From a virus: a stretch of 40,665 nucleotides of DNA. Positions 1-40,665 of this stretch are shown here, piece by piece; position 1 is the stretch's first letter, and each line of letters starts with the position of its first letter. The translations under genes were made by a program, and so were the position numbers. The notes under the pieces are model-generated. The model was not told where the DNA came from. It searched no databases and saw nothing but the letters and a program-made list of their open reading frames with translations. The stretch covers positions 1 to 40,665 of the IMG/VR virus record IMGVR_UViG_3300010403_000017; one strand, written 5' to 3'.

Positions 1-123
1 ACCGATGCCGAGAATGTGACGCTTGTGCTCCTCCATGAGATAGTTGGTTCGAGATAATGCTTTGTCCAGCGTCAGCTGAAGCCGAACGATTTCATCTTCC
101 TTCTCAAACCACAACTTGGAATA
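1..123. repeat. Terminal overlap, identical to 40543..40665 (assembly closure of a circular or concatemeric molecule)
   Basis: Base-by-base identity from accgatgccgagaatgtgacg to ccacaacttggaata. It lies inside the tape-measure reading frame. Confidence 0.97.
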
Positions 124-1002
124 CAGCGTGAGGCCTGCTTGCTCTTTTCTTCGCTCCTCCAGGAGGGCATTGATGTGATTGAGAGATCCTTCCTGGTCAT
201 TGAAGACGATCTGCATGTCTTCCTGACCTTTCGTCGCTTTGCTTTGCTCATCCTGCATGTTCTTGAGCTCGAGGCGGAGCTTGGCGATCGCCGTCTGTAG
301 ATCGACAACTTCTTGTCGGGTATTTTGGTAGGCAATGGTGACAGCTCCCCCGGCACCCAAATTTTGCAGGATCGTATGGAACCAGTCGATATGCGTATCC
401 TGCGCTTTTTTAAGGTCGAGCTCGAGCGCCTGAATCTGTTCATTGATTGCTATGAAAAGCTCGAGACTGGATTTTTCACCGAGCTTCACCTGGAGCGCGA
501 CAAGTTCCTCGCTGGTCTTCCTCAGCTGCTGTTGCGCTTTTTCCGATTCCTGGTTGACGTTCAGTAGCATTGCGGCGAAACCGGCCGCACCGGCGATCGC
601 GACGCCCCACGCACCGGCGCCTGAAGCGGCCAGAAGGAAGTCGAGACCCTGATAGGTCTGGAAGCCTTCCATCAGCGTATTGTTCAGGCCCTTCATCTGG
701 GATCCGCCCTTCTCGGCGAAGCCTCCCATGACGGAGAGATTGCCTCCGAGGGCGCTTATCGCCTGGGAGGATTCTCGGTATACAAAATTCTGCTCGCGAT
801 TCTCGGCTCGTTGCCTGCGGATAAAATCGGTCAGCGCATTGGTTTCTTTACTGTAATTGCGCGTGCTTCCGATGACCTTGTCGGTCGACTGGCGTATCTG
901 CTCATTGCCATCGACGACCGCCTGTTTGAACTTGGCGAAGACGAGAGAGCCGCTATCGTCAATGCCGATGCCATATTGGAATTGTCTCTGGGATCCGGCC
1001 AC
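1..1002 (-). CDS. Tape measure protein, N-terminal 334 codons (continues across the junction into 40542..39730; 604 aa in total)
   Basis: The minus frame with codon first bases divisible by 3 has no stop from 1020 down to base 1. It is in phase with ORF 39730..40656 after overlaying the terminal repeat. GTG at 1002 follows GGAGG 9 nt upstream. Hand translation gives VAGSQRQFQYGIGIDDSGS, a hydrophobic segment GLDFLLAASGAGAWGVAIAGAAGFAAMLL, then coiled-coil-like sequence. Confidence 0.8.
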   Translation of the reverse strand, partial: MAGSQRQFQYGIGIDDSGSLVFAKFKQAVVDGNEQIRQSTDKVIGSTRNYSKETNALTDFIRRQRAENREQNFVYRESSQAISALGGNLSVMGGFAEKGGSQMKGLNNTLMEGFQTYQGLDFLLAASGAGAWGVAIAGAAGFAAMLLNVNQESEKAQQQLRKTSEELVALQVKLGEKSSLELFIAINEQIQALELDLKKAQDTHIDWFHTILQNLGAGGAVTIAYQNTRQEVVDLQTAIAKLRLELKNMQDEQSKATKGQEDMQIVFNDQEGSLNHINALLEERRKEQAGLTLYSKLWFEKEDEIVRLQLTLDKALSRTNYLMEEHKRHILGIG

Positions 1003-1004
1003 GA

Positions 1005-1589
1005 TCAGTTGCCTCCGGAGAGATAGAACTGCAGCTGGTTCTCGAGGATGCCGGGGAATTTGTCAACGATGAGGCTCTCTATTCCGTCAATAATCACTTT
1101 TGAACGGAACATTTCGGGCACCGATATCGTAAATTTTTCCTCAATCGCCTGCCGCTTGCTCTGCTGCACCGGTCCATGCACGAACTTCCGCAGCCGGTTC
1201 TGCATGAACTTATCCTTCGATCTCAGAAAGACCCCCGTATGTCCCGATTTCATCGTCGCTACAAAGGCATGAGGCAGTAGAGTCCGGCCGCCTTTTTTTA
1301 TTGTTACCTTTACGCCTTTACCGAACTGTTTGGCGTTGAGTGTAAAAAGCGGTAAGCGCTGACCCTTGACTCGTATATCAACCTGCAATTTGCTAACCGA
1401 TGCTGGGGTTACCGAGATCGCCTTATCGACGTCGGCACGTTTAAGGTTATACGTCTCACGGACCTTCTTATTGCCGAACGTCTCGGCCTGGGTAGCGACC
1501 TTGGTCAGCGAACGAAGGATCACCTTTCGGTAGCCCTTCTGATCGAGATCAATCTGATCCATTTTCGGTATGATGAATTTCGAGATCAT
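1005..1589 (-). CDS. Minor tail protein resembling lambda gpZ (Minor_tail_Z-like)
   Basis: 194 aa. By-eye colinearity with lambda Z (LPHAFVATMKSGHTGVFLRS versus IPGAFIQQLKNGRWHVMQR; basic central loop; similar length). ATGA overlap with the upstream ORF stop at 1586. Confidence 0.55.
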   Translation of the reverse strand: MISKFIIPKMDQIDLDQKGYRKVILRSLTKVATQAETFGNKKVRETYNLKRADVDKAISVTPASVSKLQVDIRVKGQRLPLFTLNAKQFGKGVKVTIKKGGRTLLPHAFVATMKSGHTGVFLRSKDKFMQNRLRKFVHGPVQQSKRQAIEEKFTISVPEMFRSKVIIDGIESLIVDKFPGILENQLQFYLSGGN

Positions 1590-1855
1590 TTGTTCGCTTT
1601 TTGCTCCCTGCAGATCCTGTCATGCATCTCGATATAGTCCTTGACTATCTGCGGCAGCTGCGCCCACTCGGTGAGCGAGACACTGAATCTCCCCGCTCGC
1701 CAGGAATCAATCGCATCGATAAACTCACTCCATTCTTCGCACGCCTGCACGAACTCATCAGGGGTGAACCTTCTTCCGTTTGCATCTGTAACGTGTTCGC
1801 CCTCTTTGAACACGCTCCGGTCTTTTATGGCGTAGAGGGCAAGGGAGAGTTTTTT
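1586..1855 (-). CDS. gpT-like -1 frame extension of the tail assembly chaperone (the G-T fusion would be about 211 aa)
   Basis: The -1 frame opens exactly at the slippery site (TGA at 1856..1858 just upstream in that frame). It stays open to the stop at 1586. The position between tail tube and tape measure is canonical. Confidence 0.7.
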   Translation of the reverse strand, partial: KKLSLALYAIKDRSVFKEGEHVTDANGRRFTPDEFVQACEEWSEFIDAIDSWRAGRFSVSLTEWAQLPQIVKDYIEMHDRICREQKANK

Positions 1856-2220
1856 TCATCTTGCTCCGCTGGATAGTTCAGCGCGATAATTCTGCTCGCA
1901 ATTCTCGAGATAACGGTATGCGGCAAGAACGTGAGAGATCCCGACGAAACCCCCTTGCGCCGGCCGACGCCAGGAACGTCGACATCTTCAATCTCCAGTT
2001 TGATCGGATTGCCGTTTTGATCCTTCAGCGTCCAGGACTTGGCAGCAAACCTCACAACATCGGATTGGGCAAGGAAGGTTATTCTCTGATTGGCAATTTG
2101 ATCGAGTAGATGGGCCCGCAGTCTCCCATCGAGCATGCCGATCACAACCGTCTGTTCCCCGGTTTCATCGAGTTCGACGATCGATGTAAAATCGGGATCT
2201 AAGATTGTTACTTTTTTCAT
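1825..2220 (-). CDS. Tail assembly chaperone (gpG-like)
   Basis: 131 aa, acidic, immediately downstream of the tail tube gene. Contains the slippery heptamer near its 3-prime end. Confidence 0.65.
   Translation of the reverse strand: MKKVTILDPDFTSIVELDETGEQTVVIGMLDGRLRAHLLDQIANQRITFLAQSDVVRFAAKSWTLKDQNGNPIKLEIEDVDVPGVGRRKGVSSGSLTFLPHTVISRIASRIIALNYPAEQDEKNSPLPSTP
1849..1855 (-). promoter_or_regulatory. Programmed -1 ribosomal frameshift slippery heptamer A_AAA_AAC
   Basis: The minus strand reads gat gaA AAA AAC tct in the chaperone zero frame, 8 codons before its stop. This is the X_XXY_YYZ pattern. Confidence 0.7.
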
Positions 2221-2244
2221 TTTACTCGCTCCGTTTGTTGATGG

Positions 2245-3441
2245 TCAGGTGATAATGATCGCTTCCCAGTCGTCGCCGCTGTTGCCGGCGAAGTCCAGGT
2301 CGATCGCATAATCGAGGAAATCGTTTCTGTTCACATACTTATTTCCGCCATACTGGACGACCGGATAGGCGAGAATGATCCTATTGCCGGCGACGGATCC
2401 ATACTTCAGCGCTGCGGGACCTTGCGTGGAGGCGATCACTTTGCCGAAGACATCATGACGGGCGACGGTCTCGGCCTCGATCTGAAGGCTCCCTTTGGGC
2501 TCTCGACTGGTGAGCGCAAAACCTTTGATGGAATTTGGGGACGTCGCATCGTCGCGGACCCCGATCTTGCCGCCTTCATCGACGCTGAACTTGCTCAGGA
2601 CCGGCGGGAAACCGTGAATGCCGATAACGGCGCTTTCGAACACCGGAGGCAGGACATTGACGACCGTGATGCTCGGAACCGCGACGTCGGTCACGTCGGT
2701 ATAGGCGCCCCACATTTCGAAGGAATACTTTCCATATTTGCCGCTCTCAAGGTTCTTTTTACAGATGCCGACGGCTCCTGAGAGGATATGCTTGTTGCCG
2801 TCTTTGTAGCCTTCGACGGTGACCGATTTGCCGAGGGTATAGAAGCTCCCGGAAGCAGGACTGGAAGTCGGAGCATAGTAGAGGCTCGCTCCCCTGGTTG
2901 CGGTCGCGGCTCCGGCCGATCCTCCGCCGCCAGAGAAGCCGATCGTCGGGTCGCTCGTATAGCCTGAGCCGGGATTGGTGATGATAACGGCGATGATTTG
3001 AGCTCCGGCGTTGACGACGGCGATCGCCGTCGCACCGGATCCGCCGCCTCCGGTGATGGAAACGGTCGGCGCCGAGGTATAGCCGGATCCTTGATTGGTG
3101 ATCGTGGCACTGATCACCGACTGGGAAGCGTTCACCGTCGCGGTGCGGCCGCAGGCCTGCAGAAGCGCGTGAAGGCCAGCATAGCCGGCAATCGTCGGGT
3201 CACCGGCGGTACCTGAGCCTTTCATTTCGACGTCGAAGGTGAACTTCGCAAACCGCTTTCCGATGACGTGTGGCAACGGGTCGAGCGATACGCGCCGGAA
3301 ATCGCGGGTCAGCTTCTCGATGTCCTGGGTAAAGTCGAAATCCTCGATCAGGAGATAATCGGTCGAGGTCGACGGCGCGACGGCCGTATCCTGCGTGGTC
3401 TCGAGCTTGACGCCCAAAGCCTGTTTCTTGAATAGCTTCAT
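2245..3441 (-). CDS. Major tail tube protein with an internal tandem Gly-rich insertion
   Basis: 398 aa. Sits directly upstream of the G/G-T genes. Two roughly 40-aa repeats ITN.GSGYTS.PT...GGGGS.A (nt 2899..3102) interrupt an otherwise tube-like sequence. Confidence 0.7.
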   Translation of the reverse strand: MKLFKKQALGVKLETTQDTAVAPSTSTDYLLIEDFDFTQDIEKLTRDFRRVSLDPLPHVIGKRFAKFTFDVEMKGSGTAGDPTIAGYAGLHALLQACGRTATVNASQSVISATITNQGSGYTSAPTVSITGGGGSGATAIAVVNAGAQIIAVIITNPGSGYTSDPTIGFSGGGGSAGAATATRGASLYYAPTSSPASGSFYTLGKSVTVEGYKDGNKHILSGAVGICKKNLESGKYGKYSFEMWGAYTDVTDVAVPSITVVNVLPPVFESAVIGIHGFPPVLSKFSVDEGGKIGVRDDATSPNSIKGFALTSREPKGSLQIEAETVARHDVFGKVIASTQGPAALKYGSVAGNRIILAYPVVQYGGNKYVNRNDFLDYAIDLDFAGNSGDDWEAIIIT

Positions 3442-3620
3442 GAAGTCACCTCATCATCGTTATGTGTCGGTTGGGGGGCGGACGCGCCGAGGTCTTTATT
3501 GACCGGCTCTTGATTTGTCTGGACCGGTACGAGCTCGCCCTTTTCGTTGACGGTGCACAAGACACCATCGCCTCTGCGGACCGTCGTTGTCAGTGTTGGA
3601 TACACTTTTCCTTCTTCCAT
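3438..3620 (-). CDS. Hypothetical small protein (60 aa)
   Basis: The ORF's stop overlaps the tail tube start (3438..3441). No recognisable motif. Confidence 0.4.
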   Translation of the reverse strand: MEEGKVYPTLTTTVRRGDGVLCTVNEKGELVPVQTNQEPVNKDLGASAPQPTHNDDEVTS

Positions 3621-3633
3621 GACTTACTCCTTC

Positions 3634-3915
3634 TTAAAAGGGTTCGAGTGGTACGGTTTTTCCTTTAAGCTCGTGAAAGCAGTCGTCCAGGAACTGGATC
3701 TGGCCGTCGGTTACGAAACTGTGGCAGCGGCTCTTTGGATCATCCTGGTTGACCAGCATCGATGCCCGGAACGTCGGCTTCTCCATATCGCCATTAAACG
3801 TCCAGCGGGAATCGAAGATATGCGTGTCCTTACAGCCCGGGCATAAGACCATCCAGCCGTGATGTTCGCCGGATTGGTTTGTGATCTCCTGGACTATTTG
3901 CCGATCGTCGCTCAT
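3634..3915 (-). CDS. Small Cys/His-rich protein, DUF6527-like (from memory)
   Basis: 93 aa with CPGC ... W.FNGD.EKPTF..S ... CHSFVTDGQIQFLDDC.H. I recall this pattern from small phage proteins classed as DUF6527. Confidence 0.5.
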   Translation of the reverse strand: MSDDRQIVQEITNQSGEHHGWMVLCPGCKDTHIFDSRWTFNGDMEKPTFRASMLVNQDDPKSRCHSFVTDGQIQFLDDCFHELKGKTVPLEPF

Positions 3916-4265
3916 TCCTCTTTAACGAAGAGGGTGAGATCGAGCGAGAAGTCTCCATCGATGTCGACCGGTTGTCCGGCCGCATCGAAGGTCTCCAGCT
4001 GGATCTTCATGGTGTCGATGACGCCGACGCGGTAGCTTTTCACCGGCGATGTGAGCCCGAAGGACGCATGAATCACCTTGCCGGTATTGTCGCCTGTGCC
4101 GAGCTCGTCGCCGGTCATGAACTCATAGACGCCCTTGCTTACGCGCGCGGGGAGATACTCGGTTTGCGTGAAGCCGAGTGAGATATAGGCGTCGCCGAAG
4201 GCCTTCTGCAGCTGAGGCGCGTCCGCGCCCGACTGATTGAAGTTGCCGTAGATTCGATAGGTCAT
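3912..4265 (-). CDS. Hypothetical head-tail or tail structural protein (117 aa)
   Basis: Start chosen at ATG 4265, preceded by AAGGGGA 7 nt upstream. The longer 184-aa ORF would overlap the upstream gene. Confidence 0.5.
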   Translation of the reverse strand: MTYRIYGNFNQSGADAPQLQKAFGDAYISLGFTQTEYLPARVSKGVYEFMTGDELGTGDNTGKVIHASFGLTSPVKSYRVGVIDTMKIQLETFDAAGQPVDIDGDFSLDLTLFVKEE

Positions 4266-4303
4266 TGATTGTTCCCCTTGGGTTAAAAAGCGTTTTTTGG
4301 GTA

Positions 4304-4753
4304 TCACGACTCGGCCCATTTGGTAGTTCGGTACGTCACCCGGATCATGAGTTTGGCGCCGGTGACGATATTGGTTTTTTGCTCCTGAGTGATGTTGCTT
4401 CCGACATAGTCCGTATAGTATGCCAGTCCGCCGAAGGTGATATCTGATCCGATCGCCTTTTCGCAATCAATGAGCCCTCGGCGCGCAGCTTTAATTCCCT
4501 GATCGGCTTCTTTCAGGAGAATGTCGATCGACACATCCAAAAGCCTGTTGAGTTCTGGAGGGTTGCCGGAGAACTGATCACCCTTCGCTTCATCACCATC
4601 GGTGACGTTCACGGCCGGGAGTTCTTCATCCTGAAGGGTCGTTGAGCGATAATGAAAGACGTTTGCCCCGAGCTCGGTGTAATATCCGTTTGCGGTACGG
4701 ATGGTTTTCAGCTTCGCGATCAGAGCATCAACTATCGCTTGCCGCAATTCCAT
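4304..4753 (-). CDS. Putative head-tail connector or tail completion protein
   Basis: 149 aa. The position and the N-terminal pattern (A.V.AL...L......) are typical of neck or terminator proteins. Function inferred from synteny only. Confidence 0.45.
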   Translation of the reverse strand: MELRQAIVDALIAKLKTIRTANGYYTELGANVFHYRSTTLQDEELPAVNVTDGDEAKGDQFSGNPPELNRLLDVSIDILLKEADQGIKAARRGLIDCEKAIGSDITFGGLAYYTDYVGSNITQEQKTNIVTGAKLMIRVTYRTTKWAES

Positions 4754-5065
4754 TTAATCCACCGTCAGGGAAAGTCTTGTCGTGCCTATCGCGTCAACCT
4801 CGATTTCTTTGATCTTGTAGGCGACACCCTTGATCGTCATTTTCGCTTTCACACTTACCTTCGGAATATCGACGCTCTGGCAGAGGACGATTGTGTCGTA
4901 ATTGGCGACTGAGCTATCCTGTGAGTCCGACGCGTCAAAGTCCCTGTCGAACTGGACATTGATGGAGCTCGATTCCCCATCTGGATCTGAATAGACCGCA
5001 GGCGTGGTTTCTCCATCTCTAAAAAAAGGCTCAGTCTCAAAAATTGACATCGCGTTTGGGCTCAT
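4754..5065 (-). CDS. Putative head-tail adaptor protein
   Basis: 103 aa. Abuts the next gene (stop 4754, next start 4753). GAGGGAG RBS upstream. Function inferred from synteny only. Confidence 0.45.
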   Translation of the reverse strand: MSPNAMSIFETEPFFRDGETTPAVYSDPDGESSSINVQFDRDFDASDSQDSSVANYDTIVLCQSVDIPKVSVKAKMTIKGVAYKIKEIEVDAIGTTRLSLTVD

Positions 5066-5078
5066 TCTCCCTCAAGGC

Positions 5079-5111
5079 CTTCCCCTTCGCTTTATCTATG
5101 CGAAGGGGAAG
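5079..5111 (-). other. Perfect 12-bp-stem hairpin between two head genes
   Basis: cttccccttcgc / tttatctat / gcgaaggggaag. No U-tract follows on the minus strand. Confidence 0.6.
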
Positions 5112-5131
5112 AGCCGAGGATGGAAGAGAGC

Positions 5132-5515
5132 TTACTTGTACTGTTTTTCCGAGACGAGGACCGCGCCGGCCGGGAAGGACGGCGAGGACGTTCCGCCGAT
5201 CGTTTCCACGATTCGGATATAGCGCGCCTGGGCGCGTACGTCGACCGAGAGGACCTGGATTGAATCGGTCGTTGTCACCTGCGTGATTGTCGCGCCGGCG
5301 ATATCGGTGAACGTCGAATTGTCCGGACTGTCCTGGACTTTCGCGTCGTACGTGGGATTGGTGCCGGCTGTGGCCGCGGCGACGTTGAAGACGATCGCGA
5401 CTTTGCCTTCGTAACCCATCAGGTCGAGACCGGTCCCGTTGCCGGTGGCCGTAACGGCCGCCGATTTCCTGACGACCACGATGTTCAAGTTGCCCTTCAG
5501 ATCATACATTGGCAT
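5132..5515 (-). CDS. Putative capsid decoration or accessory protein
   Basis: 127 aa, beta-rich, second gene after the capsid gene. AAGGAG RBS. Followed by a strong hairpin. The function is a guess from position. Confidence 0.4.
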   Translation of the reverse strand: MPMYDLKGNLNIVVVRKSAAVTATGNGTGLDLMGYEGKVAIVFNVAAATAGTNPTYDAKVQDSPDNSTFTDIAGATITQVTTTDSIQVLSVDVRAQARYIRIVETIGGTSSPSFPAGAVLVSEKQYK

Positions 5516-5581
5516 GGGAGATACTCCTTACGAGTGAAATGTTTGAATTCGTTATTTGTCCCGCATAAGAAATTTCGGCGG

Positions 5582-5848
5582 TTACTTCTTGGCCTCGGCA
5601 GCAGCTTTCTTGTCAGCCTCGGCAGCAGCTTTCCGTTCAGCTTCGCGCTGCTCTTTGGCTTCTTGCTTGCGTGCTTGGTCATCTCTCACCTGCGCGGGGG
5701 TCAGCTCATCGGTCTTGATCGCCTGATTCGCCTGGAGGACCATCTGCGCGATATCTTCGGAAATGTCTTTGTTGACTTCGAGGATCGTTTTTTCCTTCAC
5801 GACTTTCCCCGCGATCAACACGTCGGTTATGAACCTAATGTTCTTCAT
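5582..5848 (-). CDS. Hypothetical protein with a Lys/Ala/Glu-rich C-terminal tail
   Basis: 88 aa. The C-terminus KAAAEADKKAAAEAKK is encoded by an 18-bp perfect direct repeat (5592..5609 and 5616..5633). Confidence 0.5.
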   Translation of the reverse strand: MKNIRFITDVLIAGKVVKEKTILEVNKDISEDIAQMVLQANQAIKTDELTPAQVRDDQARKQEAKEQREAERKAAAEADKKAAAEAKK

Positions 5849-5875
5849 GGCTTTTGTGATCTCTTCCTTTAAATT

Positions 5876-5917
5876 CCCCCGCCCGTTCCGAGTTCATTCA
5901 GTCGGAAGAGGCGGGGG
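5876..5917 (-). other. Long interrupted hairpin immediately downstream of the capsid gene
   Basis: cccccgcc-cg-ttccga / loop gttcattcag / tcggaa-ga-ggcggggg (8 + 6 bp). Weak U-tract on the minus strand. Confidence 0.6.
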
Positions 5918-5940
5918 ATAACGCTTATAGATTCAGTTGA

Positions 5941-7947
5941 TTACTGAGCGCCGCTATCGCTTGAGAGCGCGAAGCTTGCCGCATGGCGGAGGCCATTGTC
6001 GGTCCAGAGCGTGATAGTCACTTCGATCTGCCCGTTCTTCGCCAGCGTATAGGGGTTCACCACGACATCGATCCCCGCCCAGTCGGCCAGGATGAGGTCT
6101 GCCCAGTTGCCGAAGAAGACGCGATCGGCGTAGGTCCCGGTGGAAAGAATCTGATTCGTCGCTTCCGCCCGGTAGCCGTTCACCATGCCGGAACCGTTCG
6201 CGCCGGTATCCCAGAGGAACGAGCTGTACTGCGAGCTCGCGATTTTCGTTGCGGTTTTCCACACGCCCCTCACTCCGGGTGACGTGAGATAGGCCATTTT
6301 CCCGAGCAGCGCGTTCGCCTGCGCGACTTTGGTTTCGAAGGAAACAATTTTCGCCCACGTCGCCGCGGCGCTGAAAGAGACGCTTCCGATCCCCGTGACG
6401 TTCGCGATCCCCAGCGGCTGACCCGCCGAGCCGAGGCCGAAGAGCGCCGCACGATCTTTTTCAATGGCCAGGATGCGCATGAGATCTTCACGCACGAAGG
6501 CTTCGATGGAGATCGAGGACTGATTCAGCAATTCCTTGTCGTACGCCGTATCTGCCACGAGGCGATGCGGGACGAGACCTAACTGCGCGAAGGTCTGATC
6601 GGACGCCGTTACGGCCCCATTGGGTGGGAGCCAATAGGCGGTCGCGCCGCCTGATTGCCGTGGGATAGCAATGTTGCCGGTGAGACCTGAGAGCTGACGG
6701 GCGCCCAATTCAGCGACCAGGGTTTGATTCCTTAAGAGCTCGATCAGGCTGGTCCCCAGGACCTCGGTATCGACTGTGAAGCCGCCGGCAGATCCCGTTG
6801 CCGTGCCCAGGGCGCGCTTGTGGACCACGACATCATTGGGGATCCGGAAACCGAGACCTGACATGGCGCCCCTCTTGCACGTCTTTTCCAACGCGTCGTT
6901 GACTTCTTTCTCCAGGCCATCGAGCTTTTCCTTATGGATGAGGCTCTGCATCGCCCGGACGATCGAATACGATTTTACGTCTTTGATGCTCATGCCGAGA
7001 TTCGATGAGACGCTTTCATCGGCATTCGCCGGCGTGGCCGGGACGACGCCGCTTAAGCGTTTCAGGATCTCGTCGTTGAACTCGTCTTTGGTCCAACCTT
7101 TCTCGACCGCTGTCGATCGCATGATTTCCATGTCACGGTACTGATCGTCGGGCTTGAAGCCCTGAAGATGTCTCGCCGCGACGGCGTTGATGTGACTGAT
7201 TCTCTCGCGCTCCTGGGTTTGCACCTGGGAGCGGATTTCTTTCTCAGTCAAGACTGGTGTCTCTGGCATAGGTTGTCGCCTTTCAATTATTTTGATGTTT
7301 GGGTTGTCTCTCAATTCTCGCTCTAAAAGCCTTTGCGCTTCCTCATCGGTTGCGTCAGCGGAGAGTCCTCGCTGAATGAGGAGCTGCTTTATATTCGGAT
7401 CCATGGCCGAGCGCGTCTTCGAATTACCATCGGCGCCGATCGGCGTTAAACTTCCTTCCTTTAGCTTCCACTCTGGCGTCACCCTCAGCGGACCCTCGAA
7501 GGTCCGCCCAGCGATGACGGTCGATTGTTTTTCCGGGATCCAGGTCGACTTGAGCCGTTGATACCCGGCCGAGATGTCGGTCAGATGGCCCTCGCGCGCT
7601 TTGATCTCAGCTTTTTTACCGTCATCGGTGGAATCAAAATGGAGCGTCCCGGTGATACTCCCGTTCTCCGCTTTGATGGAGCGGATACTGCCGAGCATCG
7701 AATCGATCGAATAGCGAAGGTGACTGTCCAGGAGGGGGATCTGATTGCCCTCCATCTTCATCCCGTCGGCAAGGAGAATTTCCTTATGAGCTCCCCGCTC
7801 CCAATCCCAGACGTCGACCGGATTCTCGGTGGCAATCGTCGCCTGCATCGTTCGCTTCTCGCCGTCATAGGAAGTCGGAATCGGCGACATCCTTCGGGTG
7901 ACGAGCTCCAATGCCCGTAAATCTCTCTCTTCATTCGGCATGTGCAT
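5941..7947 (-). CDS. Fused prohead protease, scaffold-like linker and HK97-type major capsid protein
   Basis: One uninterrupted ORF. The N-terminus has an HK97/S78-type protease pattern (LLDSHL ... GTLHF ... TDISAGY). A charged coiled-coil-like middle follows. The C-terminal 290 aa or so is HK97 capsid-like (GGFTVDTEVL ... FGNWADLILADWAGIDVVVNPYT). Start is ATG 7947 or 7941 (GGAAG upstream). Confidence 0.85.
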   Translation of the reverse strand: MHMPNEERDLRALELVTRRMSPIPTSYDGEKRTMQATIATENPVDVWDWERGAHKEILLADGMKMEGNQIPLLDSHLRYSIDSMLGSIRSIKAENGSITGTLHFDSTDDGKKAEIKAREGHLTDISAGYQRLKSTWIPEKQSTVIAGRTFEGPLRVTPEWKLKEGSLTPIGADGNSKTRSAMDPNIKQLLIQRGLSADATDEEAQRLLERELRDNPNIKIIERRQPMPETPVLTEKEIRSQVQTQERERISHINAVAARHLQGFKPDDQYRDMEIMRSTAVEKGWTKDEFNDEILKRLSGVVPATPANADESVSSNLGMSIKDVKSYSIVRAMQSLIHKEKLDGLEKEVNDALEKTCKRGAMSGLGFRIPNDVVVHKRALGTATGSAGGFTVDTEVLGTSLIELLRNQTLVAELGARQLSGLTGNIAIPRQSGGATAYWLPPNGAVTASDQTFAQLGLVPHRLVADTAYDKELLNQSSISIEAFVREDLMRILAIEKDRAALFGLGSAGQPLGIANVTGIGSVSFSAAATWAKIVSFETKVAQANALLGKMAYLTSPGVRGVWKTATKIASSQYSSFLWDTGANGSGMVNGYRAEATNQILSTGTYADRVFFGNWADLILADWAGIDVVVNPYTLAKNGQIEVTITLWTDNGLRHAASFALSSDSGAQ

Positions 7948-9730
7948 CTTCCATTTTGTGGTTGTTCTTTTTTGAGACCAGGATCCGGTAGACCTCATTC
8001 AGGAGTTCGCGCGCCTTCTCTTCATACTTCGCGGACCTTGCCGCCGGGGTGCCGCCGTCGGAATTTGGATCTTCAATTGCAGCAGCGGCCGGACCGCCGA
8101 GTGCGATTTCATCGACCTTGAGTTTCAGGCCGAGACTTGAGGCCAGATCCTTTTCGGCTTTGAGCTCGAGATAGATCTCCTCGAGTGTGCCGCCGCGTTC
8201 GGCGATTACCTGCGTCGCAGTCTTGAAGCCGGCCTGTACCTGGAGAATTTCCGCTTCGACATCTTTGAAGGGATCGACCCATTCCCAGCGTCTGCCGATC
8301 CAGTTGGGGCGGCAAAAGTAGCTGAACTTTGCAAGGTCGATTTTGATCTGCCCCTTCATCGCCGCCATCCAGAGCCATTCTCTGAAAATCGGCTTGAGGA
8401 AGGTTTCGATGAAGAACCTCTGGTAGATCCTCCACATATCGCGCTCGATGATCTTCCCGTCGCGAATGGAGGAGTAATTCACATTCTCCAGATCCCCGGT
8501 GAGGGATTCGTAGCTCACGTTGAGGCCGGTCGCTATTCCCCGTAGGGTTGTTTTCATGAAGCTCCCATGTTGGGCGGTCGGATATTCGGGGGCCCAGGGT
8601 GAGAACTTCAACCCGACGGGGAGCTCCTGCAGTGTCCCGGCCGCGGCATCCATGACGAAATTGCCTTCGCCGTCTTTTGCCTGACCGGTGAAACCTTCGG
8701 TGGGCGTGCCGGGGATCCGCTCGAAGAAGCCCATCTTCGAAGCAGAGGCGCGCGCGTTGACGATCGCGGCCTCCTCGTAGCCGGTGAGCATCCGCAGGCG
8801 ATACATCGATTGCACCATCGGGCTCATCCCGCGCGTCTGATTCTCATACTCCTGATCGAATCCGAAAATCAACTGATCGGCCGGGATGATATTATGCGGA
8901 TAGGAGTACGGCAGGCCGCCGTACAATTCCATTTCCGGGATCCGCCTGCGCATGTAATAATTCAGAGGCCTCTTCCACTCATCGAGCTCGACGCCCATCT
9001 TGACGACATTGCCATTCTTGAGGAGCTGCGAATACTGTTCGTCGATCGCTTCGGTCTCAACGAGGCCGAATTTGATCCCGTAGTCGAATTTGCCGTCGAC
9101 GATTTTCTGCAACGCCGCCTCGCCGTCTCTGGCCCAATATTTTGCGAGCATATCCTGCAAGCCCCAGAAGGAGAAGCGCCCGTTGATCGAGCAGTACTCC
9201 TTTTCGCACCACTGCATAAAGGCGTCTTCGATCATCGCATTCGCCGATTCGTCGGCGACGCCTTTGGGGAATTGCTTCGATCGTTCGCCCCTGACATCCA
9301 TCTGGAGCGTGAAACCGTTCGGGCCCACGACGTTGGAGCGTACGAGGTTCACATACTTCTTCGCGTAATCGTTATTCTTGACCAGGTCCCGGGCGCGTTC
9401 TCTGACAATTCGCAGTGAGAGTCGAATGTCCTGATCCGGGCTTACCGGCGCGCTCGTCCAATCATTCGTGAAGCGGGTGAGCTGCGCGGCGGCGAAGGAG
9501 CGTGAAGCGTAGCTTGCTCCTTCGTTGAATTTCTGAACGGCAGTCTGCTTGATCGTTCGCTTCATCGACTTCAGTTCCTTACCGAGCTTGGCGACTTTCT
9601 TCTCCGAGTCACGGCTGATTTCGCCGACCCTGGTGTTCATCTCGCCGCGGACGTCATCGATCTTCGCGATGACTTCCTTCTCTGGAATGAACCCTACCCG
9701 TCGCGCAATATTGTCGATCAGCTTTGCCAC
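7931..9730 (-). CDS. Portal protein, lambda family
   Basis: 599 aa. C-terminal region WVDPFKDVEAEILQVQAGFKTATQVIAERGGTLEEIY is typical of lambda gpB-type portals. Gene order is TerL, portal, protease. Confidence 0.9.
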   Translation of the reverse strand: MAKLIDNIARRVGFIPEKEVIAKIDDVRGEMNTRVGEISRDSEKKVAKLGKELKSMKRTIKQTAVQKFNEGASYASRSFAAAQLTRFTNDWTSAPVSPDQDIRLSLRIVRERARDLVKNNDYAKKYVNLVRSNVVGPNGFTLQMDVRGERSKQFPKGVADESANAMIEDAFMQWCEKEYCSINGRFSFWGLQDMLAKYWARDGEAALQKIVDGKFDYGIKFGLVETEAIDEQYSQLLKNGNVVKMGVELDEWKRPLNYYMRRRIPEMELYGGLPYSYPHNIIPADQLIFGFDQEYENQTRGMSPMVQSMYRLRMLTGYEEAAIVNARASASKMGFFERIPGTPTEGFTGQAKDGEGNFVMDAAAGTLQELPVGLKFSPWAPEYPTAQHGSFMKTTLRGIATGLNVSYESLTGDLENVNYSSIRDGKIIERDMWRIYQRFFIETFLKPIFREWLWMAAMKGQIKIDLAKFSYFCRPNWIGRRWEWVDPFKDVEAEILQVQAGFKTATQVIAERGGTLEEIYLELKAEKDLASSLGLKLKVDEIALGGPAAAAIEDPNSDGGTPAARSAKYEEKARELLNEVYRILVSKKNNHKMEDAHAE

Positions 9731-9733
9731 TTT

Positions 9734-10336
9734 TTAGAATTGGATTTTGATTGTGTTGCCCGGACTTTTGCCCTGCTCAATCAGGGTCCGTTGAGCTTCG
9801 ATCTTTACCTCTTCTTCGTAATGTTTGCGCCAGGTGTAGAGCTCTTCGGGTGAGAGCCTGGAGAGCGACCTTTGATTGATTCCGCTTCCGATCGTGTACT
9901 GCGATTCTTCCTTCGTCGCGCGCCCGAGCTCCGTCGCCTTGATGGCATCGAGCATCTTCTGGTTGTGGCTCCGGACATCATAGCCGGCGCCTTGTAACCG
10001 GAAATTTCTCAGGACTTCGGTCTGTCCGGTTTCGACGGTGTATTGTTCCGTCCCCCGGGTGACGAACGCCTGATACTGGTATTTGCCGGGTGTCCAGGTA
10101 GTGGTTACTGCCGGGGCAAGATTGAAAAGATGGTCGTTCCCGCTTGCGGTCGAAGTGATCGATATGGGATTATTCCCGGCCAGGGCATACTTGAGTATCC
10201 ATCCATCGCTCGGCGGATACGCGATCAGCGTATCACGCCAGGTGATGGTGTCGCCAGCTTGCAATGTGACCGGGATGTTCAGTGCGTGTCCCTTTCGCGT
10301 GAAATAAAAAAGCCTTGACTGCTTGCGCGCAATCAA
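9734..10336 (-). CDS. Head-tail joining protein with a gpW-like C-terminal domain and an extra beta-rich N-terminal domain (start uncertain)
   Basis: The last 75 aa or so (MLDAIKATELGRA..YTIGSGINQRSLSRLSPEELYTWRKHYEEEV) follow the lambda gpW pattern. The listed start is a TTG inside a terminator hairpin. No ATG or GTG occurs in the first 130 codons. Confidence 0.5.
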   Translation of the reverse strand: MIARKQSRLFYFTRKGHALNIPVTLQAGDTITWRDTLIAYPPSDGWILKYALAGNNPISITSTASGNDHLFNLAPAVTTTWTPGKYQYQAFVTRGTEQYTVETGQTEVLRNFRLQGAGYDVRSHNQKMLDAIKATELGRATKEESQYTIGSGINQRSLSRLSPEELYTWRKHYEEEVKIEAQRTLIEQGKSPGNTIKIQF

Positions 10337-10340
10337 GGCT
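10301..10340 (-). terminator. Rho-independent terminator on the minus strand
   Basis: Minus strand: AGCCTTGA / 14-nt loop containing TTGCGCGCAA / TCAAGGCT, followed by TTTTTATTTC. Confidence 0.65.
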
Positions 10341-10426
10341 CAAAAGTTGGAGGGGCTGTGATCAGCAGCTCCTGCCGGTGTCGGTTCTTATGGGATCAAA
10401 TGTCGATGATTGGTGGGGAAATAGCT

Positions 10427-10451
10427 ACCGAGAAATACCGAGAAATTTCTC
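10427..10451. repeat. Tandem 10-bp duplication (accgagaaat x2) running into a 12-bp perfect palindrome GAGAAATTTCTC
   Basis: Read directly at 10427..10446 and 10440..10451, in a noncoding stretch of about 170 bp with visibly lower GC. Confidence 0.85.
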
Positions 10452-10508
10452 TAAAAAATGGCGAATCCAAAATAGATTGAGGGTTTTACAAAAACGAGGC
10501 TTGAAGGC

Positions 10509-10856
10509 TTACTGCAGGTTATTCGAAATACGGATTTTTTTCTCCGTGATTAGATGCTTATAGATCTCCGGCAAGGCTTCTCCTGGCATCGGTATTAGAC
10601 GTGGCTCCCAATCATTACCGTCGACATATTTTTGCCAGGTATGACGACTGAAGATTGGAAGAAGTGCCTTACGGCACGTAGCCAATATTTCCCATTGTGG
10701 AATACCATTGTCCCAGTAGCCTATTCGCCGGCCCCTCAGCTCACACAATCCGCCACATTTAGAGCAGTGATATCCGGCGGCGCGAAGTATTCGAAGACGA
10801 CGGAGCATTTCCTTTAATTCAAGATCGTCAATGGTGATAGTCATATCACATCCCAT
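10509..10856 (-). CDS. Hypothetical Cys-rich protein (moron gene)
   Basis: About 115 aa (ATG 10856, or 10844 with AGGATGGGA upstream). Contains HCSKCGGLC. GC is visibly lower than in the neighbours. Followed by a noncoding region and a terminator. Confidence 0.5.
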   Translation of the reverse strand: MGCDMTITIDDLELKEMLRRLRILRAAGYHCSKCGGLCELRGRRIGYWDNGIPQWEILATCRKALLPIFSRHTWQKYVDGNDWEPRLIPMPGEALPEIYKHLITEKKIRISNNLQ

Positions 10857-10858
10857 CC

Positions 10859-11098
10859 TTACCAATCCCTCACAAAGTTCGTCCGTTGTTGAAAGAGTCG
10901 TTTCTTCCCGGGGCCATTGGGATCTTCCTCGGTCCTGACTTCCACCCTGAAGGTGATGATCTCCTTGAGCTCGACGGTTTTGACCGCGGCGAAGTAGCGA
11001 TTGCACACTTCGGTGTAACTCAGATTCAATTCGCCGGCGAGCTGGCGGATCTTCTTCGAGTTGTCTTCGTTGAATTCTATCGTGACCGGCGCGTCCAT
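10859..11098 (-). CDS. Small protein with a possible ribbon-helix-helix N-terminus
   Basis: 79 aa. PVTIEF (strand), then SKKIRQLAGELN (helix), then SYTEVCNRYFAAV (helix), as in Arc/CopG-type folds. Stops 2 nt before the next gene. Confidence 0.45.
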   Translation of the reverse strand: MDAPVTIEFNEDNSKKIRQLAGELNLSYTEVCNRYFAAVKTVELKEIITFRVEVRTEEDPNGPGKKRLFQQRTNFVRDW

Positions 11099-11108
11099 GT
11101 TTTTCGCT

Positions 11109-13085
11109 CTACCAGTTATTCACAAAATTCTTGCGCGGAGGTCCGGTGCGCGGGCCCGCGGGCCGCGGAGGCGGAGGTGGCTTTTCCGGTCCGCCTTTGG
11201 GTTCGTCGGGTGAGTCATCTTTCCTCATCAGCTCCAGTTGCTCGGCCAAGCGCTCCTCGAGCTTTTCGAATGTCGGGTTTAAGAGCGTGACGGCCGCGAG
11301 ATTGCCGACGTAGCAATCCAAGACTTCGTTGCGTCGCTCCTTCTTCAGCACCCATTTCAATTTCGGATATCCCGCCGGCGTCTTGTCGGTGATGCGCTTC
11401 TCGCTCGTGAGCTGATTGAAGAAATCCTGCGTGCAGTTCTTGTTGAAATGCATCCAACCGGGCGGCGCGGGCTCCTCCTTTGCCTTGATCATGCCGAGCC
11501 GATCATAGAGGCGCGTCTTCAGCGCATCGACAGCGATCACCGCAAAGCGCGCGTTGTGCCGTTTCTCATATTTCACGTCGATGATGAACGGTTTCTTAAA
11601 TCCCTCGTCGCCCTTGGTCGCAAAGAATCTCCTCTTCTGGTTCTTCTTGACATAGCGATAGACATTGTCGGTCGAATATCCGGAGTCTATGCAGACGCAG
11701 TTGAGTCCGTTGCTTGACCAAGGCTTCAGTATCAACCCGCTTTCATGCTTCCTCTCAAGTGCGAGATACTCATCGAGCTCCTCCCAGGTCCGCTCCCTCT
11801 CCGGAGATCCGATAAGGAAGCGCCGATCGATAAACCAATTTTCGTAATTCTTCCCCCAACCGAGGATTATCACCTCGAGGCGGTCCGCCTGCACATCGAC
11901 GAAGGCGGTAAGGACGAGCACGCCGTTGGGCACGTCGGTGTACTCTTCGACCCTGGAGAGGAGGCTTCCTTCATCGATCTCGTAGCTCTTGTCCTCGATG
12001 AACGTCTCGGCCAGGCGTTGATTGATGAACACGCGCAGCAGTTCCCTGCTCCTCCTGGAGCTCAGGAAATCCTTGATCATATCGTACCAGGAGGAGAAGG
12101 GCGAGATGAGCTCGTTGATATGGAATCCGGCATGGGTGAGAACTTCCGGTCTGAATTTGTTCCAGAGGCCGCCTCTGATCATGCCGAGCTTATATTTTTC
12201 CTCGATTTTCCCGTGGCAGTTTTCGCATTCGTAGTAGTACCATGCAAGGTTATCGGTGTCGAATCTGAGAGAGCCGTTACTGAGGGAGGCAAACTGCGAT
12301 TCGTTGGAGAAGATGAGGAGTTGACTGAAGGTGCAGATTGGGCATGGAACAAAATAATGGCGTTGGTCGCTCTCGAAATACTCCTGCTCGATCCTGGAAA
12401 GACCCCGGATCGTCGGGCTGCTCACCTTCACGATCTTCCGGTGGTGGTAGGTATACGTCAGGGTGCGGTTCCGGGCGAGCTTTATCTGGTCCCCCTCCCT
12501 GCCGGCGGACGGTTCATAGCGATCGATATCGTCCAGGAAGGCTCTCTGAATCGTCTTCTGACTGAAGCCGGCGGCGCTATTGGAGCCGATGACGTAAAGG
12601 ATTCCGCCCGGGTACGTCTTGCGCAGGATCTCGTTGTGGCGGTCCTTGATCTTTTCGGATGATACTTTGGCCCGGAGGCAGGAGGTGTCGCGGACCATGG
12701 TATCGAAATGCGCCTTTGACCAGTCGCGGGCTTCCTCTTTGCCCGGCTCGACGACCAGCATCGGGCCCGGGTCTTGATCGATGAAATATCCGACCGGGTT
12801 ATCGATCGCGGTCTGGGTTCCCCCCGTCCTTACCGACTTCATGAGCGTCACTTCCTCCACCAGGGGATCGGTGATGACGTCCATGATCTCCCTTTGGAAT
12901 TCCGCCTTGCTTGTCTGCCACTGACCGCTTTCGGCGCTTACCTCGGCGCTGAGCTTTCGGTTGCGGTCTGCCCATTCGCTCACTTTTAACTTTGGCGGCG
13001 CCCGGTATATCCCGAAGGAGAGCACGATCGCCTCCTGAAGCTTTGCCAATGCTGAAGAGTCGGACCGGAATTGAAGCGAGCTCAT
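11109..13085 (-). CDS. terL: Terminase large subunit, lambda GpA type
   Basis: 658 aa. The N-terminus is colinear with lambda gpA (EWADRNRKLS...GQW...FQREIMDV...V..MKSVRTGGTQ). Strong RBS GGAGGG 6 nt upstream of ATG 13085. Confidence 0.93.
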   Translation of the reverse strand: MSSLQFRSDSSALAKLQEAIVLSFGIYRAPPKLKVSEWADRNRKLSAEVSAESGQWQTSKAEFQREIMDVITDPLVEEVTLMKSVRTGGTQTAIDNPVGYFIDQDPGPMLVVEPGKEEARDWSKAHFDTMVRDTSCLRAKVSSEKIKDRHNEILRKTYPGGILYVIGSNSAAGFSQKTIQRAFLDDIDRYEPSAGREGDQIKLARNRTLTYTYHHRKIVKVSSPTIRGLSRIEQEYFESDQRHYFVPCPICTFSQLLIFSNESQFASLSNGSLRFDTDNLAWYYYECENCHGKIEEKYKLGMIRGGLWNKFRPEVLTHAGFHINELISPFSSWYDMIKDFLSSRRSRELLRVFINQRLAETFIEDKSYEIDEGSLLSRVEEYTDVPNGVLVLTAFVDVQADRLEVIILGWGKNYENWFIDRRFLIGSPERERTWEELDEYLALERKHESGLILKPWSSNGLNCVCIDSGYSTDNVYRYVKKNQKRRFFATKGDEGFKKPFIIDVKYEKRHNARFAVIAVDALKTRLYDRLGMIKAKEEPAPPGWMHFNKNCTQDFFNQLTSEKRITDKTPAGYPKLKWVLKKERRNEVLDCYVGNLAAVTLLNPTFEKLEERLAEQLELMRKDDSPDEPKGGPEKPPPPPRPAGPRTGPPRKNFVNNW

Positions 13086-13545
13086 CTAAAACCCTCCGCA
13101 TGTAATCATCCAGGTAGGCCTCGAGCGTAGGATCGCCGCGCTCTCTGGCGGCATGCTTCGATATTCCGAGGATTGTCGAACGGGTTGACACGATAACCGG
13201 GTCAATGATTTTGGGCAGATCTTCGACAACGATAACTTCAGAGCGTTCTTTTGCCAGTGTGATCTCAAGAAGATCCGCCTGATACTTCGCTTTACGCTCC
13301 TCGCTATGCTGGAGTGTTCCGGCGCCACCGCGCTCCTCCCTTTCTTTGACGTACTGCTCGTTCTTGTAAGCGATATACCACTTGAGGCAGGCGACGAGAT
13401 CATACCGCCCTCGATCGAGCTTCGGTAATTGCTTCTCCTTCGTCAGCTGATTGATCCAACGTTTCGTGACATCGAATCCGATCGATGTGAATTCTTTCGC
13501 GAGCTCCTCGAGAGAGATCCTTATGAGGCGAGTTCGCTTTGCCAT
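12799..13545 (-). CDS. terS: Terminase small subunit, Nu1-like (the ORF runs 287 nt into terL)
   Basis: N-terminal HTH, YDLVACLKWYI, and a LDELAS region colinear with lambda Nu1. After about aa 155 the sequence turns Arg/Gly/Lys-rich and lies out of frame over terL. Confidence 0.75.
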   Translation of the reverse strand: MAKRTRLIRISLEELAKEFTSIGFDVTKRWINQLTKEKQLPKLDRGRYDLVACLKWYIAYKNEQYVKEREERGGAGTLQHSEERKAKYQADLLEITLAKERSEVIVVEDLPKIIDPVIVSTRSTILGISKHAARERGDPTLEAYLDDYMRRVLDELASIPVRLFSIGKASGGDRALLRDIPGAAKVKSERMGRPQPKAQRRGKRRKRSVADKQGGIPKGDHGRHHRSPGGGSDAHEVGKDGGNPDRDR

Positions 13546-13651
13546 ATCGTATGAGGCTCATAGATGAATGTAATTGCAACTTTTATTTGTAATGGAATAG
13601 AAGTGCATCAAATTTCGTTTGAAAACTGCAGGAATTCCGCATCGCAAACGC

Positions 13652-13684
13652 ACCCGCGTAGGAAAGTCGGGGAAGGACCCGCGT
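13652..13684. repeat. Two ACCCGCGT direct repeats 25 bp apart in the AT-rich region upstream of terS (candidate cosB or TerS-binding sites)
   Basis: ACCCGCGT at 13652..13659 and 13677..13684. Lambda-type genomes place cos just upstream of Nu1. Confidence 0.35.
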
Positions 13685-13774
13685 CACAATATAGCGAATC
13701 GGTTTACTCATGATGGTCATTGATCACATCACTCATGCTCACGCAACGATAGGATGTGACATACAGTTCCATCG

Positions 13775-14632
13775 CTATATGGTGGCAGTTGGTTCATCAC
13801 TCCACTCCACCCCATCGAGCAGGAGGCCTGCTTCCTTCTTGCCAACCCTCTTGCCTTCGGCATTGTATTCTCCCCACTGCTTGAAGAAGAACGGTACACC
13901 ATACCGCTTACATTGGTCCCTGAGATCGCATGCCCACTCTGGATTCATCGGCCTTGCATTATGTCCTGATTCACCGCCGACAACGACCCAGTTGAGCACA
14001 TACCTCATGCAACGGGTTAGATGTTCCCTTACGCCCTGGGGATACATGGACTGTATACCTGGCATGAATGGCGCCTGAAGGTCTATCCTACCCAGTAGGG
14101 GCTCGAGACTCACCCACCTTCTCTCGGCCCTGATTGATGCCAATATGGGTAGTCTCTCATTGGCTGCGTTCTGATCCTCAATCGACACGCCTATCCAGAT
14201 CCGTTCAGATAATGGGGATTTCTCCCACTTGAGATATGCCTTGAGATAGGCGGCCATACGTGCAGGTCGCTTGGTTAATACCTGGAACTGGTGCTGACGT
14301 GCGGCGAGCATCACCGCGAATATCCTATCGATCGCATTTGAAGGCACGCTCTCATGGAAGAGATCACTCATTGAATTGACGAATATCCGGCGCGGCCGTT
14401 TCCACCGAAGGGGCAGGTCCATGGCTTCCTTGACAAGCCTCACCTCGCCGGTCCAGTTGAGCTCATTTCCTTGCTTCTTCGTTATTCCCTTGTAACGCTC
14501 AGTCCCCATTGCTGCATTGCGATAGGCCGTCCTTATTGCATAACAATTGCGACACCCCTCACTCACCTTGGTACAACCTACAATCGGATTCCACGTCGCA
14601 TCTGTCCACTCAATAGCCGAATTGTCACCCAT
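13775..14632 (-). CDS. Phage Gp37/Gp68 family protein (DUF5131)
   Basis: The N-terminus IEWTDATWNPIVGCTKVSEGCRNCYA is the family signature as I recall it. ATG 14632 with AAGGAG 7 nt upstream (the listed 14638 start is a TTG). Confidence 0.85.
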   Translation of the reverse strand: MGDNSAIEWTDATWNPIVGCTKVSEGCRNCYAIRTAYRNAAMGTERYKGITKKQGNELNWTGEVRLVKEAMDLPLRWKRPRRIFVNSMSDLFHESVPSNAIDRIFAVMLAARQHQFQVLTKRPARMAAYLKAYLKWEKSPLSERIWIGVSIEDQNAANERLPILASIRAERRWVSLEPLLGRIDLQAPFMPGIQSMYPQGVREHLTRCMRYVLNWVVVGGESGHNARPMNPEWACDLRDQCKRYGVPFFFKQWGEYNAEGKRVGKKEAGLLLDGVEWSDEPTATI

Positions 14633-14634
14633 CT

Positions 14635-15228
14635 TCAAACTCCTTTGGCGGCTGAGGAAATGGGGAGGATCGTGGTCTTCTCCTTCACCTGCTTCAACCT
14701 GACGTACCGCTTACCTTCTTCGTTGGTGAAATACTCATAAGGCCCAATGAAAGAGCACAGCTTATCCAGATACCTCTTTATCACCTGCTGGCTACAACCT
14801 GCATGCATAGCCCCTCCATTAATCGCATCTGCTAAGGCAATCATCCCTACCTCTTCTATAATAGACTCAAGCCAAGCCGTAAACTTGGGCTCACACAGTA
14901 TATTCTTTTGCATCTCAATACTGCCTGCCCGCAACCTCATCCCATCACTCTCTATCGCGTCCTCTCCCGCCCCCTCCTTCTCTATATACTTCATCCCGGC
15001 GCTCGGTTCGGTTTTGGGCCGGTTCGGCCCGCGGGGATGCATTTTTCTATGACAAGAATGGCATAATCCGATCCAGTTCGATCCGTCGGCTGGGTTGTTT
15101 TCGTAGTTATCGTCAAGGTGATGTAGCTCGCGGGCCGGGCGTTTACCGCAGTCGATGCAGAGTAATCCGTCCCGCCTGGTGCAGAAATTCAGTGCCGCCT
15201 TCGCCTTTTTGGCGCTCATCCTGGGCAT
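14635..15228 (-). CDS. HNH endonuclease with a C-terminal extension of about 120 aa
   Basis: CIDCG ... HHLDDNYENN ... CHSCHRKMH (Cys4 plus His-Asn-His pattern) in the first 70 aa. Confidence 0.8.
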   Translation of the reverse strand: MPRMSAKKAKAALNFCTRRDGLLCIDCGKRPARELHHLDDNYENNPADGSNWIGLCHSCHRKMHPRGPNRPKTEPSAGMKYIEKEGAGEDAIESDGMRLRAGSIEMQKNILCEPKFTAWLESIIEEVGMIALADAINGGAMHAGCSQQVIKRYLDKLCSFIGPYEYFTNEEGKRYVRLKQVKEKTTILPISSAAKGV

Positions 15229-15263
15229 TCGTCGATACCTATATAATAGTGTACAGTTAAAGA

Positions 15264-15539
15264 TCAGCTATTAAACTGCATACGCTCAATTTCGGTCAGC
15301 CTTCGCAGTAGCGACATTGGAACTCGTTTGAGCTTGAGCGGCATAATACCACGCCGAAAGATCTTTTTCTTAATCCAATTCGTGAATGATTTCCGATCAA
15401 CAATGGAATATTCGATGTCTGCCGAAGGTATAGCCGGATGATGTGCTTGGATGTTGTGAACCTTAGTGACGACAGCAGATTGCTTCGATGTGCAATCCGT
15501 GTGGAATTTCACACGATCACCCTTCTCAAGAATGTTCAT
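15264..15539 (-). CDS. Hypothetical protein (91 aa)
   Basis: ORF only. Visibly lower GC than the genome average. Confidence 0.45.
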   Translation of the reverse strand: MNILEKGDRVKFHTDCTSKQSAVVTKVHNIQAHHPAIPSADIEYSIVDRKSFTNWIKKKIFRRGIMPLKLKRVPMSLLRRLTEIERMQFNS

Positions 15540-15564
15540 TACAGCCCTTTAAGTAATTGAGTGT

Positions 15565-16083
15565 CTAATTGTCTGAAAATTGCTCGCCGCGTGATTTCGC
15601 CTGGCGCTTCGGGTTCTCCTCGGGATCCGAGAAGATCTTCCCCTGGTTGCGTTCACCATTGACGTATCCCTGGGCATACTCCATGAGCTTGTCCAGCTTG
15701 GTGACGCAGGCGTTCGATAAGCAGCTGATCCGGTTGGTGTCGCCGGTATCCGGGACCGCAGGCTTGTATGGCGAATGAATATTGAACGGCGACCGGCTTT
15801 TCTTCAGCGTCTTGGTGGCCGATATCAGGGCTCCCCAGATATCCTCGTCGTGATTGAACGTCACCCCGACGATCGCGAGGCCCTTAACGAAGTCTTCCTG
15901 GAGTTCGCAGATCTCGACCAGATCCGCCTTGAGCGATTGGAGTGTGGTGTAGAATTCCGGTCGGGCCGGCTCGCAGCAATCGACAACGAACTTATTGATT
16001 TTCACCTCGTCGCCTTTGGTGAAGCGCGTTTGGTACTCGATCTTGACGCGGTCCTCTTTGACGTGGATCTTTGTTATCTGCAT
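15565..16083 (-). CDS. Hypothetical protein (172 aa)
   Basis: ORF with protein-like composition in the early operon. No motif recognised. Confidence 0.55.
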   Translation of the reverse strand: MQITKIHVKEDRVKIEYQTRFTKGDEVKINKFVVDCCEPARPEFYTTLQSLKADLVEICELQEDFVKGLAIVGVTFNHDEDIWGALISATKTLKKSRSPFNIHSPYKPAVPDTGDTNRISCLSNACVTKLDKLMEYAQGYVNGERNQGKIFSDPEENPKRQAKSRGEQFSDN

Positions 16084-16092
16084 TCGTTCTCC

Positions 16093-16446
16093 TTATGCGG
16101 CCGCGGCCTCTTCCTTCTTCAGTTCGTAACGCGCGGTGTAGATGTGCGCGATCGTGATCTTCCCAGCCATCTCCTTGAGGATCTCATCGTTCGACCGACC
16201 CTTCGCGATGAGAACACGCAAGGCATTCTTATGCTCGGGCAAAATGCGATTCCTGATTTTCTCGACATGCTTCGCAGGCTTCTCTTTCTTCACCTTCCCC
16301 GCCTTCTTAACCTTTGGCACGGAAACTGCTGGGGGGGGGATTTCTGCCTTATCGTAGAGAGCCAGCACCCCATTGATGGTATCGAGCTCGTTTTGCAGTT
16401 TGGCGGCGTGCTCTTTCAGTGGTTTCAGCCATTCATGGTTCGGCAT
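16093..16446 (-). CDS. Hypothetical protein, Lys-rich centre, possible C-terminal HTH
   Basis: 117 aa. Abuts the upstream stop (16447). Confidence 0.5.
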   Translation of the reverse strand: MPNHEWLKPLKEHAAKLQNELDTINGVLALYDKAEIPPPAVSVPKVKKAGKVKKEKPAKHVEKIRNRILPEHKNALRVLIAKGRSNDEILKEMAGKITIAHIYTARYELKKEEAAAA

Positions 16447-16650
16447 TTATCCGTCCTTCCTTATAGTTGTGGTGGTGACTCCGTTTTGTTTGCAGTAATC
16501 GACCCATGTCCATAATTCCCAAAAAGTGTCGGCAAGTTCGCAATTATTCTCCGGATGCCACACCCAAACCGTCCGACGACTATCAGTTGCTTCGGCAGTC
16601 TTTCCGCAGTGAGGGCAATTGAGTGATCCAGAGGTAACTGTGTAGCTCAC
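16447..16650 (-). CDS. Small protein with a CxxC motif (67 aa)
   Basis: GTG start overlapping the parB-like stop (GTGA). Contains CPHCGK. Confidence 0.45.
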   Translation of the reverse strand: MSYTVTSGSLNCPHCGKTAEATDSRRTVWVWHPENNCELADTFWELWTWVDYCKQNGVTTTTIRKDG

Positions 16651-18158
16651 GCGGCCGCTTTTTTCTTATTGCCCTTCTTGGCATCAAACTCCGACCGCGC
16701 CTGGATAATCGAGGCGGCATGCCTGACCTTCGGTAGCTCGGAAAGCAGGAAGTTCATACATGATGCCTTATGAACGGTCATGAGCGGATCGTCAATCCAT
16801 TCTCGATAACAGCCCAGGGCGATTGTCAGCTTGAATAATTGTGCGCCTGTGCATTTCTTCAGTAGAGCAATCCGTTGATCGAAGCTCATCGACCGGTTGA
16901 ACTTGGCCGCAATGCCGGCGAGCTCGCACGCCTTGTTCAGTGCCGTCTTTGACTTATCGCCAAAGTCTGAGAATGGACTGAGTTCAAGAAGAGAGGCAAC
17001 CGCCGGGATCAGGATTACCGGGATATCGCCTGTCGATTGTGTGACGAGCTTCTGCGTAGTTATCTCCCGGGCCCGGGCCTCGATGCGGTTATTCAATATC
17101 TCAGCTTTTCGCCGGTCGCGAATCTTCCTACTGGCCGCCGACCGCGCAGGCGATTCGGGTAGCGCCTTGGAAACGCTCGTGGATTTGGTAAGCTTGATGT
17201 GAAACTTCTGGCCGATGTGATCCCCCTCGACGACGATAGCGAGCGGAGCCTTTTTATCGTTCGTTTTCTCGTAACCATCCCGGCCGAGGATCTTGCCGGA
17301 GGAGCCCCATTCATCTCGTACCTGGATGAGCGGTGAATCGGTCTTAGAGGAGAGGTCCAACTCCTGCTTGCAGTAGGCATTGACCTTCGTTTCGAAGCAG
17401 CCGCGGTCCGAGCATCGCGCCTTCTTGTCGAGATCTTCGAAGAGGCTTGTTGCCAATCCCGTATTTTTTGGGCAACGATTGCATGGCCCGGCCGCCGGAA
17501 GGAGGTCACCGTCATCGAGCTTGAAAGGCGCCGAGGATAATATCAATAGGACGTTCCGCTTTATGGACTCCTTCAATTCTTTCAACGGCGGTACATGATC
17601 GCCCCAGAAGTCATCCTCGATGATCTCTTCCTGGTCTTTGACCGATAGCCGGCAGAGCTCCAGCGCGTGGGCAAGCGGCAGGGTTGACTGCTCCAGCATC
17701 TTCTTTGCCTCCGGGCAGAGATCGGTGAGTTTCATCCTGGTCGCGATGTAATTGGCGCTCTTGCCGGTCCGGTTGGCGATCTGTTCGATGCTCAGGGCTG
17801 ACACTCCAGAAGCAAGGGCGTGAAGTGAGTTCGCCTCATCCAGGGGGAGGAGATTCTTATGCTGAAGGTGGGATATCAGCTGCGCGTCCCTTACTTCGCC
17901 GTCGGAGAGGATGCGCACAAGGCAAGGGACATCCTGAAGTCCCAGCTTCTTCGCCGCCCGGTACCGGCGCTCGCCGTCGACGATCTCGTAGGCGCCGTTG
18001 GCGGCCCCTTTACGGACGGTCAGCGGGAAAATAATCCCCTTCTCTTTGACCAGCTGGGCAAGCTCGGCCTCGTCGGCCTCCGGGAAGGCCTTGCGTGGAT
18101 TGGTTGGTGAAGGCTTGAGCAGCTTAAGATCGATTAATACCACCTCTTCCTTTTCCAT
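16647..18158 (-). CDS. ParB/Spo0J-family protein with a Cys-cluster C-terminal extension of about 300 aa
   Basis: ATG 18158 with AAGGAG 6 nt upstream. ParB box II IVDGERRYRAAK (GERR at nt 17964..17975). HTH LSIEQIANRTGKSANYIATRMKL. Then CNRCPKN...CSDRGC. Confidence 0.85.
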   Translation of the reverse strand: MEKEEVVLIDLKLLKPSPTNPRKAFPEADEAELAQLVKEKGIIFPLTVRKGAANGAYEIVDGERRYRAAKKLGLQDVPCLVRILSDGEVRDAQLISHLQHKNLLPLDEANSLHALASGVSALSIEQIANRTGKSANYIATRMKLTDLCPEAKKMLEQSTLPLAHALELCRLSVKDQEEIIEDDFWGDHVPPLKELKESIKRNVLLILSSAPFKLDDGDLLPAAGPCNRCPKNTGLATSLFEDLDKKARCSDRGCFETKVNAYCKQELDLSSKTDSPLIQVRDEWGSSGKILGRDGYEKTNDKKAPLAIVVEGDHIGQKFHIKLTKSTSVSKALPESPARSAASRKIRDRRKAEILNNRIEARAREITTQKLVTQSTGDIPVILIPAVASLLELSPFSDFGDKSKTALNKACELAGIAAKFNRSMSFDQRIALLKKCTGAQLFKLTIALGCYREWIDDPLMTVHKASCMNFLLSELPKVRHAASIIQARSEFDAKKGNKKKAAA

Positions 18159-18348
18159 TGCGCGCTCCTTTATTATTTGAACAGTAGATATGCAACCCAT
18201 AGAAAGAACGTTAACAGTTCCAGTAGCCCGAACACATCCCACCCGCGGCTATTCGTACTGATACGAGGATAATCCCCCCAGGACAACCAACAGAGTCGAA
18301 CGACAACTCCGAGACCGAATATAAATAGAAGCGTCCAGAGGAGTGATG

Positions 18349-18855
18349 TCATACGCCGGTCTTCTCCTCAAATTGAAGATTCTTCCCGTCAACGAGATCC
18401 GCGGAGAACGAGCGATTTGTCCGACCCGAGAATGCATCGGCGATACGCCTCTTCGCCCTCCTGAAAGCGCCCACGACCGTCACGCTCTCGATGCGTTTCA
18501 TGTGGTCGTAGTTGAGATCATCCGAGAGCCGGCGGTGGTTCTCCATCGACTGAAGCTTGCGGACCAGGTCCTCGTGATGTTTGTCGATCCCTTGTCCTAT
18601 GAGGGCGACGAAGTCCTGCATCTTCATCAGGAGCCGGACGGTTTCGGTGTATCCGTAGCTTCCGCAGCTGCATAGCATGACCGTAATCGATTTGTCCTCG
18701 TTATGGCGGAGGCAGAAGAAGCCGCGGCCGTTGCATCCCTGACGCCGGCAGGCCGGGTCGCCGACGATCTGCATCAGGAGATCCTCGAGGGTGTCAACCT
18801 TGTAGACGGGCTTATCAGATCTGTGGAGTTCCGCTGAAGGTGCGGGATTGCTCAT
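18349..18855 (-). CDS. Hypothetical Cys-rich protein (168 aa)
   Basis: ATG 18855 with AAAGGA 5 nt upstream. Contains CRRQGCNGRGFFC...CSCG. Confidence 0.5.
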   Translation of the reverse strand: MSNPAPSAELHRSDKPVYKVDTLEDLLMQIVGDPACRRQGCNGRGFFCLRHNEDKSITVMLCSCGSYGYTETVRLLMKMQDFVALIGQGIDKHHEDLVRKLQSMENHRRLSDDLNYDHMKRIESVTVVGAFRRAKRRIADAFSGRTNRSFSADLVDGKNLQFEEKTGV

Positions 18856-19057
18856 GTGATTCCTTTCCGAATAGGTTTGTGTATCTCGATGACCGGGCCC
18901 ATGCTTCGAGTACCCGGGCGCCGCGTTCGATTGCTTGGAAACTCTCGGGGTTCGCGTCTTTGGCCAGCATCTTGATGGAGTAGAGCATATGGACGACCTG
19001 GTGTGGCACCTTCGCATAGCCGAAGAGGGCGAGCGCGAAACGTAAGGGGTTCACCAC
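18815..19057 (-). CDS. Hypothetical protein (80 aa)
   Basis: ORF only. Overlaps the next gene by 41 nt. Confidence 0.35.
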   Translation of the reverse strand: MVNPLRFALALFGYAKVPHQVVHMLYSIKMLAKDANPESFQAIERGARVLEAWARSSRYTNLFGKESHEQSRTFSGTPQI

Positions 19058-19058
19058 G

Positions 19059-19400
19059 TCAAATGACCTTGATGTCGATATGTGGGTACTTTTCTTTCAT
19101 GAGTTTGTGCTTCATTCTCCAGGTCGGGGTTTCGAAGCCTTTGATCTCTATATGCTCTATATGCCGATCGGCGTAAGTAACACGGAAGTCGAGTCGGTAT
19201 GTGATCTTATTAGGCGGCTCGGAAAGTATGAAAACAACCTGCCGATCGACCCGTTTGACGCGGTCGGATGGACTACTTGCAGAACGGAGCATGTCGAGTA
19301 TCTGAGCATAATCAGCTTCCTTTTTCGAATCGTAGAGGATTCCTTTGTAGAGCGTCTTTTTCGCATTGAATTTATTTCTCTTCGGCGCCTTCCACTTCAC
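19059..19400 (-). CDS. DUF1064-family protein (putative PD-(D/E)xK nuclease or resolvase)
   Basis: NKFNAKKT..KGILYDSKKEADYAQIL ... E.K signature. GTGA overlap with the upstream gene. Confidence 0.75.
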   Translation of the reverse strand: MKWKAPKRNKFNAKKTLYKGILYDSKKEADYAQILDMLRSASSPSDRVKRVDRQVVFILSEPPNKITYRLDFRVTYADRHIEHIEIKGFETPTWRMKHKLMKEKYPHIDIKVI

Positions 19401-19885
19401 ACTTGCACCGCGCCGAACTTTTCCTTGAGCTCCTGGACGACCGGGTGATTATCGAGTTCTCCGTTAGCAATCGGTGGTTTGTCCGGGGCGTTGTCGGTGG
19501 CCGGCGGATCTGTGAGAGATAGCTGCTCGTTCTTGTCATAATATTCGTCGGGTCCGTAAGCCGCCTCGCTTTGATTCTTTATCCGCGCCAGGAGAGCGCG
19601 CTTCGTGGTTTGCCATTCGGCGCGAAAAGTACAAAGGAAGTATCCCTCTCCAGTAGAACCGATCGGATACTTTAATTTCGCTCTAAGATAATGGACCCAT
19701 TCACGCACTTCGACGGTGCTAACTTCTTGCTTGAGGACAACTGAGGCTCGGCGTGCGATTTCTGAACCAGATATCGGCTTTGTGGGCGTTATCTCGTTTG
19801 ACTTTCGACCAGTGTAGAGCGTCGCATAAAGCCGCTTTGCGTTCTTGGCCGTGTCGAAATTCGATTTTCCGGAATGGTCGGTCAC
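19397..19885 (-). CDS. Hypothetical protein (162 aa), coupled to the ATPase
   Basis: GTG start overlapping the ATPase stop (GTGA). No motif recognised. Confidence 0.5.
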   Translation of the reverse strand: MTDHSGKSNFDTAKNAKRLYATLYTGRKSNEITPTKPISGSEIARRASVVLKQEVSTVEVREWVHYLRAKLKYPIGSTGEGYFLCTFRAEWQTTKRALLARIKNQSEAAYGPDEYYDKNEQLSLTDPPATDNAPDKPPIANGELDNHPVVQELKEKFGAVQV

Positions 19886-21252
19886 GAGATCTCTTCCAGG
19901 AGGTAGTCGTCGCCTTCTATTTTCAGGAGCGACATAGCCTTCAGCTTCTGCGTGTATATGCGAACCGTTTCACGGCCGAGCTTTGACAGCAACATCAGTT
20001 GTTTTTTCGTGGCCCGATGGTCCGGCTTCTCCAGGAGGATCTTGATAATGACCTTCTCGCTTCCGAGTTTATCGAGCCAGCCTTGCCATACACCGGCGTC
20101 GATGTGGGATTCACCGTTGACCTTCACTTCGGCGAAGAGCTTCGAGAGCGTTTCAAACTCGGGCCGCAGGTGGTCCTGAACGATCTTCAGGCGACGTTCG
20201 GCGTCGAAGCGCGCGGATCGTTCCTTGGAGAGATCCTCCCGGAGTTGGGCGATCGTCACCTGGAGCTCGGCAGTCCGGTCGACCTGAGCGGGAGCGGCCG
20301 CGGCTGGCGCCGGCGGGGCGGCTGCCGGCTTGATCTTCCCTTTTGCTTTCTGCTCGATCGGCTGCTCGGCCGGGTGTTCTTCGATGTAGCTCTTCAAACG
20401 GCCGACGAATCCTGTGACGTCGGTTGCAATGCCTTTGGTGAGTCGTTTCGGATCCCGGCGGTTGGGGTGGACCGTCGTCTTCTCGTCGATTTTGGTGCGG
20501 ATGGGGATGTGACTGCGGAGCGAACAGATCCACGCTTCTCCCGAAGGGAGCGCGGGGATCGTCTTCATCATCTGCTCGATTTGGGAGGGCTCGATCCGGC
20601 TGACCTTGAACCAGTCTTCCAGGGAGCGAAGGGAGTTCTTCCCGCTCTGGCAATGGACGATGAGGCGTTCGCAGATCTCCAGGATGGATTTATTGACATC
20701 CTCCGCCCTCTGGTTAATGAGCGTATAGCCGAGACTCCGGTTGCCACCCATACGCGCCAGGCTCTCGATGACGCCATAGACCTCAGCAACCTCTGAATGA
20801 ACCTTCTGGGGTATGAACTCGGCGGCTTCCTCGATGAAGATATGCCTTACCCGGGAGTTTTCCATCAGAAGGGTGAGGACCGCGATCTTCACGATACGGC
20901 GCCAGTGGGATTTGTTCAGTATCGAATAGAGGTCCAACACGAGCGGGATATCTTCGTTCATGGCCGCGCGTACGATCGCCTCGACGTTCGATTCTGACAG
21001 TGGGATGTCCCCGTCGGTGCCGGCGACCACGACCGGATAGCCCTTGCCGTTTTTGCCGACGCGAAGGTACTTCCAGACGCCGATCGGATCGAAGGCCACG
21101 AAGGGGATCCCGCAGTCGAGCAGCTGCTCGGCGATCTTCGTACCGGTGTAGGTCTTGCCGCTATCTCTGATGCCCAGGACGGCGTTGCCGTTGACAGCGT
21201 ACTCGACAGCGTCGATGGAGAGATCAGGCGATAATTGAATTCTGGATTGCAT
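19882..21252 (-). CDS. HerA/FtsK-like (DUF87-type) P-loop ATPase with a coiled coil and a wHTH-like C-terminus
   Basis: Walker A GIRDSGKT (nt 21151..21174) followed by FDPIGVW. Walker B HIFIEEAAEF. LINQRAEDV...L..C...IVH motif. Pro/Ala linker, then helical C-terminus. Confidence 0.7.
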   Translation of the reverse strand: MQSRIQLSPDLSIDAVEYAVNGNAVLGIRDSGKTYTGTKIAEQLLDCGIPFVAFDPIGVWKYLRVGKNGKGYPVVVAGTDGDIPLSESNVEAIVRAAMNEDIPLVLDLYSILNKSHWRRIVKIAVLTLLMENSRVRHIFIEEAAEFIPQKVHSEVAEVYGVIESLARMGGNRSLGYTLINQRAEDVNKSILEICERLIVHCQSGKNSLRSLEDWFKVSRIEPSQIEQMMKTIPALPSGEAWICSLRSHIPIRTKIDEKTTVHPNRRDPKRLTKGIATDVTGFVGRLKSYIEEHPAEQPIEQKAKGKIKPAAAPPAPAAAAPAQVDRTAELQVTIAQLREDLSKERSARFDAERRLKIVQDHLRPEFETLSKLFAEVKVNGESHIDAGVWQGWLDKLGSEKVIIKILLEKPDHRATKKQLMLLSKLGRETVRIYTQKLKAMSLLKIEGDDYLLEEIS

Positions 21253-21254
21253 GC

Positions 21255-21500
21255 TTATGGCCTCGGGATCTTCACGTTGAGGGCCGGCTTGACAGCCGTG
21301 GAGTGCCGGCGAGATCGCGGATCCTCTTCCCCGAGCCTTTTGCCGTGTGCCAGGTAGCAGCGCGTCGATGAGTCGTCGTAGCCATGCCAGTACTCCTGCT
21401 GCAGCCGGGCGGTCCAGGCTTGGTCAGCGGCCATGTAGACGACATAGACCAATGCACCGACGAGAAGTACGTCTATAATGACGCCGAGTAGTTTTTTCAT
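21255..21500 (-). CDS. Small membrane-anchored protein (81 aa)
   Basis: Starts at MKKLLGVIIDVLLVGALVYVVYMAA (ATG 21500, ATGA overlap with the upstream stop). Confidence 0.5.
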   Translation of the reverse strand: MKKLLGVIIDVLLVGALVYVVYMAADQAWTARLQQEYWHGYDDSSTRCYLAHGKRLGEEDPRSRRHSTAVKPALNVKIPRP

Positions 21501-21730
21501 AATTGAGCCGCGTCGAGTTCTGCAATCTTCGTATTGATATGCCTGAGCATCGACCAGGCATGTTCGTCTTTGGCGAGCTGAGCCAGCGTTCCCAGTTCGC
21601 GGATGCACTCGGAACGGACTATTTTCAATACCTTGAATGTGCCGACAGAAAATGGGTCGCCGTCTTCTTTGTCGCTCACCTTCACCAACTCCGCTCTGAC
21701 TCTCTCCTCCATCGTCTCTGGGCTACTCAT
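21497..21730 (-). CDS. Hypothetical protein (77 aa)
   Basis: ATGA-coupled at both ends. Confidence 0.5.
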   Translation of the reverse strand: MSSPETMEERVRAELVKVSDKEDGDPFSVGTFKVLKIVRSECIRELGTLAQLAKDEHAWSMLRHINTKIAELDAAQL

Positions 21731-21966
21731 CCCTTCCCCTCCTTATCAAGAATCCCTAAGAAATCGAGAATGTCGCGGAGGCATGCATCATTGAACAGGC
21801 AATGTTCCCGTGAACTGAAGACATATTGCTTCCATGATTTGTACCAGGATAGGATTGCCAGCTGGGCCCCACTGCGATTGTTGTAAACTCGATAGACCGG
21901 ATGTCCGTCGAATTGCTCTTGCTCGCTGCACCGAACATTGATGAACTTGTACTTCTTCTCCATCAT
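21727..21966 (-). CDS. Hypothetical protein (about 79 aa)
   Basis: Start MMEKKYKF at 21966, overlapping the upstream stop. Confidence 0.5.
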   Translation of the reverse strand: MMEKKYKFINVRCSEQEQFDGHPVYRVYNNRSGAQLAILSWYKSWKQYVFSSREHCLFNDACLRDILDFLGILDKEGKG

Positions 21967-22163
21967 CCTTCCTTTTGAGATGGTGCCATCAGGTGTGCGA
22001 CGATCGCGATAATGCCCCCAGCAGCCAGGAACGATATCACGCAGGCGAGAGATACCCATTCCCACCAGCTGAACTCATGTGAAGACAGTAGCCAGCATGT
22101 GAGACCGACGATGAGCGCGGCCCACACTGAAGCAATCATCCAGCGACGACGAATCCTGGTCAT
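21963..22163 (-). CDS. Small two-TM membrane protein (66 aa)
   Basis: Two hydrophobic segments (MIASVWAALIVGLTCWLL and WVSLACVISFLAAGGIIAIVAHL). ATGA-coupled. Confidence 0.5.
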   Translation of the reverse strand: MTRIRRRWMIASVWAALIVGLTCWLLSSHEFSWWEWVSLACVISFLAAGGIIAIVAHLMAPSQKEG

Positions 22164-22453
22164 TTCACCTGCCGGAGTTTGGGTGAGGAATCGATTTGCT
22201 TCTTGCGGCGTTCGCGGAAGTTGATGAGATCGATCTTCGCGTAGGTGTAACGCTTACCGATCCGGGTCGATGGCAAGGCGCCGATCTTTGTCTGGGTGCG
22301 GACCGTCTGGGGATGAACCCTGAGAAACTCGGCCGCCTCTTCCACCGTGAAAGAGCGGTCCGGATCGAGCGTGACGACCGCCTCGTGAAGCCGGCGGATG
22401 TCATCCCGCAAGGAGCCAAGTTCGCTTCGCAGCACCTCCTGGTAGATGCTCAT
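22160..22453 (-). CDS. Excisionase-family (MerR-type) HTH DNA-binding protein
   Basis: FTVEEAAEFLRVHPQTVRTQTKIGALPSTRIGKRYTYAKIDLINF matches the excisionase-family HTH pattern. Start ATG 22453 (ATGA overlap). Confidence 0.6.
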   Translation of the reverse strand: MSIYQEVLRSELGSLRDDIRRLHEAVVTLDPDRSFTVEEAAEFLRVHPQTVRTQTKIGALPSTRIGKRYTYAKIDLINFRERRKKQIDSSPKLRQVK

Positions 22454-22956
22454 GACTTTACGGTTCCCCCGAGGACGATCTTCATGGAGTGGACATTCGT
22501 GAGGGAGTTCAATTCTTCTTTTGCCCTTGTGGCAGCATCGATGATCGCATCGATCCGCGCGCGGCATTTCTTGTACCCGCCGGGGCCGGAGGTTTTAAAC
22601 TCCTCGACGACACGGCCCAGATGCTTGACGATCTCCAGCATCTCGTCATCCAGGTGGCCGTCGAGCTCCGCATGCTTCACCCGCTTGATGAGGTCGTAAC
22701 CCATACGGTCCGCCTGAAATTCCAGGATGGCGATCGCGAGCGGTTTGAGCTGAGGGCGTTGCGCGAGGACCGGGGTGAGTGAGGCGGGGAAATCGGATTC
22801 ACCGTCGAAGGAGAACCACCGGGAGATCGTCGACTGATCGACGCCCAATTCGTCGGCGAGTTGCTTCTGCACCAGACGGTACTCGTGCATAATTACATTT
22901 ACAGCGCTTCGGAAGTCCTCCCGTTCCCGGGTGACTTCAACTTTCGTTGAGTGCAT
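22450..22956 (-). CDS. HTH regulatory protein, possibly CII/CP76-like
   Basis: N-terminal HTH (QKQLADELGVDQSTISRWF) and second position in the rightward early operon. The family assignment is from memory. Confidence 0.45.
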   Translation of the reverse strand: MHSTKVEVTREREDFRSAVNVIMHEYRLVQKQLADELGVDQSTISRWFSFDGESDFPASLTPVLAQRPQLKPLAIAILEFQADRMGYDLIKRVKHAELDGHLDDEMLEIVKHLGRVVEEFKTSGPGGYKKCRARIDAIIDAATRAKEELNSLTNVHSMKIVLGGTVKS

Positions 22957-22975
22957 GAGATCCTCTTTTTTTATG

Positions 22976-22993
22976 CTCGGAAGAACATCCGAG
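22976..22993 (-). other. 6-bp stem hairpin between the cro-like and CII-like genes
   Basis: ctcgga / agaaca / tccgag. No U-tract follows on the minus strand. Confidence 0.4.
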
Positions 22994-23004
22994 GAATGCT
23001 ACCT

Positions 23005-23253
23005 TTAGGCAGCAGCTGTTTTCTGCGCCTCATCCGGCTCGAATAACGATGCTGGTGAAACATTGAGCGCTTCAGCGATGCGAAATATAACGGAGGAGTT
23101 CACATCGACCTCGCCCTGTTCAATGCGTGAGATCGCCGCCTGCGTCATCCCGATCTTTTCAGCGAGTACCTTCTGAGAGATATCCTTCTCGCGTCTGATG
23201 CGCCTGATCTTTCCGCCAACGTTCGGCCTATTTTGTTCCATCGTTGTGTCCAT
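23005..23253 (-). CDS. cro: Cro-like XRE-family HTH repressor
   Basis: ISQKVLAEKIGMTQAAISRIEQGE HTH. Divergent from the CI-like gene. Start is ATG 23253 or 23241. The longer ORF would run through the promoter. Confidence 0.75.
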   Translation of the reverse strand: MDTTMEQNRPNVGGKIRRIRREKDISQKVLAEKIGMTQAAISRIEQGEVDVNSSVIFRIAEALNVSPASLFEPDEAQKTAAA

Positions 23254-23266
23254 AACTGACGGGGGT

Positions 23267-23295
23267 AATATATACGATAAACGTATAGATGTCAA
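23267..23295 (-). promoter_or_regulatory. Early promoter for the cro-like operon: TTGACA-N17-TATATT
   Basis: Minus strand: TTGACA tctatacgtttatcgta TATATT, then 13 nt to ATG 23253, giving a near-leaderless transcript. Confidence 0.65.
23268..23289. promoter_or_regulatory. Operator copy 1: ATATATAC-N7-GTATAGA (core TATAC-N7-GTATA palindrome)
   Basis: Lies in the spacer of the cro-side promoter. The same 15 flanking bases recur at 23371..23392. Confidence 0.6.
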
Positions 23296-23322
23296 CTCAA
23301 AAAAGCCTTGATTATAATTCAG

Positions 23323-23343
23323 ATTCATTATTTATACATGAAT
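23323..23343. promoter_or_regulatory. Palindrome ATTCAT-N9-ATGAAT in the centre of the switch region
   Basis: Perfect 6-bp arms read directly. A second inverted repeat, GAATT-N7-AATTC, follows at 23340..23356. Confidence 0.4.
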
Positions 23344-23364
23344 TATCTGAGAATTCAGCATGAT

Positions 23365-23394
23365 TTCACAATATATACCTTTTTTGTATAGAAT
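23365..23394 (+). promoter_or_regulatory. Candidate repressor-gene promoter TTCACA-N18-TAGAAT
   Basis: Hexamers at 23365..23370 and 23389..23394. GGAGGA RBS at 23404..23409. ATG at 23414. Confidence 0.4.
23371..23392. promoter_or_regulatory. Operator copy 2: ATATATAC-N7-GTATAGA
   Basis: Overlaps the spacer and -10 of the candidate cI-side promoter. Centre-to-centre distance to copy 1 is 103 bp. Confidence 0.6.
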
Positions 23395-23413
23395 ATATCA
23401 ATCGGAGGATAAC

Positions 23414-24055
23414 ATGGAAGGCTTGTTAATGCTACATTTACATGGCATGGCAATAGGGGACAACATCCGGAGGATGCGTCGAGAGCGAGAGTTCTCTCAG
23501 GAATATGTCGCCGAAAAATTAGGCTTGACGCAGGCGCAGATATCACGTATCGAGAACAATGAATCGGATCCCGATTCAGAACTCATTTCCAAATTTGCGG
23601 AGGTCCTCGGAGTAAGCCCGGGGATATTATTCGAACAGCCAGCGGTGAGACCCAAAGAGGGTAAGCAGCGCCTCGATATCAGCGGCGGTCTGCGACCTGT
23701 CTACGGATCTGTACCAGCCGGCAGCGGATCGGTAAGGGAGGAACCATCAATGTATGAGGACGCACCGCCTGGTGTTCAAGATGGCGGCAAAGGATATTGG
23801 CTCCGAGTGAAGGGCGACTCGATGCACCCGGCGCTTCGGGATGGACAACTGGTTTTCGTCAATCCGGAACGCGAGGTACACGACAATGATTTCGTCGTCG
23901 TCGTCTGGAATGATCATACCGACGGCGCGATCAAGCAGGTGCATTTCACGACGAAGGAAGTTATATTGTCCTCAATCAATCAGATCCATCCACCGATCGT
24001 TGTTCCTCGGGAGAAGATCTCGCTCATCGCCAGGATCTGCTATGTGAAACTATAG
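23414..24055 (+). CDS. cI: CI-like repressor: XRE HTH plus S24 (LexA-type) autopeptidase domain
   Basis: HTH QEYVAEKLGLTQAQISRIENNE. A possible Ala-Gly cleavage site in VPAGSG. GDSMHP (Ser) and GAIKQV (Lys) catalytic motifs. ATG 23414 follows GGAGGA (ATG 23447 is an alternative). Confidence 0.88.
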   Translation: MEGLLMLHLHGMAIGDNIRRMRREREFSQEYVAEKLGLTQAQISRIENNESDPDSELISKFAEVLGVSPGILFEQPAVRPKEGKQRLDISGGLRPVYGSVPAGSGSVREEPSMYEDAPPGVQDGGKGYWLRVKGDSMHPALRDGQLVFVNPEREVHDNDFVVVVWNDHTDGAIKQVHFTTKEVILSSINQIHPPIVVPREKISLIARICYVKL

Positions 24056-24062
24056 TTTGGGG

Positions 24063-24638
24063 ATGCCAATGACACGCTTACTTACCTTCATACTTTTCTG
24101 TTCCAGTCTCGCGATTGCCGATGATATTAAGTTTCGAGATGGATCCTTCCTTAAAAACGTTCAGGTCACAGATACGACTGATGGAAAGATCACAGTAAAA
24201 TACCTGGCCACGACGAGGCATTTTCCTCTCAGCACGATCGATGCCATCACAAAAGCTGACTACGATTATACTCAGCCAAGCCCCTATTACACTTCTGAAC
24301 AATTCATGAACGATCCACTGGCTCAGGTTCATCCGGCGCCAACGGGAATCACCGGCGCGGTGATTGTAACGCGGCCGAATCTCAAGCTTCTGCCTTTGTC
24401 TCTTCTGGCAGTCGGGCTTTCATGGGATTATTTTGCTCAGGCATCGGACCTCGGAGATCTCATCGACGCAACATCGAAATTCGGGGGAGATACTTCTGAG
24501 CTTGAATCGGCGCATACCCGGAAAACTATTCTTGGAGTGACCTTCCTCGCAGCGGGCATCGTCAATGCCTACATCAGCCTCCAATCGGTCGAGATCAAAG
24601 CCTCCCCGAACTCAATTGCGATCGCATACAAGTTCTAA
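24063..24638 (+). CDS. Signal-peptide membrane protein in the lysogeny operon (candidate superinfection-exclusion or conversion factor)
   Basis: MTRLLTFILFCSSLAIA-DD signal-like N-terminus and two later hydrophobic segments. Squeezed between the cI stop (24055) and the int start (TAATG overlap at 24638). Confidence 0.55.
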   Translation: MPMTRLLTFILFCSSLAIADDIKFRDGSFLKNVQVTDTTDGKITVKYLATTRHFPLSTIDAITKADYDYTQPSPYYTSEQFMNDPLAQVHPAPTGITGAVIVTRPNLKLLPLSLLAVGLSWDYFAQASDLGDLIDATSKFGGDTSELESAHTRKTILGVTFLAAGIVNAYISLQSVEIKASPNSIAIAYKF

Positions 24639-25672
24639 TGGGGAAGCTCCGCCGCAATAGGCTCGGGATCTACTTCTTCGACAGCTACGTTGATTCCTAC
24701 GACTATAATGTGAAGGGGAGAAAGCGGAAGCGGATCTCACTCGGGACGCGGGACGTGAAGGTGGCCCGGGCAAAATGCGCCGAGCTTCGAATCGAGCTGG
24801 AGGACTACAAGGATATCCAATCGCGATCGATGGAGGACTTTAAACGAGACTACGTCAAATGGGCGGAGCTCCGGCGGGCGCCTACCACTGTCAAAAATTA
24901 CGTGATCGTTCTCAAGAAGATATCAGAACTCATACCGGTGAAGTCCATCACACAGATCGAGCGACGACATGCCGAATCATTCGTCATCACCCTTGCGCAA
25001 AACATGACGGCACGTGGGGTGAACTTCTACCTGCGGACCGCCAAAGCGGTCTTCAACGACGCCCTGGAATGGAATCTCATCTATGAGAACCCCTTCGCAA
25101 AAATACAGATGCTCAAGGAGAAGACGATCAAACCGAGGATCCTATCCCCACACGAGATCTCACTCTTCTTCAGTAAGGCGGCAGAACTCTACCCGAAGCT
25201 TGTCGAGGTGTTTCAATTTTACCTCTTGACCGGCCTTCGCCGATCGGAGGCGATCGGGCTGCGGATGGAGGATGTGAACTTTGAAACGAGCTCGATTCTG
25301 GTTCACGGCAAGGGTGATAAATACCGGGTCGTGCCTCTCATGCCGATCGCTCGGGATATCCTCCTTCGTCGCAAGGACGCGCCCAGGCCGTTCGAATGGG
25401 CCGGATCCACCCTGACACACGCCTTCAACGACATCCGGAAGAGCGCGGGCATCAAGAATGTGAAGCTCCATGACCTACGGAAGACCTTTGCAACGATGCT
25501 CATGGACTATGGGATATCGTCTCTGGCGATCACGAACTGGCTCGGGCACGAGGATGACCAAGTCACGCGGAGGCATTACCTGGGTTACAACGACGCAGCA
25601 ACGATGGAGAAGATGAAGGAGCTCGAAAAGGGGATCCTTCTAAGCCTACCTGAAGGGACCTTTGGTAGTTAA
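24638..25672 (+). CDS. int: Tyrosine recombinase (phage integrase)
   Basis: TGLRRSE (Arg), HDLRKTFAT (His-x-x-Arg), GHEDDQVTRRHY (His ... Tyr). Confidence 0.92.
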   Translation: MGKLRRNRLGIYFFDSYVDSYDYNVKGRKRKRISLGTRDVKVARAKCAELRIELEDYKDIQSRSMEDFKRDYVKWAELRRAPTTVKNYVIVLKKISELIPVKSITQIERRHAESFVITLAQNMTARGVNFYLRTAKAVFNDALEWNLIYENPFAKIQMLKEKTIKPRILSPHEISLFFSKAAELYPKLVEVFQFYLLTGLRRSEAIGLRMEDVNFETSSILVHGKGDKYRVVPLMPIARDILLRRKDAPRPFEWAGSTLTHAFNDIRKSAGIKNVKLHDLRKTFATMLMDYGISSLAITNWLGHEDDQVTRRHYLGYNDAATMEKMKELEKGILLSLPEGTFGS

Positions 25673-25917
25673 GAACTGAGGAGCCGAAGCAGTCCCTTCC
25701 TGCCCAAGCAGCTTTGTTTTGTTCCGAGGATCGCGGCGAGCACGCCAGGCTTCAGTGATTCGGATTTTGTGGGAATTACGATAACGCGAGTTCTATCGGG
25801 GAATTTCTTTTGCAGCACCTGCCCATGCGTTGAATGTCGTATCTCCACCCAGCCATCTTTTTTGACAAGCAGGTCGATTAGTTCGTTGCCGGAGATAGCT
25901 GGGAGGGACTCGCCCAT
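25669..25917 (-). CDS. hicA: HicA-like toxin (YcfA/HicA family mRNA interferase)
   Basis: 82 aa. ELIDLLVKKDGWVEIRHSTHGQVLQK...VIVIPTKSESLKPGVLAAIL follows the HicA pattern. Start overlaps the hicB stop (TAATG). Confidence 0.7.
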   Translation of the reverse strand: MGESLPAISGNELIDLLVKKDGWVEIRHSTHGQVLQKKFPDRTRVIVIPTKSESLKPGVLAAILGTKQSCLGRKGLLRLLSS

Positions 25918-26225
25918 TAACAGGCGGGGGCGAGGGAGGTCACGTATGGCTGGGAGAATATGGCTGGATCGGTCGGAGCGTCAATAGTCTCCTCCTCGTG
26001 CGAATGGTTATGGAGAATGGTGATGCCATTTTCTCTAAAAAACCGCTCGCGCTCTCCGACCTCTTCCAAGCCGTTGAGATGAAGCTGCAACAAATCGATC
26101 AGCTCCCTCTGCACTTGTTCAAGTGAATCTGCCTGAGTCGCAGTGCCAAGTTCCTTGCATACTCCGACCCACACACCGTCTGTCTCCTTATGAAAAAGAA
26201 GCGTAAGTTTGATGACTGTCCTCAC
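25917..26225 (-). CDS. hicB: HicB-like antitoxin (UPF0150 fold)
   Basis: FHKETDGVWVGVCKELGTATQADSLEQVQRELIDLLQLHL pattern. GTG start with GAGGG 6 nt upstream. Confidence 0.65.
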   Translation of the reverse strand: MRTVIKLTLLFHKETDGVWVGVCKELGTATQADSLEQVQRELIDLLQLHLNGLEEVGERERFFRENGITILHNHSHEEETIDAPTDPAIFSQPYVTSLAPAC

Positions 26226-26255
26226 TGAAAGCCCTCAGTTGATGGTTGATTTATA

Positions 26256-26271
26256 GTTACTGGATAGTAAC
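26256..26271. promoter_or_regulatory. Palindrome GTTACT-ggat-AGTAAC upstream of hicB (candidate operator)
   Basis: Perfect 6-bp arms 31 nt upstream of the hicB start, abutting a TATAAA hexamer (minus strand, 26250..26255). Confidence 0.4.
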
Positions 26272-26462
26272 CGTGCGCCCTGTATATAATGTAACATCTG
26301 GCGATAGGCCAAATGTGCCGTGTCTCACGGGTGAAAAAAACACATATTGAGCGCGGAGAAGGGGGGTAAAATTAACATACTGCCCTATGCTAATTTTGGT
26401 TATCGATACTCACTTGAAATAATAAGCATTCTTGGTGCCAATGTCAACAATCCTTGCGACCG

Positions 26463-26695
26463 GGCGCACCAATAAAGACATCGCTCTGATGCATCATAGG
26501 CACACATTGGGCACACTGGTTTCAAAAAGTGGCGATTTTCGTGACCCCGGCGCGAATCGAACGCGCAACCTACAGCTTAGAAGAATGGCCAGAGCGTTTT
26601 AGATTCCCAATGTTTTCGAATTTCTATCCGTTTGCGTGAGTCTCAATGCGTCTGAGTGAGCCTCAGCGCTCTTTTGGGCACACCGTTGGGCACAC
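26463..26695. mobile_element. attP region: tRNA-derived core flanked by GGCACAC arm-type repeats
   Basis: GGCGCAC at 26463, GGCACAC at 26499, TTGGGCACAC at 26507, then the core, then TTGGGCACAC at 26674 and 26686. All are in the same orientation. Confidence 0.7.
26542..26583 (-). other. 3-prime 42 nt of a tRNA-Arg(UCU)-like gene (attP core; not a functional tRNA)
   Basis: Minus strand: CTTCTAA (anticodon loop, UCU), GCTGT, AGGTT, GCGCG-TTCGATT-CGCGC (T arm), CGGGGTC-A (acceptor plus discriminator). No matching 5-prime half is present. Confidence 0.75.
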
Positions 26696-26725
26696 AAAAA
26701 AGGTGGCTGTTGGTCAGCAGCCACC
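26696..26725 (-). terminator. Rho-independent terminator ending the late/lysis operon
   Basis: Minus strand: GGTGGCTG / ctgaccaa / CAGCCACC, followed by TTTTTTG. Lies 43 nt downstream of the last lysis-cassette stop. Confidence 0.7.
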
Positions 26726-26767
26726 ACAAGAGAATCGGGGAATTGGAGCGGGGTCGGGTCGGTGGGG

Positions 26768-27586
26768 TTACAGTCTGAAAATCTCGTAGCTGATCTGGTA
26801 GTACGGCGTCTGATTGACAAAGAGGAGTACTCCGGCGCCGATACGGTCCAGGTTCACGCGGGCCCCAAGCGCGGCCTCTTCCTTCCAGCCGGCCCACAAT
26901 GACAGCTGCGTCGGGTCGAGATCGAATAACCGGTAGCCGGCCGTCCAGAGTGGCTTCTCTCCGGCAAGGAACATGGCGCCGGCCGATATCTTCCCCAGCT
27001 GGAGCTCGCCACCCAGGCCTGCGATCTGTTGATACCCGCCGGTGAACCGGAAGGCGAAGCCCCCGAGATCGAACACGCCATTGTCACGCGATCGCGTCGT
27101 CACTTCGGAGGGAATCACGAATGGATCCACCCCGGCGTAGATCAGCTGGAAGGTATTGAACGGTTCTCCGTAAAACATAGCCGAGACGCGCATCTTCGTC
27201 TTCGCGCTCGAGTGGACTGTATCGCCCTCATGGACCAATCCCACGTTGACAGCGACCTCGGTAGAATCATCCATCAGATACGTTACTACTTTCTCTGAAT
27301 CGAGCACTATCCTTCGATACGGCGACCCGGTATCGCCAGGGTAACCCGTTTCCCACTTCGGCGTCAGAAGCCGCGTCAATTGATCATAGAGCTTTCGGTT
27401 TTCCTTCTTGAGCCGGGCGAGCTCCACGGTATCGACCTTGGCGGGGATGATGTGATCCTTCACCGGCTCGATGGCGACCGCCGCGGGCGCGGTCGTGACG
27501 GTTTCAGTAACCGAAAGACGTCCCAGGAAGAACGCGCCGGCTAAGGCAGCGGCACAGGCTAAGAGGGTAAACGTTGTCTTATTCAT
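26768..27586 (-). CDS. Envelope protein coupled to the endolysin: N-terminal TM anchor, coiled coil, beta-rich C-terminal domain (candidate spanin equivalent)
   Basis: MNKTTFTLLACAAALAGAFFLGR anchor. ELARLKKENRKLYDQLTRL helix. C-terminal alternating-hydrophobic strands ending YYQISYEIFRL. ATGA overlap with the SLT stop. Confidence 0.55.
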   Translation of the reverse strand: MNKTTFTLLACAAALAGAFFLGRLSVTETVTTAPAAVAIEPVKDHIIPAKVDTVELARLKKENRKLYDQLTRLLTPKWETGYPGDTGSPYRRIVLDSEKVVTYLMDDSTEVAVNVGLVHEGDTVHSSAKTKMRVSAMFYGEPFNTFQLIYAGVDPFVIPSEVTTRSRDNGVFDLGGFAFRFTGGYQQIAGLGGELQLGKISAGAMFLAGEKPLWTAGYRLFDLDPTQLSLWAGWKEEAALGARVNLDRIGAGVLLFVNQTPYYQISYEIFRL

Positions 27587-28107
27587 ACGAACTCCTTTGA
27601 GAGTTGTTCCCTGAAGAGAAGGACCTCATCGGGGTAATGAGGATTGCCGCCGCCATTCCAGAAGAGAAGGGCCTTGTGCATGTCACCCTTGGCGATGCCA
27701 AGTTTATAGATCAGATGCTTCACGCCCCACTCGATATGCCACTCCGGGGTCTGGGCATACTCATCGATCCCCTTGCAGATCGTCAGCTGAGACTTCGGAT
27801 CCTTCAGCGGATCGGCCAGCGGATACTTCGCGTTGTACCAGCCGATGAAATACTGGAAAAAGCCTCGCTCCAGGAGCGCTTCACCCATCATCTGGGTCAG
27901 GCCGTAGCTTGTGGAAAGAAGTACCGAGGCGCTTGTCGGGAGATCCTTTCGGTGCTTCATATAGCGCTCCTGGAAACCGTCTTCCATGCGCAGTGCGGTC
28001 GGATCGAAGCTACTCTCCCTTTGCACGATCGCGAGTGCGACCAGGGAATCGATGCCGGCCGGTGAGGCGTACTTTTGGCAGAGGGCGTAGATGAGTTTCT
28101 TATCCAT
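27583..28107 (-). CDS. Lytic transglycosylase (SLT/GH23-type endolysin)
   Basis: AIVQRESSFDP (catalytic Glu-Ser) and SYGLTQMM motifs. Confidence 0.85.
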   Translation of the reverse strand: MDKKLIYALCQKYASPAGIDSLVALAIVQRESSFDPTALRMEDGFQERYMKHRKDLPTSASVLLSTSYGLTQMMGEALLERGFFQYFIGWYNAKYPLADPLKDPKSQLTICKGIDEYAQTPEWHIEWGVKHLIYKLGIAKGDMHKALLFWNGGGNPHYPDEVLLFREQLSKEFV

Positions 28108-28214
28108 GTGATTCCTAAAATTAAGGGCGGACCATCATTCGAGGAGGCGTCGAAGGATTGGACCGGAGCGTTGGATCCGCGGCCCGCCCGGGTTCTCGCG
28201 TGGTAGCGTATTAT

Positions 28215-28415
28215 TTACTTCGTGCCGACATCTTCACTGGACTTGTCGTTGTCGCGCGCGCAGATGAGGCCGATGCCGCCCAGGATACCTCCGAGCGACG
28301 TGGTTGCAACGGCTTCGTTGAACGTACCGTTCTTGATCGAGAAGTAGATCCCGACGATGCCGCCGACGACCATGGTAATGCCGGCAGAGGTTGTTTTCCA
28401 TGAACCTTTGAACAT
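28215..28415 (-). CDS. Small two-TM protein (holin or antiholin candidate, 66 aa)
   Basis: ATG 28415 with AGGAG 7 nt upstream. Hydrophobic segments GITMVVGGIVGIYF and LGGILGGIGLIC. Confidence 0.55.
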   Translation of the reverse strand: MFKGSWKTTSAGITMVVGGIVGIYFSIKNGTFNEAVATTSLGGILGGIGLICARDNDKSSEDVGTK

Positions 28416-28437
28416 GATGCTTCTCCTTCGATTGTGA

Positions 28438-28989
28438 TTATTGTGATTCGACCAGCTGAAACAATTCGGGATGCGCTTTGACGACTCCATAGAGATCCTG
28501 CGGGCTTACCAGATCCGGATCGAAATTAAGGATGGGGGAAAGTGATATCTCAGTGAGATAGTCATACTGCACCTCACTACAGATGATTCCTTGTCGTACC
28601 CAGTCCGGGAGATGGATCATCGGAATGCGAAGCTTCTCATAGACCCACTTGATGACGAAACACGGCAGCTGCAGGAAGCCGTACCGTGTCCCGGCCCATT
28701 CGTGGTATCCCTTCAAGAGCGCGCGATCGGTCACTTCATCGGACCGGACGATCCCCTGCGGCTGATAGATCTCATAAGCGCAATTGACGTCACCTCTGTA
28801 TCTCGCCAGCGGCACGGTACACACTGCCATCTGGGCCTCCATGACCATCTCCTCGCCCTCGACCGGGAAGGTGACAATGAACCCATGCGACCATTTCGAG
28901 GCGGTAAAGAACATGATGAGCTTCTGCAGCCAGGAGGCGTTCGCCTTCGGACCTGAGAAGCCGATGCAACCTTTCAAGGAATCATTCAT
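28438..28989 (-). CDS. Permuted papain-like (YiiX/C92, NlpC/P60-superfamily) amidase or peptidase
   Basis: His-first order: SKWSHGFIV ... VMEAQ ... then GIICSEVQYDYL (Cys), as in YaeF/YiiX-type enzymes. Located in the lysis cassette. Confidence 0.55.
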   Translation of the reverse strand: MNDSLKGCIGFSGPKANASWLQKLIMFFTASKWSHGFIVTFPVEGEEMVMEAQMAVCTVPLARYRGDVNCAYEIYQPQGIVRSDEVTDRALLKGYHEWAGTRYGFLQLPCFVIKWVYEKLRIPMIHLPDWVRQGIICSEVQYDYLTEISLSPILNFDPDLVSPQDLYGVVKAHPELFQLVESQ

Positions 28990-28991
28990 TT

Positions 28992-29357
28992 TTAGGTGCC
29001 CTCCATTAGCCGGTCTTCCAGGCGTTGCACGTCCTGCCGGTGTTCTGCCCGGGGGAGATAATCGCGGGCCATCTCGACGCGCAGATTCGCGATGTTCTCA
29101 TTTACATGTCGCGAGCTATCGTAGACGGTCGCTATGATTGAATCTTTCATGGCCAGGATGCTCGTGTTCAGGTGCGTAAGCTTTTGGTCGAGCTCGGTTT
29201 TCTGGGCGCCGATCTTTGCTTCGAGCAGCGTGACGCGAGTATTCGTCTCGGCGTCTCTCTCATCGCTTTGCTTGATCGAACGCCGGAAGAACCACCACAG
29301 CATGATTGCCAGGGCCGTAATGGCTGTCGTGATGATCCACCATGTGGGGTCATTCAT
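28992..29357 (-). CDS. Type II membrane protein with a periplasmic coiled coil (i-spanin-like or holin regulator)
   Basis: WWIITTAITALAIMLWWFF TM segment, then 90 helical, charged residues. Confidence 0.5.
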   Translation of the reverse strand: MNDPTWWIITTAITALAIMLWWFFRRSIKQSDERDAETNTRVTLLEAKIGAQKTELDQKLTHLNTSILAMKDSIIATVYDSSRHVNENIANLRVEMARDYLPRAEHRQDVQRLEDRLMEGT

Positions 29358-29622
29358 GGACGCCTTTACTGAAGTAGATCATCCCGGTGAAGCTCGCGCC
29401 GATGCCGGCCCACAAGAATACCCGGATGAAGTCGGTGAGATATTGGGGGTCGATCCCCCAGTGATACAGGAGGTAGTTGCCGGCGCCCAGGAATCCTGAG
29501 AGCGAGAGGATCAGTACCAGCAGCTTGACGGATCTCGAGAAGCCGTTCTTTCTGATGGCGAAGAATACCCTCATTCCGGAGAAGGAGGCGTAGGCGCACA
29601 AGACGGAGAGGACGACGTACAT
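29350..29622 (-). CDS. Holin candidate (three TM segments, 90 aa)
   Basis: Three hydrophobic segments and a charged C-terminus. First gene of the lysis cassette. Confidence 0.6.
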   Translation of the reverse strand: MYVVLSVLCAYASFSGMRVFFAIRKNGFSRSVKLLVLILSLSGFLGAGNYLLYHWGIDPQYLTDFIRVFLWAGIGASFTGMIYFSKGVHE

Positions 29623-29638
29623 TGAAGGTTCCCTGAGA

Positions 29639-29962
29639 TTATTTGAGGTTTGGGAAGACGTGAAACTCTATGATATCGGATGGATACTCGATCCCTCCGA
29701 TCACAGCAAACGCCTGGGCCTTGTAATCTCCGTTGTTGTCGAGATCTACCTGACCGGATTCGTTCTTTGTGATGTACTGCATCTTACCGTCCGATCCGTC
29801 AGTGTGGAGCTGGGCGTCGAATTGCTTCACACCGTTATTGGCGGTGATGAGAACGATTACCCTCGAGCTCGCCGCGGCAAGATTCACCAGGTTGTCGTCC
29901 TGGTCGCGTACGACGAATATCAGTGGCAAGATCTGACCCTGTCTGATTTCTCCGATTGCCAT
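29639..29962 (-). CDS. Ig-like (BppU-N-like) domain protein
   Basis: 107 aa. The beta-sandwich-like pattern L.F.V.D.D.N.V.L......V.....NG ... G.M.Y ... GDY.A.A resembles baseplate Ig-like domains. Confidence 0.4.
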   Translation of the reverse strand: MAIGEIRQGQILPLIFVVRDQDDNLVNLAAASSRVIVLITANNGVKQFDAQLHTDGSDGKMQYITKNESGQVDLDNNGDYKAQAFAVIGGIEYPSDIIEFHVFPNLK

Positions 29963-29964
29963 CG

Positions 29965-30105
29965 TTATATCCTCACATTGAATACTTTTTTGAAGCTCAT
30001 ATAGACATTGAAGATCGCCCTGTGGAGATACTGGACCGCCGCCTGGAGGTTGGTAACCTGCGGTGTTCCGTATGGGGTCGTGCCATATGACGATTGTCCG
30101 AACAT
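29965..30105 (-). CDS. Unlisted 46-aa ORF, coupled at both ends
   Basis: ATG 30105 shares its A with the TGA of the 1416-aa gene. Hand translation: MFGQSSYGTTPYGTPQVTNLQAAVQYLHRAIFNVYMSFKKVFNVRI. The stop is 2 nt before the next ATG, and its 3-prime end carries that gene's GAGGA RBS. Confidence 0.4.
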   Translation of the reverse strand: MFGQSSYGTTPYGTPQVTNLQAAVQYLHRAIFNVYMSFKKVFNVRI

Positions 30106-33100
30106 CAGCGTGTTAACCCATTGACCATATAGCGGTAATCATACTGGACCCAATCCATCGCCTTCCTCGAATTATAGTTTTCATTCGAGAGAAAGAATGT
30201 CCAGCCATGCATCGATGTCGTCGGGACATGACTTGTGGACGTTTTCTTGAAGACCCCGTTGACGTACCAGTCGACCGTCGTGAGCTTGTAGACTGCATCC
30301 ACGCGGTATGCCGTGTTTGCAGCCGCGGCGACGAGTCCAACCCTTACCTTGCTCGAGCTCGCCGTTCCGGTGCTTCCGATCGGCGCGTCGCAGGTAACCC
30401 CATAGACCGAATCGCAGACGCCGGTCTTGTTTCCGATCTCTCCCCAGATACCGGCCCTTATGCTATCCATCAGCGGTACGGGAGTCTGTATTGTCCCGTC
30501 GACGATTCCATGATGCCACGCCATCGAATCGATCGTGGAGGGCGTCGAAATGAACAAGTGGAGTATAGACTTGTTCTTGATGGTGTAGATCGACGGAGCT
30601 CCAAAGAAGACGTTTGGCGACAGCCATATTCCGCAATAGAGCCCGTTCGAATGATACTGACGCGCGGAATCTGCCGTGATCGTCAGGCCGAACATACCGT
30701 CATCATCGACAGCATGGTTCATGTAGCGCTGGCCCCAGGAGGCGACCGTGCCCGATCGACCGCCGAAGCCCTTCACGCCCCACCTATGCAAGCCTGGCTC
30801 CATTCCGGCCGCATTGCCGGCTCCGCTTGCGACCGTGGTATTGCTACCGTAACCCGCGTCCCAGTTCTCGATGTACTCATAGGAATTGTTCAGCGAATCA
30901 GTGACAAGATTCGATATGGTTATCGTCGAATCTGTCTGCGTCACTCCGATTCCGGGACCCGGGGCGATCGTCACATTACTCATAAGCGCGCTCGCTCCCT
31001 GGGCCTTGATCGATTTCACCCCTGCCGCACTTGATTGCTGGCTTGCAGCGATCGCATTACGAACGCTCGATGCGGTTGCCGGCGTATCTACCGGGGTCCC
31101 GTTGATCGTGGTGGTGTTCAAAGCTGTCACCGTCGCATTCGGCGTGCTGAGGCCGCCCTGGAAGACCTGTGGCGGGATATATGTTTTCGAAACGGTAGCC
31201 GGATCGACCGTCTGATAAGGGTGCCATGTTCCGAGGGAATCTTCATATCCAAGAATGGACCAGTTGGCCAGGAGAGAAGAATTCGGCGACGGTATGTTCG
31301 CCGGGCCTGTAATCTGGAAGGTGAGCCACGGCGCCGGATATTCATTGTGCGTGAACGGCTTGTTCGCATCCAGATAGGGAGTCATCTGGTAATGCGGCGC
31401 GACAGTGACGCTGCCGCCGGTAACTGAGACGGTGAATTTGCGCCAGCCGGTGAAGGCGCTCTTGCCGGCAGAATTCTTTGACGCGGCCCTCCAGTAATAG
31501 TTACCATTCACCAGGCTTCCGATTCCGCGCGTCAATAGGCCGCTCGATGAATCATCCATTACGAAGGTGGAGCTGTTCGTGTCGATCTTCACCTGGAAGA
31601 TGTTGACCAGGATTGTGTCCACACCGTTCGTACTGATCGTGAGCGTCGTACTGGAGCTCGTAATGGTCGCATTCGCCGCGGGAGAGACAAGAGTCGGGGC
31701 CGACGGCGGATTGACTGTTATCCCGATGGTCGTGAAACCTGTGTAGGTCGAATAGGATGTCGTTCCGGCCGGCACCGTCGCATTCGCCCTCCAATAATAC
31801 GTCGTCGCATTGGTCAGCGATGTGAGAAAGGGGTTCTGGCCGACGGTGACTGTCGTATCGGTCAGATCCATCTCAGAAAAGAGCGCCGAGAAATCCGTCG
31901 CCGTCGATATCTGGAAATGGTATGAGGTCGCGCCCGTCACCCTCGTCCATTTGAAGGTGAGCCCGAAGATCGCCTGGTTTGTGGCATTGGCCGATGGAGA
32001 GACATTCGTCGGCCCGGAAGGCAACGTGACGACCTGTTGACCGCCTGCCGCCTGCCCAGCAGCTTCGATGATCCAGTTTCTCTGCGAGACGTTCGCATTG
32101 GTCGGATCGCAATCCATCTGGTAATCGAAGAGCATATACCCGGAGAAGCCATTCGTTTTAATGTAGGTGATATCATCCTGGACCCTTTGAGGCGTCGGAT
32201 AGGTGTAGTAAAAGGGCTGGCCGCCGGTCACGTTATTAATCGTACCTTCATAGGTCGCACTCGAGAGCGCAATACCCTTTATCACCTGGTCCTTCGCCGT
32301 TGTGTCGTACGGCTGGATCGCTCCACCGTTGAGCTGGAGGGCGTTGATGAGATTCTGATTATTGTGGGCATAGCCGTCGTTGGAGAAGGCCCCGTACCTT
32401 GATGTGCTGCCGGTCCTCAAACGTCCATAGGTCGAGACGCCCACACCGAGGATTCTCTTTTGATATCCTACGTCGGCCCATTGCTGCGGTCCGTGTTGCG
32501 AGACATTGTGAAGCTTATCACCGGCCGACATACAACCCGGCGCGTCGCCCGGAGGATAAATGAAGCCGGCGCCCCAATTACAATTCGCACCGATACAGCC
32601 ATTCCATGCGTATTGATTATCGTACGTCTGCGGATTGATCTGGTCGACGTTATTGTTGCAATCGGCAACCGGGTAATTGTTCTGGTCACCGGAGGTCGGG
32701 GAGAGTGTGAATGTCATCTTGCCGCCAATGCCGGCCGAGTACTGGTCAAGGGATGCCCGCATCCTTCTTATAAGCAGCCCGATATTATTCTTACCCGGGA
32801 AATTGCCGCACCCATGTTCGATGTTGATGTCGACGCCATCGGCGCCATGGCGAAAGAGATAGGATGCGACAGCATTGGTGAATGTCTGTGTTCTGGTCGA
32901 GTCACTTCCGTCGATGACTCCATTCCCATTCGCATCAATGACAGCGATGAGCTCCGTCGCGCAAACGGCATTGACGCATATCAATACGCGCACGCCGGCC
33001 GCGTGGGCTCTGGCGATAAGGTCCTCAAAATAATGCGTCGGGTTCGACGGCCTGCCCGTTCCATAGAGCACATCGAGCGAGTCATTCAGATTGACACCAC

Positions 33101-34355
33101 TTGTCGGTCCCCAGAAAGGTGAGATCCCCGAGCGAACATTGCCATTTGGGAAGAGGATGATATGTGATATCCCGTTGAGATAGTTCAACCGGTCCGGAGG
33201 TTCAGCCCACCACGCCGATCCAAGAGGGATCATCTGCCACACGTCATAGTATGCCGTCACCCAGAGTGTCCGCGCAGGATAGACTGTGTACGGGAGTTGA
33301 GTTGTATATACGTTCCCGTGCACGTCGACCGCTCTCACTTTCACTATGTAGTTCCCGGGCTTCTGCTTCAGTCCGGCCATACGCACGGTCGTATCCCGGT
33401 ACCCGAGCGCCGGGTTGGTGCTGGGTACAACGTGTATCGAATCAATGAAGGCGCCTGTGACTGTATCTCGCTCCATCTGGATGTAGGCAATACCGGGATC
33501 CTTTTGGATGCAGGTATCGAGCTCGGTCACGCGCGCGATCCAGTAGCCGGTCATGCTCGAGTCGAGTGTGCCGGCGCTCGCGATCAAGGACGGATTCGCA
33601 GGCTTCACCGTATCGACCGTCGCGCATACTGGAGGGACAAACGTTGCCACGCCCAGGAAGAAGGCGCCAATCTGCGTCGTCGGATTTGTCGATGCCCTCA
33701 CTTCAAAGCCGCAATATCCGGAACTCGGCAGCGTCGTTCTCGCCGTTTGGGTTGTGTAGAGCGTCGTGCCACTCGCGCTTGAGCGGTACACCTTCATCGT
33801 CTGGCCGCTAATCTTGACATAGATTGTGTCACTCGAGAGCCCATCGGGGACGATCGTTGCATTTCCCTGACCCGGTCCGTAGGGCGCGTTTCGTACGCCG
33901 TTGGTGATATCGTTGAAGCGCACCGAGAACTGATTGTGGTCCCAGGATCCAAACTCTACGATCGTCGCATTGAAGCCGCTCGTATGTTGATTCGCCAGAA
34001 GATAGAATACGATATCAGTCGCCTGGGCCGCCTGGTAGGCGGGCGTCGTAGACTTGACGGGCACCGTCACGCCGATAATGAGCTCATCGGTTCCATTGTT
34101 GGAGACGGCATTTTTCCAGAAGACGCCGCCATAATGATTTACACCAGCACCATTCGATGCCGTCACAACACCATTGGAGGCGGTGAGTGTCGAGTCGGCC
34201 GGGGAGTTTGACGGGATCTTCCCGAAGCTCAACACGCCGGAGATATTGGTGCCGTTCGCGTCATTGAAATCGGAGATGAGGACCTGGGGCAATTGCGCAA
34301 ATGCGCAAAGCGTTGAGAGAATTGTGAGGAATAGAATTGTGCGAAGTCTCTTCAT
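30105..34355 (-). CDS. 1416-aa multidomain protein: Sec signal peptide, ConA/LamG-like domain, Ig-like domain, GH18-like TIM barrel, two FN3-like modules, C-terminal jelly-roll-like domain
   Basis: MKRLRTILFLTILSTLCAFA-QL. DGVDINIE at nt 32817..32840. YMLFDYQMDCD. Two modules containing a YYWRA motif (TTYYWRANAT, GNYYWRAASK). ATGA-coupled to the upstream fibre gene. Confidence 0.7.
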   Translation of the reverse strand: MKRLRTILFLTILSTLCAFAQLPQVLISDFNDANGTNISGVLSFGKIPSNSPADSTLTASNGVVTASNGAGVNHYGGVFWKNAVSNNGTDELIIGVTVPVKSTTPAYQAAQATDIVFYLLANQHTSGFNATIVEFGSWDHNQFSVRFNDITNGVRNAPYGPGQGNATIVPDGLSSDTIYVKISGQTMKVYRSSASGTTLYTTQTARTTLPSSGYCGFEVRASTNPTTQIGAFFLGVATFVPPVCATVDTVKPANPSLIASAGTLDSSMTGYWIARVTELDTCIQKDPGIAYIQMERDTVTGAFIDSIHVVPSTNPALGYRDTTVRMAGLKQKPGNYIVKVRAVDVHGNVYTTQLPYTVYPARTLWVTAYYDVWQMIPLGSAWWAEPPDRLNYLNGISHIILFPNGNVRSGISPFWGPTSGVNLNDSLDVLYGTGRPSNPTHYFEDLIARAHAAGVRVLICVNAVCATELIAVIDANGNGVIDGSDSTRTQTFTNAVASYLFRHGADGVDINIEHGCGNFPGKNNIGLLIRRMRASLDQYSAGIGGKMTFTLSPTSGDQNNYPVADCNNNVDQINPQTYDNQYAWNGCIGANCNWGAGFIYPPGDAPGCMSAGDKLHNVSQHGPQQWADVGYQKRILGVGVSTYGRLRTGSTSRYGAFSNDGYAHNNQNLINALQLNGGAIQPYDTTAKDQVIKGIALSSATYEGTINNVTGGQPFYYTYPTPQRVQDDITYIKTNGFSGYMLFDYQMDCDPTNANVSQRNWIIEAAGQAAGGQQVVTLPSGPTNVSPSANATNQAIFGLTFKWTRVTGATSYHFQISTATDFSALFSEMDLTDTTVTVGQNPFLTSLTNATTYYWRANATVPAGTTSYSTYTGFTTIGITVNPPSAPTLVSPAANATITSSSTTLTISTNGVDTILVNIFQVKIDTNSSTFVMDDSSSGLLTRGIGSLVNGNYYWRAASKNSAGKSAFTGWRKFTVSVTGGSVTVAPHYQMTPYLDANKPFTHNEYPAPWLTFQITGPANIPSPNSSLLANWSILGYEDSLGTWHPYQTVDPATVSKTYIPPQVFQGGLSTPNATVTALNTTTINGTPVDTPATASSVRNAIAASQQSSAAGVKSIKAQGASALMSNVTIAPGPGIGVTQTDSTITISNLVTDSLNNSYEYIENWDAGYGSNTTVASGAGNAAGMEPGLHRWGVKGFGGRSGTVASWGQRYMNHAVDDDGMFGLTITADSARQYHSNGLYCGIWLSPNVFFGAPSIYTIKNKSILHLFISTPSTIDSMAWHHGIVDGTIQTPVPLMDSIRAGIWGEIGNKTGVCDSVYGVTCDAPIGSTGTASSSKVRVGLVAAAANTAYRVDAVYKLTTVDWYVNGVFKKTSTSHVPTTSMHGWTFFLSNENYNSRKAMDWVQYDYRYMVNGLTR

Positions 34356-35359
34356 GGGATTATCCTGTATTCATATGTTACTTTCACCGGCACCGAATGT
34401 GTTTGGCCCAGTCTGATTTCAAGTGTGTCGTTGTAGCAGGGTGCGTTCAGCGACGAGCTGACGATAATCGCGAGCTTCTCGGAATATCCCGCCTTCGCCC
34501 AGCTCGTTGAGAGCAGGCCGGGTATATAGATCTTCTTCGATTCCAATCCTGCCGGTATGCTCGTCGTGTCATATTTCGTAGCGGTCGATTTGGCGAACGT
34601 AGCAAGAGGTGCTTCGAAGTTCGGGGCGGCATCTCTGGACTGGATAGTGCTATCGAGTATCCCCCCTGACGTCATGCTATTAGTTCTATATGTCGGATTG
34701 GGGAAGGTACCGGTGAGATCTCCGCCGGCCGGGCCGGCCAGATTCGCAGCGAACGCGTAGTTCGCAGTATCGGAATGACCGATCCTCGCATTGCGGTTGA
34801 ATTTATTGCTTGTGATACTCGAATCAGTCATCCTGGATCCGGGGACTGAGAGACTCTTAAGGTCGGTGCTATCGAGTGAGGCCGGAGTTATATTCGCTGT
34901 AGCCGTCGGACCGGTCCCGTTGTTGATGGTAAGTTTGTTGTCCGTGTTTTGGATTGCCTGGATGCCCGTGCCACCTCCACCCACTCCCGCATTGATGGTG
35001 ATCGTGCCTCCTGAGTAAGTGACGACGGCGCCGCCGGCGCCGACGATCGTCCAATACTGAAAGGCGTTCGCAGCGGAGTTCATGCCGACCAACTGGTTCG
35101 CCGTTCCGGCTCCGGAGAGGCCGGTCAATGAAACGATGCCGGTGACCGAATTGATGGTGACCGGGAAGGCGCCCGTGAGCGAATTTCTCGCGCGAGCATC
35201 GGTATAGAAGAGCTTCGTTCCTTCGATGAGATAGGTCGAGCTTAAGGGGTGGAAGCCCGGCCTGCCGCTCGAGGGCCATTGATAGACATCGCCGGTGCTC
35301 TGCGCCATCAGCGTCTGAGAGAGCGCCAGACATGTCATTACGAGAAGGATCCGTTTCAT
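34352..35359 (-). CDS. Tail-fibre-like protein with an N-terminal Sec-type signal peptide
   Basis: MKRILLVMTCLALSQTLMA-QS. Gly/Thr/Ser-rich beta repeats. GDLTGTFPNPTY motif, which is common in fibre proteins. Confidence 0.6.
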   Translation of the reverse strand: MKRILLVMTCLALSQTLMAQSTGDVYQWPSSGRPGFHPLSSTYLIEGTKLFYTDARARNSLTGAFPVTINSVTGIVSLTGLSGAGTANQLVGMNSAANAFQYWTIVGAGGAVVTYSGGTITINAGVGGGGTGIQAIQNTDNKLTINNGTGPTATANITPASLDSTDLKSLSVPGSRMTDSSITSNKFNRNARIGHSDTANYAFAANLAGPAGGDLTGTFPNPTYRTNSMTSGGILDSTIQSRDAAPNFEAPLATFAKSTATKYDTTSIPAGLESKKIYIPGLLSTSWAKAGYSEKLAIIVSSSLNAPCYNDTLEIRLGQTHSVPVKVTYEYRIIP

Positions 35360-35373
35360 TGTGGGTGTACTCC

Positions 35374-35952
35374 TTACGGAAAAATTGTGATGATGATATT
35401 ACGATCGGCCGTCTCTTCAGCAGTCGATTCAACGATGATATGCCCATCGTCGCCCTGCTCTTTGATTGACAGCGCACCGATCGGCGTAAGCGCGTTCACC
35501 CCCCAATTCGCGATCACCTTGGAGGTCGACGTGAGTCCCGCTACTCCATTCACCTGGGCAGTGGATGTCGCCACGGAGAGGACCGCCCGGATGACTACCG
35601 GAAAGGCCGATCGGATCTGATCGATCGTGTTTTTCGTCGGGACGAGAGCCATGCGGTAGGTCTTGTTCGACAGATTATGATTTGAAGCTACGGTGCCTTC
35701 TTGGGCTCTCAAGATGTTGGTTAGAACGTCACCGACCCACGACGGCACTCGGATGACTTCATAGTTTGGATCATCGATCGGGTCGGAGTAGTCGGTGCCG
35801 TTCCACCAGATCATATTGAACGGCCCTTCCGAAGCAGGCACGGGCAGCTTCGAGGTCTCGCCTGAGACCAGACTGATATTCACCGCGGCCGCATCGTAGC
35901 CGGCAGCGACGGTGACGCGGGCTTTATTTCGGACTGGATCTATTGTGGCCAT
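35374..35952 (-). CDS. Tail fibre or baseplate attachment protein (N-terminal QEGT motif)
   Basis: YEVIRVPSWVGDVLTNILRAQEGTVASNH matches the widespread E.I.V....G..LT..RGQEGT fibre N-terminal motif. Start ATG 35952. Confidence 0.55.
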   Translation of the reverse strand: MATIDPVRNKARVTVAAGYDAAAVNISLVSGETSKLPVPASEGPFNMIWWNGTDYSDPIDDPNYEVIRVPSWVGDVLTNILRAQEGTVASNHNLSNKTYRMALVPTKNTIDQIRSAFPVVIRAVLSVATSTAQVNGVAGLTSTSKVIANWGVNALTPIGALSIKEQGDDGHIIVESTAEETADRNIIITIFP

Positions 35953-35959
35953 AGTTTTC

Positions 35960-36754
35960 TTAGCCTGGTATCTGTGACATGAATTTGATATTCGGCAGGT
36001 CATTGATGTTGTGCCGGAACATCGCATTGGGGTCGACGTCGAAGGCGAGGTGGACGAAATAGAGAAGCCCATCGACATCGAGAAAATAGAACGGGCGATA
36101 CCGACCGCTCACCACCTGGAAGAACTTCATCCAATTGGCCCTTGTGGTATCATCGATTCCGCCTTTTGCGCCGGCAAAAGAGATATCCCACGTTCGACGT
36201 CCGTCATAGTTCTGGGAGGTCCGGATCCGTCCATCCAAAGCCTTCGTCATGGCTGTCTCGGTTTCCCGATTCGTGGGCTTCGACGGGTTGTCATATGGAA
36301 AAGAGAAATCGAGCGATTGGCCTATGAATATCCGGCCGATCTGCGGTATGTGCGAAGCGCAGTTGTCGTAGAGAATCCGGTAATAGGTCCTGTTCGTAGA
36401 GGTGAAGGTCAGCACCTGGGGGAAGACGTTGGGAGCGATATCGGAATCAAAGAGATCTGTCGGTGAGGCAAAATCGGACGTGGCCGATTTCTGGACCCTC
36501 ACGCGGCCGCCGGCCACTTCGATATCGTCGATGTTGTGTCCCTCGATGATCATGTAGTTCTTGTTGGCAACGCCGATCCCAACTTGGGCTGCCGCTAATT
36601 TCAGGTACTGGCCGTTGGTCGCATTCGCGCTTTTCCAGTAATAGTCGACGAACCCGGTATTGAGGTTTACGGCCGGATGAGCGGCATCGTCGCCTCCGGA
36701 AGAGGTGAAGGTGATCTGATCAAGCTCGGTGCAGTATATGGATGGATTGGGCAT
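35960..36754 (-). CDS. Tail or baseplate protein with a discoidin-like N-terminal pattern
   Basis: 264 aa. TSSGGDDAAHPAVNLNTGFVDYYWKS...QYLKL resembles F5/8-type-C domains. Abuts the upstream gene. Confidence 0.45.
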   Translation of the reverse strand: MPNPSIYCTELDQITFTSSGGDDAAHPAVNLNTGFVDYYWKSANATNGQYLKLAAAQVGIGVANKNYMIIEGHNIDDIEVAGGRVRVQKSATSDFASPTDLFDSDIAPNVFPQVLTFTSTNRTYYRILYDNCASHIPQIGRIFIGQSLDFSFPYDNPSKPTNRETETAMTKALDGRIRTSQNYDGRRTWDISFAGAKGGIDDTTRANWMKFFQVVSGRYRPFYFLDVDGLLYFVHLAFDVDPNAMFRHNINDLPNIKFMSQIPG

Positions 36755-39733
36755 TTACACCAATGCCTCCACGGTGAAGGTGCCGTCTTTGGAGAGCGTG
36801 GTCGCATAGATTGGGCCTTCGTCGACGGCTTGGATCTTGGTCGTCGTGAAATTCGGCAAGATATTGTCGAAGGGCTCATACTGCCAAAGGGGGAGGATCC
36901 CCAGCGGGAATCGTTTCAGGCTCCGGTCGATCTTGAAAAACTGGTACGCATAATAGGCGATGTCTTTGACGATCGCGTCCGGGATGAAGGAATTCGATAT
37001 CGTAACGGTCCGCTTGTCGCCCAGGACAGTGGTATCGAAGTTCGCTCCGTCATAAGAATGCTGCGTCACGCCGTTGGTGACAACGACGATATCGGCCTTT
37101 GGATATTGGTTGACGGTCTCGATGATATTAGAGGCATCAGAGACCGTGATCGAGAGATCATGCCCGGATGTTAAAGGAGCGCCTGTGATATCGCCGCGAC
37201 GGTACACCAGCGCCTTTTTCACATGTGAGACGACCCCCATGAACAGGAAGGCGTTCAACACCTTGCGGAACATATCGGTAACGAAAGACCCAGAGAAGTC
37301 TGCCAGCGGCACGTTCAAGACCAGCTGATCGCTCCACTGATAAAGCCCGATGCCGACTTGTAACACGTCGTAATCCCCGCTTGCGATGGCAAGGAAGTAG
37401 AGCCGCGAGTTCGCATAGACCATCTGATTTTTTTGCGCCATCAGATTGTCGCCTATGGTCGTCTTCGCATTGGAGGCGAGGGAATAGAGCATGTAGCCGA
37501 TGCCCTCATCGAAGGTCATATAGACGGCCGCGTCGCCGGCGGCATAATACGCGGTCCCTGAGACGGCGCTCGGATCGGCCGAGTTATAGATGGACGTGAC
37601 CGAGGTCGAGGCGTCGGTATGCGACTTGATCGTCATGTAGTTCGGCCCGCCCTCGAGGAAGGCATAATAGATCCGTCCTTCGGCCGAATGATAGGCGGCC
37701 ATGCGGTAGTCCTCGATGCCGGCGAGCTTCTCGCCACCGTCAGTCCAGACGCCGGAGCTATTGACGCTATATTCGCGGTAGCAATTTTGGGCGCTATTGT
37801 TTATGGCGCGGAAGCGCACCTTGCCGCCGGTCATGAAGTGCATGAAATACTGATACACGCCGGCGCCGCCGGTATAGCCCAAGGTCGCGCCTGAGACGAT
37901 CGTTGAAAGAGCGAGCGAGCTGCCGTCGCAGATGCGGAACAATCCCTGGCTCGTGCCGCCGTTGCGGTCGCAATAGATGACCCCATATTTCCAGCTGGAG
38001 CCGGTGTAATTGTAATCGTAGAGCTTGACGGAGAAATGCGAGAGATTCGAGGTCGTCACATTCAGGACGATCTCCGAGGAAAGTGTGGCCCCGCCGATAT
38101 CATATCTCTGCAGGGATCCGGCGCCGTAATACATCCAGAGATGATTGTTCCGGGCGTTGTACATCAGCTTCTCGGGGAAATGAGCCAGCCCCGAGACGAG
38201 AAGTGTATAGACGCCGGTCAAGAGATTGCGCTTGTAAATCTTATCGTCAATCGCGACGAAGAGATCCGTCTCGTCGGTCTCGATCGCGTCTTTGGTCGCC
38301 ACGACAACGCCGTTATTGTTCGGCGGCGTGTCGATATACGATACCCTCTTGGCGCCGTCGTACGTCCTCTGCTCGAGAGTATCGAACGTCTGGCTCGTGA
38401 GCCCGATCGCATCAAAGAGCTTCGAGAGGATGAAGCGGGCATTGACATCTTTATAATAACGGTAGGGTACCGTATCACCCGCGGTGAGGACGACGATCTT
38501 CTCGGCGTAGTCGGTCGCCGGTAGGCCCGAGACGGGATTGGCATAGACCTTGACCCGCTCGGTGTCGCCGGTCGAGTTGTCGACGTTGCCCAGGGTGTTG
38601 TTCCCATTGGAGAGATTGACGAACGCGCCGTTATCGAGCTTCGCCCTGCGGGTGCCGCCGTTATACTGATAGGTGATTGTGTGGACGCCGACCTTCAGCA
38701 CCTTGGTGGAGATATTCGCGTCGACGACGTACATGCCGAAGACATACGGCAGGATGAGCCCGGCATGCCCAGCGCCGTCGGCGTTCGATTTCAGCGGTTG
38801 CGCAGAGACATTCTCGGCAGCTATGCGGGTCCCCAGATCATCGACGGAGAATGCGGTGAAGCGGGCCGTGTTGGAAAGCTCTTCGTTCTCGATGGGTATA
38901 TCGACGAAGCCGGTAAAGCATGGGATCACGTCGGAGGCGCCTTTCAAGATCGCCTCCACCTTGAGCTCGAGGTATTTGTAGATCGACACGGCCGGCACGT
39001 CGACCTTGATCCAAGGAACAATCTTATTCTTATCCACGCCGTTCTGGCTGGTTAACCTCACTCTGAGGTTGGTGAAATCGCTAATTCCAGATGGGACGAC
39101 GAAACTCTCATCGGTAAAATCAATTAAATGAGCGGGGATCATCATCGACCCTTTCACTGTCGCGCCCTGGAGAAGTTCAACGAGTAATTCGTCGCCGAAA
39201 TCCTCGTCCGAATTGCATCCATAGCGAATGGTGACAGTTGTATCGCCTGAGGGGACACTCGATGCAGGATCAGAGAGCCGAATTTCGCATGCCGAGACGG
39301 CGGCGTCACTGGCCTGAATGAATGTCGAATCATTTGGTGAAGCGCCGTCATTTACGGAGGAATAAAGAGGAGTGTCGGTACTTGATTCGTTCAGCCAGGG
39401 AATGCCAGAATTCGAGATATCGGCGTCGGGATCCAGCCTCTGGGTACCGCCTCCGCCGCCGCTCAGATTGAAGATGTTGTCGCGTAGCCAAGCGAGGTCT
39501 TTTCCGGTCAGGGTTATCCGGTCGGACACAAATTGGCCATTTTCAACCTCGATCCGAGAGCCGATATCGGGGAGATTCGCTATGTCGATCCGGTCAGTGA
39601 TCTCAGTCCAGCCAGCGGTCCCGACGATCGAATCGGAGAGCAAATTGGTCTTGCGTACGTAGACATGCCAGGCGATCTTCTTATTCGCCCCGCGCGCGAT
39701 CGCGTTGAATATGCCTGTGGCGGTGAACTTCAT
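36755..39733 (-). CDS. Large distal tail protein (Dit-like ends with large insertions), 992 aa
   Basis: ATG 39733 overlaps the tape-measure stop (ATGA). This is the position right after the TMP. The central region has repeated blade-like strands. Confidence 0.55.
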   Translation of the reverse strand: MKFTATGIFNAIARGANKKIAWHVYVRKTNLLSDSIVGTAGWTEITDRIDIANLPDIGSRIEVENGQFVSDRITLTGKDLAWLRDNIFNLSGGGGGTQRLDPDADISNSGIPWLNESSTDTPLYSSVNDGASPNDSTFIQASDAAVSACEIRLSDPASSVPSGDTTVTIRYGCNSDEDFGDELLVELLQGATVKGSMMIPAHLIDFTDESFVVPSGISDFTNLRVRLTSQNGVDKNKIVPWIKVDVPAVSIYKYLELKVEAILKGASDVIPCFTGFVDIPIENEELSNTARFTAFSVDDLGTRIAAENVSAQPLKSNADGAGHAGLILPYVFGMYVVDANISTKVLKVGVHTITYQYNGGTRRAKLDNGAFVNLSNGNNTLGNVDNSTGDTERVKVYANPVSGLPATDYAEKIVVLTAGDTVPYRYYKDVNARFILSKLFDAIGLTSQTFDTLEQRTYDGAKRVSYIDTPPNNNGVVVATKDAIETDETDLFVAIDDKIYKRNLLTGVYTLLVSGLAHFPEKLMYNARNNHLWMYYGAGSLQRYDIGGATLSSEIVLNVTTSNLSHFSVKLYDYNYTGSSWKYGVIYCDRNGGTSQGLFRICDGSSLALSTIVSGATLGYTGGAGVYQYFMHFMTGGKVRFRAINNSAQNCYREYSVNSSGVWTDGGEKLAGIEDYRMAAYHSAEGRIYYAFLEGGPNYMTIKSHTDASTSVTSIYNSADPSAVSGTAYYAAGDAAVYMTFDEGIGYMLYSLASNAKTTIGDNLMAQKNQMVYANSRLYFLAIASGDYDVLQVGIGLYQWSDQLVLNVPLADFSGSFVTDMFRKVLNAFLFMGVVSHVKKALVYRRGDITGAPLTSGHDLSITVSDASNIIETVNQYPKADIVVVTNGVTQHSYDGANFDTTVLGDKRTVTISNSFIPDAIVKDIAYYAYQFFKIDRSLKRFPLGILPLWQYEPFDNILPNFTTTKIQAVDEGPIYATTLSKDGTFTVEALV

Positions 39734-40665
39734 GAGAGGGTCAAGCTCCTTCGGGTATTGATGACCCACTTGTTGACGTCCCCCACTCCTGCAGCCCTCA
39801 GTCCTTCCTCCAACCCTTTTTTGATCCAATCAGCCCGCTCGATCGGGACATTGAAGTGTTGTATGATCGTGATGCTCCTGGAAGAATTGTCATTGTTCAC
39901 CATGCTCTGGATCTCGCGCTCCTGGGCTTCGGTACGGACCGTCTCCCCGCCACGGACCAGGATGGGGAACTCCCGCGACATCCCCCCGGGCATGACGATA
40001 CCGCCGGTGTGGAACTTCGGCGTGGGCGCGTTTTCGATGACGGCTATCTGCGCGGCGCCCAATGCGGCGACGATCGGGATCATCCAGGGGGTGGCAATGA
40101 CCTTGGTGATCTCCTCGGCCGTATTGATGAGCGCTTCGATCGCGCGAGCATCTTTCTCCCCTTCGAAGGCATCAATCTTCGCCTGCCGTATTTTTTCGTC
40201 ATAGGACTTTTGCAGCGTGGCTTTTTCATCTTGTAGGCGCTTCTCTTCAGAGGACCCTTTCTGCGCAGCGGCGATACGCGCATCCATCGTCGCCAGAGCC
40301 TGAGCTTCCTCGGCCTGGAGCCCATCGATCACCGCCTGGCTATTCTGAGACTGCAATTGGTTGAGAATACCGAAGCCTTTCGACGCACTCTGGAACGTAA
40401 AGTCGATCGTCTTTTGCATCTGCTGCATATCTTTTGCGACGGTGTCGAGCCCGAGGGTAAGCTTAGGGAGTGTGAAGATCTTCGGAAGCCGGTCGACATT
40501 GGGATTGGAAAAAATAGTGTTCAAGGTCTGGGTCGATGCATCACCGATGCCGAGAATGTGACGCTTGTGCTCCTCCATGAGATAGTTGGTTCGAGATAAT
40601 GCTTTGTCCAGCGTCAGCTGAAGCCGAACGATTTCATCTTCCTTCTCAAACCACAACTTGGAATA
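39730..40665 (-). CDS. Tape measure protein, C-terminal part (40543..40665 duplicates 1..123)
   Basis: Same frame as 1..1002 across the junction. Coiled-coil-rich, then IATPWMIPIVAALGAAQIAVI and a Gly-rich end. Confidence 0.8.
   Translation of the reverse strand, partial: YSKLWFEKEDEIVRLQLTLDKALSRTNYLMEEHKRHILGIGDASTQTLNTIFSNPNVDRLPKIFTLPKLTLGLDTVAKDMQQMQKTIDFTFQSASKGFGILNQLQSQNSQAVIDGLQAEEAQALATMDARIAAAQKGSSEEKRLQDEKATLQKSYDEKIRQAKIDAFEGEKDARAIEALINTAEEITKVIATPWMIPIVAALGAAQIAVIENAPTPKFHTGGIVMPGGMSREFPILVRGGETVRTEAQEREIQSMVNNDNSSRSITIIQHFNVPIERADWIKKGLEEGLRAAGVGDVNKWVINTRRSLTLS
40543..40665. repeat. Terminal overlap, identical to 1..123
   Basis: Direct comparison of the two window ends. Confidence 0.97.

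What the first reader, a model, noticed from the sequence alone, without database searches (positions are those of the whole stretch)
30105..35359. Two ATGA-coupled tail-fibre-locus proteins carry textbook Sec signal peptides
The 335-aa ORF begins MKRILLVMTCLALSQTLMA/QS. The 1416-aa ORF begins MKRLRTILFLTILSTLCAFA/QL. Each has a basic n-region, a 13-15 residue hydrophobic core and a small-x-small cleavage motif. Both sit inside the tail operon, just after a fibre-anchor protein with the QEGT motif. They are chained by overlapping stop/start codons (34352..34355 and 30103..30107), and the 335-aa protein looks like a fibre (GDLTGTFPNPTY, Gly/Thr beta repeats). Tailed-phage virions assemble in the cytoplasm, so exported proteins should not end up in the particle. 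One option is that these N-termini are uncleaved anchors. The other is that the phage co-expresses a secreted adhesin-like protein and a giant glycosidase with its late genes, as free depolymerase, envelope remodelling or lysis assistance. Neither option is standard.
Basis: partly seen in the sequence, partly recalled or inferred. Interest (0 to 1): 0.75.

Follow-up and report, generated by a model that had tools for sequence, protein, structure and literature searches.

The report
Exported phage fibre and glycosidase pair
A temperate phage of Ignavibacteria-type bacteria sends a fibre-like protein and a giant GH18 sugar-cutting enzyme, both encoded among its tail genes, through the host's secretion pathway, where they are probably coated with sugars; this is unusual because tailed-phage particles are built in the cytoplasm.

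Summary
ORFs 35359..34352 (335 aa) and 34355..30105 (1416 aa, GH18) are real, share an ATGA overlap, and start with canonical signal peptides.

These are very unlikely to be chance hydrophobic N-termini.
- Every full-length homologue in at least six other phage contigs keeps a signal peptide, although the sequences have diverged.
- The predicted cleavage always exposes Gln. This is the "Q-rule" of Bacteroidetes and Ignavibacterium, and the attP tRNA-Arg fragment names Ignavibacteria-group bacteria as host.
- The Bacteroidetes periplasmic O-glycosylation sequon D-[ST]-[AILVMT] is about 3x enriched in exactly these proteins: 157 observed against 51.6 expected, z = 15. It is not enriched in the other phage proteins, in a homologue that lacks a signal peptide, or in the fibre-repeat family at large.

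No T9SS C-terminal domain, lipobox, private promoter or private terminator was found.

Best reading: the proteins are made late, exported by Sec, cleaved by signal peptidase I and probably O-glycosylated. They wait in the periplasm and are released by lysis to act outside the cell. I cannot tell whether they act free or dock onto virions after holin triggering. Docking would be new for tailed phages.

Both structure predictions failed. No relatives exist among cultured phages. I rate this a new variant of a known kind.

The parts
34352..35359 (-). Gene for the 335-aa exported fibre-like protein. It has a signal peptide, a conserved N-terminal domain, one DUF5907-type shaft repeat and a variable C-terminal domain.
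   Evidence: ORF. Homologues P0009-P0015 and P0018 have a conserved N-terminus, a variable C-terminus and 1-3 shaft repeats. No Pfam or PHROG hit.
35303..35359 (-). Signal-peptide codons of the 335-aa protein (residues 1-19, MKRILLVMTCLALSQTLMA; predicted cleavage before Gln20).
   Evidence: All full-length homologues carry a signal peptide plus A/Q (or S/Q, C/Q). It is the only confident element of the AF2 model (helix 2-17).
35370..35375 (-). Shine-Dalgarno motif AAGGAG, 10 nt upstream of the ATG at 35359. It overlaps the stop codon of the upstream gene.
   Evidence: Sequence read.
34688..34729 (-). Shaft motif AGGDLTGTFPNPTY (about residues 211-224), the core of the fibre repeat.
   Evidence: Invariant or nearly invariant columns G209-P222. 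The family has 8,692 members. Pfam DUF5907 is found in relatives.
30105..34355 (-). Gene for the 1416-aa exported multidomain GH18 protein. Its order is signal peptide, N-terminal domain, Ig-like region, GH18, two FN3-like repeats, a fibre-like stretch and a C-terminal domain.
   Evidence: ORF. Pfam GH18. Alignment with P0002-P0004 and the L001/L003 proteins. FN3 and Ig families are recorded on homologues.
34296..34355 (-). Signal-peptide codons of the 1416-aa protein (residues 1-20, MKRLRTILFLTILSTLCAFA; predicted cleavage before Gln21). The ATG overlaps the TGA of the 335-aa gene (ATGA, 34355..34352).
   Evidence: Conserved signal peptide plus Gln in P0002, L001, L003, L011 and L039.
32112..32906 (-). 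GH18 domain (Pfam match to residues 484-748).
   Evidence: E = 1e-21. Distant from solved chitinases.
32811..32840 (-). GH18 catalytic motif DGVDINIEHG (residues 506-515). The catalytic Glu is present. The Asp that normally precedes it is Asn.
35374..35952 (-). Upstream 192-aa protein (probable start MATIDPV), a possible tail-fibre anchor or adaptor with the RAQEGT motif. It has no signal peptide and no sequons.
   Evidence: Weak PHROG hits (phrog_6427 E = 0.0008; phrog_8469 tail fiber E = 0.008). Syntenic 205-aa and 191-aa genes in L001 and L039. Sequons 0 observed against 0.1 expected.
26702..26725 (-). Strong intrinsic terminator that closes the late (tail plus lysis) transcription unit containing both genes.
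   Evidence: Among the minus-strand terminator-like hits between 40665 and 26500, this is the one with the longest, most G+C-rich stem (8 pairs, 6 G-C) and the cleanest T run.
26541..26583 (-). attP core: the 3' half of tRNA-Arg(UCU), which identifies the host clade.
   Evidence: The 35-nt exact match occurs only in 27 Ignavibacteriota, Ignavibacteriales, Bacteroidota and Chlorobi-group genomes.

Best explanation
Both ORFs are genuine substrates of the Sec pathway and signal peptidase I, adapted to an Ignavibacteria/Bacteroidota-type host.

Proposed pathway:
1. They are transcribed and translated with the late tail and lysis genes. There is translational coupling and no private promoter or terminator.
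2. They are exported to the periplasm and cleaved so that Gln becomes the new N-terminus. In this host clade that Gln is cyclised to pyroglutamate.
3. They are probably O-glycosylated at many D-(S/T)-(A/I/L/V/M/T) sites by the host's periplasmic general glycosylation system.
4. They have neither a T9SS C-terminal domain nor a lipobox, so they stay in the periplasm until the phage's own lysis cassette releases them.
5. Outside the cell they work as a stabilised pair: a fibre-shaped binder and a multidomain GH18 glycanase, acting on GlcNAc-containing surface or matrix glycans of host cells. My leaning is that they act as free or debris-bound proteins that help progeny reach or leave cells.

Shown by sequence: the signal peptides, their conservation, the Gln at +1, the sequon enrichment, the absence of outer-membrane targeting signals, and the operon embedding. 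Inferred: actual export, pyroglutamate formation, glycosylation, the substrate, and the final location.

The confidence given is for the whole statement, including the 'free rather than virion-bound' leaning. For the core claim (real Sec/SPI export of both proteins) I would say about 0.85.
For: Signal peptides and starts
- Signal peptide plus Gln in both proteins.
- The same in every full-length phage homologue, at only 20-55% identity. Fibres: P0009, P0010, P0012, P0013, P0014, P0018. Giants: P0002, L001, L003, L011, L039.
- SD motifs or stop/start overlaps sit at the starts that include the signal peptide.

Host
- Ignavibacteria group, from the attP tRNA-Arg half.
- Ignavibacterium album Q-value is 77% (PMC5837995).

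Sequon D[ST][AILVMT] (motif definition and periplasmic transfer from PMC6120980)
- 335 aa: 5 observed against 1.2 expected (P = 0.004). 1416 aa: 18 against 5.6 (P < 0.0005).
- 12 module proteins from 7 loci: 157 against 51.6, z = 15.4.
- Control motifs score 0.17-1.06x. The 106 proteins of the same phages without a signal peptide score 1.24x.
- The GH18 giant in L009 that lacks a signal peptide: 10 against 11.1. Classical fibres without a signal peptide: 0-1 against about 2.4.
- Sites are spread over all domains and mostly not shared between distant homologues.

Other
- The closest cellular relative, P0004, is a GH18 protein with a signal peptide and a T9SS C-terminal domain, 61% identical over the shared region (30% of the query).
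- No T9SS domain is detected in the phage proteins.
- No sigma-70 or Bacteroidetes-type promoter lies next to the genes. The best terminator candidate is at 26725..26702. GC content is uniform.
- Cys residues are invariant across the four GH18 homologues of alignment A2 (C460, C465, C516, C587, C608), including the closely spaced pair C460/C465. This is compatible with disulfides.
Against: - No trained signal-peptide predictor and no experiment was available. Export, cleavage and glycosylation are all inferred.
- It is not established that Ignavibacteria have the Bacteroidetes O-glycosylation system. My small host sample showed only weak enrichment in signal-peptide-like proteins (1.66x against 1.28x).
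- Many Q-rule fibre-repeat proteins elsewhere show no sequon enrichment.
- The RBP-like features argue that the proteins could be virion parts rather than free proteins. These are the conserved N-terminus with a variable C-terminus, the varying repeat number, the position in the structural operon, a possible anchor gene upstream, and the slot equivalence with a fibre that lacks a signal peptide in an SU10-like podovirus.
- The GH18 motif has Asn in place of the Asp before the catalytic Glu, so activity is uncertain.
- The substrate is unknown.
Confidence: 0.45

Rival explanations
1. Periplasm-matured virion parts. Export, cleavage and glycosylation happen as in the best explanation, but the final destination is the particle. 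After the holin opens the inner membrane and before the outer membrane bursts, cytoplasmic virions mix with the periplasmic fibre and the GH18 giant. These then dock on the tail, for instance on the 192-aa anchor-like protein. The virion would carry host-glycosylated, pyroGlu-capped receptor-binding and depolymerase proteins.
For: - The module sits in the structural operon of at least six other phage contigs, with three or more different head/packaging gene sets.
- It is tightly coupled to the upstream tail genes.
- An anchor-like gene lies directly upstream in the window, L001 and L039.
- The fibre family shows RBP-type evolution: conserved N-terminus, variable C-terminus, 1-3 shaft repeats.
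- The shaft repeat is shared with fibres that lack a signal peptide in a phage contig. There the fibre sits in the structural gene block shortly after the major capsid gene, as the module does in L044.
- In L011/L044, small signal-peptide-plus-Gln proteins follow the major capsid gene, where decoration proteins often lie.
- The two genes take 13% of the genome.
Against: - I know of no exported virion component in any tailed phage (own knowledge).
- The anchor identity is weak (E about 0.001-0.008; nothing in the PDB search).
- No virion proteome exists for any relative (no INPHARED hits).
- No recognisable virion-attachment domain was found in either protein.
- Both structure predictions failed.
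Confidence: 0.3
2. Periplasmic function inside the infected cell. The pair acts before lysis. It might weaken or remodel a glycan layer to assist lysis. It might destroy receptor or glycan precursors on the periplasmic side, so that superinfecting phage and released progeny do not adsorb to the dying cell and its debris. This would be functionally like T5 Llp or T4 Spackle.
For: - Export without an outer-membrane targeting signal.
- Late co-expression directly upstream of the lysis cassette: holin-like 90 aa, TM and coiled-coil 121 aa, SLT-like 174 aa, 272 aa.
- GH18 includes lysozyme-type and endo-beta-N-acetylglucosaminidase-type activities (own knowledge of CAZy).
Against: - Such roles are normally filled by small proteins, not by a 1416-aa multidomain protein plus a fibre.
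- Threefold sequon enrichment and fibre architecture suggest long-lived extracellular exposure.
- In L011/L044 and L005 the module is not next to lysis genes.
Confidence: 0.12
3. Lysogenic-conversion cargo (moron). The prophage gives its host a secreted chitinase-like enzyme and an adhesin for nutrition or adhesion.
For: - About 5% of prophage CAZymes carry signal peptides (PMC13507307).
- The closest GH18 relative is a cellular secreted enzyme (P0004).
- A fibre-repeat protein with a signal peptide also occurs in a chromosomal, non-phage neighbourhood (P0017).
- The phage is temperate, with an integrase and a CI-like repressor.
Against: - No own promoter or terminator, and translational coupling to tail genes.
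- GC content is the same as the flanks.
- The T9SS domain of the cellular relative is missing, so a living lysogen could not secrete the enzyme across the outer membrane.
- The module is conserved inside structural operons of unrelated phages.
Confidence: 0.06
4. T9SS or other surface display. The proteins carry an unrecognised C-terminal sorting domain and are placed on the surface of the infected cell.
For: - The host clade has T9SS-type cargo (P0004-P0007 carry PF18962-type C-terminal domains).
- The C-termini of the phage proteins are small beta-rich domains that end in basic or aromatic residues.
Against: No match to Por_Secre_tail (PF18962) at E <= 10, or to the NCBIfam T9SS models at E <= 1. 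The C-terminal domains are variable rather than conserved.
Confidence: 0.05
5. Not exported. The hydrophobic N-termini are uncleaved membrane anchors or assembly helices, or the true starts lie downstream.
For: - The JGI gene call starts the 335-aa protein at Met8.
- Virions assemble in the cytoplasm (general knowledge).
Against: - SD motifs or stop/start overlaps sit at the upstream starts.
- The n-h-c architecture, small -3/-1 residues and Gln at +1 are kept in all full-length homologues while the sequence itself drifts.
- The sequon enrichment is specific to these proteins.
Confidence: 0.03

Closest known systems
Q-rule signal-peptide genes of Porphyromonas gingivalis prophages (Nixviridae; Matrishin et al. 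2023, PMC10367356)
   Same: Genes of a temperate Bacteroidota-type phage whose products have signal peptidase I signal peptides exposing an N-terminal Gln. The authors read this as adaptation to the host's general secretion system. Function is unknown.
   Different: Those are five genes of unknown function, described without a conserved fibre + GH18 architecture, without module synteny across phage lineages and without a glycosylation-sequon signal. No sequence relationship was tested here.
Exported accessory proteins of tailed phages: lambda Lom/Bor, T5 Llp, phi80 Cor, T4 Spackle (own knowledge)
   Same: Phage-encoded proteins with signal peptides, some located within or next to tail genes (lom; llp beside the RBP gene). 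They act in the envelope rather than in the particle.
   Different: Those are small (roughly 60-200 aa) outer-membrane or lipoproteins, or periplasmic inhibitors. Here there is a 335-aa fibre and a 1416-aa multidomain glycosidase, both SPI type, with no lipobox and no beta-barrel. No homology was detected.
Prophage-encoded CAZymes with signal peptides (PMC13507307)
   Same: A glycoside hydrolase encoded by a temperate phage and carrying a Sec signal peptide. About 5% of 64,678 prophage CAZymes do.
   Different: That survey excluded genes linked to structural components. Here the enzyme is embedded in and translationally coupled to the structural operon, is paired with a fibre, and has no independent expression signals.
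Phage depolymerase tailspikes and fibres, and their free soluble forms (own knowledge)
   Same: A large carbohydrate-active protein encoded at the receptor-binding-protein position. It has a fibre-shaft repeat and a variable C-terminus.
   Different: Known depolymerases fold in the cytoplasm, have no signal peptide and are mostly beta-helix lyases or hydrolases. Here the fold is a GH18 TIM barrel with a Sec signal and a glycosylation-sequon excess.
Cellular secreted GH18 protein P0004 (signal peptide + GH18 + SdrD_B + T9SS C-terminal domain) and chromosomal DUF5907 fibre proteins with signal peptides (e.g. P0017)
   Same: 61% identity over the shared region, 30% of the query, which contains the GH18 domain. 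The same signal-peptide logic applies. The same shaft repeat occurs in exported bacterial fibre proteins.
   Different: The phage proteins lack the T9SS sorting domain. They have extra N-terminal, FN3, shaft and C-terminal modules, and they occur as a coupled pair inside phage late operons.
Streptococcus mitis phage SM1 PblA/PblB (own knowledge)
   Same: Tail-fibre-type phage proteins that end up functioning outside the particle on bacterial surfaces after phage-mediated permeabilisation.
   Different: PblA/PblB have no signal peptides and are true virion proteins of a Gram-positive phage. No homology was tested.

Membership tests
Sec / signal peptidase I signal peptide (Bacteroidetes Q-rule type) | Basic n-region, uncharged hydrophobic h-region of about 10-15 residues, and small residues at -3/-1 | tested here: met
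   MKRILLVMTCLALSQTLMA/Q and MKRLRTILFLTILSTLCAFA/Q pass the rule-based scan. Only 6 of 56 genes and 6 of 197 shadow ORFs pass.
Sec / signal peptidase I signal peptide (Bacteroidetes Q-rule type) | Gln at +1 of the cleavage site, in a host clade that follows the Q-rule | tested here: met
   Gln at +1 in both proteins and in all full-length phage homologues. The host is the Ignavibacteria group. I. album has a Q-value of 77% (PMC5837995).
Sec / signal peptidase I signal peptide (Bacteroidetes Q-rule type) | Positive call by a trained predictor (SignalP6, DeepTMHMM) | not testable with these tools
   No such predictor was available. Only my own rules were used.
Sec / signal peptidase I signal peptide (Bacteroidetes Q-rule type) | Experimental export and cleavage (PhoA fusion, neo-N-terminus by mass spectrometry) | not testable with these tools
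   Uncultured phage. No proteome exists.
Lipoprotein (signal peptidase II) signal | Lipobox with Cys at +1 | tested here: not met
   Position +1 is Gln. C10 and C17 lie inside the h-regions without a lipobox context.
T9SS cargo | C-terminal sorting domain (Pfam PF18962 / TIGR04183 / TIGR04131) | tested here: not met
   No hit at Pfam E <= 10 or NCBIfam E <= 1. The cellular relatives P0004-P0007 do have the domain.
Glycoside hydrolase family 18 | Significant match to the GH18 profile | tested here: met
   PF00704 E = 1e-21, 78 bits against a cut-off of 29.6.
Glycoside hydrolase family 18 | Catalytic DxxDxDxE motif | tested here: inconclusive
   The window has DGVDINIE: Glu is present and the preceding Asp is Asn. 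L001 has DGANVDLE, L003 has DFIEFDLE and L009 has the canonical DGIDVDYE. Activity was not tested.
Virion tail fibre / receptor-binding protein | Fibre-shaft repeats and RBP-like modular evolution | tested here: met
   GGDLTGTYPNPT repeat, 1-3 copies. Conserved N-terminus and variable C-terminus. The repeat is shared with phage fibres that lack a signal peptide.
Virion tail fibre / receptor-binding protein | Recognisable virion-attachment domain, or presence in purified particles | tested here: inconclusive
   No PHROG, Pfam or PDB hit for the N-terminal domains. AF2 models were unusable. Presence in particles cannot be tested here.
Moron / lysogenic-conversion gene | Own promoter and terminator, a compositional break, and expression from the prophage | tested here: not met
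   No promoter-like site is positioned to drive either gene. The terminator-like hits inside the 1416-aa gene are weak and within the number expected from shuffles. ATGA coupling, a 14-nt gap to the upstream gene, and uniform GC of 0.54-0.57. Expression itself was not tested.
Substrate of the Bacteroidetes general O-glycosylation system | Periplasm-exposed D-(S/T)-(A/I/L/V/M/T) sequons | tested here: met
   5 against 1.2 and 18 against 5.6 expected in the window. 157 against 51.6 pooled, z = 15.4. Control motifs and proteins without a signal peptide are not enriched.
Substrate of the Bacteroidetes general O-glycosylation system | The host possesses the system, and glycopeptides are detected | not testable with these tools
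   No data for Ignavibacteria were found. The host sample shows only a weak trend.
SAR / signal-anchor domain (as in SAR endolysins) | Weakly hydrophobic Gly/Ala/Ser-rich N-terminal TMD without a cleavage site | tested here: not met
   The h-regions are Leu/Ile/Phe-rich (mean Kyte-Doolittle 2.3-2.8) and are followed by A-x-A/Q-type sites.

The most novel reading that the evidence does not exclude
The fibre and the GH18 giant are true virion components that mature outside the cytoplasm, as may the small signal-peptide-plus-Gln proteins that follow the capsid gene in related phages. They would be exported, cleaved, pyroGlu-capped and O-glycosylated by the host's periplasmic machinery. They would join the cytoplasmically built particle only after the holin has opened the inner membrane. 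That would be the first two-compartment assembly pathway for a tailed phage, and it would give host-glycosylated receptor-binding proteins.
Probability: 0.3. Interest if true: 0.9.

Novelty: new variant of a known kind. Interest (0 to 1): 0.68.

Why it matters
Tailed-phage particles are thought to be assembled entirely in the cytoplasm, and phage glycosidases at the fibre locus are thought to be cytoplasmic tailspikes. This window shows a conserved two-gene module, a fibre plus a giant GH18 enzyme, taking about 13% of the genome. It is found in at least seven phage contigs with several different head/packaging gene sets. The module is routed through Sec with a host-clade-specific cleavage signature, and its proteins carry a threefold excess of the host's periplasmic O-glycosylation sequon.

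If the inference holds, phages of Ignavibacteria/Bacteroidota deliberately use the host's extracytoplasmic maturation line (disulfides, pyroglutamate, O-glycans) for late proteins that work outside the cell. This would:
- give a sequence-level marker (signal peptide + Gln + sequon density) for finding such proteins in viromes;
- give a host-prediction signal for uncultured phages;
- make the question 'can virion parts be matured in the periplasm?' directly testable;
- point to stable, glycosylated phage glycanases as candidate enzymes.

Tried and rejected
Structure prediction
- AF2 on the 335-aa protein (12-sequence alignment) gave mean pLDDT 44.7.
- AF2 on the C-terminal 416 aa of the giant gave pLDDT 26.2.
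- Both models were unusable, so no fold search was run.

Homology searches
- NCBIfam returned nothing for either ORF. Pfam returned nothing for the 335-aa protein (apart from a chance-level Peptidase_S3 hit, E = 0.17) and only GH18 for the giant. PHROGs returned nothing for either.
- blastn and tblastn against 50,697 cultured-phage records found nothing for the region, the 335-aa, the 1416-aa or the 1024-aa proteins. TerL is at most 39% identical to any cultured phage, so no virion proteome can be borrowed.
- The GTDB genome scan with strict GH18 patterns found no relative.
- The PDB sequence search found only distant chitinases for the GH18 domain, and nothing for the 192-aa or 264-aa tail proteins.
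- BLASTP between the giant, the fibre, the 1024-aa protein and the 192-aa protein showed no shared domains.

Expression signals
- Scans for sigma-70 and for Bacteroidetes-type (TTTG...TAnnTTTG) promoters found nothing near the genes.

Ideas rejected
- The 47-aa and 107-aa ORFs after the giant are not a frameshifted copy of the 154-160-aa gene found after the giant in L005 and L040. Those encode unrelated multi-TM proteins.
- Sequon enrichment is not simply a property of the fibre repeat. The 143 best relatives of the repeat score 0.44-1.22x.
- Sequon enrichment is not a general bias of D-S/T or of hydrophobic triplets. Control motifs score 0.17-1.06x.

No precedent found
- Literature searches found no report of exported or host-O-glycosylated tail fibres in tailed phages.

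Full report
**1. What is at the coordinates**

The minus strand carries a 335-aa ORF (35359..34352) and a 1416-aa ORF (34355..30105). The stop of the first overlaps the start of the second (ATGA).
- The 335-aa ATG is preceded at 10 nt by AAGGAG, which overlaps the stop codon of the upstream gene. The JGI gene call that starts at Met8 (P0008, 328 aa) is therefore probably too short.
It opens only a 47-aa ORF that relatives do not share.
- Pfam finds a GH18 domain in the giant (residues 484-748, E = 1e-21) and nothing in the 335-aa protein. PHROGs finds nothing in either.

**2. The genome and its host**

- The window is a complete circular genome: a 123-nt terminal direct repeat, 1-123 = 40543-40665.
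- The phage is temperate. It has a tyrosine integrase, a CI/S24 repressor, a gpA-type terminase, a lambda-type portal and an HK97-type capsid. It also has head-closure, terminator and tail-completion genes.
- The tail and lysis genes run on the minus strand from the window end to the best terminator candidate at 26725..26702.
- Between the integrase and that terminator lies the 3' half of a tRNA-Arg(UCU) (26541..26583).
- A 35-nt exact search of 185,579 species genomes found this sequence in only 27. All are Ignavibacteriota, Ignavibacteriales, Bacteroidota or Chlorobi-group MAGs, including Ignavibacterium album, and there it is the 3' end of tRNA-Arg(UCU). By inference from attP, the host is an Ignavibacteria-type bacterium.

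**3. Are the N-termini real signal peptides?**

- My rule-based scan flags 6 of 56 gene-like ORFs and 6 of 197 shadow ORFs. Only the two flagged proteins have a small-x-small site followed by Gln.
- Homologues settle the point. Every full-length relative of the fibre has a signal peptide, as does every full-length relative of the giant in a phage contig. Sequence identity is only 20-55%, and Gln is at +1 throughout.
  - Fibres: P0009, P0010, P0012, P0013, P0014, P0018.
  - Giants: P0002, L001, L003, L011, L039.
- SD motifs or stop/start overlaps sit at the starts that include the signal peptide.
- Gln at +1 is the Bacteroidetes 'Q-rule' for signal peptidase I substrates. Ignavibacterium album has the highest Q-value reported outside Bacteroidetes, 77% (PMC5837995).
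- A hydrophobic assembly helix or a mis-called start would not preserve this host-specific cleavage signature.

**4. A conserved module**

The pair, a fibre-like protein of about 340-460 aa followed directly by a GH18 giant of about 1400 aa, recurs in several contigs.
- L039, the closest relative: the order is [986][249][191][fibre][giant].
- L001/L002: these carry a Minor_tail_Z gene.
- L003/L004: these carry Terminase_6N and a Gp13-like capsid.
- L005 and L040: partial copies.
- L011/L044-46: a podovirus with a P22-type portal. There the module sits between the head genes and the SU10-type adaptor.

So the module is always inside the late structural operon, but not always at the end of the tail cluster. 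None of these phages has a cultured relative.

**5. A second, independent signature of export**

The Bacteroidetes general O-glycosylation system adds glycans in the periplasm at D-(S/T)-(A/I/L/V/M/T) (PMC6120980).
- In the window the sequon occurs 5 times in the fibre (1.2 expected, shuffle P = 0.004) and 18 times in the giant (5.6 expected, P < 0.0005). Capsid, portal, terminase and the 1024-aa, 264-aa and 192-aa tail proteins are at or below expectation.
- Over 12 module proteins from 7 loci the count is 157 against 51.6 (sd 6.9, z = 15.4).
- The effect is motif-specific:

| Motif, in the signal-peptide-plus-Gln set | Observed / expected |
|---|---|
| D[ST][AILVMT] (sequon) | 3.15 |
| D[ST] + other residue | 0.88 |
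| Reversed motif | 0.92 |
| E[ST] + hydrophobic | 0.17 |
| N[ST] + hydrophobic | 0.74 |
| G[ST] + hydrophobic | 1.06 |
| D[AG] + hydrophobic | 0.75 |
| D[NQ] + hydrophobic | 0.91 |

- The 106 proteins of the same phages without a signal peptide score 1.24x for the sequon.
- A GH18 giant that lacks a signal peptide (L009, 2232 aa) has 10 against 11.1. Classical fibres without a signal peptide but with the same shaft repeat have 0-1 against about 2.4.
- The 143 best relatives of the repeat are not enriched, at 0.44-1.22x.
- The sites are spread over every domain of the giant. They are mostly not shared between distant homologues: 2 shared sites between L001 and L003, which have 18 and 22. The density, not particular sites, is therefore maintained.
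- The extra signal-peptide-plus-Gln proteins of L011 (157, 114 and 1019 aa) show the same excess.
- I read this as selection for heavy O-glycosylation, which is only possible after export. The inference depends on Ignavibacteria having the Bacteroidetes-type system, which I could not verify.

**6. What the proteins are**

*The 335-aa protein* has a signal peptide, a conserved N-terminal domain, one shaft repeat (GGDLTGTFPNPTY) and a variable C-terminal domain. Close relatives have three repeats.
- The repeat family is large: 8,692 hits. Relatives match Pfam DUF5907, and some carry the Peptidase_S74 chaperone.
- Most of its best-scoring members are long exported proteins that begin signal peptide - AQ - [VI]PRxISYQG.
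- One member (P0017) lies among housekeeping genes.
- Other members, without a signal peptide (MGDKISQLP...), are fibres of SU10-like podoviruses.
- A 'fibre look' therefore does not by itself mean 'virion fibre'.

*The giant* has a signal peptide, an N-terminal domain, an Ig-like region, GH18, two FN3-like repeats, a fibre-like stretch and a C-terminal domain.
- Its best cellular relative, P0004, is 61% identical over the shared region (30% of the query), which contains the GH18 domain. P0004 has a signal peptide and ends in a T9SS sorting domain.
- The phage proteins have no such domain and no lipobox.
- The catalytic Glu is conserved, but in the window's subgroup the preceding Asp is Asn (DGVDINIE).

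**7. How it most likely works**

*Shown:* the targeting and cleavage signals, their conservation, the sequon excess, the lack of outer-membrane sorting signals, and the embedding in the late operon (no promoter positioned to drive either gene and no convincing terminator between them, uniform GC).

*Inferred:* late synthesis, Sec export, cleavage before Gln, pyroGlu formation, multiple O-glycans, a wait in the periplasm, and release by the phage's own lysis cassette.

For a protein that lysis will release anyway, passage through the periplasm makes sense in two cases. Either the protein must act there, or it needs periplasm-only modifications that stabilise extracellular proteins. The Q-rule and glutaminyl cyclase are reported to increase the stability of extracytoplasmic proteins (PMC10653852 abstract). 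The sequon excess favours the second case.

Where the proteins end up is open. My estimates are:
- about 0.45 for free or debris-bound action on host surface or matrix glycans;
- about 0.30 for docking onto virions after holin triggering;
- about 0.12 for a periplasmic role in lysis or exclusion;
- small probabilities for a moron, T9SS display or no export.

The docking reading rests on these points: the RBP-like evolution of the fibre, the weakly supported anchor gene upstream, the slot equivalence with fibres that lack a signal peptide, and the small exported proteins next to the capsid gene in L011/L044. Against it stands the absence of any precedent in tailed phages.

**8. Relation to what is known**

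- Exported proteins of tailed phages are known: Lom, Bor, Llp, Cor, Spackle, spanins and Sec or SAR endolysins (own knowledge).
- Q-rule signal-peptide genes were noted, without a function, in P. gingivalis prophages (PMC10367356).
- About 5% of prophage CAZymes have signal peptides (PMC13507307).

Three things are new here: the conserved, coupled fibre + GH18 module inside structural operons; the loss of the T9SS domain relative to the cellular enzyme; and the strong glycosylation-sequon signal. I therefore class it as a new variant of a known kind. There is a 0.3 chance that it is something categorically new, namely periplasm-matured virion parts.

**9. Limits**

- No trained signal-peptide predictor was available.
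- Both structure predictions failed.
- There are no cultured relatives and no proteomes.
- The host assignment rests on attP alone.
- The sequon statistics use composition-based expectations and my own crude gene calls.

Noticed in passing
window 26541-26583 (minus strand): This is the 3' half of tRNA-Arg(UCU) and a probable attP core. It is identical from the anticodon loop to the discriminator base to tRNA-Arg genes of Ignavibacterium album and 26 other Ignavibacteriota/Bacteroidota-group genomes. It gives a host prediction for this uncultured phage.
   Followed up: yes
window 1-123 and 40543-40665: A perfect 123-nt terminal direct repeat. The contig is a circularly closed, complete genome of 40,542 bp, not an integrated prophage fragment.
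   Followed up: partly
window 24057-24638 (+): A 193-aa ORF between the CI-like repressor and the integrase starts with a signal-peptide-like N-terminus (MGMPMTRLLTFILFCSSLAIA/DD, no Gln at +1). It is a candidate lysogeny-expressed exported protein, for example for superinfection exclusion. It has no family hit.
   Followed up: partly
window 26768-27586 (-): The last gene of the late operon (272 aa) has an N-terminal signal or TM segment, a coiled-coil-like stretch and a beta-rich C-terminal half ending in ...YEIFRL. Its sequon count is 3 against 0.8 expected. It may be an unusual spanin-like envelope protein that links the inner and outer membranes. A 231-aa analogue sits at the same place in L001.
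   Followed up: no
window 32811-32840 (-); L039, L005, L040: The GH18 catalytic motif in this subgroup reads DxxDxNxE (Asn in place of the Asp before the catalytic Glu). This is conserved in the window, P0002, P0003, P0004 and L039. L001, L003 and L009 keep DxE. It may indicate altered chemistry, as in NxE-type endo-beta-N-acetylglucosaminidases, or reduced activity.
   Followed up: partly
L011 3055-3528, 4408-4752, 17272-20331 (also in L044-L046): In a related podovirus, further structural-region proteins carry a signal peptide plus Gln and a sequon excess. Two are small proteins (157 and 114 aa) right after the major capsid gene, and one is a 1019-aa protein. Exported proteins may be a general feature of late operons in these phages.
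   Followed up: partly
proteins P0028-P0170: The shaft repeat (DUF5907) defines a very large family. Its best-scoring members are 500-4700-aa proteins that start with a Q-rule signal peptide followed by [VI]PRxISYQG. This is an abundant, uncharacterised class of exported tail-fibre-like proteins in FCB-group bacteria. At least one (P0017) is in a chromosomal context.
   Followed up: partly
window 5941-7998 (-): The capsid gene encodes 685 aa, with the HK97-type Phage_capsid domain only in residues 405-678. The N-terminal 400 aa may be a fused scaffold or protease region.
   Followed up: no
L009 10034-16732: A 2232-aa phage protein without a signal peptide combines canonical GH18, a GDSL esterase and several Big domains. 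It shows no sequon excess. It is a useful natural contrast to the exported giants.
   Followed up: partly
window 29963-30105 (-): A 47-aa ORF starts at the TGATG overlap with the giant's stop codon. It has no detectable counterpart in relatives, where a 154-160-aa multi-TM protein follows the giant instead. Whether it is coding is unknown.
   Followed up: partly
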